Under the pieces are notes generated by a model. That model saw only the letters and a list, made by a program, of their open reading frames with translations, searched no databases and was not told the origin of the DNA. Positions 1 to 64,000 of a stretch of DNA of 64,000 bases are shown piece after piece (within the stretch, counting starts at the first letter, position 1; each line of letters starts with the position of its first letter). Location: NCBI GenBank assembly GCA_049322255.1, contig JBMORE010000162.1, positions 1 to 64,000 on the forward strand, written 5' to 3'. The translations under genes and the position numbers were made by a program. This DNA is from Myxococcota bacterium (GTDB taxonomy: Bacteria > Myxococcota > Myxococcia > Myxococcales > Myxococcaceae).

Positions 1-228
1 CTGCTCACCCTCTCCGAGGCGCACGGGGAGCGCTGCCCCCACGGCGGCGAAACCGACCTGCGCGCCATCACCCAGCAAGACCTCGCCGATCTGGTGGGCG
101 CCAGCCGCTCCTTCGTCTCCACCTTGATCAACGAAATGAAGCGCGACGGCGTCTTGGGCAACGTCGGACGCATCTTGTGCATCCGCGACCAGAAGGCGCT
201 GCGCCGCGTCGCCGCGAAAGAGAAGTAA
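1..228 (+). CDS. mrpC: CRP/FNR-family transcription factor MrpC, C-terminal HTH part (5'-truncated by window edge)
   Basis: Frame +1 reads LLTLSEAHGERCPHGGETDLRAITQQDLADLVGASRSFVSTLINEMKRDGVLGNVGRILCIRDQKALRRVAAKEK*. This has the CRP HTH motif ITQQDLADLVGASR and closely resembles the recalled M. xanthus MrpC C-terminus. Not in the supplied ORF track. Confidence 0.85.
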   Translation: MLTLSEAHGERCPHGGETDLRAITQQDLADLVGASRSFVSTLINEMKRDGVLGNVGRILCIRDQKALRRVAAKEK

Positions 229-281
229 AAGCTCGGAGGCCGTCCGGCGCGTCCCCTCCGGGCCGGACCAAGCCCCTCGCG

Positions 282-327
282 AAGCCTTGCGCCTTGAAGA
301 GTCGAGGCGCAGGGCTTTGCCCTTTTT
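282..327 (+). terminator. Probable intrinsic terminator after mrpC
   Basis: 16-bp stem with G:U pairs (AAGCCTTGCGCCTTGA / TCGAGGCGCAGGGCTT), 4-nt loop, followed by TGCCCTTTTT. Confidence 0.55.
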
Positions 328-368
328 GGCGTCATTTTCGGGGCCGGTTCTGGCAGCGTGCCCTTCTC

Positions 369-2171
369 ATGACGCTGCCTTCGACGGCAAACGAGCGCAG
401 AGAGCTCTACCGCACCCGTGAGGAGGCGGCCCGCTCCGAGCTTGCCCAGCTTGATCGTGTCTCGTCGTGGATTGCCCACGGCCGGGCGGGGACCTTTTTG
501 GCCGCGGCGGCGCTGATGGGCCTTTCCCTCTTCGAACGGCTGCCCTCGTGGGGCTTTGTCGCAGGGGCGGGATTCTTGTTTGCATACGGGGTGCTCGCCT
601 GGCGACATGAGCAGGTGGCGAAGGCCGAAGCGCGGGCCAAAGCGCGCGTGGAGCTCAACCGGCGGGGGCTGGCTCGGCTCGAGGGCCGCTGGCACGACTT
701 CCCCAGCAAGGGAGAACGCTTCGCCGACGTCGGTCACCTCTATACCCCCGATCTCGACCTCTTCGGGCAGGGCTCGCTGTTTCAGCTCGTCGATGAAACA
801 GGCACCCGCGCGGGAGAGGAACAGCTGGCCCGCTGGCTCTCAGCCCCCACCGACGCCTCGGAAGTGCGCGCGCGCCAGTCCGCCGTCTTGGAGCTTTTGG
901 GGTTGCTCGACTTTCGCCAGGCGCTGGTGACGGAAAGCCGGCTTGCCGCGAAAGACAAGGCAGACCCCCATCGGCTCATCGAGTGGGCCGAGGGCCCTGA
1001 CTTGCTCGCTCCCATCGGCTGGGCACGGCCACTCGCCTTCGTGCTGCCGCCGGTGGCCCTCGCGCTCTACCTGGCGGGGCTGTCGCCCTGGTACTGGCTG
1101 GTGCTCGCGGCGCAGCTGGCGGTGGTGGCGCTCACCCGAAGACACACGGCGACTTTCTATGAGCGTCTGTGCGGCGGTGAGAGCGGTTTCGTGCGCTTCG
1201 AGCGCACCTTCGCCACCATCGAGCGGCAAACGTTCTTCGACCCGCGGCTTTTGCGCCTGCGCGCGGGGCTTCAGTCCGACGGGCCGGCGGTGTCGACGCG
1301 GTTTCGACGCTTCAGCCGGCTGTTCGCCTTCGTCGAGCTGCGTCAGTCGCCGCAGCTGCACGCGGTGCTCAACCTGGCGCTCTTGTGGGACGTGCAGTGG
1401 ATGTTTTGGCTCGAGGCCTGGCGCGTCCTCCATGGCCGGCATGTTCGCCAGTGGTTCGAAGCGCTCGCCGAGCTCGAGGCGCTCTCCTCCATCGCCGGCC
1501 TCGCGCACGTTCGGCCTGACTTCGTCTTTCCCCAGGTGGAGCCAGGGCCGCCGCGCTTTTTTGCCGAGGCGCTGGGGCACCCGCTGCTCGACCGGCCGGT
1601 GACGAACGACGTCGTGCTTTCCGAGGGCGGCGAGGCGCTCTTGGTCACCGGCTCCAACATGTCGGGGAAGACGACCCTCTTGCGCGCCATGGGGCTGAAT
1701 ACGGTGATGGCCCTGTGCGGCATGCCGGTGTGCGCGAAGGCGCTGCGGCTATCGCAGCTGGAGGTGCTCACCAGCATGCGGGTGAAGGACTCGTTGGAGC
1801 GCGGCGTGTCCTACTTCTATGCCGAGGTACAACGGATGAAAGCGGTGCTCGACGCCGCCGGCCGAGGACGGGCGCTGTTCCTTCTCGACGAGCTTTTCCT
1901 GGGAACCAACACCCGCGAGAGGCAGCTCGCCTCGCGCGAGCTCTTGCGGCTCCTGCTTGCGACCGGCAGCATCGGCGCGGTCACCACCCACGACCTCGCT
2001 CTGACCGAGCTTTCCGGCCAAGAGGGCTTTCGCCTCAAGAACGTGCACTTTCGCGACCTCGTCGAGGACGGGAAGATGACCTTCGACTATCGGCTGCGCG
2101 AAGGAGTGGTGGACACGACCAACGCCTTACGGGTGCTGCGCCTGGCGGGAATTCCGTTGTCCGGAGAGTGA
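369..2171 (+). CDS. Membrane-anchored MutS-related ATPase (MutS domain V only)
   Basis: N-terminal TM helices; DLDLFG motif; Walker A TGSNMSGKTT; SYFYAEV; Walker B LLDELFLGTN; TTHD. ATG at 369 preferred over the upstream track start. Confidence 0.85.
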   Translation: MTLPSTANERRELYRTREEAARSELAQLDRVSSWIAHGRAGTFLAAAALMGLSLFERLPSWGFVAGAGFLFAYGVLAWRHEQVAKAEARAKARVELNRRGLARLEGRWHDFPSKGERFADVGHLYTPDLDLFGQGSLFQLVDETGTRAGEEQLARWLSAPTDASEVRARQSAVLELLGLLDFRQALVTESRLAAKDKADPHRLIEWAEGPDLLAPIGWARPLAFVLPPVALALYLAGLSPWYWLVLAAQLAVVALTRRHTATFYERLCGGESGFVRFERTFATIERQTFFDPRLLRLRAGLQSDGPAVSTRFRRFSRLFAFVELRQSPQLHAVLNLALLWDVQWMFWLEAWRVLHGRHVRQWFEALAELEALSSIAGLAHVRPDFVFPQVEPGPPRFFAEALGHPLLDRPVTNDVVLSEGGEALLVTGSNMSGKTTLLRAMGLNTVMALCGMPVCAKALRLSQLEVLTSMRVKDSLERGVSYFYAEVQRMKAVLDAAGRGRALFLLDELFLGTNTRERQLASRELLRLLLATGSIGAVTTHDLALTELSGQEGFRLKNVHFRDLVEDGKMTFDYRLREGVVDTTNALRVLRLAGIPLSGE

Positions 2172-2230
2172 CCTCAACGCGGGCGGTCCTGTCGCGCATG
2201 GAGCACCTTGAGTGCGGTAATAGGCGTGGT

Positions 2231-3997
2231 ATGGCCCGGCTCGATCCGCACTCGTACAACGATTCGACTCAGCCCGAGACCGCCTCGCTCTCGTTGAACG
2301 CGCGGGTGGATTTCGGCACCCACACGCTGGAGGCGGACGCTCGTCTGACGTTTCGCGCTCCGTCCCTCGGGCCGGTTCGGCTCGACCTCGACACCCGAGA
2401 GCTTTCGGTGCACGAGGTTCTCGACGACGCTGGCCGCCGGCTGCCGTTCACCCTGCATCCACCCGAGCCGGCTCTGGGAGCCCGGTTATCGATCGAGCTG
2501 CCCTCTGGCGTCGGCGGGGTACGCGTCCGCTACCGCACTGCCCCCACCGCCTCGGCACTGCAGTGGTTGGCGCCCTCGCAGACCCTGGGCGGCCAGCTCC
2601 CCTTTCTCTTCAGCCAGTGCCAAGCCATTCACGCCCGCTCGGTGGTGCCGCTGCAGGACACCCCGCGCATTCGCATTCGCTACCGGGCGGAGCTCGACGT
2701 GCCTGCCCAGCTGCGCGCCGTGATGGCCGCCGCCTTCATCGAGCGCCGGGAGGAACAAGGCCGCGCGGTCGAGGTCTTCGAAATGCCGCAGGCGATTCCC
2801 CCCTACCTTTTCGCCTTCGCGGTGGGTGATCTGGCCCGTCGTGACTTGTCCCCCCGCTCGTGCGTGTGGGCCGAGCCGAAAATGCTCGACCGCGCCGCCA
2901 CCGAGTTCAGCGGCGTGGAAGAGATGATTCGCGCCGCCGAGGCGCTCTTCGGCCCCTACGATTGGGACCGCTTCGACATCCTCACCATGCCTCCCTCCTT
3001 TCCTTACGGGGGCATGGAGAACCCGCGGCTCACCTTCCTCACCCCCACCATCGTGACGGGCGACCGCTCCTTGGTGAACGTGCTCGCCCACGAGCTGGCC
3101 CACTCGTGGACGGGAAACTTGGTGACCAACGCCAACGCCGAGCACTTCTGGCTCAACGAGGGGTTCACCGTGTACGCCGAGCGGCGCATTCTCGAGGCGC
3201 TGGAAGGCCCCGACGTGGCGGCGCTCCACGCGGCCATCGGCCGACGCTCCCTCGACGAGGCGGTGGCGCGCTTTGCCAAAACTCCGCAACTCACCCGCCT
3301 GCGCACCCAGTTGGCGCACGTCGACCCGGACGAAGCCTTCTCCCAGGTGCCCTACGAGAAGGGCTACCTCTTCTTGCGCGCGCTGGAGGAGGCGGTGGGG
3401 CGCACGCGCTTCGACGCGTTCCTCAAAAAGTACCTCGCCACCTTCCGCTTCGAATCGGTCACCACCGAAGACTTCTTGCACCTGGCGCGTCAGCACCTCG
3501 ACGGAGCGCTGGAGAAGTTGAACGCCGGGGTGTGGATTGACGGCGAGGGCGTGCCGGAAAATGCGCCGCGGCCCAGCTCCAAGCGCTTGGAGCAAATCGA
3601 CAAGCTGCGCGGCGCGGTGCCCAAGGTTTCTCTGACCCAGGGTTGGACCCCGACCGAGTGGCAGCTCTACCTCGACTCCATGCCGCGGCCGGCGCCCCAA
3701 GAGATTTGCCAGACGCTCGACACCCGCTACCGCCTCACCGAGAGCCAAAACCATGAGGTGCTGATGAGCTGGCTCACCCTGGCGACGACGTCGGACTACG
3801 CGCCGGTGCTCCCGAGGGTGCAGGAGGTGCTGGGACAGGTCGGCCGCATGAAGTACTTGCGCCCGCTCTACCTCGCGCTGGCGAAAAACCGCAAGACGAA
3901 GGCCCTGGCGCGTCAGTGTTACGAGCAGACCAAGGCGGGGTATCACCCCATTGCCCGGCAGGTGGTGGAGGGCGTGCTGCGCGAGGCGGGCGCGTGA
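2231..3997 (+). CDS. M1-family zinc aminopeptidase (leukotriene A4 hydrolase-like)
   Basis: GGMEN and HELAH...NEGF zinc motifs; N-terminal DPHSY; PYEKG; C-terminal GRMKY. Confidence 0.92.
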   Translation: MARLDPHSYNDSTQPETASLSLNARVDFGTHTLEADARLTFRAPSLGPVRLDLDTRELSVHEVLDDAGRRLPFTLHPPEPALGARLSIELPSGVGGVRVRYRTAPTASALQWLAPSQTLGGQLPFLFSQCQAIHARSVVPLQDTPRIRIRYRAELDVPAQLRAVMAAAFIERREEQGRAVEVFEMPQAIPPYLFAFAVGDLARRDLSPRSCVWAEPKMLDRAATEFSGVEEMIRAAEALFGPYDWDRFDILTMPPSFPYGGMENPRLTFLTPTIVTGDRSLVNVLAHELAHSWTGNLVTNANAEHFWLNEGFTVYAERRILEALEGPDVAALHAAIGRRSLDEAVARFAKTPQLTRLRTQLAHVDPDEAFSQVPYEKGYLFLRALEEAVGRTRFDAFLKKYLATFRFESVTTEDFLHLARQHLDGALEKLNAGVWIDGEGVPENAPRPSSKRLEQIDKLRGAVPKVSLTQGWTPTEWQLYLDSMPRPAPQEICQTLDTRYRLTESQNHEVLMSWLTLATTSDYAPVLPRVQEVLGQVGRMKYLRPLYLALAKNRKTKALARQCYEQTKAGYHPIARQVVEGVLREAGA

Positions 3998-4027
3998 GCA
4001 AAGAGCCTTTGGTCCTTCGCGCTTTCG

Positions 4028-5524
4028 TCAAGCTCCGCGCCCGGTGCCGTCGCTCTTCTCCTTCACTTTCGCTTCGATCGTCGCCCGACGCGCGGGGTCG
4101 CGGCACACCTCGAGCGCGCGCTGAAAAACCTCCACCGCCGTCTTGCGAAACCCCTGGCGCAGGTAGGTCTCTCCCAAGGCGAGGAGCGGGTCGTCCAGAT
4201 CCGGGCGCAGCTCCGCCGCCCGTTCGAGCGAGGCAATCGCCAGGTACGGCTCACCGTTGGCGCGAAGCATCTGCCCCAAGTAGAAGTGTGCCTCGGCGCA
4301 GTAGGGGTCTTTGGCGGCCGCCGCCCGCAACAGCTCGATCGCCTCGCTCGTCTTCTGCGCTCGCGCCCGTACCGCCGCCTCCCGACAGGTCGCCATCGCC
4401 GACTCCCGACGCGCCTTGGCGATCTGCTCGTCTCCGCTCGTGGAGCTCATCAGACAGCGGCGAATCGCCCGGGTGAAGTCCTCCACCTTGAAGGGCTTCT
4501 CGAAAAACCCGTCTGCCCCATAGACCTCGGAAACGTCCACGCCCACCTTCCAGCCGGTGTGTATCCCGCTCATCATCAGCACCTTGGTGCGGCGCAGCGC
4601 TGGGTTGCCCTTGATCGCCCGGCACACCTCGAAGCCGTGGAGACCCGGGAGCATCGCGTCGAGGAGAACCAGATCCGGCGAGAGCTCGTGCACCCGCTCC
4701 AGCGCTTCCTTTCCGTTGCCACATTCGGACACCGCGCAGTCGAAGGGCGCCACGATGCGCCTGGCCAGGGCACGCATTTCCGGCTCGTCATCGACCACCA
4801 AAATCACCTTCCCCACACCGACCGAACCCCGCAGGGTGGTCTTCGCCGCCTCCGGGTCTACCGGCCGCCTCGGCTGCTCGGACCTTCCACGGTCCAACGG
4901 TTCTGGGGAATCGACCAACGGGTCCAACAGCCCCACCACCTCGAGCTTCTCCTCGAGCTCCACTCCCACGATCGTCGGAATGTCGTCGTCGTCCTCTTTG
5001 GGGGGTGGGCGGTTCGCACCGGCGCGAACCACCGAAGCGCGGCCCTCGGGGCCCGGTGAAAGCTTCCATGCCTCGCGCCCGCGCCAGAACTGCTCCCTGC
5101 TGTCCATCAGCGCGCGGCAGGAGCTCAGCGCCGCGAGAATCAGCCCACGCACCGCGACGTGGGGGAGGATTTTTCGCCCGGTCATGAAGCCAATTTCCGC
5201 CACCAGCTCGCCATCGTCGGGCTCGGCCATCGCCAGCAACAGGCTCCCCTCGACGTCCATCACCGGGAGCAACGCTTTTTTCCGGAGCAACTCCTCGGGA
5301 ATGAGCGCCAGGTTGGCCAAGGGGAACACCGTCCGGGTCAGCTCCAAGCCTGGATATCCGCTGTGCTCGGCGAGCAGCTGCACCACGTCTCTTTCAGGCA
5401 CCAGCTTGAGCGCGCAAATCGCCGACGCCCAGTCCTCGTTGTTCGACAGCACCCGTTGGCGCACCTGCTGGAGCTGGGCGTCGGAGAGCAGGCGAACTTG
5501 ACGAAGGCGCTCGAAGAAATCCAC
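4028..5524 (-). CDS. T2SSE_N/MshEN-like domain + receiver domain + TPR protein
   Basis: N-terminal LLLAMAEP-type GSPII_E_N segment; REC motifs ILVVDDE, DLVLLDAMLP, KPF; C-terminal TPRs (AEAHFYLG). Confidence 0.8.
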   Translation of the reverse strand: MDFFERLRQVRLLSDAQLQQVRQRVLSNNEDWASAICALKLVPERDVVQLLAEHSGYPGLELTRTVFPLANLALIPEELLRKKALLPVMDVEGSLLLAMAEPDDGELVAEIGFMTGRKILPHVAVRGLILAALSSCRALMDSREQFWRGREAWKLSPGPEGRASVVRAGANRPPPKEDDDDIPTIVGVELEEKLEVVGLLDPLVDSPEPLDRGRSEQPRRPVDPEAAKTTLRGSVGVGKVILVVDDEPEMRALARRIVAPFDCAVSECGNGKEALERVHELSPDLVLLDAMLPGLHGFEVCRAIKGNPALRRTKVLMMSGIHTGWKVGVDVSEVYGADGFFEKPFKVEDFTRAIRRCLMSSTSGDEQIAKARRESAMATCREAAVRARAQKTSEAIELLRAAAAKDPYCAEAHFYLGQMLRANGEPYLAIASLERAAELRPDLDDPLLALGETYLRQGFRKTAVEVFQRALEVCRDPARRATIEAKVKEKSDGTGRGA

Positions 5525-5539
5525 GGTTCAGCTCGCAGG

Positions 5540-5642
5540 ACGTAGGGGTGGCGCGTTCTCAGCCCTGGGAAACGGGCGAAATCTCCATCAGCCGTCAACC
5601 ACTCGCAGCGTACAGCAGCACGTTGACGTCCGGCATTCTCAT
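5540..5642 (-). pseudogene. vapC: Internally deleted VapC (PIN) toxin remnant
   Basis: ATGA overlap with the antitoxin stop. Reads MRMPDVNVLLYA then stops at 5595. In another frame it continues directly as CEWLTADGDFARFPGLRTRHP, the typical VapC C-terminus. Confidence 0.75.
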
Positions 5643-5890
5643 GGAAGCCCGTTGCGGTCGCTCTCGAGCACCCTGCGCGCCACGGTGTCCCAGGAATATC
5701 CAGGAAGGAGCCCAGGGCCATCGTTGACGATCAAACGAAAAGGTCGATGTGCCGGCTGCTCTTTGGGGCGCCCCGTCAGCTCAGCACGGAGCGCTCTCTC
5801 GATGAGACCGCTGACAGTAGTCTTCAGCTCGGCGGCTCGGCGCCGCGCCAGGCGAAGAACGGCGTCGTCGATCACGATGGTAGTTCGCAT
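5639..5890 (-). CDS. vapB: RHH-type VapB antitoxin
   Basis: MRTTIVIDDAVLRLARRRAAELKTTVSGLIERALR; similar to the antitoxin at 44690-44932. Confidence 0.8.
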   Translation of the reverse strand: MRTTIVIDDAVLRLARRRAAELKTTVSGLIERALRAELTGRPKEQPAHRPFRLIVNDGPGLLPGYSWDTVARRVLESDRNGLP

Positions 5891-5969
5891 GTGATGAGAT
5901 CATATGCAGTGCGCATCTGTATGCGCAATCTGCCCATCATGCTCTGGGGACGTCACCCAAGATGTCCCC

Positions 5970-6851
5970 TCAGTGGTGCGGCGGCCGGTGGGCCTGCTCG
6001 ATGCGCCGGCGGGACAGCTCGAGGTACTTGAGGTCGAGCTCCACCCCCACGTAGCGCCGCCCCAGCTTGACCGCGGCGACGCCGGTGGTGCCGCTGCCGT
6101 TGAAGGGGTCGAGCACCAGCCCGTCCTCGGGGCAGCTGGCGGTGATGATGCGTTCGAGCAGGGCCAGCGGCTTTTGCGTGGGGTGCCCTCCCAGCGCCTT
6201 CTCCTCCCGCCGCGGGGTCAGCTGCGACCACACCCTGCCGGCGCCGTCGGCGGTGAGCTCCTCTTCGCCCGCTCTGGGCAGGTTCCACACGTCGCGCATC
6301 TGCTTGCCCCCGTTCTCCGCCTTCATCCGCGCATAGTGGAAGGTGTGGAGGAGCTTTCCCTTGCCACCCGGCGAGGCCCACAAGAGCAGCTCGGTGGAGT
6401 GGGTGAAGTACCGGCAGGACAGGTTGGGGCTGGCGTTGGGCTTGTACCAGGTGACGGTGTTGAGCAGCTTGTAGCCCAGCCGCTGCATCGCGAAGCCCAC
6501 CGAGAAGATGACGTGCTGGGTACCCGATACCCAGAGAGTGCCTGAAGGCTTGAGCACGCGCTTGCAGGCGGCCAACCACTCCAGGGTGAAGCGGTGGTCG
6601 TCCTCCACCCCGCGCGAGGCGTCCCACGCCCCTTTCTCCACCGGCGCCCGCTTGCCGCTCTTGCAGGTGAAGCCGCCGTTCGAGAGAAAGTACGGCGGGT
6701 CGGCGAAGATGAGGTCGAACGTCCTCTCGTCGAACGTCGAGAGGAGCTGAACGCTGTCTCCGCGGTAGAGAACGTAGTCGTCGCCGCGGGTGTACTCGGC
6801 GTCACGCCGCAGGGGCGTGCGCGCGAACGATGTGCTCGTCGCCAGGGACAT
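5970..6851 (-). CDS. Orphan beta-class DNA adenine methyltransferase (DpnA/M.MboIB-like)
   Basis: IFADPPYFLSNGG catalytic motif precedes LDPFNGSGTT SAM motif; HPTQKP; RBS GGAGG upstream of ATG at 6851. Confidence 0.88.
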   Translation of the reverse strand: MSLATSTSFARTPLRRDAEYTRGDDYVLYRGDSVQLLSTFDERTFDLIFADPPYFLSNGGFTCKSGKRAPVEKGAWDASRGVEDDHRFTLEWLAACKRVLKPSGTLWVSGTQHVIFSVGFAMQRLGYKLLNTVTWYKPNASPNLSCRYFTHSTELLLWASPGGKGKLLHTFHYARMKAENGGKQMRDVWNLPRAGEEELTADGAGRVWSQLTPRREEKALGGHPTQKPLALLERIITASCPEDGLVLDPFNGSGTTGVAAVKLGRRYVGVELDLKYLELSRRRIEQAHRPPHH

Positions 6852-6929
6852 CGAGCCTCCCAAAGAGGGGATGTGACGGCGAACACCGTACGGGCGAAAG
6901 AATCGTCCCGCTAATTTTTGGCCGGCTTG

Positions 6930-7157
6930 CTACTGCTTTGCTGGCGCCTTGGCCTTCTTGCCCGCGTCGTACTTCTTGCGGAAGCGCTCCACCCGGCCTG
7001 CGGTGTCGACCAGCTTGTACTTGCCGGTGAAGAAGGGGTGGCAGTTGGCGCAGATTTCGACGTGGAAGGAGCCGCGGGTAGAACGGGTCTCGATCACGTT
7101 TCCGCAGGCGCAGACGATGCGCGCGGGCGGGTAGACGGGGTGAATGTCCGGCTTCAT
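6930..7157 (-). CDS. rpmE: 50S ribosomal protein L31, zinc-binding type
   Basis: MKPDIHPVY...CACG...[11 protein letters not shown]...[13 protein letters not shown]. Confidence 0.97.
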
Positions 7158-7278
7158 GGTGACCTCGTGCCGCCTTACCCCGGGTCGCTCTTCGCCCGGA
7201 GGACTGGCGGTGGTGTGAAGGGCGGGGCTTATAACGAGGCCGCGGGCAAGGAGCAAGCGCACCCGGGCCTTCAGCCCT

Positions 7279-8364
7279 TCAGTGGCCGGCAGCGGCTGGC
7301 TCGAACTTGGCCACTTCCTTCTCCAGCTCCGGGTCACCTTTGATGTCGGGGCCCAAGTTCACCCAGTCGAGCCGAATCGTCCGCGCATTCTTGCCCGACC
7401 CCTGGGCAATCACCTTTTCGTGCGCCTTTCGGCTGGCCTTCATTTGGTCCAGCTCTTTGACGAGCAGCTTCTTCGCTTCGGCATCCTGGGTGGCGGCCAC
7501 TCGCTTCTCGAGCAGTGCCAGGCGCTCTGCCAAAAGCGGCAGGAGCTGCTTTTCCCGCTCCATCTCCTGCACGTCGACGAAATTGCCCTTCCCGCCCAGA
7601 GTCAGCACGAGCTTGCCCACCTGCCGGCCTCGCTCCCCTCCTGGAATGACGTAGTTGTGCGCGTTGCGCTGGGCGGGCCCGGCGGGTCGGGCGTCGTGGG
7701 AGACCAGCACCACGTCCACCGCCGACTCCGCCTCGTTGGCCAGCTGGTACGCGTCGTTGTACGGGAGGGCGGCGAGGACAAGCACGAGGTCGACCTTGCC
7801 CGAGAGCTTTTTCGCCTCCTCGAGCACTGCCGAGCCCGCGGGGGCGCCCGTGAGGTGACTCACACCCGGGAGCGAGCCAGACGGGGAGACGCCGATCACC
7901 CCGACCTTGACCCCGCCGACGTCGGCGATCGCCGAGGCCGGAAAGAGCGCCTGACCGTCCTTTCCACGCAGGTTCGCCGAGAGCACCTTCACCTTGGCCT
8001 TCTGGGCGGCGGCCCGCAGGAACTCAGCCCCGGCGTTCAAGTCTCGCGCGCCAGCGGCCATGGCGAAGGTGTCGAGCCGGCCCATCGCGCCCAGGAGAAA
8101 CTCGGCGCGCGCTCGAGAAGGCTCGTCCTGTAGCCCCGGTGCGCGAAAGAGCGCATTGCCCGCATCCACCAAGAGCACCGGCCCCTTGGCGCGAGCGTTG
8201 TCCAGCACCGTCTTCCTTCTCGCCAGACCTCCCGCCGGGTTGTGCTTGCACCCGCAAGGGGACAGCTCACCCCCGTTGTCCCCGGTGAAGTAGAGGGTCA
8301 GCTGCTTGTCGGCCCCGGCGGCGGCGGTGGCGGCCAGCGCGGCGAGCATCGCCAGCCTGATCAT
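7279..8364 (-). CDS. Secreted UshA/5'-nucleotidase-like metallophosphoesterase-fold protein with PCGC motif
   Basis: Signal peptide; [14 protein letters not shown]...GGLARR; LLVDAGN; LSANL; C-terminal coiled coil. Confidence 0.7.
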
Positions 8365-9209
8365 TTCTTCCCCTTGGGCGCCGGTTTCTTCGACTTGTCC
8401 AATTCTTGAATCCTGGCCTTGGCGGCGCTGGCGGCGCTGGACTTGGGGTACTGCTTGACCACTTCCTCCAAGGCCAGGCGCGATTCGTCACCCATCTTCA
8501 GCTTCTTGAAGCACTCGCTCGAGCGCAGGTAGGCGCTGGGGGCCGAGGGCGTCTTGCCAAACTCCTGAATGACCTTGCCGTACTCGAAGAGCGCCTCGCG
8601 GCATTTGTCCTCGGTGAAGTAGGTCTCACCCAGGCCGAAGTGCGCTTCACCACGCAGCTCGTCCTTCGCCCACTTCTTGAGGAACTCGCCGTAGAGCTGC
8701 CGCGCCAAGAGCAGCTCTCCCGCTTTGGCCTTCTCGGCGGCGAGCGCGAGGAACTCCTGCTTGCCCTCGGGGCGCCGAAGCTCGTCGGCCTTCTTCTTCG
8801 CCTCCGCCGCCTTCACCGCCTCGGTGCCTTTGAGCTCGGCGATCTTCCGGTCGGTCTCCTCGGTGAGGCGCAAAAGCTCTTTCTCCAACTCGGTGGCCTT
8901 GTGCTGATGGCTCTCGATTTGCCCCTTGAGCTCGGCGAGGTCCTCGATGGTCTTCTGGAGGAGCACGCCGGTGTCGGCATCGCTGCGGCGCGAAGCCTTG
9001 TCCAGCCCCTCGAGCGCCTTCTCCACCTGGGCAATCTTCTCGTCCACCCGCTGAGCCAGCTTCTCTTCCTTCGCAGCGAGGTCGCGTTCGAGCTCGACGT
9101 TTCGCGCAGCCAGCTTGTCGACCTTCGCCTCGAGGGCCTTGCCCCGGTCGGCCGGGTAGAAACAACCCGCCCAAGCGGCAAAGAACAGCCAAAGCAGTGT
9201 GCGTCGCAT
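8361..9209 (-). CDS. cpoB: Tol-Pal associated coiled-coil/TPR lipoprotein (CpoB/YbgF-like)
   Basis: Lipobox WAGC, long coiled coil, TPRs (AHFGLGETYF), VVKQYPKSSAA C-terminus. Confidence 0.75.
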   Translation of the reverse strand: MRRTLLWLFFAAWAGCFYPADRGKALEAKVDKLAARNVELERDLAAKEEKLAQRVDEKIAQVEKALEGLDKASRRSDADTGVLLQKTIEDLAELKGQIESHQHKATELEKELLRLTEETDRKIAELKGTEAVKAAEAKKKADELRRPEGKQEFLALAAEKAKAGELLLARQLYGEFLKKWAKDELRGEAHFGLGETYFTEDKCREALFEYGKVIQEFGKTPSAPSAYLRSSECFKKLKMGDESRLALEEVVKQYPKSSAASAAKARIQELDKSKKPAPKGKK

Positions 9210-9223
9210 GAGGGCGTTGGATA

Positions 9224-10510
9224 CTAGCGATTCGCGTTGAGGCGATCGAGCGCGCGCAGACAGGCGACCTTCAGCCGGTCGTCGTTCAAGAAGAAGGCGG
9301 TCACCCGTGAGCGGCCTTCGACCAGGGCTGCCAACGCGCGGCGATACTCGGCGATGGCGTCGGCCCGCTCCTGGCGCTGCTCGAGAAGCATCGCCAAAAG
9401 GTACCGTGCCTGAGCGAAGTGCGGGTCCAAGTAGACGCAGCGGCGCAGCCCCTTCTCGGTCTGCTCGTCGCTTTCCCCCGCCGCCGCCCAGTCGAGCACC
9501 AGCTGGAAGATCGCCAACGCCTCGGCCCGCGGGTCATCTGAGGTAGGTGCAGGAAAAGAGGTCGGCAGCTCCTTCTTCGCCGGCGGCTCCCGGGGGCCCA
9601 CGGAAGCTGGCAAAGGGAGCGCCTCGATGCGCGGCACCTCCCCGCTCACCGTGCGCGCGACGACGGCAGGTACTTCATCGGTGATGGGGCGTACGCGCTC
9701 ACCAGGCTTGGGGCGCCGGTAGAAGAAGGCCTGGTCGCAGCGCACGGTGGTCAGCTGCGGGAAGGGTTTGAGGATCGGCTCGGCTGCCGAGAGGACCAGG
9801 GTAGCGCCATCGGCGAGACGGTCGGCCAAACCGGTGACGGTGCGGTCGAAGGCGTTCTCGGTGAAGTAGATGAGCACGTTGCGGCAGAAGATGACGTCAA
9901 AGCCCTTCCCGGCGGGCGCGAGCGGGTAGGGAAAGTCCATCAAATTGTGGCGCTGGAAGGTGGCGCGCCCGCGCAGCTCGGCCGACAGCTCGAAACGCCC
10001 GTTCTTCTCTCGGAAGTATCGCGCCTTGATCTCGGAAGATACCCGGCGCATCAGCTCGGGGTGAAAGCAGAGCGTGCTCGCCTCCTTGAGCGCCGCCGCA
10101 GAGATGTCGGTGCCCAACACCGTGCTCTCAGGGTGGGCGCCCGCCTCTGCCAGGAGGATGAGCAGCGTGGCGACCTCTTCTCCAGTGGCGCAGCCGGCGC
10201 TCCACAACCGTAAGGGACGATCCAACCCGGCCAGCTCCCGAAGCACATGCTTCTTGAAGGCCTCCAGCTGCACTTCGTCGCGAAACAGGTCGGTCTTGTG
10301 CACCGAGATCGACGCCATCAGCTCGGCGAGCTCGGCAGCGCCGTTGGCGGAGCGCAAGAATGCGAGGTACTGCTCCTCGGTGCGGCCGGCCAGGCGCAGG
10401 TCGAGGGCCGCGAGCAGGCGGCTGGTCTGCTGCCGTGACAGCGCGCTCCCGGTGCGCTCGGCGACGTACGCGCACACCGGTGAGAGCGCGCTGGTTTGGA
10501 ATCGCGCCAA
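9224..10510 (-). CDS. cheR: CheR methyltransferase with C-terminal TPR (Che3-type)
   Basis: TDLFRD, WSAGCATGEE, GTDIS, DVIFCRNVLIYF; TPR tail. Confidence 0.92.
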   Translation of the reverse strand: MARFQTSALSPVCAYVAERTGSALSRQQTSRLLAALDLRLAGRTEEQYLAFLRSANGAAELAELMASISVHKTDLFRDEVQLEAFKKHVLRELAGLDRPLRLWSAGCATGEEVATLLILLAEAGAHPESTVLGTDISAAALKEASTLCFHPELMRRVSSEIKARYFREKNGRFELSAELRGRATFQRHNLMDFPYPLAPAGKGFDVIFCRNVLIYFTENAFDRTVTGLADRLADGATLVLSAAEPILKPFPQLTTVRCDQAFFYRRPKPGERVRPITDEVPAVVARTVSGEVPRIEALPLPASVGPREPPAKKELPTSFPAPTSDDPRAEALAIFQLVLDWAAAGESDEQTEKGLRRCVYLDPHFAQARYLLAMLLEQRQERADAIAEYRRALAALVEGRSRVTAFFLNDDRLKVACLRALDRLNANR

Positions 10511-10516
10511 GGTGGG

Positions 10517-11596
10517 CTAGCCCTTCGCGGTGGACGCCTCGCCTCGCGCCAGCTTGAGCAGCTCTGCTGACAGCTCGTCGGCGTGGACGATCGAATCCAC
10601 CGCCTTCTTGGCGATGGCGGCGCCGGGCATGCCGAACACCACGCAGGACTCTTGGCTTTGGGCAATCGTCTTGCCGCCGGCGTTCTTGATCGCCAGCATA
10701 CCCTCGGCGCCGTCGCTGCCCATGCCGGTGAGAATCATGCCCACCGTGCGCCGCCCGTACACCCTCGCCGCGCTCTCCAGGAGTGTCGACGCCGAGGGAA
10801 TGTGCCCCTCGCGCGGCTCTCCGGGCCTCAAGGCGATGCGGCCGCGCGACAGAATGCACATGTGCGCGTTGGGCGGGGCGATCAGCACCTCGCCGGGGAG
10901 CATCGCGTCGCCGTCCTTGGCGACCCTGATCTTCAGCTTCGAAGAGGCCGCCAGCCACCCGGCGAGCGACTCGGCGAAAGCGGCGTTGATGTGCTGCACC
11001 ATGACGATCGGGGCGGGAAAATCGCCTGGCAGCTCGGAAAAGAGCTTGTGCACCACTTGGGGGCCGCCCGTGGAGCTGGCGATCGCCACCAGCCCGATGG
11101 GAGAGGTGGAAAAGGCGGCCACGTCGGCGGCGGTCGAGACCGCGGGAGCGGGCTTGGGAGGCACCTTCTTTCCGCCCAGCCCGCGCAGGTGGCGAATGAC
11201 CTTCACGCTGGAGAGCAGCTTCACCTCACGCGCCAGGTTCCACGCCTCGGGGCCGGCGTCGATCGCCGGTTTGACTTGCAGCGCCAGCGCCCCCAGCTCG
11301 AGCGCCTTGCAGGTGAGCTCCGGCGCCTGGTTGCGCGGGTCGGCGGTGAGCATCAGGATGGGGATGGGGTTGTCGGCCATGATTCGCTCGACCGCCGACA
11401 GCCCGTCCATCACCGGCATGTCCACGTCCATGGTGATGACCGCGGGCTGGAGCAACCGCGCGCGCTCCACCGCCTCGGCGCCGTCGGTGGCCACGCCGAC
11501 TACCTCGAGCTCGGGGTCCTTCTTCAGCGCCCCCGCAATCAGCTGGCGGCAGATAGGTGAATCGTCGACGACCAGAACTCCGACTTTCTTACCCAT
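10517..11596 (-). CDS. cheB: CheB methylesterase (REC + CheB)
   Basis: VLVVDDS; catalytic S/H/D motifs [22 protein letters not shown]. Confidence 0.95.
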
Positions 11597-11651
11597 GCTT
11601 TCCTCAATGACGGACCGCCAGCATAGCTGTCTTGACGGCGTGCGTCTGCCA

Positions 11652-13862
11652 TCACCCCAACAGCCGTGCCACCACGTCCACCAAGTCTTGCCGCACCAGG
11701 TCGCCTTTGGCGATGTACCCGTCGGCGCCAGCCTCCATTCCCCGCCGGCGGTCGGTGTCTCCGCCGCGGGTGGTGATGATGATCACCGGCAGCGAGCGCA
11801 AGGTGGGGTGGCTCTTCACCCGCCGGGTGAGCTCGAGCCCGTCCATGCGAGGCATTTCCAGGTCGGTGACCACGATGTCTATCTGGTCGCGCTGCAACCG
11901 CTCGAAGGCTTCCACCCCGTCGTTGGCGTTGAGAATTTCGTAACCCACCGCCTCGAGCAACGAGGAGATGAGCTCGCGCGTGAGAGGCGAGTCGTCGACG
12001 ACCAAAATGCGCCGCCGATGCTCTTCCGGGCCCTTGGGGGCGAAGGTGGCGGAGAGCTTCGCCGCGCTCACACCCTGGGCGGTGGCGATGAGGTGCGCCG
12101 CCGAGAGCACCATCGCCAAGCTTCCGTCGGCCAGCGAGGTGGCGCCGGACAGGTGCTTGAAGCGGGAAAGCATGCCCCTCAAGGGAAGAATCGGCTGCAC
12201 CCGCTCTTCGAGCACACGGTCGACCGAGATGGCAGCGGTCGACCCCTGCCCGCGCACCAGCAGCACCAGCTCGCCCTCGGTGGGTGGCCGCTCGGGAGCC
12301 ATGCCGAGAATCGAGGCGATCGAGGCGAAGGGCAAGACCTGGTCGTCGAAGGAAATGGCCGGGCGCCCAGCCAACTCGCGGACCTGCTCCTTGTGCACCT
12401 TGAGGGCGTGCACCACGTGCGCGGCGGTGATGCACAGCCGCTCCTCTCCCGCCTCGATGAACAACAACGGCGCCACAGTGAGGGACACCGGGGCGCGCAG
12501 CTCGAAGGTCGACCCGCGCCCGGGAATGGAGGCCACGGTGACCTCCCCTCCCAACGCCAAAAGCCGGGTACGCACCGCGTCGAGGCCCACCCCGCGGCCC
12601 GAGATGTCCGAGGTCTCTTCCCGCGAGGAGAACCCGGCGACGAAGATGAGGTCGCGCGCTGCCGCCTCTGACAGCGCCCCCGCCGTCGCCTCGTCGAGCA
12701 TCCCCTTCTTCACCGCCGCTGCCTTCAGCTCGGCAGGGTCGATGCCGCGGCCGTCGTCCTCCACCGTGAGGACAATCCGCTCTCCGTCGCGGGCGGCGCG
12801 CAAGGTGAGGTGGCCGCGCGGGGCCTTGCCCGCACGCTGACGCGACTCGCGATCCTCCATCCCGTGATCGATCGCGTTGCGCACCAGGTGGAGCAGTGGG
12901 TCTCGCAGGGCCTCGACCACCCCGCGGTCGGCGCGGGTGTCTTCTCCCTCGACCACCAGGTCGACCTCTTTGCCCAGCTCGCGCGCCAGGTCGCGCACCA
13001 TTCGCGGGTAGGGCTCGAAGAGAACCGAGAGCGGGAGCATGCGCAGCTCCTGCACCTCCTCGGAGAGCTGGGTGAGGTCGCGCAGCTCCTCGTTGGCGAG
13101 CAGCTTGCCCTCTCGGTGCAGGTCGAAGGCCAGGGTCTTGGCGCGGTTGAGCCGCGCCGCCAGCCCCGCCAGCTGCGGCCCCAAGTCTTCGGCGACCCGG
13201 GCGATGTGCGACAGCTCGCGCGCCAGCTCCAGCCTCCGAGAGGCGACCAGCTCCCGCCGCCGGGAAATTTGGTTCAAGTTGGTCACCGCGCCCGTGAGCA
13301 GATCGAGGCTCTTCTGCCCGATGCGTACCCCGCCTTCGAGCTTGGCCTCCACCGGTCGGGCGCGCCCCCCCGTGCTCTCCGGCGCCACTGGAGCCGAGGT
13401 GGGCGTTGCTGCCGCCGCCTGCACGTTCTTCGCGGCCTGCGCGGTGGCGCTCTTTTCGGTCAGGGGAGCTCCACCCGCGCGCGCTGCCTCGGCGGCGGTG
13501 CGCTGCTTGAGCCATTCCAGAAGCTTCGCCACTTCGGGAGGATTCCCTTGTGCCGCGCCCGAGAGCACCATCACCGCGTCGGAGCAAACGAAGAGCGCGT
13601 CGGTCGAGCCCCCGGTCAGCACGAAGCCCAAGGGCTCGGCGGCGCGCACCAAGCCCTCCATCTCGTGCACCAGCGCGCTGACCTCGGAAAAGCCCATCAT
13701 CCGCGCCTCGCCCTTGAGGCCGTGCAGCTCGCGCAAGGCGTTTCTGCCCGCCTGGGGGTTGGGCCCCGCTTCCAGCTCCACCAGGTCGCGGCCGATCTTC
13801 TCCAGCCGCTCTCCCACCAGCTCGCGGAATTGCGTCAACAACTTGTCGCGCGAGGAGGCCAC
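11652..13862 (-). CDS. cheA: Hybrid CheA-CheY histidine kinase
   Basis: Hpt [29 protein letters not shown]; CheW domain; C-terminal REC (ILVVDDS, DLEMP). Confidence 0.95.
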
Positions 13863-13868
13863 GTTCGT

Positions 13869-15647
13869 TCACCTCACCTGGAAGCGGTCGACCGCCCCTT
13901 GGAGGTCTTTGGCCAGCCCGCACAGGTCGACGTTGGCGCTGGTGACCTGCCTGCTCGCCGCCAGGCTCTGCTGGGTGCCGCGAAGGATGTCCGCCATCGC
14001 CTCGGCGAGCTGGCCGGTGCTGGTCTGCTGCTGCTGGGTGGCCAACGAGATGGCGCGCACCGCGTCCGAGGTGCGCCCGGCGAGATCGACGATGCGCTGC
14101 AGCGCCGCAGAAACCGAGTCCGCCAAGCCCGCGCTGCTCTCCGCCGCCGAAAGCCCCACTTCCGTGGTGTCCACCGCGACCCGAGTGGCGACGCGAATCT
14201 CGTCGATCAACCCCTCGATTTCGCTGGTCGACTCGAGCACGTTCTCCGCCAAACGCCGTATCTCCCCCGCCACCAGGGAGAAACCCCGGCCCACCTCCAC
14301 CGCCTTGGTGCCTTCCAGCTCCGCATTGAGCGCGAGCAGGTCGGACTTGTCGGCCACCGCGTCGATGAACTCGACGATGCGGCCGATCTGCTGCACTCTC
14401 TTCGACAACCTGACCACCGCAGCGCCGATCGCCTGCGTGTCCTGACGCATGCGGCCCATGGAGGCGGAGAAGGCCTTGGCGTTCTCCATTCCTCCGCGCG
14501 CCGCCCCCACGGTACGTTCGGCGAGCGCCAAGACGTTGGCCGCGTTGTCGGCGATCTGCGCGGCGCTTCGAGCGAGCTCCTCGGTGGCGGCCGACGTCTC
14601 GTTGAGCGCGCTGGCCTGCTCGCTCGCCCCCGCCTCGTAGCGCACCGAGGTGGCGACGATCTGCTCGGTGGTGCTGCCGATGCGCACCCCCGCACGCTGC
14701 AGCTCGGTGAGCACCTTGGCCAGGTTTTCATGCATCACGGTGAAGGCGGCGGCGACCGACCACACCTCGTCCTCGGCGGCGATCACCTTCACCTTCCCCA
14801 GCTCACCTTTGGCGATGCGGGAAGCCTCCTCGGCGACCCGGCGCATCGGCCCCCCCAACGCGGTCCCGGCCGCGTAAGCAGCCGCCATTGCCAGCGCGAA
14901 GACAATCCCGCACAAGACCACCAGCTTCTGAGCGGTGCCATTCCACTCCGCCTCGGCCACCGCCCGCCGCGCCGCGGGGTCGGCCTGCGCCATCACCGCC
15001 GCGACTCCTTTTTTGGCGAGCGTGTTGCCGACGTCGGCGGTGAGCACCGCGGGCACGATGACCAGGATGGCGGTGAACGCCACCAGCCGCGCGCGAATCT
15101 GCGAGCGCTTGGGCGGCAGCGTGGCCAAGACCTGCACGGGAGAGAGGCCTGCGGCGGCGATTTCTTCGATCACCACGCGCCCGCGCAACGAGCACCACAG
15201 CCACGCCAGCACCGAGCTCAAGGGACCAAAGAGCACGCCTAACGAGAAGACGCGTCCAAAGAGCGCAAAACCGCCGCCGACGAGCACCGCGGTCGCCGCT
15301 CCCAGCACCGCCGCTCCCAGCACCCACAGCACCACCCCCTGCACGAAGAGGAAGTCTGCGGCGCCGGCCACTTCTTGCACCGCGCGGGACAGGTGGGCGG
15401 CATCGTGCGGGGCCGCCCCCACCCCCAGCGCCCGCAAAGTCTCGAGCTTGCGCGCGGCGTTCAACGTCCCCAAGACGGTGCAGGTGAAAATGACCAGCAA
15501 GGCCAGCCAAACGAACGTCGTCGCCCCGTGGGCCGGCAAGCCGAGGGTGAGCACCCCGTCGTAAGCCGCGACCACGGCGGCGAGGGCCTGCCCCAAGGTC
15601 GAAGGCGCGATGAGCCAGCGCCCTTTTCCTTCCAGCGGCGATTTCAT
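13869..15647 (-). CDS. Methyl-accepting chemoreceptor (Mcp3B-like)
   Basis: Multi-TM N-terminus, HAMP, signalling tip LLALNAELEGTKAVEVGRGF. Confidence 0.9.
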   Translation of the reverse strand: MKSPLEGKGRWLIAPSTLGQALAAVVAAYDGVLTLGLPAHGATTFVWLALLVIFTCTVLGTLNAARKLETLRALGVGAAPHDAAHLSRAVQEVAGAADFLFVQGVVLWVLGAAVLGAATAVLVGGGFALFGRVFSLGVLFGPLSSVLAWLWCSLRGRVVIEEIAAAGLSPVQVLATLPPKRSQIRARLVAFTAILVIVPAVLTADVGNTLAKKGVAAVMAQADPAARRAVAEAEWNGTAQKLVVLCGIVFALAMAAAYAAGTALGGPMRRVAEEASRIAKGELGKVKVIAAEDEVWSVAAAFTVMHENLAKVLTELQRAGVRIGSTTEQIVATSVRYEAGASEQASALNETSAATEELARSAAQIADNAANVLALAERTVGAARGGMENAKAFSASMGRMRQDTQAIGAAVVRLSKRVQQIGRIVEFIDAVADKSDLLALNAELEGTKAVEVGRGFSLVAGEIRRLAENVLESTSEIEGLIDEIRVATRVAVDTTEVGLSAAESSAGLADSVSAALQRIVDLAGRTSDAVRAISLATQQQQTSTGQLAEAMADILRGTQQSLAASRQVTSANVDLCGLAKDLQGAVDRFQVR

Positions 15648-17437
15648 CCGCTCACCTGGAACCGCTCCACCACCTGCTCGAGGTCGCGGGAAAGGGTGGA
15701 GAGATCGACGTTGGCCGCGGCAATTTGCCGGGTGGCATCGGTGCCCGCCTGGGTCGAGCGCAACAAATCGGTCATCGCCTCGGCGAGCTGGTCGGTGCCG
15801 GTCTGCTGCTGGTGGGTCGCCACCGACATCGACTTCACCGCCTCGGAGGTCTCTTGGGCGAGAGCGACGATCTCCGCCAAGCTGGAGGAGACATGCGCCG
15901 AGAGCGCAGCGCCGGCCTCGGTCGCCTTCACCCCTGCCTCAGTGGCCATCACCGCGGCATTGGTGGCATCGCGAATCTCCTCGATCAGTCGGCCAATCTC
16001 CTTGGTCGAGCCCAGCACGCTCTCCGCCAGGCGACGCATCTCGGCGGCGACCAGGGAGAAGCCGCGGCCCACCTCCCCCGCCTTGGTGCCCTCCAGCTCG
16101 GCGTTGAGGGCCAACAGGTCGGACTTGTCGGCGATGCCGTCGATGAACTCGACGATCTTGCCAATCTGCTGCACCCGTTTGTTCAACCGAACCACGGCGT
16201 CGGCGATCGCTTGGTTGTCCGAGCGCATCTTCCCCATCGAGGCGCGGAAGTGATCGGCGCTTTTCTTCCCAAAGAGCGCGGCTCCCAGCGTCTCCTCGGC
16301 GATCTTGGCCACCTCGGAGGCGTTGCCGGAGATGTGCCGCGCGCTCCTTGCCAGCTCCTCGGTGGTGGCCGAGGTCTGCGCGAGCGCGCTGGTCTGCTCG
16401 CTGGCGCCCTCCTTGTGCCTCCCCGAGCTGGCCACCAGCTTCTCGGTCGTGGAGGAGATCGCCAACCCGGCACGGCGCAGCTGCAAGACCGCCTCGATGA
16501 GCTGGGCCTGCATGGCGGTGAAGGCGGCGGCGGCGGCCCACACCTCGTCCTCGGCGGGAATGACCCGTACGCGGGTCAAGTCGCCGCCGGCGATGCGGGT
16601 GGCCTCGTCGGCGATGGCCTTCATCGGCCGACCGAGCACGCTGCCGGCGACGAAGCCAGAGCCGATGACCAGGAGGATGACCATCGCCCCCATCGCCACT
16701 CCCGGCAGCACCGTCTCCTGCCGGCGAACACCGAGCACGGCGTGCTGCTCCGTGGGCGTGTCCGCGGCGAGCAGACGCTCCATGGTGCGATCGGCGTTTT
16801 GCAAGGTGACGTCGGCGATGAGCACGGTGGGGGTGAGCACGGCGACGGCGGTGAAGAGCATCAGCCTGCGGCGCAGGTGCAAGCGGCGCGGCGGAACTGC
16901 TTCGATCACCTCGGCCGCAGACAAACCGGCGTCGGCGAGGCGTTCGACCGCCTGCCGAGCCCGGCCGATCACCGCCAGGTGAGTGAACAGCGCGGTCACC
17001 GGGGCGAGAACGATTCCCAAGAAGACGATCCGTGCCGATAGCTCCCAGCTCACCGAAGGGACGAAGCCGTACGAGACGCCAATCACCACCACGCCCGCGC
17101 ACCAATGCTCCAGCGCGACTCGGAGCGCACGATCCGCAAAGGCCGACACCTCGACCACCGCGGCGCGCAGGTGGGCACGGGTGAGGGCCAACTCACCGCG
17201 GCCGATGGCTCGCAAGGTGCTCAGAAAGGCCTGTTCCCGAAAGTCTCCCCACACGGAGGCCGCCACCGCGACGACCGCCACCATGCCCACGAGCCACCAC
17301 CGGGTGCCCGGGGGCAGCTCGAGGGTGGCGACGCCGTAGAGCACCGCCAGGGCCGCCCCCAACAGCCCGGCGAAGGTGGAGGGGAGCGAGACCCACCGCG
17401 AAGTGCCGGCGAAAGGGTTGGCTTGCTTTTGGCTCAT
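15644..17437 (-). CDS. Methyl-accepting chemoreceptor (Mcp3A-like)
   Basis: Multi-TM N-terminus, HAMP, LLALNAELEGTKAGEVGRGF; ATG at 17437 overlaps upstream stop. Confidence 0.9.
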   Translation of the reverse strand: MSQKQANPFAGTSRWVSLPSTFAGLLGAALAVLYGVATLELPPGTRWWLVGMVAVVAVAASVWGDFREQAFLSTLRAIGRGELALTRAHLRAAVVEVSAFADRALRVALEHWCAGVVVIGVSYGFVPSVSWELSARIVFLGIVLAPVTALFTHLAVIGRARQAVERLADAGLSAAEVIEAVPPRRLHLRRRLMLFTAVAVLTPTVLIADVTLQNADRTMERLLAADTPTEQHAVLGVRRQETVLPGVAMGAMVILLVIGSGFVAGSVLGRPMKAIADEATRIAGGDLTRVRVIPAEDEVWAAAAAFTAMQAQLIEAVLQLRRAGLAISSTTEKLVASSGRHKEGASEQTSALAQTSATTEELARSARHISGNASEVAKIAEETLGAALFGKKSADHFRASMGKMRSDNQAIADAVVRLNKRVQQIGKIVEFIDGIADKSDLLALNAELEGTKAGEVGRGFSLVAAEMRRLAESVLGSTKEIGRLIEEIRDATNAAVMATEAGVKATEAGAALSAHVSSSLAEIVALAQETSEAVKSMSVATHQQQTGTDQLAEAMTDLLRSTQAGTDATRQIAAANVDLSTLSRDLEQVVERFQVSG

Positions 17438-17778
17438 GCCTCCCCTTTCTGGTGCACGAAGCGGGCGTAAGCCTGCAGGTCGAGCACCGGCCACAGCTGC
17501 GTCCCCAGCGACACGAAGCCGCGCAGCGCGCCCCCTGCTCCTCCCGCCAAAAGCGAAGGCGTGGGCAGCAACGCAAAGGTGTCGGGCTGAATCTCCAAGC
17601 TGTCCACCCAGACCGCCTCACCCGTGGGCGCGATCAGCACCTTGGGCCGACCGGAGCGTGGCTCGGTCTGTCTGCCGCGCGCCGAGTCGAGCGCTGTCAC
17701 CTCGGTGGCCAAGAAGGCCAGCCGCGCCGGCCCCACGCGACACAAAACCAGCCCCGCCACCTGGAGCTCGGGATTCAA
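17434..17778 (-). CDS. Short divergent CheW-like protein
   Basis: 114 aa beta-rich; C-terminal LRGFVSLG..LWPVLDL CheW-like; position in che operon. Confidence 0.6.
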   Translation of the reverse strand: MNPELQVAGLVLCRVGPARLAFLATEVTALDSARGRQTEPRSGRPKVLIAPTGEAVWVDSLEIQPDTFALLPTPSLLAGGAGGALRGFVSLGTQLWPVLDLQAYARFVHQKGEA

Positions 17779-18198
17779 TCACCCTCCCTGGCTCAAGAGC
17801 TCGAAGAGCCCCTCAGGCTCGATCACCGCCACGTCGTTGACACCGGCTTTGGCGGGCCCGCGGAGATACATCTGCACCCCGGTCTGCCCGAGGGGCTCGA
17901 ACGTGCCCGACACCGCCGAGACCCCCGCCACCTTGCTCGCGGTGAGCGCCATCGTTCCCCGGGGCAGCCGAAGCAGCACCGCGCGACTGCTGCTCTCCGG
18001 TTTGCCGCCCACCAGCGCCGCCAGGTCGACCACGGGAATGACCTCTCCCCGGTGTGCGAAGACACCCAACAGGTGCGCCGGTGCTCCGGGCACCCGGGTC
18101 AGCTCGGGGAAGGTGACGACTTCCTCCGCCCGTTCGGCGGGGACGGCATACCAGCTAGGGCCACACGCGAAGACGAGGTGGTGACGCGTCTCGGACAT
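17779..18198 (-). CDS. cheW: CheW-like protein (CrdC/CheW3-like)
   Basis: TRVPGAPAHLLGVFAHRGEVIPVVDL CheW signature. Confidence 0.9.
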   Translation of the reverse strand: MSETRHHLVFACGPSWYAVPAERAEEVVTFPELTRVPGAPAHLLGVFAHRGEVIPVVDLAALVGGKPESSSRAVLLRLPRGTMALTASKVAGVSAVSGTFEPLGQTGVQMYLRGPAKAGVNDVAVIEPEGLFELLSQGG

Positions 18199-18225
18199 GG
18201 GCCACGCGTCATAGCAGCTTTTTCT

Positions 18226-18927
18226 CTACCGCTTGGTGAATTCCACCCGGCGGTTCGCCGCCCAGGCCTCCTCGGTGGAGGCCCCGACGGCCGGGCGCTC
18301 CTCACCGTAACCCACCGTCTCCAGCGCCGATGCCGATACGCCCAGGTCGGTGAGGTAGCGCTTCACCGATGCCGCGCGCCGGTTGGAGAGCTGGAGGTTG
18401 TACTCCTCGGTGCCCCGCTCGTCGGCGTGACCCTCGATGGTCAGCCGCACCTTCTGCTTCTTGACGCACTCGGCGAGCGCGTCGAGGCGGGCACGCGCCT
18501 CCGCGGTGAGCGAGTGCTCGTTGAAGCCGAAGCGCACCGGGGCGTAGTCGCACGCAGCGGGCTCCACGCACTGGCCTTCCTGGCACTCCTGGCCGCTGGG
18601 GCAGTCGGCCGCGGTGGTGCACTCGGGTTTGGGCGCCTCCACCTGGGTGGAAACGCACTTGCCGTTCCTGCACGCCTTGCCGGTGCCGCAGTCGGCGTCG
18701 GAGACGCACTCGGGCTTGGGCACGCACTTGTTGCCCTCGCACACGAAGCCGCTCTTGCAGTTCTCATCGGTGGCGCACTCGACGCACTGCCCCTGCACAC
18801 ACACCTCACCGTGCTCTTTGCAGTGCTCGTCCGATTCACACTTGGGGTAGGTGGGGGGACAGGCGGTCAAAAGCCCCAAGCCCGTGGCCAAAGCGGCCAT
18901 TGCCGCAGCGCGTCCAAGTCCTCGCAT
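18226..18927 (-). CDS. crdB: Cys-rich repeat + Pal/OmpA peptidoglycan-binding lipoprotein (CrdB-like)
   Basis: Lipobox LTAC; repeated C-x5-C-x5-C-x4-C units; EGHADERGTEEYNLQLSNRRA...NRRVEF; heads the che operon, divergent from the EBP. Confidence 0.8.
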   Translation of the reverse strand: MRGLGRAAAMAALATGLGLLTACPPTYPKCESDEHCKEHGEVCVQGQCVECATDENCKSGFVCEGNKCVPKPECVSDADCGTGKACRNGKCVSTQVEAPKPECTTAADCPSGQECQEGQCVEPAACDYAPVRFGFNEHSLTAEARARLDALAECVKKQKVRLTIEGHADERGTEEYNLQLSNRRAASVKRYLTDLGVSASALETVGYGEERPAVGASTEEAWAANRRVEFTKR

Positions 18928-19105
18928 CGAACCCCTCCGTGACGGCGAGATGTCGCCGGCTGTAGCCCTAGAGGGCCAATGAGTCAAAAGAAAACCGGTC
19001 TGTCGGTTGCAGCATCTGTCTCAAAGTGCCCGAAAAACCCATGAAACGTCGACTTATTTCCACAACGGTGCGGCAAAATGGCCACACCCGTTTCCCGGAG
19101 CCCCC

Positions 19106-20551
<1,446 letters not shown>

Positions 20552-20682
20552 TGAGCGATATGACGAATTTTCGAGCTGCGGTTTTCCTGTCCGGATTTTT
20601 TTGCGCATCGGTTTGGGGCAGAGAGCCACCTGCCTTCGCTCCTTTGGGCCTCGAGCTTGTCACCGCCCAGGACCCGTCGTCC

Positions 20683-20769
20683 GCCCTGGCTGAGCCCCAG
20701 CGGTCGCAGGAACTCTTCGACCAGCACTTCGCCAGGTTGAATGTTGCGGAGTCTCTTGGCTCTCGGCAT
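20683..20769 (-). pseudogene. higA: N-terminal fragment of HigA-family antitoxin
   Basis: MPRAKRLRNIQPGEVLVEEFLRPLGLSQ matches the HigA start (HPGExLxEEFLxPxGLSQ); similarity ends before the HTH; no higB upstream. Confidence 0.6.
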
Positions 20770-20854
20770 GGCAAGACCTCAGCTGCAATGACCCCACTAT
20801 GGAGCAGTTGGGCGCTGGACCATTCCGGGGCAGTGGAGTAGCAGTTGGCGGCGC

Positions 20855-21406
20855 ATGGAAGCTTCGCCCACAAGCCGCGAGCTGGCGGCCCAAATTCGCA
20901 CCGAGCTCGCCGACGCCGCGCCTGAGGGGTTGGCCTTCAGCGACCACGTCGTGCGCCAGAACTCCGCTCTCGAGCGCTTGGTCACCCAGCTGAAGTCCCA
21001 TGAGAACCCTGGCGAGGTCGGTCACGCGCTGGGCCACGCGGTGAACGAGGAGCGCGACGGCTGGACCTTGCTCAAGCTGCTCGAGGCGTGTGAGCAGCTG
21101 CAGACGCTCCCGGCGGCGCCCGCGTTGATGGCGCTGGCCAAAGAGCCCCCCGGTAGCGGTGACCGCGCCCGCTTTCTTGCGGGCAGAGCGTGCGAGGTCT
21201 TGCTCAAGCTCCCTCTCGACTACCCAACGCGGCTTGTGGCTAACGAGGTGTGCAAGGGGCCGCTAGGGGACATCAACCGCTTTCGCATGGGCGCCGAGCG
21301 CGCGCGCACCCTGCACCGGCCCCGCCGTGTCGAGTGGACGCTGCTCGTCGTGCTGATGGCAATCGGGCTGGCCGGGTTCATCTACGTGATGGCGACTTTG
21401 AGGTGA
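20855..21406 (+). CDS. Hypothetical helical protein with C-terminal TM segment
   Basis: 183-aa ORF with typical codon bias; hydrophobic C-terminus WTLLVVLMAIGLAGFIYV. Confidence 0.7.
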   Translation: MEASPTSRELAAQIRTELADAAPEGLAFSDHVVRQNSALERLVTQLKSHENPGEVGHALGHAVNEERDGWTLLKLLEACEQLQTLPAAPALMALAKEPPGSGDRARFLAGRACEVLLKLPLDYPTRLVANEVCKGPLGDINRFRMGAERARTLHRPRRVEWTLLVVLMAIGLAGFIYVMATLR

Positions 21407-21408
21407 GC

Positions 21409-21831
21409 ATGGAATCGAGCACCGCGAACCTGGCCTGGGCGGCCCTGCGCGTCGTCTTCGGGCTGTCGATGGCCTTCTTTCACGGCTACTCCAAGGTGTT
21501 CGAAGGCGGAGCGGCGAAGCTTTTGGGCGCAGTGAATGCCTTGGGGATTCCCTTCCCCACCTTCTTCGCTTGGGCAGCGGCGCTCTCCGAGTTTGCTGGC
21601 GGGCTACTCCTCGCGCTGGGGCTTGCCACCCGCCCAGCGGCGGCGTTCATCGGCTGCACGATGCTGGTCGCGCTCTATCACCACACCGCCGACCCGTTCG
21701 CCCGCTCTGAGGTCGCCCTGCTCTACTTCACCGTGGCGGGCGCCGCAGTCGTCCTCGGCGGCGGTCGCTTCGCCCTCGACCGCTTCATTCGCCTGCGGCT
21801 GCCGCTTCAGGCGCGCGGAGCGGGTGGCTAA
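21409..21831 (+). CDS. DoxX-family membrane protein
   Basis: LRVVFGLSMAFFHGYSK...EFAGGLLLALGLATRPAA...GGGRFALD. Confidence 0.9.
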   Translation: MESSTANLAWAALRVVFGLSMAFFHGYSKVFEGGAAKLLGAVNALGIPFPTFFAWAAALSEFAGGLLLALGLATRPAAAFIGCTMLVALYHHTADPFARSEVALLYFTVAGAAVVLGGGRFALDRFIRLRLPLQARGAGG

Positions 21832-21836
21832 AGCCC

Positions 21837-22268
21837 TCAGGCGTCGGCGGGGGAAACGACGCGCAGGCCGGGGATGGCGGCCGCCAGCCGGCGGAACTCA
21901 CCGATGTTCGAAGTCAGCACCGCCGCTCCCAGGTCGCGGGCGGTCAGAGCAATGAGCACGTCATTGATCACCGAAAATCGATCGGACGGCTCGGAACCCA
22001 CGGCGTAAACCTCACGGAAGACCTGCCCCGCGACGGAATAGGCGCCGGGTGGGGGTGCAACGAGCCGCCGACCCGAGAAACCGCGCTCGATTTTGGCCAC
22101 GCTGTCCTTGGCCAGCTCGGTGTGCGCGCCGAGCCTCAACTCGAGCAGCGCGATCGCGGGGGCGAATCGGACGAGGCCCGGCATCCCGCCCCAAACCCAC
22201 TGCTCGAAGTGACCTGCGCGCAGATAGTCGACGAAGACGTTGGTGTCGATGACCACCTTGCCGATCAT
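21837..22268 (-). CDS. vapC: VapC/PIN toxin
   Basis: VIDTNV, ELRLG, NDVLIA, LTSNxxEF PIN acidic residues. Confidence 0.88.
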   Translation of the reverse strand: MIGKVVIDTNVFVDYLRAGHFEQWVWGGMPGLVRFAPAIALLELRLGAHTELAKDSVAKIERGFSGRRLVAPPPGAYSVAGQVFREVYAVGSEPSDRFSVINDVLIALTARDLGAAVLTSNIGEFRRLAAAIPGLRVVSPADA

Positions 22269-22471
22269 CGATATGGAAACGGGCTCGGATCGTCTTTGAG
22301 CGCGCGCGCCAGTGGCTTGAGCTCTTTACGAATTCGATCCTCCTCCATGAAGAACTCGAGCGCGCGATCGATGGCTTCTTGTTCGGAGTCGACGCCGAAG
22401 AACCTCCTGGCGAAGTCGATCTTCGTCTGATCCAACTTGAGGTGTTTGTGCCGCATGCGCTTACGAGCCAT
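22265..22471 (-). CDS. vapB: VapB-type antitoxin
   Basis: Small basic ORF overlapping vapC by 4 nt; RHH-like ARRFFGVDSEQEAIDRAL; RBS AGGAG. Confidence 0.75.
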   Translation of the reverse strand: MARKRMRHKHLKLDQTKIDFARRFFGVDSEQEAIDRALEFFMEEDRIRKELKPLARALKDDPSPFPYR

Positions 22472-22516
22472 GTACATCTCCTGTACATAAACACTATTCA
22501 CCGACCCCGCCGGCCG

Positions 22517-23287
22517 TCAAACCGCGAATTCCGCCCACACGGGGGCGTGGTCGGAGGGCTGCTTGCCCTTGCGCGCCTCGCGGTCGATGTCCGCCGCCAC
22601 CAGCTTCTCCGCCAGGGGCTGGGTGACGAACAGGTGGTCGATGCGCAAGCCCCGGTTCTTGGGGAAGGCGAGCATGCGGTAGTCCCACCAGCTGAACTTG
22701 CTCTCCTCGGGGTGGAGCGTGCGGAAGGTGTCCACCAGCCCGAAGGAGGTCACCTCGGCCAGCGCCTCGCGCTCCCGCTGAGTGAACATGGTCTGCCCTT
22801 CCCACAGCTCGGGGTCGTGGGTGTCGATCGCCGCGGGGGCGACGTTGAAGTCGCCGGTGAGCACCAACGGCTCGTCCTTCTTGTGCCTCGTCTCGAGGTA
22901 GCTGCGCAGCCTGCCGAACCACTCGAGCTTGTAGAGAAACGCCGGCGAATCCACCGCCTGGCCGTTGGGGGCGTAGAGGCACACCACCCGCACACCGCGC
23001 ACCGTGGCGGCAATCACCCGCGACTGTGGGTCTTCACGGTGGTCGGACAGCCCGCGCAAGACGTCGACCGGCTCTTCGCGCGCGAGAATGGCCACTCCGT
23101 TGTACGTCTTCTGCCCGTGCACCACCGCGCGGTAGCCGGCGGCCCCCACCTCGGCGAAGGGGAACTGGTCCTCCTGGCACTTGAGCTCTTGTAGGCACAG
23201 GACGTCGGGCTTGTTTGCCTCCAGCCAGGCGCAGAGCCGCTCGGTGCGCGCCCGAATGGAGTTGATGTTCCAGCTGGCGATCTTCAT
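22517..23287 (-). CDS. xth: Exodeoxyribonuclease III
   Basis: MKIASWNINS, LQELK, YNGVA, GDFN, WWDYR, RIDH, SDHAP. Confidence 0.95.
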   Translation of the reverse strand: MKIASWNINSIRARTERLCAWLEANKPDVLCLQELKCQEDQFPFAEVGAAGYRAVVHGQKTYNGVAILAREEPVDVLRGLSDHREDPQSRVIAATVRGVRVVCLYAPNGQAVDSPAFLYKLEWFGRLRSYLETRHKKDEPLVLTGDFNVAPAAIDTHDPELWEGQTMFTQREREALAEVTSFGLVDTFRTLHPEESKFSWWDYRMLAFPKNRGLRIDHLFVTQPLAEKLVAADIDREARKGKQPSDHAPVWAEFAV

Positions 23288-23392
23288 CGCGCCGCCTTTT
23301 TGCACACACCGCGCGGCGCAGCCAGCCGTGGGTGTGGCTGTTGGGCCGCGCCTTTCAGAGCCTTTTCCTCGTCTCTGCGAGGAGAAGCGTCG

Positions 23393-23408
23393 TGGCACGA
23401 CGCTGGCA
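23393..23408 (+). promoter_or_regulatory. Putative sigma-54 promoter of TPR lipoprotein gene
   Basis: TGGCACGACGCTGGCA has GG-N10-GC spacing and lies ~45 nt upstream of GTG 23455. Confidence 0.5.
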
Positions 23409-23454
23409 ATCGGCTCCTGTCGGGACAACACACCCACTTCTGAAAGGAGCTCCC

Positions 23455-24420
23455 GTGAACAAGCGAATCCTCTCGGCCTGCGTGACAGCGATCGCGCTGG
23501 CCGGCTGCAACGACACCAAGCCCGAAGCGAAACAGCCGACGCCCATTGTCCAGGCGATGCCGGTGGACCCCGTGGTGGAGGTCGCCTCCGCGCCCAGCGT
23601 CATCGACGCCGGCACCACCCTCACCATCGAGCCCGAGATCATCGAAGACCTCCTCGGGCTGGCCCACGAGCACCGCGGCAGTGTCGACCACCTCGGCCGC
23701 GCCAAGGAGCTGCGCACCTTGGGCGACCTCGAAGGAGCGCTCACCGAGGCCCGGCGCGCGGTGTACGACTTGCCCAGCGACGAAGAGACCCTCTCCACCA
23801 TCGCCCGTCTCGCACGCCTGGCCGGCAAGAAGGACCTCGCCGCCGAAGCCTTCGGCCGCCTGGCCCTCGTGCGTCCCGACGATGCCGTACCGCTCATTCA
23901 ACAGGCGCGCATGCTCATCGCCCAAGGTGACGTCGAGGGGGCGCTCAAGGTGGGGGTCGAAGCGGTGCTGCGCGACCCCGAGAACCCCGAAGGGCATCAA
24001 GTCGTCGGCCGCGCGCAGCTCTCGGCGGGCGATCTTTCGCCGGCCATCACCAGCTTCGAGAAGGTGGTCTCCATCGACCCCGAGCACGGCTGGGCGCTCA
24101 ACAACCTGGGCTTCGCCTACCTGCGCGCCAACGAGAACCCCAAGGCGGTCGAGGTGCTGACCAAAGCCGCCGAGCTGCTCCCCCATGTCGCCTACGTGCA
24201 CAACAACCTCGGGGTGGCGCTCGAGCGTGTCGGCCGCGTGGAGGACGCCAAGCTGGCCTACGCCAAGTCCACCAGCCTCTCGCCCAAGTACGTCAAGGCC
24301 CAGCTGAACGCGGCGCGGGTGGCCAAGGCGGTCATCCCCGGCTCGGTCGAGGAGAAGGGCACCGACGTCGGCCTGGAGGAGGAAATCGATCTCCCCGAGG
24401 TCGAGCTCTCCGGGGAGTAA
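23455..24420 (+). CDS. TPR-repeat lipoprotein
   Basis: [13 protein letters not shown] start, lipobox LAGC, multiple TPRs (WALNNLG, YVHNNLG). Confidence 0.85.
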   Translation: MNKRILSACVTAIALAGCNDTKPEAKQPTPIVQAMPVDPVVEVASAPSVIDAGTTLTIEPEIIEDLLGLAHEHRGSVDHLGRAKELRTLGDLEGALTEARRAVYDLPSDEETLSTIARLARLAGKKDLAAEAFGRLALVRPDDAVPLIQQARMLIAQGDVEGALKVGVEAVLRDPENPEGHQVVGRAQLSAGDLSPAITSFEKVVSIDPEHGWALNNLGFAYLRANENPKAVEVLTKAAELLPHVAYVHNNLGVALERVGRVEDAKLAYAKSTSLSPKYVKAQLNAARVAKAVIPGSVEEKGTDVGLEEEIDLPEVELSGE

Positions 24421-24459
24421 TGCTGTCCGACGAGCGCCTCTTTCGGCGCTCAAGCGGGA

Positions 24460-24502
24460 GCGAGTGGCCGAGCGGGTCCTTCGGCCATTCGCCTTTTTTT
24501 TT
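24460..24502 (+). terminator. Intrinsic terminator
   Basis: GCGAGTGGCCGAG / TTCGGCCATTCGC stem followed by a T9 run. Confidence 0.8.
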
Positions 24503-24513
24503 AAGGTAACGTC

Positions 24514-27027
24514 GTGCGCCAACCGATGCAGATCTTCAGATGGCTCAAGCGGCTGGCGCTCCCCGGCCTCGCCCTCTTGCTCGTCGCGGTGGTGGGCAGC
24601 GCGGCGGCCTACGTGTACTTCGAGCGCGATCTCCCCTCGGTCGAAGAGCTGCGCAACTACAAACCACCGCAGGTGACCAAGGCCTTTTGTGTCGACGGCA
24701 CGCGCTGCGCCGAGTTCTACCGGGAGCGCCGCACCTGGGTGCAGATCGAGACACTCCCCGCCCACGTCAAGAACGCCTTCCTCGCCGCCGAGGACGCCGA
24801 CTTCTACCAGCACCAGGGGCTCGACTTCCTCGGCATCGCCCGCGCGGCCTTGAGGAGCCTCTTGCCCGGCAACCGCATCACCGGGGCATCGACCATCTCC
24901 CAGCAGGCGTGCCGCAACCTGCTTTTGTCGCAAGAGCGCACGCTGTCCCGAAAGATCCGCGAGTGGATTCTCACTCCCCGCATGGAGAAGGCCCTCACCA
25001 AGGACCAGATTCTCAACCTGTACATGAACTTCGTGTACTTCGGGCACGGGCGCTACGGCATCGAGGAAGCGGCGGTCTTCTACTTCGGCAAGCACGCCAA
25101 GGAGCTGACCCTGGGCGAGGCCGCGGTGCTCGCGGGCACCGTGCAGTCACCTCACCGCATCAACCCGGTCAGCAACATCGTGCGCACCAAGGCCCGGCAG
25201 CGCTACGTGCTCGCCCAGCTCGCCGAGCACGGCTTTGCGCCCCGGTCGGCCACCGACGCGGAGATGGAAAAACCGATCGTCCTCGGCCCGCGCCCGCCCC
25301 CGTCGGTGGGCGCCTACTACGCCGAAGAAGTGCGCAAGACTTTGGTGGCGCGCTACGGAGAACAGGCGGTGCTCGAGGGCGGCATGACGGTGGAGATCGC
25401 CATGCACCCCAAACTGCAGGCGCTCGCCGAAAAGGCCGTGCGCGCAGGGCTGGAGGCGGTGGATCGGCGCCAGGGCTACCGCGGCCCGCTCGGCAGCCTC
25501 GACCCGCTGCGCTTCGCCACCTTGCGGCCGCTCATCTCCCAGCGCATCGAGGAGACGGGCAAGCGAACACCCCAGGAGTCGTTCATCGCCGACTTGACGC
25601 CGCTTTCCGCGCCGCAGCCGGCCGAGCCCGTGGGAACGGAAGAGGAGCGCTCCGACGACGGCGAAGCTCCCCCAAGCCTCGACGAGCAGCTCGCCGGGCG
25701 GGTGAGCCTTGCACCAGCCTCCGAAGGGCTGCGGGTGGCCGGCTGGGTGGAGCAGGTCGACGATGCGAAAAAATTCGCCGCCGTCGACTTGGTCGGACGC
25801 AAGGCGACGGTGAGCTTCGCTTCGGTTTCCTGGGCCCGGCCGCGCAAAGACGGCCGCGTCGGGGTGGCGCCCACCAAGATGTCGCAGGTGATGCGGCCGG
25901 GAGAGCTCGTCCTTCTACGCATTACCCAGGTCACCCCCGCACCGGCGCCGCTGGAGGCGACGCTCGACCAGCTCCCCGCCGTGCAAGGAGCGCTCTTGGC
26001 CATCAACCCCGCCACCCGGCACGTGGCGGCGATGGTGGGCGGCTACGACTTCGAGCGCTCGGCGTTCAACCGCGCCACCCAGGCCAAGCGCCAGCCGGGC
26101 TCGTCGTTCAAGCCCTTTCTCTACGGCGCTGCGCTGGCGAGCAAGACGTACACCTCTCTCACCGTGGTCAACGATGCGCCCTTCATGGTGCGCGACCCGT
26201 GGACCGGCAAGTCGTGGGCGCCGAAGAACTACGACGGCTTCTTCGAGGGCCCGATGAGCTTGCGCACCGCCCTCACCAAGTCGAAGAACACCGTCTCGGT
26301 GCGTCTCATCGAGGCGCTCACCCCCGACCCGGTGATCGACCTCGCGCGGCGGGCGGGAGTGACCTCGACGCTCCCACAAAACCTCACCCTCGCGCTGGGA
26401 ACCGGGGAGGTCACCCTGCTGGAGATGGCCAACGCCTACGCCACTCTGGAAGCCTTGGGACGGTACGCCGAGCCGATCCAGATCCTGAAGGTGATGGATG
26501 CCAAGGGCACCGTGCTCGAGGAGCGCACCGCGGCCTTCGAAGAGGTGGTGGACCCGGCGGTGGCTTACCTCGTCACCTCATTGATGGTGAGCGTGGTGGA
26601 GGACGGCACCGCCGCCCGGGTCAAAGAGCTCAACCGGCCGGCGGCGGGCAAGACCGGCACCGCGCAGGAGTACCGCGACGCTTGGTTCACCGGCTACACC
26701 GCCGACTTGGTCGCCAGCGCCTGGGTGGGCTTCGATAACCACGACCCACTGGGTCCCGGTGAGGCGGGCGGACGAGCGGCGCTGCCCATCTGGCTCTCCT
26801 TCATGGCCGGGGCGCACGACGAGCTGCCTGCGCGTGACTTCGAGCCACCTCCGGGAGTGACCTTCGCGCGCATCGACCCGGCCACCGGGCTGCTCGCCGG
26901 CAACGCGGTGCCCGGTCGGCTGGAGCCGTTCTTGGAAGGCACCGCCCCCACCACCGAGGCCCCGCCGCCCAATCAGGTACAACCCGGCGACTTCTTTCTT
27001 CACGACGGGAGGCGCGGGGGGTTTTGA
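24514..27027 (+). CDS. mrcA: Penicillin-binding protein 1A (class A PBP)
   Basis: TM anchor; GT motifs EDADFYQHQG, GASTISQQ, RKIRE; TP motifs SSFK, SKN, KTG. Confidence 0.93.
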   Translation: MRQPMQIFRWLKRLALPGLALLLVAVVGSAAAYVYFERDLPSVEELRNYKPPQVTKAFCVDGTRCAEFYRERRTWVQIETLPAHVKNAFLAAEDADFYQHQGLDFLGIARAALRSLLPGNRITGASTISQQACRNLLLSQERTLSRKIREWILTPRMEKALTKDQILNLYMNFVYFGHGRYGIEEAAVFYFGKHAKELTLGEAAVLAGTVQSPHRINPVSNIVRTKARQRYVLAQLAEHGFAPRSATDAEMEKPIVLGPRPPPSVGAYYAEEVRKTLVARYGEQAVLEGGMTVEIAMHPKLQALAEKAVRAGLEAVDRRQGYRGPLGSLDPLRFATLRPLISQRIEETGKRTPQESFIADLTPLSAPQPAEPVGTEEERSDDGEAPPSLDEQLAGRVSLAPASEGLRVAGWVEQVDDAKKFAAVDLVGRKATVSFASVSWARPRKDGRVGVAPTKMSQVMRPGELVLLRITQVTPAPAPLEATLDQLPAVQGALLAINPATRHVAAMVGGYDFERSAFNRATQAKRQPGSSFKPFLYGAALASKTYTSLTVVNDAPFMVRDPWTGKSWAPKNYDGFFEGPMSLRTALTKSKNTVSVRLIEALTPDPVIDLARRAGVTSTLPQNLTLALGTGEVTLLEMANAYATLEALGRYAEPIQILKVMDAKGTVLEERTAAFEEVVDPAVAYLVTSLMVSVVEDGTAARVKELNRPAAGKTGTAQEYRDAWFTGYTADLVASAWVGFDNHDPLGPGEAGGRAALPIWLSFMAGAHDELPARDFEPPPGVTFARIDPATGLLAGNAVPGRLEPFLEGTAPTTEAPPPNQVQPGDFFLHDGRRGGF

Positions 27028-28439
27028 TGTTGCCCGTCCTCTTCTCATTTTTCGTTGCAGGAGCTCCCCTCTTCCTTTGGAAGAGGGAAAGGGTGAGGGA
27101 ACCAGTAGCTCTGCTTGCGAGCTCTCGCCCCTCACCCCCGCCCTCTCCCAAAGGGAGAGGGAGCACGGCGCTCGACGAGCTGGCGAAGGAAGTCGCCAAC
27201 CAGGTCGCTGCCTCGGCGCAGCCTCCGGTGGCGGTCTACGTTCACTCCCCGGCGCCAAAGCTGGCGCGCGGCTTCACGACCTTGCTGGTCGCCGAGCTCT
27301 CGGCCCAAAAGCTCGCAGGCATGGCCATCGACGGCGGCGAAGCTCCCGAGGCCGCGGCACGACGCGTGGGCGCGCGTTCTTTGGTGCGGCTCGACCTCTC
27401 CCTCGAAGAAGGCACCTTGGCCGCGCGTGGCGACCTCCTTGGCACCTGGGTCAACTTCTGGTCGGGCGCAGCGCCCACGCGCCCCGCTCAGCCGGCCGCG
27501 GCGCTTGCCGCCTCCACCCAAGCCGACGCCCATGCGCTCGTCCTCGCTACGGTGTCCCTTGCAACCACTTCCACCGATGCCTCCACCGCCTTACGCCTGA
27601 TTGGAGCCTCCTTCGCTCGCCTGAACGCTCCTTCCGCCGCGCTTGCAGCGGGAGATCTCGACGGTGACGGAAAAGAGGAGATCGCTGCCCTCACCGACGA
27701 GGAGGTGCTGCTCTTCTCCTCGGACGGCAGGCTGCTCGCGCGCCACGAGCACCGAACACTCCCGCCCTCCGAGGCACCCTGCCGCGAGCCATTCGGCGCC
27801 ATCGCCGTCACCCGCTCTCCCGCGCGGGTGGCGTACTTCTCCTCGCGCCGAGCGAGGGGGGAGCTGCTCGCGTGGGAGAAAGGCTCGTTGCGCGCGATCG
27901 CGCCGCTCACCGAGGCACCGGTCGCGCAGCTCGCCGAGGGTACGGTGTGGGGGCAAATGCTCCCCGGGCTCAACTCCTTTGCGGCGGAGCTCACCTGGCC
28001 CGGCAAGGGCAACCTCCAGGCTGAGGCCCCAGTGCAGGCGCTCTCGACGCAGGGGGAATGGGTGCTCGCCATCCAACCTGATGGAACCGCGCCGCTGGGC
28101 CGTGGTCCTACTCATCTAGCCACCCGCATCGGTGACGTACCGGTGGGAAGCGCACTGGTCGACGTGGATGGCGACGGGCTACCCGAGCTCGTGCTGAGCG
28201 CTGAGCCTCATACGCCGGAGAAAGAGACGCTGCGCATCTTCTCCCTCAAGTTCTCCCTCAAGGGAGAGAGGGACCCTTCCGGAAACGCTTTGCTCTGGGA
28301 GGGCCCGGTGCCCCGAGGACGGGTGCTTCAGATTGTCGCGGCCGACATCGACGGCGACAAACGGGCGGAGCTGATCCTCGGCACCTGGCTTGCCGACGGC
28401 ACAGGAGAGCTCCATCTGTTCAGGAGGATTTCTCCATGA
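27027..28439 (+). CDS. Exported FG-GAP/VCBS repeat protein
   Basis: TGATG overlap with pbp1A; DLDGDGKEE, DVDGDGLPE, DIDGDKRAE repeats. Confidence 0.75.
   Translation: MLPVLFSFFVAGAPLFLWKRERVREPVALLASSRPSPPPSPKGRGSTALDELAKEVANQVAASAQPPVAVYVHSPAPKLARGFTTLLVAELSAQKLAGMAIDGGEAPEAAARRVGARSLVRLDLSLEEGTLAARGDLLGTWVNFWSGAAPTRPAQPAAALAASTQADAHALVLATVSLATTSTDASTALRLIGASFARLNAPSAALAAGDLDGDGKEEIAALTDEEVLLFSSDGRLLARHEHRTLPPSEAPCREPFGAIAVTRSPARVAYFSSRRARGELLAWEKGSLRAIAPLTEAPVAQLAEGTVWGQMLPGLNSFAAELTWPGKGNLQAEAPVQALSTQGEWVLAIQPDGTAPLGRGPTHLATRIGDVPVGSALVDVDGDGLPELVLSAEPHTPEKETLRIFSLKFSLKGERDPSGNALLWEGPVPRGRVLQIVAADIDGDKRAELILGTWLADGTGELHLFRRISP
27063..27164. repeat. Palindromic repeat, copy A (inverted dimer) inside CDS
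   Basis: CCCTCTTCCTTTGGAAGAGGGAAAGGGTGAGGG (27067-27099) and CCCTCACCCCCGCCCTCTCCCAAAGGGAGAGGG (27129-27161) are inverted arms. Confidence 0.85.
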
Positions 28440-29911
28440 GCGCGCTTTCGTCCCTCTCCCAAAGGGAGAGGGCAAGGGTGAGGGACCCCGAATTCCGCGA
28501 GCTGACGCCCCTCACCCCAACCCTCTCCCAAAGGGAGAGGGGGCGGGGGTTTCTCCTCCTCACGGTCGCGCTGGTCGTCGGCGCTCAGAGCGCCCACGCC
28601 GCTTCGCGGGCGCGCTTCGGCGGAACGATCAAGGTCGCGGTGGCCGGCAAGCAGACCGAGAAGGATCCTCTCTTCGCCGACACACCCCTCGAGGCGACGA
28701 TGAACGGCTTGGTGGCGCAGAGCTTGTGCCGTGCCGAGCCCCACGGTTTTCGTGAGCAACTCGCCCGATTCTCTCGCCTGTCGGCAACCCAGCTGCGCAT
28801 CACCGTCGCCGGCAGGCTGCGCAATGACATCGGCAGCAGCCTGATGCACGTCATCTCGGCGGGTCAGCCTTCCCCCTACAACGCGCTTCTTTTCCCGTTG
28901 CGACGCCCGGGAGACATCTCCACCGTTTCCGACGACTCGCTCGATCTCCACCTCGCCTTCCCCTGGCCTGATCTCGAGCGCTCCCTGTGCCATCCCACGC
29001 TGGCCATCCTCGACGAGAACCGCCGGGTCCGCGGCCATCACCTCGGCGACGGACCCTTCGTTCACACCACGAGTGGCGGCGACTACCTGGCCAATGCACG
29101 GTTCCCCCGCGGCCGTCCCTTCGCGGACACGCTCCGGGTCACCTTCACCGACGAGCGCGGTGCCTCGCGGCTGCTCACGCTCGACCAAGCCCACGTGGTG
29201 CTCGGTGCGACCGGCGAACGCTCCGTTCCCACCGGGCCCGCGCTCTACGCCACCTATCTCGCCTTTCGCCACGAGAAGGTCGGCCCTGCTTTTCGTGACG
29301 CGGTGGAGTCGACCATCGACCGCGCCGACCTCACCCGCTATTTTGTCCGTGCCCCTGCGGTTCCGATGCTCCGGCTGCTCCCTCCCGCGCTGATGCCTCA
29401 GGAGCCGCTCACCCGGGCTGTTCCTCGCCCCCCGCCGGGGGCCTTGCGTGAGGTGACGCTGCTGTTCGACCAGTCCGCCAGCGACCAGCGCGCGGTGGCC
29501 GAACGCCTTCAGGTCAAGCTCCATGACCGCGGCTTCAAAGTGGCGCTCCGGGCGCTTTCCCGGCGCGAGCTGCGCGCACGCTGGAGCAAGGGCGATTTCG
29601 ACCTAATGCTTCACTCGCTCTTGTTGCCACCAGCGCCTGCGCCCGCACTTGCCATCGTCCTCGACGCCGCGGGCAGAAAAGACCTGCTCCCCATTCACCT
29701 ACCGACTCTGGGGGCCATTCCCGAAACCGCTGTCCGCGACGAACGCGCCCTCGCCCTCGCCCAAGAACTGCTCCCCAAGCTGGAGTTGGTTCCGCTCTAC
29801 GCCCAGGGCCTCCCGGTGGCGGTCAGCCCCAAGCTGCAAGGGCTGACATTCGACGCGCAGGGCCTGCCGATGCTGGATGACGCCTTTCTCGTCGAGAGTG
29901 AAACTCCCTGA
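28436..29911 (+). CDS. Peptide-ABC (SBP family 5-like) substrate-binding protein
   Basis: Signal peptide then RARFGGTIKVA; GDGPF; GRPFADTL; ATGA overlap with upstream gene. Confidence 0.7.
   Translation: MSALSSLSQRERARVRDPEFRELTPLTPTLSQRERGRGFLLLTVALVVGAQSAHAASRARFGGTIKVAVAGKQTEKDPLFADTPLEATMNGLVAQSLCRAEPHGFREQLARFSRLSATQLRITVAGRLRNDIGSSLMHVISAGQPSPYNALLFPLRRPGDISTVSDDSLDLHLAFPWPDLERSLCHPTLAILDENRRVRGHHLGDGPFVHTTSGGDYLANARFPRGRPFADTLRVTFTDERGASRLLTLDQAHVVLGATGERSVPTGPALYATYLAFRHEKVGPAFRDAVESTIDRADLTRYFVRAPAVPMLRLLPPALMPQEPLTRAVPRPPPGALREVTLLFDQSASDQRAVAERLQVKLHDRGFKVALRALSRRELRARWSKGDFDLMLHSLLLPPAPAPALAIVLDAAGRKDLLPIHLPTLGAIPETAVRDERALALAQELLPKLELVPLYAQGLPVAVSPKLQGLTFDAQGLPMLDDAFLVESETP
28452..28541. 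repeat. Palindromic repeat, copy B (inverted dimer) inside CDS
   Basis: CCCTCTCCCAAAGGGAGAGGGCAAGGGTGAGGG (28452-28484) and CCCTCACCCCAACCCTCTCCCAAAGGGAGAGGG (28509-28541). Confidence 0.85.
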
Positions 29912-31569
29912 TGCGCCTTCGCACCACCCTCGCGCTCGCCTTCGTCGCCCTCTCGGTGCTCCAAGTCGCCGCGGTGGCGCCCTTCGCGCTGAAGAACCTC
30001 TCCTCGCTCCTCTTGCGCCAGCAGGACACACGCATCGAGGGAGTGATGAGCTCGGTGCAGGCGGCTCTGCAGCGGACCTCCGCCGACGCCCGCCGCGCGA
30101 TGGACGAGCTGGCGAGCAGCGAGGCCTTGGAAAAGGTCGCCCGCGATCTCCGCAAAGACCCGCCACCACCCCACCTTGCCTCCGTCGCCGAGTCGTTGAT
30201 GCGCCCGCGAGGGCTGTCGGTGCTTTCCCTCTTCGACGAACAAGGCCGCACCCTCTCTTCTGGACACCTGCCCGCGCGGTTGGGCGACCCCGACGAGCAG
30301 CTCTTCTCCACCACCTCGGCCGGAGGCGACTTGGTGCCGGTGATGGTCGAGCTGCGAAACGCCGCAGGCCTTCGTCGCGCGCCCGCCCTGGTCTCCGCGC
30401 GCGCGGTGGAGTACGGCGACAAGAAGGTGTGGGCGGTGGGCGGGGTCCTCCTCGACGAGGCGCTGGCCCACTTCGTCTCCAACCTCGCCGGGGCGCGGGT
30501 GGAGGTTTGGGCCGAGGGCGCCGCGCTCGCCACCGCGGGCCAGGCACAGGCGCCCACTGTCGAACGGGTGGTGCCCTTCCCGCCTACGGCCGAGCTGAAG
30601 CTGGCTTTCTCCCGTGCCGACCTCTTCGCCGCCCAAGCCCAGATGCTACGCGCCTTCGCCCTCCTCTTCGGCATCGGCCTGGCGCTGGCCGTTCTCGGAG
30701 GCCTCTTCGTCGCCCGCCGTGTCACTCGCCCGGTGGAGTCACTGACGGCCGCTGCTTCCAAGATCGCCGCCGGCGCGCTCGACACCAAGGTGGAGGAGAA
30801 GGCCTCGGGCGAAATCGGCGAGCTCGTCCGCACCTTCAACCGTATGACGTCGGACTTGAAGGCGACCACCGAGCAGCTGGTGGCCTCGGAGCGGGTCGCC
30901 GCCTGGCAGGAGGTCGCCCGCCGCCTTGCCCACGAGCTGAAAAACCCCCTCACCCCGATTCGCATGTCCCTGGAGACGTTGCTCGCCGCCACCGATGCGA
31001 ACAGCCCTCGCTTCCAAGCGCTCTTCAAAGAAAGCGCGGGCGCGATGCTCGAGGAGGTCGAACGCTTGCGGCGCATCGTCGACGAGTTCAGCCGCTTCGC
31101 CCGGCTCCCCAAGCCGCAGTTGGCCGAGCTGGACTTGGGCGAGCTCGCCGCGCAGGTGCTCTCGCTGTTCACCTCCCCGCCCGAGGGCGTGCAGCTCTCC
31201 CAGACGCTCCAACCCAACGTCGTCGTTTCCGCCGACCGCGACCAGCTCACCCAGGTTCTGCTCAACCTCATCAAGAACGCCGGCGAGGCGATGCCGAGAG
31301 GGGGCCGCATCGAGGTGCGGGTGAAGGCCGCAGGCGAGGAGGCGGTGCTCGAGGTCGAAGACACTGGCCCGGGCGTCAAGCCCGAGGACCGCGCGCGCCT
31401 GTTCGAGCCCTACTTCACCACCAAGGAGGGCGGCACCGGCCTAGGGCTGGCCATCGCCGCCCGCATCTGCCAGGAGCACCGCGGCCGCCTGGAGGTCGGC
31501 GGCGAGGTCGGCAAGGGCGCCGTCTTCTCGGTGGTGCTCCCCCGTCGCGCCTCAGCAAGGCGGGACTGA
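29911..31569 (+). CDS. crdS: NtrY-like HAMP sensor histidine kinase (CrdS-like)
   Basis: 2 TM + HAMP; H box AHELKNPLTPI; NLIKNA, DTGPG, FEPYFTTK, GTGLGL; last gene of the pbp1A operon, as recalled for crdS. Confidence 0.8.
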   Translation: MRLRTTLALAFVALSVLQVAAVAPFALKNLSSLLLRQQDTRIEGVMSSVQAALQRTSADARRAMDELASSEALEKVARDLRKDPPPPHLASVAESLMRPRGLSVLSLFDEQGRTLSSGHLPARLGDPDEQLFSTTSAGGDLVPVMVELRNAAGLRRAPALVSARAVEYGDKKVWAVGGVLLDEALAHFVSNLAGARVEVWAEGAALATAGQAQAPTVERVVPFPPTAELKLAFSRADLFAAQAQMLRAFALLFGIGLALAVLGGLFVARRVTRPVESLTAAASKIAAGALDTKVEEKASGEIGELVRTFNRMTSDLKATTEQLVASERVAAWQEVARRLAHELKNPLTPIRMSLETLLAATDANSPRFQALFKESAGAMLEEVERLRRIVDEFSRFARLPKPQLAELDLGELAAQVLSLFTSPPEGVQLSQTLQPNVVVSADRDQLTQVLLNLIKNAGEAMPRGGRIEVRVKAAGEEAVLEVEDTGPGVKPEDRARLFEPYFTTKEGGTGLGLAIAARICQEHRGRLEVGGEVGKGAVFSVVLPRRASARRD

Positions 31570-31834
31570 TCAAGTTGAGGCTGTCTCGGTTCCGGCGGCA
31601 GGAGCTTGTAAGGTCGCAAGCTCCCGCGAAAATGACATCCCCGACGTACTCCAGGTCGTCCGGTAGGCCTCAGCCTGATACGCGAGTTTTCCGTTCTTCA
31701 TGAACATTGGTCTTTCGACGTAGCGAAGCCACCTGCCACGAGGGCGAAGAACTGCAGTACCGCTACCACGTAACCGAATGCGCCCACTTCAAGGCCACCG
31801 TCGGGACCACTCAGACGATACCCACGGCATCGAT

Positions 31835-31859
31835 CAAGGCCGGCCCATCGCCGGCCTTG
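31835..31859. terminator. GC-rich hairpin upstream of vapBC
   Basis: CAAGGCCGGC-CCATC-GCCGGCCTTG perfect 10-bp stem; no clear U tract. Confidence 0.4.
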
Positions 31860-31906
31860 TCGTGCCGTATATCAAGTGGTATCTCTCATCCAACTGGAGG
31901 TCGTCG

Positions 31907-32179
31907 GTGGCTACCAAACGAAGCTCGCGAAGCACTTACGCCAAGGTCTTTTGGTCGGGTCGCAGCCAGGCGATAAGACTGCCGAAGGACTATCGCGTCT
32001 CGTGCCGAGAGGTGCGCATTCACAAAGAGGGTGAACGGATCATTCTCGAGCCAGCGCCCGACGCCTTGGACGCCAGAGGCTGGCCCTTGCGCTTTTGGCG
32101 CATCTTCGGTCGGCTGGACGCTTCTTTTGATTTGGGCGACCGAAACATACCGGCTGAACGTTCGAACCCGCTCAAGTGA
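31907..32179 (+). CDS. vapB: AbrB/SpoVT-type VapB antitoxin
   Basis: AKVFWSGRSQAIRLPKDYR motif; RBS GGAGG; GTG start. Confidence 0.9.
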   Translation: MATKRSSRSTYAKVFWSGRSQAIRLPKDYRVSCREVRIHKEGERIILEPAPDALDARGWPLRFWRIFGRLDASFDLGDRNIPAERSNPLK

Positions 32180-32586
32180 AGAAGCCCGCCTACCTGCTCG
32201 ATACGAATATCGTCAGCCTCGCACTCAAAGGTCGCAGCTCCGTTGCGGTTGCACGGCTCAAGAAGGTTCCCAGATCCAAGGTAGCGATCAGCGTCATCAC
32301 CGAGATGGAGCTGCGTTTCGGCGTTGCGAAGCACCCTGCTCCACATGAAGTGAGGCAGACGATCGAAGAATTCTTGGCCACCATCCCCGTTGCGAATTTG
32401 CCCGAGGACATCGCATCGGTGTACGGCTCCCTTCGCGCCGAGCTCGAAGCACGAGGCAAACCCATCGGGCCGCTCGATACCATCATCGCTGCCCACGCGA
32501 TCGCTGCGCGCGCGATCTTGGTCACCAACAACGGCCGGGAGTTTGGCCGCGTGCGCGGTCTTCGCTGGGAGGACTGGACGGCATAA
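32176..32586 (+). CDS. vapC: VapC/PIN toxin
   Basis: YLLDTNIV, ELRFG, IGPLDTIIAAHA, LVTNNxREF, LRWEDW. Confidence 0.95.
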   Translation: MKKPAYLLDTNIVSLALKGRSSVAVARLKKVPRSKVAISVITEMELRFGVAKHPAPHEVRQTIEEFLATIPVANLPEDIASVYGSLRAELEARGKPIGPLDTIIAAHAIAARAILVTNNGREFGRVRGLRWEDWTA

Positions 32587-32739
32587 CGACCAGAATCGCC
32601 CTCGCACCGTCAACCAGGTTGACGCTTTCGTCAACCTCGCTGACGGTCGCGGCCGTCTTCTCGAACCTTGACGCTCGCAGCCGAAGCGGCACGCTGACTG
32701 CATTGGGCGGCGGCGCTTTCGCTTCGGAGGAACACCACG

Positions 32740-33519
32740 ATGATTGGCCCCTTCAAACGCAGGAGCTCTTGGCCGTCGAGCTTCGCCACCGGCCTGATTG
32801 GGTGGGTGGGCTTCGGCATCATCGTACCGGCGGCGCTGGGGTACACCCACTCGATGGTGAAGCTCGCCGCGCTCGCAGCGGCTGGGGCGACGGCTCAGGT
32901 GGTGCTTTTGCGCCTGGCATTTTCCTTCTTGAGGATGGAGCGAAGTGTGTTGGCCGGTGCCCTTTGGGGTGGAGTCTCAGCCGCCGCCATCGTCGCCGTT
33001 GGAGTGGCGTTCATCGAGGTCCTGAAGTCGCATCCCGGGGTCGCCTTGGCGACGGGCGCCTACGTCGGGGTGCCGGTGGGAGCATTTCTTTCGTACTTTC
33101 ACCGCGACGATCGAAGAATCGAAGCTGCCGCACGTGCCGCTGGCGGACCGGTTGACTACGGGCGCGACGCCCACTGGCTCGACCCCTTCGTCTACGGCGC
33201 CGTCTGCTACGTCATCGCGTTCCTTCCCAGGTCGACGAATGTGGCGATGGTCGCCGCTGCGGTAGGCATGATCGTCGGCGTCACGGCCGCCGGGGTGAGC
33301 CACTTCATTCTCTCGCGTTGGCAGAATGCACCGTGGACCCTCCCCGTCGCCTCGCTCATCGGCGCGGCTTTTGGCGTTCCCACCGGACTCGCCCTGCGCA
33401 CACACGCCGATGCACTCTGGCTTCCCCCGTGGGCGAGCGGTGCGACGGCAGGAGCCCTCACGTTTTTCGTCACCGCCGTGGTGGGTCGAGCCCTCGCGCG
33501 CAGGGAGGGAGGCGGATGA
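32740..33519 (+). CDS. Hypothetical polytopic membrane protein
   Basis: About eight Gly/Ala-rich hydrophobic segments with a central YGRDAHWLDPF loop. Confidence 0.7.
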   Translation: MIGPFKRRSSWPSSFATGLIGWVGFGIIVPAALGYTHSMVKLAALAAAGATAQVVLLRLAFSFLRMERSVLAGALWGGVSAAAIVAVGVAFIEVLKSHPGVALATGAYVGVPVGAFLSYFHRDDRRIEAAARAAGGPVDYGRDAHWLDPFVYGAVCYVIAFLPRSTNVAMVAAAVGMIVGVTAAGVSHFILSRWQNAPWTLPVASLIGAAFGVPTGLALRTHADALWLPPWASGATAGALTFFVTAVVGRALARREGGG

Positions 33520-33965
33520 GCGCCCTGGTGGTTTTCTGCCGCGTCTTGCACATCGCGGCAACGTGCACCTCGTTGGGCGGTCTCTTCTACGCCCGCACCG
33601 TGTTGTGGCCCTCGCTCCCGAATTTGCCTCAAGACGAACGGGAGCAATTCCTCTCGACGGTGATTCGCCGCTACGCGCTCATCAAATGGAGCGGCGTCCT
33701 CATCGTGGCGGTCACCGGAGTGATTCAGTGGGGCCTCGTCTGGCCGCAGGTGGCAAGCCCTCGGCTCTACATCGCCTACTTCGCCCTCAAGATGCTCGGG
33801 GCGGCGGGGCTCTTCTCCATCACCTTCCTACTTGCCTTGCCCGCAGAACGGCTCGCCACCATGCGACGGTCGCGAGGCTTCTGGTCGGGGCTCAACCTCG
33901 CCTGCGCGCTGACCATTCTCGTCGGCGCCGCGCTGATGCGAAGCGTACCGAAGGGTGCGCCGTAG
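33516..33965 (+). CDS. Four-TM membrane protein (CopD/DUF4149-like)
   Basis: RVLHIAA...GGLF; TG.IQ; LKM; ATGA coupling to upstream gene. Confidence 0.6.
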   Translation: MSALVVFCRVLHIAATCTSLGGLFYARTVLWPSLPNLPQDEREQFLSTVIRRYALIKWSGVLIVAVTGVIQWGLVWPQVASPRLYIAYFALKMLGAAGLFSITFLLALPAERLATMRRSRGFWSGLNLACALTILVGAALMRSVPKGAP

Positions 33966-33984
33966 GGCCGCTCTGACAGCCCCG

Positions 33985-34230
33985 TTAGAAAAGTGACGGC
34001 TTGGAGCGCGAAGGCGACGAAACCGGGAAGATGGGGTCGGGGTCCTGGGGAAGCGCCCGGGAGCCGACCGGCACCGGCGAAACGACCACCGGGGTCTGCC
34101 CTCCACCCTCGGTCGTCATGAGGGCGCTCTGCACTGTGCCCACCGCCGCCTGCCCTTCGGGGTCGTCTACACCCACCCCACACCCAGCGAGGGCCAGCAC
34201 TGCCACAATTCCAACGGTGATGCGCTTCAT
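33985..34230 (-). CDS. Small lipoprotein
   Basis: MKRITVGIVAVLALAGC lipobox; ...QSAL motif; Pro-rich tail. Confidence 0.7.
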   Translation of the reverse strand: MKRITVGIVAVLALAGCGVGVDDPEGQAAVGTVQSALMTTEGGGQTPVVVSPVPVGSRALPQDPDPIFPVSSPSRSKPSLF

Positions 34231-34243
34231 CGCTCGGTACCCG

Positions 34244-34259
34244 TGCAAACGTAGTGCCT
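34244..34259 (-). promoter_or_regulatory. Putative sigma-54 promoter of small lipoprotein gene
   Basis: Minus strand AGGCAC-TACGT-TTGCA, one mismatch from TGGCAC-N5-TTGCW, in a 31-bp intergenic gap. Confidence 0.6.
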
Positions 34260-34261
34260 TC

Positions 34262-37200
34262 TCAGTTGCCATGGAGTACCCCTTTGAGCGTCGGCTCGGC
34301 GTTGACGATCTGCGACAGGCGCGACCGCTTCATCTTCAGCAGGCGAGCGGCCTTGCTGATGTTGCCCTTCGCCTCGACGAGCGCCTGGCGAATGCATTGC
34401 GTCTCGACTTCATGGCGCAGGTCCTTGAGCGAGAGGCCGCGCCCGCGGGCGAGGGCATAGTAATCGAGCGCTGATGGAGGGCTCGCCGACGTCGGCGAGT
34501 CCGCGTCTCCACCCACCGGCTCTGCCACCGGTTTCGAGAACCGAGCCGACGCTCCGTCGTTCAACCCTGCCAGCTCGGGGATGTGCGCGAAGGACTCGGG
34601 GGTGATGCGCGCGCCTTCGACGAAGATGGCCGCGGAGGCGAGCACGTTTTCCAGCTCGCGCACGTTTCCCGGCCAGGGGTGGCGAGCAAGCAGCTCGAGC
34701 GCCTCCGGCGTCAGCTGCTTGGGCGATTCGGCCCGCTCCTGTGCGGCCCTCGTCAGGAAGTGAGCGGCGAGCTCCGGCAGGTCCTCGAGGCGCTCGCGCA
34801 GTGGGGGCAGCTCGAGCACCACTCCCTTGAGCCGGTAGTAAAGATCTTGCCGGAAACGGCCCTGGGCGATCAGCGCTTCGAGCTCGCGGTTGGTCGCGCA
34901 TACGACCCGCACGTCCACCTTCAAAGTCTTGGTGCCGCCTACCCGCTCGAACTCCTTCTCCTGCAACACGCGCAGCAAGGCCACCTGGCACCTGGGGCTG
35001 ATGTCGCCAATCTCGTCGAGAAAGAGGGTGCCTCCGTCGGCGAGCTCGAAGCGCCCCTTGCGCTCGCGCACCGCCCCGGTGAAAGCACCCTTCTCGTGGC
35101 CGAAGAGCTCGGAGAGGAGCAGCTCCTCCGCCATCGCCGCGCAGTTCACCTTCACCAGCGGCATCGCCCGACGGGGTGAGGAGAGGTGCAGAGCCTCGGC
35201 GACCAGCTCCTTGCCGGTGCCGCTTTCGCCCCGAACCAGCACGGTGGCGTTGGAGCGGCCGAGCGGCTCGAGCTGCCGGACGACCTGGGTCAACGCGCTC
35301 GAGCGACCCACCAGCCCGTGGTGAAGCTTGGGCGCCGGTCCCGGCGGTGGTTGCAGCCGGGGCAGCTTCAGCTCGTGCTCGACCTCCGCGCGCACCTCAG
35401 CGCGCCGGGGTACCGAGAGGAACTGCGCCCTCCGCGGCGCGGGCACGCGCGCAGTGAGCTCGTCGAGCATTCTCACCGCGCGGGACATCTCGGCTTGCGC
35501 ACCCACCTGGTCGCCCGCCGCCCGCCGGAGCCGCCCCATGAGGAAGTACACCCGGTACGGCCCCTCGAGATCCGGCTGGGCGAGCAACGCCTCGCGCGCC
35601 CTCGCCGCCGCCCGGCCGGCCCCGTGGAGATCCTGCTCCAACAGCGCCAGCTCAGCCCGGGCGAGCTCGGCTTCGACCCCCGCCGCGGTCAGCTGCGTCT
35701 CGCCCTGCTCCAGACAGCGGCGCGACAGCTCGGCCCATGCCTGCACCCGCTCCCCCGCTGTCAGGTGGGCGCGCGCCTTGAGGGCGGCAGCCAGCGCCGC
35801 TTGGCCGTCGTTACCCACCCGCTCGAAGGATGCGCGCGCCTCGTCGAAGAGCTTTTGGGCTTGCACCGCCTCACCCGTGTCGAGCCTCACCGCCCCCAGG
35901 TTGAGCAGCGCGTTTCCCTGCAGGTACACCTCACCCATCCGCCGCGCCTGCACCAACGCGTGCTCCGAGAGCTCGAGGGCCCCTTCGAAGTCGCCCAGGA
36001 AGTGACGGAGACGAGCCAGGTTCGAGGCCACCGCTGCCACGTCGCGTTGGCTGCCCATGCGCGCGAAGGCCCGTAGGGCGCGCCCCAGATGGTCGAGGGC
36101 GAGCTCGAAGTCCCCGCTGTCGGCGTAGAGCGAGCCCAAGTTGGCCAGCGCCTTGGCCTGTGCCGGACGGTGCGTCGAACCCACCGCCTGATAGCAGGCG
36201 ATGGCCTTGTCGCGCTCGCCCCGCTTGTGGGCCACCACCCCCAGGTTGTGCAGCGCCCAAGCCGCGTGCTGCCCAAGCCCCGCCTTCTGGGCGAGCCTTT
36301 GGTTCTCGGCGAAGAGCTGCTCCGCCGCCGCCAGCTCGCCTTTGAGCAGCTGGGCCCGACCACCGAGGTTACGCAACGTCAACGCTCGCTCGAGGTCGTC
36401 GCCCAGCGAAGGCAGCCAATGCTCGACGAGGTCCAAAGTGACGTCGGGGCGACCTCGGCAAAGCTCGATCTCCGCCAGATGCACGTGGGCGGCGGCTTGG
36501 GTGGAGGGCTCTTGGAGCGCGCGCGCGAGCACCGCCTGGGCGGAAGACAGCCGGCCCAGACGAAGCAGCAGCCGGGCAGCCTTCTCCGACAGCTCGGTCA
36601 GCTCCCGCTTCGAAAGCGTCCGCCCCCGACGGGTGGAGAGCAAACAGCGCACCGCGCGCCGGAGGTCTCCCTGCTGGGCATGACTCTCGGCGAGGCGGTG
36701 GAGCGCCCCGACGCGACGTTGCCCCGTCAGGTGCGGCAGCGACCGCCCGTACAGGTCGGCGGCGTCTTCGTGCGCACCCCGGGCGAACAACACGTCGGCG
36801 GCGGCGAGGGCCGCGGCGGCCCCCTTGCCTGGTGGATCGACCTCCAGCAGCACCTGGGCGGCCCCGACCACGTCGCCGCGCGCGGAAAGCTCTTCGCCCA
36901 GCGCGGCGCGCACGCGAGCGATTCTTTCGGTACCCAGCTCCTGGGCGAAGATTTGTTTCTCGCTCTCCCGGGCGAAACGGTACACCGCGCGCCCATCCAC
37001 CACCCGCATCGAAACCAGGTGCGCCCGGAGGAGCGCGTCGAGCGCGGTCGCGGCATCGAGCATCGGCGACAGACGGTCGACGACGGCGGTGACCAGCTCC
37101 TGCGGCACGGCCTCGAACGAGGCGGCAAGCACCGACAGCACCTCGTATTGGCTCAGCTCGAGCCTCTTCACCCGGTGCAGGAAAAGCTCGGTCGGCGGCG

Positions 37201-37972
37201 CCTCGGGCGAGAGCATTTGCTCGAGGACGTCGGGGCTTCCTCCGGTCGTCGCGAAAAGCCGCTCGGCAAGCTCTCGCCGCGACAGATAGGCGCGAATGCC
37301 GTCGGCGTCCAACCCCGCAAGGGGCAGCGAGCGCGCGTTCCCCTTGCCTACCAGCTCGCCGAGCGCTGCGGGCAAGGCTCCTGGCTCGTCTCGAAAGGAG
37401 GCGACGAACAGGCCACCACCCTTCGCTTCGGGGAAAGTCGACACCGCGGCCAGGTGCCGGAAAAGCTCGAGCGAGGAACGGTCGGCGGCGTCGAGGTCGT
37501 GAAAGAGGAATGCCGGGTGGCTTTTGCCGGCGAGGGCGAACAGCTCGCAGATGGCATCGAAGAGCGTTCGACGCGCCTGCTCGACACCGACGAGCGGCTC
37601 GCCACCGCGACTCAGCGGCGAAAGCACGCGCCACAGCTCGGCCAACCTCACCGAGGCGGGCCCGAGGTCGTGCCCCAGGTGATCGAAAAGCTGGCTCACC
37701 ATCGACGAGAAGAGCCCGTAGGGCCGCCGCACCTCGCGAGGCGACGTCGCTTCGAATACGGCGGTGCCACGGGCGGCGAGCGCTTGGCGCAAAAGCCCGA
37801 AGAGGTGGCTTTTGCCTACACCCGCGGGGCCGCGCACGAAGACGAAGCCGGCGCGCTCGTTGATGCGGGCAGCGTCGTGCTCGCCCAAGAGCTCCGCCAG
37901 CTCGGCCTCGCGCCCCGATGCATCCGTCGCTGTTTGCGGCTCGTTCGCCAGCGCTCCGGCTTCCCTGGCCAT
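34262..37972 (-). CDS. Large AAA-ATPase + TPR + sigma-54 activator (EBP) with HTH
   Basis: N-terminal P-loop GPAGVGKS; many TPRs; GESGTGKE, GAFTGA, WPGNVREL; Fis HTH GNISKAARLL. Confidence 0.88.
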   Translation of the reverse strand: MAREAGALANEPQTATDASGREAELAELLGEHDAARINERAGFVFVRGPAGVGKSHLFGLLRQALAARGTAVFEATSPREVRRPYGLFSSMVSQLFDHLGHDLGPASVRLAELWRVLSPLSRGGEPLVGVEQARRTLFDAICELFALAGKSHPAFLFHDLDAADRSSLELFRHLAAVSTFPEAKGGGLFVASFRDEPGALPAALGELVGKGNARSLPLAGLDADGIRAYLSRRELAERLFATTGGSPDVLEQMLSPEAPPTELFLHRVKRLELSQYEVLSVLAASFEAVPQELVTAVVDRLSPMLDAATALDALLRAHLVSMRVVDGRAVYRFARESEKQIFAQELGTERIARVRAALGEELSARGDVVGAAQVLLEVDPPGKGAAAALAAADVLFARGAHEDAADLYGRSLPHLTGQRRVGALHRLAESHAQQGDLRRAVRCLLSTRRGRTLSKRELTELSEKAARLLLRLGRLSSAQAVLARALQEPSTQAAAHVHLAEIELCRGRPDVTLDLVEHWLPSLGDDLERALTLRNLGGRAQLLKGELAAAEQLFAENQRLAQKAGLGQHAAWALHNLGVVAHKRGERDKAIACYQAVGSTHRPAQAKALANLGSLYADSGDFELALDHLGRALRAFARMGSQRDVAAVASNLARLRHFLGDFEGALELSEHALVQARRMGEVYLQGNALLNLGAVRLDTGEAVQAQKLFDEARASFERVGNDGQAALAAALKARAHLTAGERVQAWAELSRRCLEQGETQLTAAGVEAELARAELALLEQDLHGAGRAAARAREALLAQPDLEGPYRVYFLMGRLRRAAGDQVGAQAEMSRAVRMLDELTARVPAPRRAQFLSVPRRAEVRAEVEHELKLPRLQPPPGPAPKLHHGLVGRSSALTQVVRQLEPLGRSNATVLVRGESGTGKELVAEALHLSSPRRAMPLVKVNCAAMAEELLLSELFGHEKGAFTGAVRERKGRFELADGGTLFLDEIGDISPRCQVALLRVLQEKEFERVGGTKTLKVDVRVVCATNRELEALIAQGRFRQDLYYRLKGVVLELPPLRERLEDLPELAAHFLTRAAQERAESPKQLTPEALELLARHPWPGNVRELENVLASAAIFVEGARITPESFAHIPELAGLNDGASARFSKPVAEPVGGDADSPTSASPPSALDYYALARGRGLSLKDLRHEVETQCIRQALVEAKGNISKAARLLKMKRSRLSQIVNAEPTLKGVLHGN

Positions 37973-37984
37973 CGGCCACGGATG

Positions 37985-38000
37985 AGCAACGCTTGTGCCA
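37985..38000 (-). promoter_or_regulatory. Sigma-54 promoter of the large EBP gene
   Basis: Minus strand TGGCAC-AAGCG-TTGCT, full match to the -24/-12 consensus. Confidence 0.7.
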
Positions 38001-38100
38001 CCCTCGCCGACGCTGGTGCTTCTTCGCGCGGAGAGATTCAAACCGGCAGACACCCGCGACAACCGTGGCGTGCACTGCTCAAAAATCGGTCACGGCGAAG

Positions 38101-39789
38101 CTACTCTTTCACCGGCGTCGCCTTGAGCGCTGCCTTGCCTTCTTTCACGTAGACCTGAAAGCGAACCGTGCGGCAGTTGTACTTGGCGACCAGCTGCTCC
38201 TTGTTCTTGCGCAGCTTGACCGCGAACTTGTCGAAGGTGAGACCTTCGGCAGGCTCGCCGCAGCGCTCGCGGGTGGCGAGAAACTCGCGAAACACGTCCT
38301 GGAAGTGCTGGTCCTCGCCACCTCCTACCGGAGCCACCGACTGCACCGCAGGCAGCGGCGACGCACGCCGGGGGGCAGCCATCGGGTCGACGGTTCCCGC
38401 CAGCGCGCTGGCCTGGAGGAGCTCCTGAGACACCGATGCGACGCGGGTGGCGTCACGGTTGTCGTCATCAGCGTCACCCTGCGCCATCGAGGCCGTCTGC
38501 GCCACCAGGCCGGCGGGCGGCATGGTCGCCACCGTCCTCGCTTCGTCTTGGTTGAACGGGGAGAAGGCGTGCTCAGCAGGCAAAGCGCCATCGTCAAATG
38601 GCACCGGCGGCGGCTCGGCGACCGCACCGGAAAACGCGTCGGGCCCGGGCGTCTCTGGGGGCGGCCCGAATTGGAAATCATCGGGGCTCGCCTCGGCAAC
38701 CGGCTCGATCTCGCTGATGGGCAGAGCAGGGGGCGCCTCGGAGCGGGCCGGCGTCGGCGGAGGCGCGGAAGCGGCGCTCTCTTTCTTCTCTTCCTTGTCC
38801 TTGGCGGCAGCGCGCTTGACGGCTCCGGAGCCCATCACCAGCGTCCACACGAGCGTCAGCCCGAAGAGCCCAGCGAAGACGAACATCGCCAATCGCTGGT
38901 AGCTCGCGAGGGTCGTCATCCACGGCCGCAGGTCGGCGATGGCGACGACTTCGAAGGGGGTGCCGCGCAGCTCCTGCCGTGAGCCAACCGAGAGCGCCGC
39001 CGACCCTCCCAGCGGGTCACGCTCGGTCAGCGCCGGCAGCTGAAGCGGCCCTAAACGGTCGACCTGCCCGCGCTCGATCACCTTGGTCTGGCCTGGTTGG
39101 GTCGATTGCTCCAGGGCGGCGGCGGATGCCTGAAGCGCCGAGCTGCTCTCGACGATCTTCCCCCCAGCGAGCACCGCCACCGCGCCGAGCTTCAGCTCCT
39201 TGGCCACCGCTTCCGCCACTCCTGGGGGAAGCACCGGCACCCCGACCACGAGGTGTCCGTGCACCTTGGCCTGGTCGGGCTTGTCGGCCACCGCCAAGGG
39301 AAGGGCGAAGAAAACGTGCGGAACACCGAAGGCGTCTTGCAGGGTGCCGCCGGCGCTCACCGAGGCCAGCGAGGAGGGGTCGAATTCGCCTCCCTCCTTC
39401 GCCACCACCGGCTCTGCCTCTGCGCGCGCGTAAATCGCCCCACCCTCGTTGATCCAGCCAATCACCGCCGAGGCGCGCAGGGCCTCGGGCATCGCCTGGA
39501 CGAGCTCCTGGCGCACCGTGGCGAACTTCTCCGGCGATGGTGCCTCACCTTTGTACCCGGGCTTCGCCGCCGCCAGCACCGCCGGGTTGCCCACTGCGGC
39601 GAGCAGCCCCGTTTGCAGGTCGAAACGGTGTTGGTCGAGCTCGAGAGCCATCACCGCCGATGCCGAAGCGGCCGAGGCGGCGGCGAGCTCCTGCGCGCGG
39701 GTGGAGACGAGCGGAGAGAGCGCCCACAGGTGCCACAGCCACGCCCCAAAAACGACGAGCGCAAAGAGGAGGAACTTGATGCGGGCCAT
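38101..39789 (-). CDS. MXAN_5187-family membrane protein
   Basis: Two TMs, Pro/acid-rich linker, C-terminal domain ending VRFQVYVKEGKAALKATPVK. Confidence 0.75.
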   Translation of the reverse strand: MARIKFLLFALVVFGAWLWHLWALSPLVSTRAQELAAASAASASAVMALELDQHRFDLQTGLLAAVGNPAVLAAAKPGYKGEAPSPEKFATVRQELVQAMPEALRASAVIGWINEGGAIYARAEAEPVVAKEGGEFDPSSLASVSAGGTLQDAFGVPHVFFALPLAVADKPDQAKVHGHLVVGVPVLPPGVAEAVAKELKLGAVAVLAGGKIVESSSALQASAAALEQSTQPGQTKVIERGQVDRLGPLQLPALTERDPLGGSAALSVGSRQELRGTPFEVVAIADLRPWMTTLASYQRLAMFVFAGLFGLTLVWTLVMGSGAVKRAAAKDKEEKKESAASAPPPTPARSEAPPALPISEIEPVAEASPDDFQFGPPPETPGPDAFSGAVAEPPPVPFDDGALPAEHAFSPFNQDEARTVATMPPAGLVAQTASMAQGDADDDNRDATRVASVSQELLQASALAGTVDPMAAPRRASPLPAVQSVAPVGGGEDQHFQDVFREFLATRERCGEPAEGLTFDKFAVKLRKNKEQLVAKYNCRTVRFQVYVKEGKAALKATPVKE

Positions 39790-39929
39790 CTCGTCCTTTG
39801 TCTGGCAAGGCCGCCGCCACACCGCGGCGGAAACGAGAGCGCTTATAGCGTCTGCCCGCCAACGGCAGCAAGGACGTCCAGCGCGCTTCGACCGTGGTAG
39901 CCTTCGAGGCTTCGCGAAAGGGCGGGCGC

Positions 39930-40358
39930 ATGAGGTACTGCACACAGTGCGGCTCGGAGTACGAGGACAGCGTCGACCGCTGCTCCGACTGCGGCGGCAC
40001 CGAGCTGGTGTCGGCCGACCGGCTGCAAGAACACAGGCGCGCCCTGCCCCATGAGATGGACACCCGCCGATTCGTGCGCGCTGGCACCGCCGAAGACCCG
40101 CTGACCGCCGAGCAGTACACGGCGGCGCTGGAAGCGGCGAAGATCCCCGTCTTTGCCCGCCCCCGCCGTGCCGGCACCGTCGACAGCCTCACCTCGGGGG
40201 TGATGTCTCCTTGGTGGGAGATACTCGTGCCGGAGGATCACCTGACCCAGGCCACCGCGCTGTTGGAGACGGAGGCGCGCCAAATCGATGCGGCCGCCGA
40301 GCGCAACGCCCGCGCTGCCGAGGAAGAGGCGGCGGGAACAGAGCCAAAGGAAGGCTAG
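39930..40358 (+). CDS. Zinc-ribbon + DUF2007-like protein
   Basis: YCTQCG...CSDCG; LEAAKIP...ILVPED..A..LL. Confidence 0.75.
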   Translation: MRYCTQCGSEYEDSVDRCSDCGGTELVSADRLQEHRRALPHEMDTRRFVRAGTAEDPLTAEQYTAALEAAKIPVFARPRRAGTVDSLTSGVMSPWWEILVPEDHLTQATALLETEARQIDAAAERNARAAEEEAAGTEPKEG

Positions 40359-41239
40359 CGCTCGCTCGCTGCGGCGGTGGCGGCACCAGGGCGGGTCACT
40401 TCGTAGAAGCTCACCCCCACCACCTTCCACTTGCCGTACTTGGCGTGGCGCGCGAGGAAAGTCTCCAGGTCTTCGTCCACCACCTTTCCCAACGAGCGCG
40501 AAGCGTGGCGCAGCTTGGGCCGCTGCCGGGGCTTTTTCACCAGAATGCCCAAGTGGCTGATGCGGGTAGGTAAAAGGGGCCGCTCGTCGCGCACCACCAC
40601 CATCAAGGTGCCCGCGGGCAGCGCTCGGGCGCGCTCGAGCACCTTCCCCAGCGGCACCACGTTCAAAGGAAACTCGCCCACCTGTTGGCGCTCCTTGGGC
40701 AGCCTAAGCGCGGCCGAAGTCTTCGAGCTCCAGGTGCGCGGGGTGAGCACCTTGGTCAGCTGCAACACCTCGCCACCGCCGACGTGCCCGGTGACCTCTC
40801 GTAGGTAACCCTTGCGCGTGTTGTTGGGAAGCCAGGAGGCCTCCATCAAGTGGTTGCGGTCTTCGTAGGCGCGGCGGCGCTCGTAGCGTAGCTCGTCGAG
40901 GAGCGGCACCACCTCGGTGGCCGAACGGGCCAACGCCATCGCCATCGCCTGCTCGACCAGGGTGAGGCAATCGACGGCGTCGAAGCGCTCCACCGGGTCG
41001 GGGTCTTGGCCCTCGCCCTCTCCCAAGGGAGAGTGGACGTAGGGCGTGCCCAGAAAACCCTCGCTCATCAAGAGCAGGCGCTCCCCGAGCGAACGTTCCT
41101 GGTGAGAGGAGATTTCCTGGGCGCGGGAGTCCGCCGCCAGCTGCATCCACCTCGACGGCGGCGACCCCCTCTCCCCCTGGGAGAGGGCGGGGGTGAGGGG
41201 CGCGCCGGCGAGCACCCAGAGCGGAAGCACGAGAATCAC
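40355..41239 (-). CDS. DUF1460 N-acetylmuramoyl-L-alanine amidase-like (NlpC/P60 superfamily)
   Basis: FLGTPY, PLGEG, VDCLT, RNH, SHLG, RHAS; GTGA overlap with upstream gene. Confidence 0.8.
   Translation of the reverse strand: MILVLPLWVLAGAPLTPALSQGERGSPPSRWMQLAADSRAQEISSHQERSLGERLLLMSEGFLGTPYVHSPLGEGEGQDPDPVERFDAVDCLTLVEQAMAMALARSATEVVPLLDELRYERRRAYEDRNHLMEASWLPNNTRKGYLREVTGHVGGGEVLQLTKVLTPRTWSSKTSAALRLPKERQQVGEFPLNVVPLGKVLERARALPAGTLMVVVRDERPLLPTRISHLGILVKKPRQRPKLRHASRSLGKVVDEDLETFLARHAKYGKWKVVGVSFYEVTRPGAATAAASER
41167..41199 (-). repeat. Palindromic repeat, copy C (single arm) inside CDS
   Basis: Minus strand CCCTCACCCCCGCCCTCTCCCAGGGGGAGAGGG, translated PLTPALSQGERG. Confidence 0.8.
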
Positions 41240-42207
41240 TCGATCCCCGCTTGGGCCAGAATCGCCCGCCGCTGGTCGTCCGCCAGGCGCAGCGTCTCGA
41301 GCTCGGTCTCGTAGAGAAGCTTCTCCTCGCCCTCGGCGTGGTGCGACTTGAGCACCAGCCACTCCAGCATCTTCGGCTCCCCGGCCTGGTGGAGGCGGCG
41401 TGCCGCTTGGGCGGCGAGGGCACGGTCGTCGTCATCGAGCAGGCCGACCAGAATCCGCCTGGCTCGAGGGCCGCCCACGCCGTCGAAAAGGGCGAGGGCT
41501 TGGCGGCGAGCGAAGCGATCTTCCGAGGCGAGCAGCCGGCGGGCGAAGGCGAACCCCTGGGCTGCGCCCAAAAGACACAAACCGTGCGCGGCGGCAAAGC
41601 GGGTGCTCTCCGAGGAGTGGGTGAGAAAACCCACCAGCGCCGTCGCCTGGGACTTGTCTTTGAGCTGGCCCACCGCGAGGAGCATCGCCGAGCGCACCTC
41701 GGGCTCGCCCTCGGCGCGGGCCGCGTCGACGAGGGGCCGCCCCATCCTCTTCTCTCCGCTCGCTCCCAGGGCACGCGCCGCCTCTTTGCGCACCCCCAGC
41801 GTCTTGTCGAAAAGGAGCGGACGAATGCGCACGACCTGTCGACTGCCAAGCCTGCCCAACCCCTGCACCGCCGCCATGCGAATGGCGCCGTCGTCGTCGG
41901 ACAGCAGGCCGAGCAAGACCGGCTCGGCGCTGGGGTGCGCCAGCGCGGCGAGCACCCAAACGAAGGTCTGCCGCTGGCGCGTGTCCACCGAATGGTGAAG
42001 CAGCGCTCCCAGCTCGGCGGCGGCGTAGGCCTGCTCGCCCAGGAACTGGAGCCGGTTCGCCACGGAGCGAGCATCAGCGCCCTGGGAAAGGCTCTCCAGC
42101 AGCTCTTGCGCCTGGGCGCGGCGCGAGAGGGCCTTGTGGGTGGACGCTGGCCCCGCATGCGCCCACAAGGCGCAGAGCCAGACGAGCGTGCCGACAACGG
42201 AGCGCAC
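41236..42207 (-). CDS. Exported HEAT/PBS-repeat protein
   Basis: Signal peptide; repeated L.D.d..VR..AA.ALG units. Confidence 0.8.
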   Translation of the reverse strand: MRSVVGTLVWLCALWAHAGPASTHKALSRRAQAQELLESLSQGADARSVANRLQFLGEQAYAAAELGALLHHSVDTRQRQTFVWVLAALAHPSAEPVLLGLLSDDDGAIRMAAVQGLGRLGSRQVVRIRPLLFDKTLGVRKEAARALGASGEKRMGRPLVDAARAEGEPEVRSAMLLAVGQLKDKSQATALVGFLTHSSESTRFAAAHGLCLLGAAQGFAFARRLLASEDRFARRQALALFDGVGGPRARRILVGLLDDDDRALAAQAARRLHQAGEPKMLEWLVLKSHHAEGEEKLLYETELETLRLADDQRRAILAQAGIE

Positions 42208-42245
42208 GCCTGTACGATCTCAGAGCGCCAAAGGGGCTGTAAAGG

Positions 42246-42467
42246 TCACCCCTTGGCCTGACGTAAGAAGTCCTGGAGCGCCCGGTACGCCTCGGGGGTG
42301 AACTGGCGCTCGTGCGCCTCCAACGCCGCCTGGAGGAGGAACTTCTCTCCTGGAGTCACCACCTGCTCGTCGCTGGCGACCTCGATGAGCTGGTGCACCT
42401 CGGCCAAGGTGATGACCCGGTCGAAGGCGACTTGGCTCAGGAGGGCTCGAATCTTCTCAACGCTCAT
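42246..42467 (-). CDS. Small hypothetical helical protein
   Basis: 73-aa ATG ORF with typical codon usage; D..IT..E repeated twice. Confidence 0.6.
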   Translation of the reverse strand: MSVEKIRALLSQVAFDRVITLAEVHQLIEVASDEQVVTPGEKFLLQAALEAHERQFTPEAYRALQDFLRQAKG

Positions 42468-42542
42468 CGACGGTGTACTCTAGCCCGCATTCTTGACGGT
42501 CCACAGGGTCGTTGGTACGACCCCAAAGGCAAGCCAACGCCC

Positions 42543-42863
42543 ATGTTCCGACACTCCGTGCTCCTGGTAGTGGCCACCGTCGGGCTGTGCGCCTGCGGCC
42601 CCGTGCAGTCCACCGCCTACCTGCTCGACGCCGACGTGCAGCTCGAAGCCGCCCGTACCGCGGGCGCCGAAAAGTACGCTCCCTACGAGTGGACGGCGGC
42701 GGCGCTCTACTTGCACAAGGCGCGGGAAGAAGTGGGCTACTCCGACTTCCAAGTGGCGGTGGACTTTGCCCAGAAGGCGGCGCGGTTCGCCAACGAGGCC
42801 AAGGCCAAGGCCCTGTCCGCGACGAAGAAAGACGACCTGTCCCCGCCGGTGAGCCGCCCCTAA
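42543..42863 (+). CDS. DUF4398 lipoprotein
   Basis: Lipobox LCAC; ARTAGAEKYAPYE...A.LYL.KA. Confidence 0.8.
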   Translation: MFRHSVLLVVATVGLCACGPVQSTAYLLDADVQLEAARTAGAEKYAPYEWTAAALYLHKAREEVGYSDFQVAVDFAQKAARFANEAKAKALSATKKDDLSPPVSRP

Positions 42864-44246
42864 ATGACCCGTTCCTTCTCCTTCACATGCCTGATGGCGC
42901 TCGGTCTGGCCGGAGCCGGGTGCGTGAGCGGGGCGAAGATTCGCGCCGACTCCGAAGTGATCAAGGCCGAGGTGGAGCGGGCCCGCCGGAGCGGCGCCAT
43001 GCGCTGCGCCCCACGGGAGCTGGCCACCGCCGAGGCCAACTTGGACTTTGCGCTGGGAGAGCTGTCACAAGGCAGCAGCTTCCGCGCCGCCGAGCACATT
43101 CGCGACGCGGAGGCGGCAACCAAGAAGGCGCTGATGCTCTCGCGCGACTGCGGGCCCAAGCAGGTGCTGGTCAAGGAGAGCCAAGACAAGCAGCTGGTGG
43201 TGCGCATCGAAGAAACCGACGCGGACGGAGACGGCATCTTCGACAAAGACGACCGGTGCCCCAACGAGCCGGAGGACAAGGACGGCTTCCAGGACGAAGA
43301 CGGCTGCCCCGAGGTGGACAACGACCAGGACGGGGTGCTCGACGGCAACGACAAATGCCCGCTCTTACCCGGGCCGCTGTCCAATCAGGGCTGCCCCGAA
43401 GAGGCGCCCAAGGACCGCGACGGAGACGGCATTCCCGACCCGCTCGATCGCTGCATCGATCAGCCGGAGGACAAAGACGGCTTCCAGGACGAGGACGGCT
43501 GCCCCGAGCCAGACAACGACAACGACGGCCTGCTCGACGGCGCTGACAAGTGCCCCAACGAGCCGGGCCCGATTCAGAGCTTGGGCTGCCCGGTGAAAGA
43601 CCGGGACGGCGACGGCATCCACGACGACACCGATCGTTGCCCCGACGAGCCGGAGGACAAGGACGGCTTCCAGGACACCGATGGTTGTCCCGACTTGGAC
43701 AACGACAACGACGGCCTGCCCGACGGCAGCGACGAGTGCCCCAACGAGGCGGGCCCTCCGGAGAACAAAGGCTGCCCCGACAAGGACCGGGATGGCGACG
43801 GCATCGTCGACCGGCTCGACAAGTGCCCCGACGAGCCCGGGGTGAAGGAAGAGGACGGCTGCCCCAAGAAGTACAAGCTGGTGGTGGTGAAGAAGGACCG
43901 CATCGAGATCAAGCAGCAGATCAAGTTCGCCACCGGCTCGGCGAAAATCGTCGGGCGCCAGAGCTTCGACATCATCGGGGAGGTCGCCCTGGCGCTGCGT
44001 GACAACCCGCAAATCAAGAAGGTGCGCGTCGAGGGCCACACCGACTCGGTAGGCAGCGACGCGATGAACCTGAAGCTCTCGCAAAACCGCGCCAACTCGG
44101 TGATGAGCGCGCTCATCAAGGAAGGCGTCGATCCTATGCGCATGGAGGCGGTGGGCTTCGGCGAGACCAAGCCGATCGCCTCCAACGCCACCGCCAAGGG
44201 GCGCCAGGAGAACCGGCGCACCGAGTTCAACATCGTCGAGCAGTAG
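42864..44246 (+). CDS. DUF4398 + thrombospondin type-3 repeats + OmpA domain lipoprotein
   Basis: Lipobox GAGC; repeated DxDGDGIxDxxDxCP and PEDKDGFQDEDGCP; EGHTD...LSQNRA...NRRTEF. Confidence 0.9.
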   Translation: MTRSFSFTCLMALGLAGAGCVSGAKIRADSEVIKAEVERARRSGAMRCAPRELATAEANLDFALGELSQGSSFRAAEHIRDAEAATKKALMLSRDCGPKQVLVKESQDKQLVVRIEETDADGDGIFDKDDRCPNEPEDKDGFQDEDGCPEVDNDQDGVLDGNDKCPLLPGPLSNQGCPEEAPKDRDGDGIPDPLDRCIDQPEDKDGFQDEDGCPEPDNDNDGLLDGADKCPNEPGPIQSLGCPVKDRDGDGIHDDTDRCPDEPEDKDGFQDTDGCPDLDNDNDGLPDGSDECPNEAGPPENKGCPDKDRDGDGIVDRLDKCPDEPGVKEEDGCPKKYKLVVVKKDRIEIKQQIKFATGSAKIVGRQSFDIIGEVALALRDNPQIKKVRVEGHTDSVGSDAMNLKLSQNRANSVMSALIKEGVDPMRMEAVGFGETKPIASNATAKGRQENRRTEFNIVEQ

Positions 44247-44251
44247 CGCTT

Positions 44252-44686
44252 TTAGGCAACCAAGGGATTGACGACAGCGAGAGACGGGAACCGGCCGAAA
44301 TCGCGGTCCGCGGTCCACAGCTCGTCGACGCCATGCGCCAGGCAGATGGCCGCGATTCGAGCATCGTGAACGCGCGGCCCGACGATCTGCCCTTCGCGCA
44401 TCAGCCGGGCGAGCTCGCTCCAGTATCCATCCGCCTCCCCGAGCACCGAGAGAGTCGGCGATTCGAGGAGTGCACCAACGAAGCCGAGCGCGGCGGTCAG
44501 ATCGGAGGGTGGCGAGAAGATCCGCCGATGAGTCACCTTGGCCAGGAACTCGTGGATGCACGGCCACGGAATCGCCCATGCCGCCTTCCCTTCTGCGAGC
44601 TCACGCAACCGCTGCGCTGCTCTCTGGTGAAAGGGTGACTCCGCCCGATGCGCGTACACCAGCAGATTGGTGTCGACAGCCACCAT
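44252..44686 (-). CDS. vapC: VapC/PIN toxin
   Basis: VDTNLLVYA, HEF, HDARIAA, TADRDFGRFP. Confidence 0.93.
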   Translation of the reverse strand: MVAVDTNLLVYAHRAESPFHQRAAQRLRELAEGKAAWAIPWPCIHEFLAKVTHRRIFSPPSDLTAALGFVGALLESPTLSVLGEADGYWSELARLMREGQIVGPRVHDARIAAICLAHGVDELWTADRDFGRFPSLAVVNPLVA

Positions 44687-44689
44687 CGC

Positions 44690-44932
44690 TCACCCGTCGG
44701 ACGGCAAGTCGTAGGCGATGTCTCGAGGCAAGTCCCAGCCCACCCCGGGCCGCAGCCCCTTGCCGCGGACGGTGACGAGCTTGAGCTTGAAGGACTTGGT
44801 CTGGCGCTTTCTCTCGTCGAGCGCGCGGCGCAAGCCTTCCTCCACGAGCGAGCGAACAGTCGTGTGCTCGCGAGCGGCGACCTTCTTCGCCTCGCCCAGG
44901 AGCGCGTCAGCAATCTCGATGGTGGTCTTCAT
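44690..44932 (-). CDS. vapB: RHH-type VapB antitoxin
   Basis: MKTTIEIADALLGEAKKVAAREHTTVRSLVEEGLRR. Confidence 0.88.
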   Translation of the reverse strand: MKTTIEIADALLGEAKKVAAREHTTVRSLVEEGLRRALDERKRQTKSFKLKLVTVRGKGLRPGVGWDLPRDIAYDLPSDG

Positions 44933-45229
44933 ATGGGTCACCATATCCACCAGGCTGGGTGAACGCCAAATCGGACTGGCACGGACTCGTCGGCTCACGA
45001 TCCGCGTTCGATGGCGCCCCGTGAGCCATCATCGATCGCGTGTATCGACCTTTCCTTGGATCGACAGTCCTCGCGCTGCTCTTGACGATGCTTGCCGGCT
45101 GTACGGCCTCGGGAAAGGCACCCTCTGAGCTCGCTTATCAAGTCCGGGTCGGGCGCCGGCTTCTTCGGCTCGTCCGCCACGGCGAACACGCTCCAGAGCA
45201 TTCCGACGGCGGCGAAGCGCCTCCTCGCG

Positions 45230-46072
45230 CTATCCCCTCACTCGCTCGGAACCTGAGCTGCGCGTGGCTTCGGCTGCGATGGGAGCGATCGGCTCCAGCT
45301 GGACCCGCGAGATGATCGCTTCGCTCTCTTTCGCCGAGGCCTGAATGGCTTCTACGCCCGTCAGGAGGTCGTCGAGCTGGTCTCCGAGCTGGTCGGGGCT
45401 GGCCATGGTCAACACCTGGTCACGCAACAGCCGCACCGAGTTCTCGATGAGGTTCATCTGCCCCCGGGCGCGCGCGAGGAAGTTCTGTATCTCTCCGATG
45501 GTGTCCATCCGCCGCTGTAAGACCTGGGCATTCTTGCGCGCGATCTCCGCCACCGCGGCGTCCTTCATCGACTTCTCCATCTTCTGCTGGACCTCGAGCT
45601 GCTCTCCCAGCTCGCGAAAATTGGTGGCCGACAGGTAGGTCTCGGCGCGCGCGCACGCCGCGGCCAGGGTGACGAAGCTCTGGTGCAGCTGGGAAAGCTT
45701 GTCGAGCTCGGTCTGGAGGAGAATCGCCTTGAACGAGGGGTTCACCTGCATGTCGCGCTCAATCTCCCGGCGTAGCTCGTCGAGCGCGTGGGCCCGCGCC
45801 CAGTCGCGCTCCGGGAGTGACTCCATCAGCTTGGCCACCCGGGCGCGGTCGGCTTTCTCGCGCTCCTCTCGGTGCGCGGCATCGACGTAGCGCTTGAAGG
45901 GTCGCAGGTCGGGGCCGAACAAGAGCCACAAAGCCTCGAGCCCCAACGCCACCGCGCCGAGCACGTACTCGCCGGTGAGCGCGCTGGCGGTGAGCGCTCC
46001 GCCCAAAAGAGAGAGGTTGTAGACGTTGGCGAACGCCGCCTTGAGGTAGCTGGGGGCTGACTCGGTGGACAA
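45230..46072 (-). CDS. Two-TM + long coiled-coil protein (XpaC-like architecture)
   Basis: N-terminal hydrophobic hairpin then helical heptads; last gene of the ABC operon; TTG start. Confidence 0.7.
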   Translation of the reverse strand: MSTESAPSYLKAAFANVYNLSLLGGALTASALTGEYVLGAVALGLEALWLLFGPDLRPFKRYVDAAHREEREKADRARVAKLMESLPERDWARAHALDELRREIERDMQVNPSFKAILLQTELDKLSQLHQSFVTLAAACARAETYLSATNFRELGEQLEVQQKMEKSMKDAAVAEIARKNAQVLQRRMDTIGEIQNFLARARGQMNLIENSVRLLRDQVLTMASPDQLGDQLDDLLTGVEAIQASAKESEAIISRVQLEPIAPIAAEATRSSGSERVRG

Positions 46073-46079
46073 AGGCCCC

Positions 46080-46937
46080 TCAAAGTCCCATGCGCAGGTT
46101 GCCGTGCACGTCGAGCGAGTGGAGCAGGTCGAGCAGGTGGTTCTCTACCCGTTTGAACTCGGCGGACTGCTTGAGCGCGGGGCTGCGGTCTTCGAAGGTG
46201 GGCACCTCGATGCGGTGGAGCACTTTCGCCGGCCGCGAAGAGAGCACGAACACCACGTCGGCGAGGAACACCGCCTCGCTGATGTCGTGGGTGACGAAGA
46301 GCACCGTGTTGTCCTCTTTGTGAAGCACGTCGAGGATGAGCCCCTGCATTCCCCAGCGCGTCTGCGGGTCGAGCGCGCCAAAAGGCTCGTCCATCAGCAC
46401 CAGCTTGGGCTTGTTGACGATGGTGCGGGCGATCGCCACCCGCTGCTTCATGCCGCCCGAGAGCTGTTTGGGCAGCGCGTCGGCAAAGTCTTTGAGCCCC
46501 ACCTGGGCGATGATCTCCATCGCCTGCTTCTTGCGCTGGGCGGGAGGAATGCCGTGCAGCTCCAGGCCGTACTCCACGTTCTTGCGCACCGTGCGCCAAG
46601 CGAAGGAGGTGTAGCTCTGAAAGACCATGCCCCGGTCACGCCCGGTGCCGGTCACCACCTGTCCGTCGATGAGCACTTGGCCAGCGTCGGGCTGAAGGAG
46701 CCCCGCCACGGCTTTCAAGATCGTGCTCTTGCCGCAGCCCGAAGGCCCCAAGAAAACCGCCAGCTCGCCTTTGCCTGGCTTGTTGGAGACGGAAAGGTCG
46801 GCGCCCTGCACCGCCTGCACCGTGTTGCCCCTGCGGTCGGTGTAGCTGATGTAGAGGTCCCTGATTTCCAGCTTGGGCACCGAGCCGGTCATCGCCGGCG
46901 CGGAAGCTTCAGCCGCCGCGGAGGTCGGCTCAGGCAT
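46080..46937 (-). CDS. ABC ATPase, TauB/SsuB/NitT type
   Basis: GPSGCGKS, LSGGMKQR, LMDEPFGALD, VTHD. Confidence 0.93.
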   Translation of the reverse strand: MPEPTSAAAEASAPAMTGSVPKLEIRDLYISYTDRRGNTVQAVQGADLSVSNKPGKGELAVFLGPSGCGKSTILKAVAGLLQPDAGQVLIDGQVVTGTGRDRGMVFQSYTSFAWRTVRKNVEYGLELHGIPPAQRKKQAMEIIAQVGLKDFADALPKQLSGGMKQRVAIARTIVNKPKLVLMDEPFGALDPQTRWGMQGLILDVLHKEDNTVLFVTHDISEAVFLADVVFVLSSRPAKVLHRIEVPTFEDRSPALKQSAEFKRVENHLLDLLHSLDVHGNLRMGL

Positions 46938-47835
46938 CGGCTTCCCTCCAGGAGAAGAGCAGCCGGTTCACCCCGCGAATCAACAGGTCGGTGAGAATGC
47001 CGATCACCCCCACCACCAGAATGCCGGCGAACGACCAGGCCGGCTTGGTGTGCTGCTCAGCCAGCCGCAAGATGTAGCCGATGCCACTTTGCGGGTTCAC
47101 GATCTCCGCGAGGATGATGTAGGTCCACGCGATCGCGTTCATCACCCGAAAAGAGTCGAAGATCTGCGGCAACGCGGCGGGGATGAGCACCGTGCGAATC
47201 ACCTGCGCGCGGCTGGCTCCCAAGGTGAAGGCGGTGTGCACCAGCTCCTCCGGCACCACCCGAATGGCGTCGACCACCACCGGCAAGAGAAACACCACCG
47301 TGCCCAGGAAGAGAAAGGCGATCTTCTGCGACTCCTCGATGCCGAACCACAAGATGAGCAGCGGAATGAACGCGGTGATCGGCAAGTACCGCATCGGAGC
47401 GAGGATGGGATCGAAGAACTTGTTCACCGACTCGAACGAGCCCATCAAGATTCCCAAGGGCAGCGCCACCGCCACCGAGAGCCCGAAGGCCTTCAAGATG
47501 CGCACCGAGCTCACCAGCACCGAGGGGAGCAGGTCTTTTTCGAAGACGAGGTAGAGCAGGCTGCGCACCACCTCGTCGGGCGGCGGCAAGAAGAAGTGCG
47601 AGACCAGCGGCTCTGAGCCCTTGCCCCGATCGACCCAGACGTAGCTGCACACCGCCCACGCCACCAGCAAGAGCGCCACCGAGGCCACCGACAGCAGCCG
47701 TCCGGTACCGGCGGGGACAGGCGCGCGCAGCGCCCACAGCGACGCCTCGCTCTTTCTCCGCGCCCCCTCAGTCCCCCGCACCAGGGAGACGCCTGTGGAC
47801 CCACCTCCGGCGGGACGATCAGGCTCAGTTGGCAT
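46930..47835 (-). CDS. ABC permease, TauC/SsuC/NitT type
   Basis: FLPPP, RYLP..AFIPL, EAA-like loop TAFTLGAS, IPAALP. Confidence 0.92.
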   Translation of the reverse strand: MPTEPDRPAGGGSTGVSLVRGTEGARRKSEASLWALRAPVPAGTGRLLSVASVALLLVAWAVCSYVWVDRGKGSEPLVSHFFLPPPDEVVRSLLYLVFEKDLLPSVLVSSVRILKAFGLSVAVALPLGILMGSFESVNKFFDPILAPMRYLPITAFIPLLILWFGIEESQKIAFLFLGTVVFLLPVVVDAIRVVPEELVHTAFTLGASRAQVIRTVLIPAALPQIFDSFRVMNAIAWTYIILAEIVNPQSGIGYILRLAEQHTKPAWSFAGILVVGVIGILTDLLIRGVNRLLFSWREADA

Positions 47836-49453
47836 TCAAGATGACCTTGATATCGGTGCGCCGGTTGAGCGCCCGCCCGTCCTCGGTCGTGTTGGTCGCC
47901 ACCGGGTTGGCCGAACCGTGGCCGACGGCGACGAAGCGCTCGCCGGGAAGAGCGAAATTCTTCACCAGGTAGGCCTTCACCGCCTCGGCGCGCTTCTGGG
48001 AGAGCGTCTTGTTCACCGCCGCCGATCCGCGCGAGTCGGTGTTCCCCTCCACCTGCAGGTAGGTGTTGCCGAAGGCGAGCATCGTCTCCCCCAGCGCATC
48101 GAGGGTGAAGTAGCTGCCGGGCATGATCTCATCCGAGCCGGTGGTGAAGTGAATCGACAAGCTCTTGTTGACGATGGCGCGGTCGGACACCTTGGGCTTG
48201 TCCTTGAAGGCGAAGGACTCTTCCACCTTCTGGCCCCGGTAGCGGTCGGCGAGCGCGGCGACGAAGCGCCCGTCCATCCAATCTTTGGCGTCGACCATCT
48301 TGGTCACCACGCCCTTCTTGCGCCAGATGACGAAGGCGCCGTTGAAGAGCGCGTGGAAGTACGGCTTGGGCCCGGACAGCCCGTAGAAGACCGCGTTGTC
48401 CGCCCACGGGGTGAGCTTGAGGCCCGAGAGCATGCCCGAAACATCGTCGGGGGTGAGCTTGAGCGCGCTGGCGACGATCTGGTGGGAACCTTGCGGGTCC
48501 TCCTGCATCACGCTGATGCCGTCGAACCAGCCGCCCACGAAGTCCTGCACCGTCTGCGGCGCTTCGTCGATGAGCGCTTGGCGGGCCACCAGGGTGTCGG
48601 CGATGACGTTGGTGGCGGCGAGGGTGGAGACGAGGATGTGCGCCTCGTTCTCCCGCGCGGCCACCGCGCTGGAGAGGTCGGGCTCCCAGGTGACGGCGGC
48701 GTCGACCTTGCCGGCCTTGAAGGTGGCGGCGGCCTGCGGAGCCTCGTTCACGTAGACCAAGCTCTTCTCCACTTGGCCGCGCTCCTCTGGGGTGAGGCCC
48801 GACTGCGAGAGCAGATAGAGCAAAAGCCAATGCGAGGGCGTGAACTTGGTGGTGGCGATGCGCTTGCCCTTCAGGTCCTCCACCGACTTGATGGTCTTGA
48901 GCGAGACGATGCCGTCTCCGCCGCGGCTCCAATCCTGCTGGATGATCGACTTGGCGGCGATGTTCTGCTCGGCCAGACGCGACGCCTCGTTGGCGTAGGA
49001 GTCGACCGTGTCCCACATGATGTCGATGTCGCCCTTGATGAAGGCGTTGAGCTTCACCACCGGGTCCTCGAGCAACACGAACTGCACGTCGAGCCCGTAC
49101 TTCTTCTTGTAGATCGACGCCGGGCTTCCCACCTCGAGCCCGCCGTTGGCGACGATGCCCGGGGCGTGGCCCGCCCAGGTGTTGATACCCACCTTGAGCG
49201 TGCGCGAAAGCTTGCCCGACCCCAGGTGTGCAGCCAGGGCGGAGTTGAGCATCACCTCGGCGTTGCGCTTGGGCTCGACGAGGTCCTTGCCGATGCTGGC
49301 GAAGTCGTCTTGGGTGACCTCGCCGCCCACCTTGGCCTCACCGGCGCCGGCCCAGCCTCTGATCTGGTCGCCGTACTTCTTGAAGACCACGAACCCCACG
49401 ACGCCCAACACCACCAGCGTCAAGAACAACTTTCCGAACGGGGTCAGCTTCAT
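47825..49453 (-). CDS. NMT1/TauA-like substrate-binding protein fused to OmpA peptidoglycan-binding domain
   Basis: N-terminal TM anchor; TWAGHAPG, DWSRGGDG, TWEP; C-terminal EGNTDSRG...LSQKRA...NRRTD. Confidence 0.88.
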   Translation of the reverse strand: MKLTPFGKLFLTLVVLGVVGFVVFKKYGDQIRGWAGAGEAKVGGEVTQDDFASIGKDLVEPKRNAEVMLNSALAAHLGSGKLSRTLKVGINTWAGHAPGIVANGGLEVGSPASIYKKKYGLDVQFVLLEDPVVKLNAFIKGDIDIMWDTVDSYANEASRLAEQNIAAKSIIQQDWSRGGDGIVSLKTIKSVEDLKGKRIATTKFTPSHWLLLYLLSQSGLTPEERGQVEKSLVYVNEAPQAAATFKAGKVDAAVTWEPDLSSAVAARENEAHILVSTLAATNVIADTLVARQALIDEAPQTVQDFVGGWFDGISVMQEDPQGSHQIVASALKLTPDDVSGMLSGLKLTPWADNAVFYGLSGPKPYFHALFNGAFVIWRKKGVVTKMVDAKDWMDGRFVAALADRYRGQKVEESFAFKDKPKVSDRAIVNKSLSIHFTTGSDEIMPGSYFTLDALGETMLAFGNTYLQVEGNTDSRGSAAVNKTLSQKRAEAVKAYLVKNFALPGERFVAVGHGSANPVATNTTEDGRALNRRTDIKVILNAN

Positions 49454-49475
49454 TTTGGCTTTCTCTCCTTGAGGG

Positions 49476-50096
49476 CTAGGTGACCGGCGGCTCGGCCGGA
49501 GCCTGGAAGAAGTCCACGACTTTCTGCACTTCTGTCTTGCGCGCGCTCGCGGCGTTGGCCAACGCGGTCAGCGAGGCGGTGCGCTTGGCGATGTCCGCCT
49601 TGAGCGCGGAAATCTTCTCATCGAGGGTGCGAATCTGCATCTCCGCGTCCTGATTCGCCTTGGCGGTGGAGCTCTCGTTCACCTTCACGTAGGCGTCGAG
49701 CGCCCGCTTTTGGTTCTGGGCGGCGGCGATGATCTTCTCGGTCTCGAAGCCGAACGCTTTGAGCGCAGCCTCGACGATCTGCTTCTTCACCGGTTGAGGC
49801 GTCGCCTCGGGCAGGTTCTTGAGCAGCTCCTCGGCCTTCTTCACCCGGTCGAGCTCGCCGCCGTCCATGCCCGCGTCGCGGAAGATGGCGTCGAAGTCTT
49901 TGGGAGCGCTGGCCGTGGGCCCCAAGACTTTGTCCAGGCGCAACGGGGGCAGCTCGGGCGCCTCCGGCTTGGCCGTTTGAGCGAGCTTGGCCACCACTTC
50001 GGCGGGCGACTCCTCGGTCGCGTCGCGATCACGATTGCCATCGGTCTCGACGAAGATGCCCAGGAGCTTCGAGCCCAGGCCTTTTTCCTCGGACAT
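49476..50096 (-). CDS. Hypothetical coiled-coil protein with N-terminal amphipathic motif
   Basis: GLGSKLLGIFVE start, Pro-rich linker, helical coiled-coil C-half; first gene of the ABC operon. Confidence 0.75.
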   Translation of the reverse strand: MSEEKGLGSKLLGIFVETDGNRDRDATEESPAEVVAKLAQTAKPEAPELPPLRLDKVLGPTASAPKDFDAIFRDAGMDGGELDRVKKAEELLKNLPEATPQPVKKQIVEAALKAFGFETEKIIAAAQNQKRALDAYVKVNESSTAKANQDAEMQIRTLDEKISALKADIAKRTASLTALANAASARKTEVQKVVDFFQAPAEPPVT

Positions 50097-50178
50097 TTAA
50101 GCCTCTCCCCAAAGTAGGCGGCGATCCTTATCAGACCCGGCAGTTTTCCAGGCAGGAGAAATCTGCTAGCGAACGCCT

Positions 50179-51261
50179 ATGCCCAAGTTCGAGGTGCACA
50201 TTCCCGCGGCCGAGGTCAGCGAGTTCAACGTCACCCTCAAAGTCGACGCCGACAACTGGATGGCGGCGCTCAAGACCGGCATGCACAAGCTCGGGGAGCA
50301 GGGGGCCTCGGTGCAGAACGTGCTGGTCGACATTCAGGAGGACAACTCCATCCACGTCACCGAGTCGAGCTCAGGGCGGGTGTTTCGCATTCGCGAGCTC
50401 TCCGACGCTGAAGCCGCCGCCGCTTCGGTGAAGAAGCCGCCCGTGCTCTCGGCGCCGCCACCTTCCGCCCGCACCTTCCCTTGGGGCAGCTCGGCCACCC
50501 AGCCCGCCCGTCCTCGCTCGGTGCACGAGGCGGTCACCGAGCCGAACCACAAAGTGATCGCCGAGCCCGACACGCTCCCGCCGTCGCCGGCCGCGACGCT
50601 GCCCGGAGTCCACCCTGAGCTGCTGAAGCCGACCCCCACCCGCATCATCGAGCGCGCCCGCCGCCACGAGCCAGACGAGGTGGTCGAGCTGGAAAAGCCC
50701 ACCCAGCCGGTGCTGGGCTCCATCGGGCGCCCCAAGCCAACCAAGAAGGGTGCCCAGGAGGACATCGAAGACGTCCTCGCCGAGGTCTTCGACCAAGTGC
50801 AGAACGTCTACGGCAAGAAGACCGAGGAGGAGGCGCTCTACTTCCTGCTCGACTTGGCGCTGCAGAAGATTCCTGCCGAATCAGGGACGGTCTATCGCGC
50901 CGACGCGACTACCGGCGACTTGAGCTTCGCCGCCGTCCGAGGTCCCAAGGCCAAGGAGCTGCTCGCCGCCAGGGTGATCGTCCCCTCGGGCACCGGCATC
51001 GCCGGTTTCGCCGCCAACGAGGGCGTGTCGGTGGCCGTCTCCGACGTGGAGAAAGACTCGCGCTTCTACGCCGCCATCTCGGAGAAGCTGAAGTACGAGG
51101 TGAAGTCGATCTTGTGCTCGCCGATGATGACCCACGGGCGCACCTTCGGCTGCCTGCAGTTGCTCAACAAGAGCGGCTCGGCGGTGTTCAGCGCGCACGA
51201 AGTGGGCCTGCTCTCCTATGTGGCCCACCAGGCGGCGCTGTTCCTCAACTCGCGGCTCTGA
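50179..51261 (+). CDS. GAF-domain protein with small N-terminal domain
   Basis: GIAGF, DVEKDSRF, SILCSPM, GCLQLLNK...F...E (NKFDE-type GAF). Confidence 0.85.
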   Translation: MPKFEVHIPAAEVSEFNVTLKVDADNWMAALKTGMHKLGEQGASVQNVLVDIQEDNSIHVTESSSGRVFRIRELSDAEAAAASVKKPPVLSAPPPSARTFPWGSSATQPARPRSVHEAVTEPNHKVIAEPDTLPPSPAATLPGVHPELLKPTPTRIIERARRHEPDEVVELEKPTQPVLGSIGRPKPTKKGAQEDIEDVLAEVFDQVQNVYGKKTEEEALYFLLDLALQKIPAESGTVYRADATTGDLSFAAVRGPKAKELLAARVIVPSGTGIAGFAANEGVSVAVSDVEKDSRFYAAISEKLKYEVKSILCSPMMTHGRTFGCLQLLNKSGSAVFSAHEVGLLSYVAHQAALFLNSRL

Positions 51262-51271
51262 GGCGCACAGC

Positions 51272-51931
51272 ATGCCCCCCCGGACTACTTGTCTTTGTCT
51301 TCTCTTGGCCGGTTCAGCTGCGCACGCTCAGATGCCTGCGGCGACGTCGAACGAAGCGCCCAGCCCGTCGGCCGTGGTTTGGGCCTACCCCTTGTCCACG
51401 CCATTTTTCGGCGCGATTGCTCTCAGCCGCCTGGTAGGGCCCGTGTGGCAAATCCCTATCGGAGCAAATTTCTCCGTCGGCCCCGACTGGAGCCTTGCCA
51501 TCGAGGCAGCGTTCACCCGAGGCACCGTCAACGACGCCTGCTCGACCTGCCTGTTATGGGGCGTGACGGCGGCGATTGGACCTTCGTGGTCGGTATCAGG
51601 GCGCGGGCTGGAGGGGTGGTTCGTTCAACCCAAGTTCCTCATCGGGTATGCGGAGCCTCGCGGCTGGGGGATAGCCAGTCTCGCGCCCAGCGGCGAACCA
51701 CTCGCGTTTTCGCCGACGCGAACGGTGGATTTTCAGCTTGGCATCGACGTCGGCTACCACCTACGGTTCGGTCGGCTTTACATGGCTCCAGTGATGGGGG
51801 CCAGCGCTGGCTGGTGCATCGACTGCGGCGGCCCCTTCGCTTCGGGGGCGCTCGGGCCTAACGCGCAGCAGCGACACTCTTTCGTCGCTGGGCTCAACGT
51901 CAATTTGCTTCGCCTCGGAGCGATCTTCTGA
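51272..51931 (+). CDS. Secreted/outer-membrane beta-strand protein
   Basis: Signal peptide AHA; alternating hydrophobic strands; C-terminal LRLGAIF ending in Phe. Confidence 0.55.
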   Translation: MPPRTTCLCLLLAGSAAHAQMPAATSNEAPSPSAVVWAYPLSTPFFGAIALSRLVGPVWQIPIGANFSVGPDWSLAIEAAFTRGTVNDACSTCLLWGVTAAIGPSWSVSGRGLEGWFVQPKFLIGYAEPRGWGIASLAPSGEPLAFSPTRTVDFQLGIDVGYHLRFGRLYMAPVMGASAGWCIDCGGPFASGALGPNAQQRHSFVAGLNVNLLRLGAIF

Positions 51932-51968
51932 CACGGGTGGACACCCAACCCGTTGGTTGCGCCATCGG

Positions 51969-52976
51969 TCACTTGCACACTTCGCGCACGACGACGGTGG
52001 CGTAGCTACCCGCTGGGAGGGTGAACGATAGGCGCAGGTCCGCTCCTTCGACCTCCAACTCGAGCTGGTCGAGCTTCACCCGGTAATGGCGCCGGGCGCC
52101 CTGGGTTTCTGTCTTGCCGCGGCGGAAGTCTTCGAAGGCGAGGCCCTCCTCTTCGAGCAGCCGCGCCTCGGCCTCGGCCACCGCGCCTTCCGCCCGCGTC
52201 ATCTTCGGGCCGAACATCGGCCCCGCCGGGCTCACCTCGAAGCGATCCACCCTCCCCTGCTCCACCGCCGGCTCTTCGCAGACGAATTCTCCCCCGGTGT
52301 CGTGCTTCTTCAACACCTCGCCTGGGAGCGCGGTGGCGAAAGTGCCCGCCTCGAGGCGGCCGGCCAGCGCGCGGTTGAACAGCTCCGACTGCGCCGCCGA
52401 CAGGTAAAGCCGCCGCTCGAAGCGTCCGCCGCCGGCGAGGCGCTCCCCTCGGAGCATGCGGAAACCCTTCACCGCGTTGTCTTGCTGCCGCCCGAAACGC
52501 TGCTCGCCGAAGTAATTGGGCACGCCGACGTCGGCGAGTCGTTGCACCACCGCGCGCGCGGCGTCCACGTTACGCACCTCGCGCAGCCGCAGCCGGAAGC
52601 GGTTGGCCTTCAGGTGACCGGTCTTCAGCTTGTTGCGGTGCCGGGCCGCTCGAAGCAACGTCATCTGAGGCTGCACGAAGGATGCGGCCAGCGGCTCGGC
52701 GCGCGCAGGAACGCAGAAAAACTGCCGCGTCACCGCCTGCCGGTCTTTCATCCCCGCATAGCTCACCTCCCGCTCGGAGACCCCGAAGTGCGCCGCCAAC
52801 ACACCCGCCGCCTCGGGAGTCGACAGCGCACGTTTTTCCACCCACAAGAAGAGGTGCTCTCCCTCGCCGCAAGGCGTGTAGGCCGGCACCTCCTCGACCT
52901 CGAAGTCTTCGGGAACGGCCTTGAAAAGCCCGCCGGCGCCGGGGAGGTGGGCGGTGAGGTACGGCAGCGGCTTCAG
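51969..52976 (-). CDS. truD: tRNA pseudouridine-13 synthase
   Basis: PEDFEVEE, GEGEH, YAGMKDRQAVTRQ, PNYFGEQRFG, GSYAT; probable CTG start. Confidence 0.93.
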   Translation of the reverse strand: MKPLPYLTAHLPGAGGLFKAVPEDFEVEEVPAYTPCGEGEHLFLWVEKRALSTPEAAGVLAAHFGVSEREVSYAGMKDRQAVTRQFFCVPARAEPLAASFVQPQMTLLRAARHRNKLKTGHLKANRFRLRLREVRNVDAARAVVQRLADVGVPNYFGEQRFGRQQDNAVKGFRMLRGERLAGGGRFERRLYLSAAQSELFNRALAGRLEAGTFATALPGEVLKKHDTGGEFVCEEPAVEQGRVDRFEVSPAGPMFGPKMTRAEGAVAEAEARLLEEEGLAFEDFRRGKTETQGARRHYRVKLDQLELEVEGADLRLSFTLPAGSYATVVVREVCK

Positions 52977-54256
52977 CGTTGCTCCAGGGTGGCGAGCAGC
53001 TCCTTGACCCGCCGTGCCAGATCCTCGTCGGCGCGCGACTCGAGCAGCTCGCCCGCTTGGAACAGGAGGAAGAACATCACGTCGGAGAGCGCCTGCTTGA
53101 ACGCGCCCAACGGCTCGCTGCCCAGCTCGGCCTTCACCTTCTCGAACTGGGCGATGAGCTCGTCCTCCGGGAGGCTGCCATCGGGCGAAAGCTCGAGCCC
53201 TTGGAGCACCGGCGAGGCCGTCAGCCCCTGGCCAGCGAGGGCGGCGTTGGCGGCGTCGATGAGCTCGCGCTCCAAGCCCTGTTTGGCGACCTCGCTGCGA
53301 ATCTCGGCGAAGACGACGTTGAACACCTGCGCGGTGGCGCGAGGCAGATCCTCGACCGGAACGGGGGCGGGGTGCTCGGTGGGCCCTGTGGCCACTGCCC
53401 GCTCGGAGACCTGCGCGTAGCCGCCCTCGAGCAACCGGTACACCGCGCGGGTGACGTCGAACTCCGAGAGCTTCGCCGCCTGCCCCAGCTCGAGCACCGT
53501 CTTCTGCCCGTCGCACAGGCCCAAGACCCGGTCCTCGTCCTTCTCCAGCGAGCCGTCGGAAGCGCGCTTTTTCGCCACGTACACCCGCCCGTGGGGAATG
53601 CGCTTTCGAAAGTGCGCCATCTCGTCGATCTTGCGGATGGAGTCCATCAGCAAGCTCTGCATCGACAGGTTGAGGGTGTGCAGCGACTTCTCTTCCAGCT
53701 CCTGCTCGATGAGGAAGAAGACGCCCTCTTTGCACAAAACCATGGCGTGGAAGATTTCGCTCACCTGCTCGGTGAGGCACTTGAAGAGGTCGTGCGCCTG
53801 CAAGACCCCTTTTTCCACCAGCGCCCGCCCTACCTTCGACGGCGGGGTGCTGTCGAGCAGCGCGTCGAGCCGTTCGCGGGTGACGTAACCCAGCCGCACC
53901 ATCACCTCACCGATGCGGTCTTCGGGTGAGTCGCTCGCCGCGCCGCGGACCTCTCCCTCCCGCAAGAAAATCGAGCGATCGCCGCTGGGCGACTGCACCC
54001 GCACCACCCCCGACCAACGCGACTGGCCGAGGAAGGCGATGAGGTCTGACACCGGAAAGCCACCTGCGTCGCCACAGAGCACCACCCGCGGCGCGGAGGA
54101 CTTCGCCCCCGAGGGAGGCGTGCGCACGAAGCACAAGAGGTCGGGGGTGGTCGGCGCGAGCAGGAAGTTCCCCGTGCGGGTGCCGAGCAACTTTCTCGCT
54201 TCGGCGTCCGACGGGGTGACGTTGCCGTGGCCGTCGACTGTGAAGCGCGCGTCCAC
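52973..54256 (-). CDS. DUF4388-domain protein
   Basis: GDxxxFPVSDLIAFL...SG, GEVRGAAS, RIGEVMVRLG, DxxRxxDE pattern. Confidence 0.75.
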   Translation of the reverse strand: MDARFTVDGHGNVTPSDAEARKLLGTRTGNFLLAPTTPDLLCFVRTPPSGAKSSAPRVVLCGDAGGFPVSDLIAFLGQSRWSGVVRVQSPSGDRSIFLREGEVRGAASDSPEDRIGEVMVRLGYVTRERLDALLDSTPPSKVGRALVEKGVLQAHDLFKCLTEQVSEIFHAMVLCKEGVFFLIEQELEEKSLHTLNLSMQSLLMDSIRKIDEMAHFRKRIPHGRVYVAKKRASDGSLEKDEDRVLGLCDGQKTVLELGQAAKLSEFDVTRAVYRLLEGGYAQVSERAVATGPTEHPAPVPVEDLPRATAQVFNVVFAEIRSEVAKQGLERELIDAANAALAGQGLTASPVLQGLELSPDGSLPEDELIAQFEKVKAELGSEPLGAFKQALSDVMFFLLFQAGELLESRADEDLARRVKELLATLEQR

Positions 54257-55195
54257 TTAATCGGCCGCCCAGGCGTTGCCGTGGGTCGTCCACTCCAGCT
54301 CGTCCCCCACGGTGTGGACGAGCACCTCGGGGTTGATTCCCAAAGTGAGCTTGCGGCCGTTGACGTACACCGACGGTGTCGACTCCACCCCCGCGCCCCT
54401 GCCCTGCTCTCTGGACGCCGAAATCTCCTCGACGTACTTGCCCGAGTCGATGGCCTTCTTCAGCGCCGCCCCGTCGAGGCCGAGCTTCACTCCCAACCGC
54501 ACGATGGTGGGGACATCGAGGCTCGTCTGGTTCTCGAAGAGGGCGTCGTGCATCTGCCAGAACTTGCCCTGGTCGCGGGCGAACAGCGCCGCCTGGGCCG
54601 CGGGGAGGGAATGCGGGTGTCCCGGCAGCGGGTACGGCCGATAACACACCCGGGCTCCCTTGGCCCGCTCGAGCGCCTCTTTGAGCATCGGCACCGCGGC
54701 GGCGCAGTAGGGGCACTCGAAGTCGGAGAACTCCACCAGGGTGATTTTCGCGTCCTTCTCGCCCAGGCAGAGCCGCTCGTCGAGGGTGAAGGTGTGCCGC
54801 TTTTCCCGGAAGGAGAGGTAGTAGCGGGAGAGCGCGACGATGATCTCCACCGCCGGAGCTCCAGCCGCGGCTTCTGCGCCGGCGAGCAGCGCCATCTTGC
54901 GCGCGTGCTTGCACTCGGTGTGCTGCCGCAGGCACCCCCCCAGGGTGTGGGGACAGCCGCAGTAGCAGAACTCGTCGGTGAACACGGTGGAAAGCTCGCG
55001 CTGCGCCGGGGCGGGCAGCACGGAGAAGTCGAGCCCGGGGATGCCGGCGAGCACCTGCGACCTCTGGTCGTCCACAGGCGGCGGAGCCGGCTTGGACGCT
55101 GGGGTGGCCGGCCCCGCGTGGGCGGTGCCGTTCTTGGTGCAGGCCGCTGCGGCGAGGAGCGCCAGCGCGAGCCATCTGCGCGGGAAGGTGTCCAA
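54257..55195 (-). CDS. DsbA/thioredoxin-fold lipoprotein with extra CYCGC domain
   Basis: Lipobox AAAC; FCYCGCPH; EFSDFECPYC; STP cis-Pro. Confidence 0.85.
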   Translation of the reverse strand: MDTFPRRWLALALLAAAACTKNGTAHAGPATPASKPAPPPVDDQRSQVLAGIPGLDFSVLPAPAQRELSTVFTDEFCYCGCPHTLGGCLRQHTECKHARKMALLAGAEAAAGAPAVEIIVALSRYYLSFREKRHTFTLDERLCLGEKDAKITLVEFSDFECPYCAAAVPMLKEALERAKGARVCYRPYPLPGHPHSLPAAQAALFARDQGKFWQMHDALFENQTSLDVPTIVRLGVKLGLDGAALKKAIDSGKYVEEISASREQGRGAGVESTPSVYVNGRKLTLGINPEVLVHTVGDELEWTTHGNAWAAD

Positions 55196-55207
55196 ACCTC
55201 GGGCGTT

Positions 55208-55700
55208 CTAGCCACCGCGCTCTGGCTTGTCTAGAAGGCCCCAAGGAGAGGGGTTCTTCCGCAGCAAGGGAACCGGGTCGACCGCCCGCACGCCCGACAG
55301 CCCGAGGCGATAGACGCCGAAGTGCAGGTGCGGCGGCGTGGAGCGCGCGTTGCCGGTATTGCCCACGGTGCCCAACAGCTGACCGGGCACCACCCGATGT
55401 CCGCGGGAAAGCCCCGGCGCCCACTGGTCGAGGTGCGCGTAGTAATAAAAGGCCGGGCCTTCGCCGAGCACGGTCACCACCCTCCCGCCGAGCGAGTCGT
55501 TGCCCACCTTCCATATCGTGCCGTGCACCGCTGACCGCACCGCGGTGCCCCGGGGAGCGAAGATGTCAGCTCCCTGGTGCCGGCGGCCCCCCGAGCGTGG
55601 AGCATGCCAGGTGCTGCATAAGTCGACGCGCCGTACCCCACAGCAGGCGTGCCGTCGAGGTACTGCTTGGCAGGTGCCAACCGCATCCGCAGCGACGGCG
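55208..55700 (-). pseudogene. M23 metallopeptidase with disrupted or uncertain 5' end
   Basis: HQGAD, YYYAHL, GNTGNA, HLH motifs intact; no plausible in-frame start or signal peptide; 5' boundary approximate. Confidence 0.6.
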
Positions 55701-55828
55701 GCGCTGCCCTTTCGGCGACGCTCGGAGGCCAGGCGCTGGCCCCTCCGCGGCCCGCAACGTGACACCTCGGGCACTCGGCGCGAACGGGCTCCTTGCGCCA
55801 AGTGGTCACGAGTGACTATTTTGTCTCC

Positions 55829-56137
55829 ATGCGCGTGGTGAACATCAAAGAGCTCAAAGCTCGGCTCAGCGCCTATCTGCGCGAAGTCGACCGCGGCGAG
55901 GAGTTTCTGGTCACTGACCGAAGCCGCGTCGTCGCCCGGCTGGCCCCGCCCCGCTTCGAATCGTCTGCGCAGGCAGGCAAGGTAAGCGAAGTGCTCGGTC
56001 AGCTCGCTGCTCAGGGCGCGCGGCTCCCCCTTCGAGAAAGACGGCCCACCGATTATCGACGCAGCGGCGCCGGGCCGGGGCTGTCCACCAAGGAAATCGA
56101 CGAGCTCGTCGACTGGGTTCGGCAGGAACCCAGATGA
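55829..56137 (+). CDS. Phd/YefM-family antitoxin
   Basis: MRVVNIKELKARLSAYLREV..GE...VTDR...VARL. Confidence 0.9.
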   Translation: MRVVNIKELKARLSAYLREVDRGEEFLVTDRSRVVARLAPPRFESSAQAGKVSEVLGQLAAQGARLPLRERRPTDYRRSGAGPGLSTKEIDELVDWVRQEPR

Positions 56138-56556
56138 ATCTCTACCTCGAGTCGAGCGCGGCCCTTCGCGATCTGCTCGAGGGGGATGAGGCCCAGGCCA
56201 TCCGGGCTTTGCTTGGCAAGGCGCAGCTGGTCGCGACCTCTCGCCTGACGTTGAGCGAGGTCGGGCGAGTGCTCGCGCGGCTCAGAGTGCTCGATCCGCA
56301 GGCGGCGGCGCGGGCTTCGGTCCGTGAATCCGAGTTTGAGAGTGAGACCGAGCTGTGGGTGGTGCAGCCGGTCGACGAGCCTATCTGGGAGCGGTGCCGC
56401 CGTCCGTTCCCCGCGGAGCCGGTGCGATTGCTGGACGCGGTCCACCTGGCGACAATCGAAAAGCTCGGTGGGTTGCTCCCCGGGCTGACGATTCTTTCGA
56501 CGGACGAGCGGGTGCGTCGCAACGCCTCGGCGTTGGGATTCGACGTCCGCCCCTGA
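56134..56556 (+). CDS. vapC: VapC/PIN toxin
   Basis: LYLESSA, SEV, LDAVHLATI, STDER; ATGA overlap. Confidence 0.85.
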   Translation: MNLYLESSAALRDLLEGDEAQAIRALLGKAQLVATSRLTLSEVGRVLARLRVLDPQAAARASVRESEFESETELWVVQPVDEPIWERCRRPFPAEPVRLLDAVHLATIEKLGGLLPGLTILSTDERVRRNASALGFDVRP

Positions 56557-56620
56557 AAGTGGCCCAAGGAGCATCGTCCTTGCGGGATGCAATCACGCGC
56601 CTTTAAGATGCCGTCCCAGC

Positions 56621-57532
56621 ATGTCCGAGGAAAAAACGTCGGTACAAGCCATCACCGACCTGCTGGGGAAGTCGCGCCAACAGAACGCATACCTCATCAC
56701 CTTGAGCGCCAAGCTGGCGGCGATGATCGGCCGCATGTTCAAGCTGGAGATCGCGGAGGTCGTTCTCGGCCGCAGCTCCGACGCCACCGTCCAGGTCGAA
56801 GACGACGGCATCTCCCGCAAGCACTGCAAGGTCATTCTCGGACCCAACGGGCATTTCCAGTTGGTGGACCTAGGCTCGACCAACGGCACCTATCTGAACG
56901 GCATTCGGGTGAGCATGGCCACCCTGCAAGACGGCGACAAGATTCAGATCGGTTCCAACACCGTGCTGAAGTTCTCTCTCCAAGACCAGTTGGAGGAGCA
57001 GTACCAGCGCGCCGTCTACGAGTCGGCCACCCGCGACGGGCTGACCCGCATCTTCAACAAGAAGTACTTCCTCGACACCTTGCGCAAGGAGTTCGCCTAC
57101 TGCCTGCGCCACCGGGTCGCGCTTTCCCTGGTGATGTTCGATGTCGATCACTTCAAGAAGATCAACGACACCTACGGCCACCCCGCCGGCGACTACGTGC
57201 TCTCGCGAATCGCCCAGAAGGTGAGCGACATCATTCGCACCGAAGACTTGTTCGCGCGCTACGGCGGCGAGGAGTTCGCGCTCATGCTGCGCGAGTCGGC
57301 GGAGGAGAAGGCGCTCATCTGCGCCGAACGCTGCCGCAAGGCGGTGGAGAAGGCCGACTTCAACTTCCAGGGCACGCCGATCAAAGTCACCATCAGCCTG
57401 GGGGTGGCCACGCTGCTCGACTCCGACTTCGCCCAGCCCGAAGACTTGATCGCTTCGGCGGACAAGTACCTCTACCGGGCGAAAAAGGCAGGCCGTAACC
57501 GGGTCGACGGCAAGGCGGTGAGCGGCCCTTAG
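56621..57532 (+). CDS. FHA + GGDEF diguanylate cyclase
   Basis: FHA GR...SRKH...STNGT; DVDHFKKINDTYGH; RTED I-site; GGEEF. Confidence 0.93.
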   Translation: MSEEKTSVQAITDLLGKSRQQNAYLITLSAKLAAMIGRMFKLEIAEVVLGRSSDATVQVEDDGISRKHCKVILGPNGHFQLVDLGSTNGTYLNGIRVSMATLQDGDKIQIGSNTVLKFSLQDQLEEQYQRAVYESATRDGLTRIFNKKYFLDTLRKEFAYCLRHRVALSLVMFDVDHFKKINDTYGHPAGDYVLSRIAQKVSDIIRTEDLFARYGGEEFALMLRESAEEKALICAERCRKAVEKADFNFQGTPIKVTISLGVATLLDSDFAQPEDLIASADKYLYRAKKAGRNRVDGKAVSGP

Positions 57533-57539
57533 TCGGAAT

Positions 57540-57569
57540 GCGGACAGGATCTGGCTGTTCGCTTTTTTT
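57540..57569 (+). terminator. Intrinsic terminator
   Basis: GCGGACAG / CTGTTCGC stem followed by T7. Confidence 0.6.
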
Positions 57570-57575
57570 AGGTCC

Positions 57576-58346
57576 ATGCCCAAGCGCCCCCTGCTGAGCT
57601 GCCACGAGGTGGTCTCACCCCGCATCGCCCGGCCGCTCGACGGTCTGCGCATCGCGCAGATCTCCGACCTCCACGTGCGCACCGGAGTGAAGCCCAAGCG
57701 GCTGCACGCAGCGGTGGAGATGATCAACGAGGCCAAGCCGCACTTCTTGGCCCTCACTGGCGACTACGTCTGCCTCTCCCCCCGGCCCCTTCCCAACCTC
57801 ACGGCCGCGCTCAAAGACCTCGCGGTGCCCGCCTACGCCACGTTGGGAAACCATGACCACTGGAGCGGCGCGGCCAAGGTGCGCTCGGCGCTCGAGGCAG
57901 CGGGAGTCCACGTCCTCACCAACGAGCACCGGGTGCTCGACTTCGGCAACACGCCGCTGCACCTCATCGGAGTCGACGACTCGGTGACCGGCCACCACGA
58001 CCCCGAGGCCGCTTTCCGCGGAGTGCCCCAAGGCGCCACCACGGTGGTGCTCTCGCACGACCCCCAGAGCGCCGACTGGCTGGCTCCCTTCCGGCCCGCG
58101 CTCGTTCTGTCGGGCCACACCCACGGCGGGCAGGTGTACTTCCGAAGGCTCACTCCGTTCATCGCCGCGCGCTTGCGCATGAAATACCTCTCCGGCTTCT
58201 TCGAGGTGCAAGGCTCGGTGCTCTTCGTGAACCGCGGGCTGGGCGCGAACGTGCCCCTTCGCTTTCGTGCGCCGGTGGAGGTCGCCTGCCTCACCTTACG
58301 CAGCGGCCCGGCCACCCCGGCGGTCAACCGGGGCCACGCCGCCTAA
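57576..58346 (+). CDS. YkuE-like metallophosphoesterase
   Basis: SDLH, GD, GNHD, SH, GHTHGG. Confidence 0.92.
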   Translation: MPKRPLLSCHEVVSPRIARPLDGLRIAQISDLHVRTGVKPKRLHAAVEMINEAKPHFLALTGDYVCLSPRPLPNLTAALKDLAVPAYATLGNHDHWSGAAKVRSALEAAGVHVLTNEHRVLDFGNTPLHLIGVDDSVTGHHDPEAAFRGVPQGATTVVLSHDPQSADWLAPFRPALVLSGHTHGGQVYFRRLTPFIAARLRMKYLSGFFEVQGSVLFVNRGLGANVPLRFRAPVEVACLTLRSGPATPAVNRGHAA

Positions 58347-59215
58347 GATGGCGCCACGCGACTTTCGGGCAAGGTGCCGTCGAAGAAGAGCACCCGGTTT
58401 CCCCCGCCTCCTTGCGCTTGCTCCAGGCTCGCCTGCGCGTTGCGAGCGAGGTCGGCGAAGGAGCTCTCCCGGCCGACCGTGGCGGCGGCGACCCCCACCG
58501 AGATGGTCGGGCGCAACACCTCTCCTTCGTGTGCCAAGGACGCCTTGCTCACCCGCTCGCAGATGCGCCGCGCGACCACCAGGGCTCCCGCCAAGTCGGT
58601 GTGCGGCATCAGCAACAAAGCCCGCCGGGCCTCGTACTGCACCGGGTAGTCGGTGTCGCGCAGCGAGCGGCGAATCGCCAGCGCCAGCCCGCCCATCAGC
58701 TTGGAGAGCAGCACGCGATCGCCGATGGGCAACGAGTCGAACGCCACCAGCGCCAGCGCCAAGGGAAAACCGTACCGCCGCGCCCGCTTCACCTCGATGA
58801 ACAGCACCTCTTTGAAATGGGCGAAGGTGTAAAAGCCGGTCAACGGGTCGAGAATGCCGTCGCCTGGGCGCGCCGGGGGCGCCTGCTTGTGCGCGAAAAG
58901 CTGCACCCACTCCGACAGCCTCAGCTTCAGGTCGTTGGGGGACAGGGGCAGCGGCACGACGGCGTCGGCGAAGCTCGCCTTGAAGCCTTTGGCCTGCGCG
59001 GCCACCACCAGAGCTTGCGGCAGCCGCGCGCGCACCGCCTTGGCGACCTTCGCCGGCTGCGCCAGCGTCGGCCCCAGCACCACCAGCTGCTCCTTGGTCA
59101 GCGCGGCGGCGTCACGTGCGGCGGAGAGTCTCAAGCCCGCCCGGCGAAGCGCCTGGGCGAGGGGGCGGTGGTGCTTCGTCGACGGCTCCAGCAACGCGGT
59201 ACGGGTCACTTTCAT
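58343..59215 (-). CDS. Degenerate receiver + degenerate GGDEF protein
   Basis: DPLTG, E..RARRY, RDTD I-site, but YEARR in place of GGDEF. Confidence 0.8.
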
Positions 59216-59334
59216 CGGCTTTGGACCTTACCTTCAATCGAACGCGCCCGCCTTGCGTTTTGCCTGGCCCTGGGCCATACCCCCGCCGTTTCCAAAAACC
59301 AAATTTTTCTACTCCTCTGAAGGAAGGTGTCAGT

Positions 59335-59529
59335 TTGACGGGCATTCGGGTGAAAGACGGCGAGTCGATTGAAGGCGCGCTCAAGCGGTTCAAGAAGGCG
59401 ACCGAGAAGGCGGGCATTCTCTCGGAGATTCGCAAGCGGGAGCACTACGAGAAGCCTTCGGTGAAGCGGAAGAAGAAGGCGCTCGCGGCGAAGAAGCGCG
59501 CGGTGAAGAAGCTGCGCAAGGGCTTCTGA
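59335..59529 (+). CDS. rpsU: 30S ribosomal protein S21
   Basis: [12 protein letters not shown]...[17 protein letters not shown] start with AAGG RBS. Confidence 0.96.
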
Positions 59530-59539
59530 CGGGGGCACC

Positions 59540-59989
59540 ATGGCGCTCAAGGAGCGGATCGACGCCGATCTCAAGGACGCGATGCGCGCGAAAGCCGAGC
59601 TCGATACCTCGGTTTTGCGCATGCTCAAGAGCGCGGTGAAGTACAAAGAGGTCGAGCCGGGCGCCAAGCCGCTCGACGACGCGGGGGTGATGGCGGTCAT
59701 CTCCACCCTCATCAAACAGCGACGCGACTCGGTCGAGCAGTTCAAGCAAGGTGGCCGGCCGGAGCTGGCGCAGAAAGAAGAGCAGGAGATTGCGGTGCTC
59801 CAGCGCTACCTGCCCGCTCAGCTCTCTGCCGCCGAGCTCGCCGCCGAGGTGCAAAAAGCGATCGCCGAGGCCCAGGCGCAAGGCCCCAAGGACATGGGCG
59901 CGGTGATGAAGATTCTCTCTCCGCGGCTCAAGGGCCGCGCCGAGGGCAAGGCCATCTCCGACGAGGTGAAGGCGCAGCTCTCGAAGTAG
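59540..59989 (+). CDS. yqeY: GatB/YqeY domain protein
   Basis: DLKDAMRAK...KQRRDS...YLP...DMGAVM. Confidence 0.93.
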   Translation: MALKERIDADLKDAMRAKAELDTSVLRMLKSAVKYKEVEPGAKPLDDAGVMAVISTLIKQRRDSVEQFKQGGRPELAQKEEQEIAVLQRYLPAQLSAAELAAEVQKAIAEAQAQGPKDMGAVMKILSPRLKGRAEGKAISDEVKAQLSK

Positions 59990-59994
59990 GCGGC

Positions 59995-61788
59995 TTGCTC
60001 ATCCCCGAGCACAAAATCGAAGAGCTCCGCGAGCGGGTGGACATCGTCGCCCTCATCTCGCGCCATGTGGAGCTCAAGAAGTCGGGCCGAAGCTTCAAGG
60101 GCCGCTGCCCCTTCCACCAGGAGAAGACCGCCTCCTTCCACGTCACTCCCGAGATGCGCCGCTTCAAGTGCTTCGGGTGCAACGCGGGCGGCGACGCCAT
60201 CGCCTTCGTGCAGCGCTATTTGGGCAAGACCTTCGTCGACGCGGTGAAGGACCTGGCGCGCGAAGCCGGGGTGGACCTCGAGGCGGCGGCCGACCCCAGC
60301 GCCAAGGAGCGAGCGCAGCTTAGGGAAGTCACCGACTTCGCCGCCGAGCACTTCAAGTCGCGCCTGTGGGACGAGGGCCACGGCAAGAAGGCACGCGAAT
60401 ACCTGCACCGTCGAGGGGTCGCCGACGAGGTAGCGCGGGCCTTCGGGTTGGGCTGGGCGCCTTCGGGTTGGCAAGACCTCGCCGACCGCTTACTCGAACG
60501 TGGGCTCCTCTCCTTCGGAGAGAAAGCCGGGCTGGTGGCCCGCCGCCAGCGGGGCGAGGGCTACTACGACCTTTTCCGCGGGCGGCTGATCATCCCCATT
60601 CGTTCTCCGGAAGGGCGCACCATCGCCTTCGGCGGCCGCCTGCTCGAGGGGGACGAGGGGCCCAAGTACCTCAACTCGCGCGAGAGCAAGCTCTACAACA
60701 AGAGCGAGACGCTCTACGGCCTGGACCAGGCGCGTGACGAGATTCGCAAGAAGAAGTCGGCGGTGCTGGTCGAGGGTTACTTCGACTGCATCGGCCTGCA
60801 CCAGGCGGAGGTGAAACAGGCGGTGGCCTTGTGCTCCACCGCGCTCACCCCCGGGCACCTGGGGGTGCTCTCCCGCGCCGAGGCCAAGGAGCTGGTGTTG
60901 CTCCTCGACGGCGATGACGCCGGCCGCAAGGCGGTGGAGCGGCTGGCCGGCTCGCTGCTCGCCGCGGGTGCCGCCACCAGGGTGGCCCTCTTACCCGACG
61001 GAGATGACCCCGACACCTTCGCCCGCCAGGCCGGCCCCGAAGGGGTGCAAAAGCTCTTGACGGCGGCCAAGCCGCTCACCGCGTACTTGTTCGGCGCGCT
61101 CTTGCCCCAAGGAAAAGCAGGGAGCTTCGAGGAGAAGATGCAAGCCCTCGAGCGTCTCCGCCCCGTCACCGCCGCGCTGCCGGTGGGCCTCACCCGCTCG
61201 GCCTTTTTCGGCGCCATGAGCCAGCACTTCGGGTTGCCTGCCGCCGAGCTCGAGGCCTCCTTCAAGGCGAAGACGTCTCCTGTGCGCCCGGTGCCGAAGG
61301 CCGCTTCGCCCACGTCGGCTTCCTCAGAACGCTCCTCTGCTCGCCCTGCGACCGAGCGCCCGCCGGACACGCTCGAAGCCGTCTTCGCCGCCTTCGCCTG
61401 CCGTGATGCGCAGCTGCTCCAGAAAGACCCGTACCGCGTCGCCGACGAGCTGACCCACCCCGGCCTGCGCGCGCTGGTGGCGCACGTCTTTTCGGGCGCG
61501 TCGAGCGAAGACGTTCTCTTCGAGGCCTCCTTCCCGGTGAAGGCCGCCCTCGAAGCCGCAGCGCGTCAGCTGCCCGCCGACCCCGGGGCGCTGGAACCAG
61601 CGTTCCTGGCGGCGTGTCGCAAGCTCAAGCTTCGGCACATCGAAGAGCAGCTGTCCCACATCGCCAAGGAAACCGCCCGCCTGGAGGGGGCGAGCGAGCT
61701 GACAGAGGAGACGCGCCGTTTACTGGCCGAGCGCAGCGAGCTTTTGGCCTTGAAAAGAAAAGTCCTCGAGCAGGGACCGGAAAGATAG
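59995..61788 (+). CDS. dnaG: DNA primase
   Basis: CPFH...CFGC zinc finger; KYLNS; EGYFD; DGD; DPD. Confidence 0.96.
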   Translation: MLIPEHKIEELRERVDIVALISRHVELKKSGRSFKGRCPFHQEKTASFHVTPEMRRFKCFGCNAGGDAIAFVQRYLGKTFVDAVKDLAREAGVDLEAAADPSAKERAQLREVTDFAAEHFKSRLWDEGHGKKAREYLHRRGVADEVARAFGLGWAPSGWQDLADRLLERGLLSFGEKAGLVARRQRGEGYYDLFRGRLIIPIRSPEGRTIAFGGRLLEGDEGPKYLNSRESKLYNKSETLYGLDQARDEIRKKKSAVLVEGYFDCIGLHQAEVKQAVALCSTALTPGHLGVLSRAEAKELVLLLDGDDAGRKAVERLAGSLLAAGAATRVALLPDGDDPDTFARQAGPEGVQKLLTAAKPLTAYLFGALLPQGKAGSFEEKMQALERLRPVTAALPVGLTRSAFFGAMSQHFGLPAAELEASFKAKTSPVRPVPKAASPTSASSERSSARPATERPPDTLEAVFAAFACRDAQLLQKDPYRVADELTHPGLRALVAHVFSGASSEDVLFEASFPVKAALEAAARQLPADPGALEPAFLAACRKLKLRHIEEQLSHIAKETARLEGASELTEETRRLLAERSELLALKRKVLEQGPER

Positions 61789-61908
61789 GTCTTTGAAGCC
61801 GGAACAAAGCCCCCCCTTTTCCCGGTTTGGAGATTCGCGTTTGTCACACCCGGCCAATCTGAGCTAGACCGGCCCGCTCGTCTGGCCGCCCATAGGAGAA
61901 GTTTCTAC

Positions 61909-63990
<2,082 letters not shown>

Positions 63991-64000
63991 TCAGCGGGGT

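Follow-up and report, generated by a model that had tools for sequence, protein, structure and literature searches.

BoxC has been known since the 1990s and was described as an intergenic repeat, from the gaps between E. coli genes; we know of no function or mobiliser for it. The TM_ECO pattern is composed of a C-rich 9-mer, a loop of 3-6, a G-rich 9-mer, a loop of 3 and a further G-rich 9-mer (PMC4666352). All five E. coli pairs follow the rule that a type A arm is joined to a type B arm, and the 23 arms of E. coli K-12 (the stated maximum is 143) are 'always located intergenically' (PMC4666352). In the accessible part of that paper TM_ECO is an intrastrand-triplex repeat, no mobility genes were found near it, no nuclease gene is reported to be bracketed by it and no promoter, terminator or regulatory role is reported for PIT elements.

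Three other systems invite comparison, each as described in the accessible parts of the sources. Rickettsia palindromic elements (RPE) are palindromes of ~150 bp inserted in frame, with one conserved peptide, in unrelated and apparently intact genes of reduced intracellular genomes, N-termini included (PMC10969869, PMC3733652). REPIN/RAYT systems and GTAG/CGTC REPs have inverted doublets with a spacer, many singles and a heterodimer bias; they lie near 3' ends, supply stop codons, have some intragenic copies and flank one candidate enzyme gene, which in REPIN/RAYT codes a Y1 tyrosine transposase (PMC3116915, PMC3733652). Prokaryotic MITEs are short, non-coding and bounded by inverted ends, and may have an autonomous partner (PMC10969869).

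The window studied here, a stretch of 64,000 nucleotides from a Myxococcaceae genome, has five arms of a palindromic repeat, near the starts of three cell-envelope genes. They are BoxC/PIT/TM_ECO copies lying in frame in genes whose orthologues do not have them, and are likely selfish elements kept where the added residues and the hairpin do little harm.

Repeat arms and host genes in the window

The five arms match a 33-nt unit with at most 3 mismatches each, while none was found in 100 shuffles of the window; the palindromic family of the preliminary description is thus real and its positions were confirmed. The arm motif is the reverse complement of the TM_ECO pattern in Table 1 of PMC4666352, and by sequence the window arms belong to the BoxC/PIT/TM_ECO repeat. 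They share its pattern, the orientation of its inverted pairs, the A-to-B pairing of arms and a copy number that is patchy from relative to relative; the folds computed here are duplex hairpins. The arms, spacers and genes are as follows.

24514..27027, forward strand: PBP1A-family gene (TIGR02074 above cut-off), stop overlapping the next start (TTGATG)
27027..28439, forward strand: FG-GAP protein gene that carries pair 1; a signal peptide of ~13 residues is predicted ahead of the repeat
27067..27099, reverse strand: left arm of pair 1, BoxC/TM T-type (loop TTT), 2 mismatches; the host strand reads PLFLWKRERVRE
27100..27128: spacer of pair 1, 29 nt, 3' end GCGAGCTCTCGC
27129..27161, forward strand: right arm of pair 1, BoxC/TM C-type (loop CCG), reading PSPPPSPKGRG
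28436..29911, forward strand: gene of an SBP_bac_5-like solute-binding protein (profile match below cut-off), host of pair 2
28452..28484, reverse strand: left arm of pair 2, BoxC/TM T-type (loop TTG), reading SLSQRERARVRD; in-frame GTG at codon 15
28485..28508: spacer of pair 2, 24 nt, 3' end GCGAGCTGACGC
28509..28541, forward strand: right arm of pair 2, BoxC/TM C-type (loop CAA), reading PLTPTLSQRERG
29911..31569, forward strand: HAMP/HisKA/HATPase kinase gene, in the position of crdS
40355..41239, reverse strand: gene of an AmiA-like (PF07313) protein that carries the single arm; it starts with a GTG in overlap with the stop of the upstream HEAT-repeat gene
41167..41199, reverse strand: single BoxC/TM arm, C-type, reading PLTPALSQGERG; the short signal peptide encoded by the amidase-like gene comes directly before it

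Both pair spacers share the end GCGAGCTnnCGC. The repeat takes up codons 14-45 of the FG-GAP gene, 6-36 of the solute-binding gene and 14-25 of the amidase-like gene. The three peptides first said to be read in different frames derive from two frames of the forward arm and not from three, PLTPTLSQRERG and PLTPALSQGERG being in the same frame. The start/stop overlaps stand as originally given (TGATG 27025-27029, ATGA 28436-28439, GTGA 41236-41239), and a mismatch-tolerant scan agrees that the window has no full intergenic copy of the 33-nt unit. A looser hairpin scan gave two partial look-alikes, one near 28251 and one near 41016, both within coding DNA. The 18 Rfam matches in 26500-29000 were all below the gathering score, nearly all to miRNA hairpins, and were dismissed as chance. 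Three overlapping Logan contigs cover the segment 26400-29600 with 0 differences; they come from run X1, possibly the source sample itself and in that case no independent check. The proposed pbp1A-crdS gene order agrees with the figure legend of the published crdS cluster (PMC3147164).

The pair 2 insert corresponds to a gap of 34-35 columns in 10/10 aligned homologues of the solute-binding protein. Most orthologues of all three hosts keep the overlapping start and the signal peptide without the repeat, and the strict repeat was found at these sites in 0 of the orthologues examined, those of repeat-rich genomes included. On these alignments, which the preliminary description had called for, the inserts are lineage-specific, in-frame insertions of a dispersed repeat. 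Orthologue lengths differ at the three insertion sites, which fits neutrality. The closest homologues in the protein search are only 58% identical and supply no empty allele from a close relative; a metagenome scan for such relatives gave 156 pattern matches and 0 confirmed, and contigs of three runs had no convincing joint skipping a repeat pair, the joints fitting other copies or organisms. The location 'at signal-peptide ends' is right for the FG-GAP and amidase copies, which follow the signal peptide, but not for pair 2, which comes after the start codon and ahead of the hydrophobic core of the solute-binding protein.

Distribution of the repeat in the genome

The repeat is dispersed, as a genome-wide count confirmed: 299 arms are present at 258 loci of this genome (G000, 99.6% complete), far above the K-12 number and the stated maximum of 143. 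All 41 inverted pairs genome-wide have one orientation, and all 37 that could be scored join a C-type to a T-type arm, differing at the first loop base. Singles measure 33 bp and retain part of the spacer, while pairs measure 74-95 bp; the inverted pair would be the moving unit and the singles its remains. By a home-made gene caller, on which all class counts rest, the 258 loci include 32 that are internal to genes, 74 that overlap C-termini and 34 downstream of coupled starts. The resulting 140/258 loci that overlap called coding DNA differ from the K-12 situation, but intergenic location is a described tendency of K-12 copies and no part of the BoxC motif definition. A stop codon occurs within 15 nt at 168 of the 258 loci, compared to 5.5% at random. 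Five of the six reading frames are used in proteins; the sixth holds a TGA.

Alignments to PDB entries and orthologues place internal copies in conserved enzymes, including MoaA, HypF, MurD, Lhr and WbpP. Pfam matches were obtained in 17 of 20 tested stretches with internal copies, 6 sites lying within one domain envelope. Inspection by eye of the 37 cases with coding sequence on both sides and a stop or frame change recognised no broken gene, nearly all looking like gene junctions. Host residues at insertion sites are often replaced rather than cleanly split. At the 41 pairs neither a direct repeat (an indirect test, without empty alleles) nor extended outer inverted arms rose above shuffles. 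Coding and intergenic copies are equally near the consensus, so that sequence decay cannot separate neutrality from selection; mismatch load, tried as a proxy for age, does not separate the locus classes.

Among relatives the distribution is patchy, 0 or hundreds of copies, which suggests bursts. The idea that coding copies are unique to this genome was rejected: they also occur in G017 (4 internal and 5 coupled N-terminal copies in 53 sampled loci) and G015 (1 and 2, respectively, in 27), the samples being drawn from first-listed perfect matches. The total including C-termini is the sole coding measure that is higher here than in these samples (P<0.001).

Set beside the other known systems, the repeat resembles RPE in its in-frame presence in unrelated, apparently intact genes, but has 33 or 74-95 bp, five frames and an unrelated sequence, and it occurs in a GC-rich myxobacterial genome of biofilm origin; NCBIfam RPE models did not match the three host proteins. 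With REPIN/RAYT and REPs it shares all the properties listed above, doublets and singles, heterodimer bias, 3' locations, stop codons, intragenic copies and one flanked candidate enzyme gene. The GTAG end is absent from the repeat flank profiles, a CGTC-like word is found in some spacers only, and the bracketed gene codes a DUF559 protein, a candidate mobiliser, in place of the Y1 transposase. In contrast to the MITEs, which it resembles in being short, non-coding and inverted at its ends and in perhaps having a partner, it showed no target-site duplication at the 41 pairs, often replaces host residues and has no known transposase family tied to its ends.

Translation, export and possible regulation

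The inserts in the three window genes are very likely translated, since most orthologues keep the overlapping start and signal peptide without the repeat. That the repeats are wholly or partly untranslated, with starts at the GTG of a G-rich arm or later and long reading frames due to annotation, is most improbable. Each pair does have an in-frame GTG in its left arm, the amidase copy is followed 6 codons later by an ATG, and PMC3733652, in the part accessible, warns that N-terminal REPs are often extragenic. A later start in the FG-GAP or amidase gene would lose the signal peptide that orthologues keep, however, while in the solute-binding gene the right arm would still be translated from the internal GTG and the next start is 32 codons further, within the mature domain. 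No later start could bypass the copies internal to MoaA, MurD, HypF and WbpP. Of 28 junctions with ATGA/GTGA overlap, 16 keep an open frame across the repeat, versus 17/71 without overlap (P=0.004); the 12 overlap junctions without readthrough favour the untranslated reading to that extent and mean that part of the N-terminal class of 34 may be chance. A crude 'forced' test is passed by only 19 of these 34 loci. A copy that lands downstream of an overlapping start, or within a loop, would persist only if its frame remains open. If translated, the extra ~33 residues of the solute-binding protein would be removed with its signal peptide. The inserts of the FG-GAP and amidase-like products would stay on the mature protein as a Pro-rich tail at its N-terminus.

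The preliminary description had proposed to test for enrichment near signal peptides. Coupled hosts do have a modest excess of hydrophobic N-termini (20/34 versus 445/1246, P=0.01), but the enrichment drops to P=0.08 for strict overlaps (14/23 versus 265/649). Coupled N-terminal loci are only 34 of the 258, and of those with a hydrophobic core, 17 have the repeat before it and 3 have it afterwards. Beyond the modest enrichment, a specificity for exported proteins or signal-peptide ends was rejected; of the miniature mobile element supposed to survive in tolerant N-termini, the dispersed in-frame insertions remain and the restriction to exported proteins does not.

The enrichment would also suit co-opted cis-regulators, with strong mRNA hairpins close to the starts that would tune translational coupling, export or stability for the pbp1A-FG-GAP-SBP-crdS operon. 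In RNA folding both pairs outdo shuffles by a wide margin (z -5.25 and -3.90), and the stem predicted in the solute-binding gene starts right after the AUG with the upstream AGGAGG paired in the model. Such a role is nevertheless very unlikely, given the fall to P=0.08 with strict overlaps: the single arm has no folding advantage over shuffles (z -1.23), the same hairpins occur at hundreds of unrelated places, the copies are missing from the orthologues examined, repeat-rich genomes included, and no such role is reported for PIT elements in the accessible part of PMC4666352. Presence of the repeat in genes is likely tolerated rather than useful.

The DUF559 nuclease and spread of the repeat

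A search for a repeat-flanked RAYT or nuclease gene, proposed at the outset, was half successful. PF01797 (Y1, IS200-like RAYT) was not found in this 99.6% complete genome, but one DUF559 nuclease gene, outside the window, is bracketed by repeat arms in the same orientation. Its product is a Vsr-like PD-(D/E)XK protein that matches PDB 3hrl (E 1.5e-23). Bracketing was found at 6 of 10 full-length DUF559 loci, this one included, versus 0/22 loci with a partial domain, and the bracketing arms are mostly of the same type, unlike the short A+B pairs. DUF559 is present in 5 of 10 repeat-positive and 5 of 51 other genomes (P=0.007, although kin are not independent). G020, G022 and G027 have partial-domain matches only. 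No paper linking DUF559 to BoxC repeats was found among the titles and abstract openings of largely open-access literature.

On these sequence associations the repeat is probably spread by DUF559. The nuclease would cut or nick hairpin-like sites and repair would copy in a repeat, a plausible route that falls a little short of probable; it would explain why target duplication is absent and why host residues are often lost where the repeat sits. Spread that needs no enzyme of its own and relies on host recombination, gene conversion or triplex/cruciform repair, with DUF559 a passenger or a merely flanked gene, is unlikely. Repeat-rich genomes with no DUF559 match do exist (G017, 99% complete, 183 arms; G007, 86% complete, 258 arms), and no mobility genes were found near TM_ECO in the accessible part of PMC4666352. 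The Lhr site carries a repeat or hairpin remnant in 4/4 genomes, its full arms having loops typical of their own genome, and native amidase codons, those for SPLGEG, match the core of the repeat (post hoc P ~0.001). Against it, the fixed-orientation bracketing in 6/10 versus 0/22 loci is hard to obtain by chance, and the 0-or-hundreds distribution suggests bursts. This alternative concerns the mobiliser alone and is compatible with the rest of the favoured explanation.

With DUF559 as the mobiliser, it is possible, and advanced here tentatively, that BoxC and DUF559 constitute an undescribed two-part mobile system, an analogue of REPIN/RAYT in which a Vsr-like (homing-type) nuclease replaces the tyrosine transposase. 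Cut-and-repair would copy the A+B hairpin pair with a preference for stop/start junctions and look-alike sequence. The element would bring along a stop, a GTGA overlap and a purine run that keep operons readable, and would add new peptide to >100 proteins here, on a larger scale than in Rickettsia.

The three window copies are ordinary cases of a genome-wide pattern, not dedicated control of the crdS operon. The repeat distorts start calls and N-terminal annotation in Myxococcaceae. DUF559 offers a concrete, testable candidate for the partner enzyme of BoxC, which in this genome acts like the coding palindromes of Rickettsia on a large scale.

Family identity of the repeat and its copies in the window

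The window contains five copies of the 33-nt repeat unit (arm), and 100 shuffles contain none. Two inverted pairs and one single arm are found:

Repeat copies in the window and their host genes
27067-27161, inverted pair 1, in the gene of an FG-GAP protein (27027..28439, + strand)
28452-28541, inverted pair 2, in the gene of an SBP_bac_5-like solute-binding protein (28436..29911, + strand)
41167-41199, single arm, in the gene of an AmiA-like (amidase-like) protein (40355..41239, - strand)

Read on the opposite strand, the unit is TM_ECO, formerly BoxC or PIT, as presented in PMC4666352. The passages of that source on E. coli K-12 describe 23 copies, all intergenic, with neither mobility-gene association nor regulatory activity, and a type A plus a type B arm in all five inverted pairs. 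In G000, the genome containing the window, all 37 scorable pairs combine a C-type and a T-type arm (named after the first loop base), and a further position co-varies. By sequence and pair rule the window repeat is assigned to the BoxC/TM family. Single arms partly retain the inner spacer consensus of pairs, as expected if singles derive from pairs.

The PBP1A, FG-GAP, SBP and kinase genes follow one another here as in the crdS cluster printed in PMC3147164. The window also codes for three small gene pairs resembling toxin-antitoxin modules (21837-22477, 31778-32586 and 44252-44944), in which Pfam confirmed two PIN domains.

Insertion and translation at three gene starts

The overlapping stop and start sites reported for the three hosts were found again on re-reading the sequence. 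The peptides quoted in the preliminary description are correct in sequence but stem from two frames, and its placing of the repeats at signal-peptide ends holds for two copies, located behind the signal peptide, but not for the third, cleavage sites being deduced from sequence in all three hosts.

Among 29 loci of relatives compared for the solute-binding gene, most have an ATGA or GTGA start on the upstream stop, with a signal peptide of ~20 residues behind it. None of these loci carries the strict repeat, and in each of 10 aligned homologues a gap of 34-35 columns separates the first residues from the hydrophobic core. The anchor motif lies at residue 55 here versus mostly 15-29 in homologues (placeable in 45/120). 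The sole in-frame start ahead of the mature domain is a GTG within the left arm, and even then the right arm would be translated. Most orthologues of the FG-GAP (26 relative loci) and amidase-like (29) genes likewise start on the upstream stop. In them a Pro/Ala-rich segment that differs in length comes after a short signal peptide, and the window repeats sit where this segment begins; at these sites too the orthologues lack the strict repeat. Later starts are present in both genes, but with them the signal peptide would be lost. These observations strongly imply translation of the three window copies; we infer with good support that they are read and that purifying selection acts on frame.

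In four relatives (L019, L021, L023 and L026) this position of the solute-binding gene is taken up by a different insert, long or resembling a repeat, which marks a tolerant site. Repeat-like or low-complexity inserts are found at the same junctions of other genera in these loci and in L032, L054 and L065, some in frame with an overlap start. Such inserts seem to land repeatedly at these gene starts.

The two window pairs are predicted to fold into RNA hairpins that are strong relative to shuffles (z -5.25 and -3.90, against -1.23 for the single arm) and could influence initiation at the solute-binding gene, with no selected role indicated. At 41008-41035 (- strand) the conserved native amidase motif SPLGEG has codons matching the repeat core and most orthologues use other codons (chance of a match about 0.001, post hoc); silent conversion of host DNA resembling the repeat is possible. 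At 28240-28275 (+ strand), where the FG-GAP gene has a loop of variable length, half a hairpin with 12 nt directly duplicated (FSLKFSLK) may be a decayed copy.

A candidate mobiliser

A repeat-flanked nuclease gene of the DUF559 type, one of the mobilisers proposed beforehand, is present in G000. The full-length gene C47:17899-18216 has an arm on either side, oriented as in pairs:

DUF559 cassette of G000
C47:17834-18272 (L091:1436-1874), ~117 codons, 59% GC, two T-type arms

The neighbouring convergent gene takes its C-terminal end and stop codon from the right arm of the cassette. The protein is similar to PDB 3hrl, and PMC3424549 places DUF559 alongside Vsr and a homing endonuclease of a group I intron. 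Full-length DUF559 is present at 10 loci, one in each genome and that of G000 among them: six are bracketed by the repeat pattern and the remaining four have variant or truncated arms, judged by eye, while 0/22 partial-domain loci are bracketed. Full-length DUF559 occurs in 5/10 repeat-positive genomes versus 5/51 others, kin not being independent. DUF559-dependent cutting and repair from another copy may spread the repeat; against this count the lack of any DUF559 match in relatives G017 and G007, despite their many repeats, and the mostly same-type arms of the cassettes.

The RAYT/TnpA alternative found no counterpart, as no Y1 transposase was detected in G000; the repeat looks like a REPIN but falls outside REPIN/RAYT. 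It also falls outside MITEs, no target duplication being found at the pairs of G000, and it works like the Rickettsia coding palindromes but is not an RPE.

Distribution at gene junctions

The 299 arms of G000 (4.85 Mb, 66.5% GC) are spread over 258 loci, of which 217 are singles and 41 are pairs, the latter all in a single orientation.

Repeat loci in G000, all classes resting on a self-trained gene caller (4207 genes, 89% coding DNA)
Internal to gene, 32/258
C-terminal, 23/258
Supplying or containing stop, 51/258
Behind coupled start, 34/258
Open frame, upstream start uncoupled, 21/258
Open frame, no upstream start, 37/258
Intergenic, 60/258

Internal gene space is 71% of G000, yet holds 12% of the loci. 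A stop lies <=15 nt away at 168/258 loci (54 contain it) versus 5.5% of random positions. Loci are scarcer in divergent gaps (13 loci for 627 gaps) than in convergent ones (42 for 630). At several junctions an arm closes one gene and the next begins inside or right behind it; on the G-rich strand of the arm (e.g. C10:31201, C148:54790, C155:6495) a purine run is followed by GTGA, a start overlapping a stop.

Pfam matched 17/20 internal stretches, six sites lying within one domain envelope, and alignments to solved structures span the repeat in MoaA, HypF (two sites), MurD and a WbpP-like epimerase. Several internal copies replace host residues rather than being clean insertions: WbpP gains only ~2 residues, and ~30 are missing at the NFACT site. 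The repeat is translated in five frames, the sixth having a TGA. In 37 cases coding signal on both sides goes with a stop or a change of frame; a new start lies nearby in nearly all of them, and no broken gene was recognised by eye.

An open frame runs across the repeat at 16/28 junctions with an ATGA/GTGA overlap versus 17/71 without (P=0.004), compared to 559/801 overlap junctions across G000, so that the N-terminal class is really read in part but not as a whole; 19/34 coupled copies pass a crude test for no usable later start. Two in-frame copies at C148:25793-28173 precede prepilin-like leaders (GRRG-VTLIE, GERG-VALI) and would be lost on leader processing.

The strict pattern is found in 10/61 genomes, with hundreds of copies in five. 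Sampled coding copies in G017 (14/53 loci) and G015 (4/27) are fewer than the 140/258 of G000. Close pairs in these two relatives (L146, L167-L169, L174, L181, L182) are mostly direct, versus inverted in G000. One Lhr helicase site has a repeat or hairpin remnant in 4/4 genomes compared (L127, L213, L214, L215): a pair in G000, a single arm in G015, two direct arms in G007 and a hairpin remnant in G027. Either the repeat has probably resided there for long, with turnover, or the site was used again.

The proposed tie to exported proteins did not hold genome-wide. Hydrophobic N-termini are modestly enriched among coupled hosts (20/34 versus 445/1246, P=0.01; strict overlaps only, 14/23 versus 265/649, P=0.08), and the repeat lies ahead of the hydrophobic core in 17 and behind it in three, two of these in the window. 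Intragenic short palindromes of other families are described in part of PMC3733652, and a search mainly of listings found no publication on coding invasion by BoxC or its link to DUF559. That coding BoxC copies are real is well supported. What the window shows is thus one aspect of a general clustering at gene junctions, combined with tolerance, and does not reflect a targeting of exported proteins.
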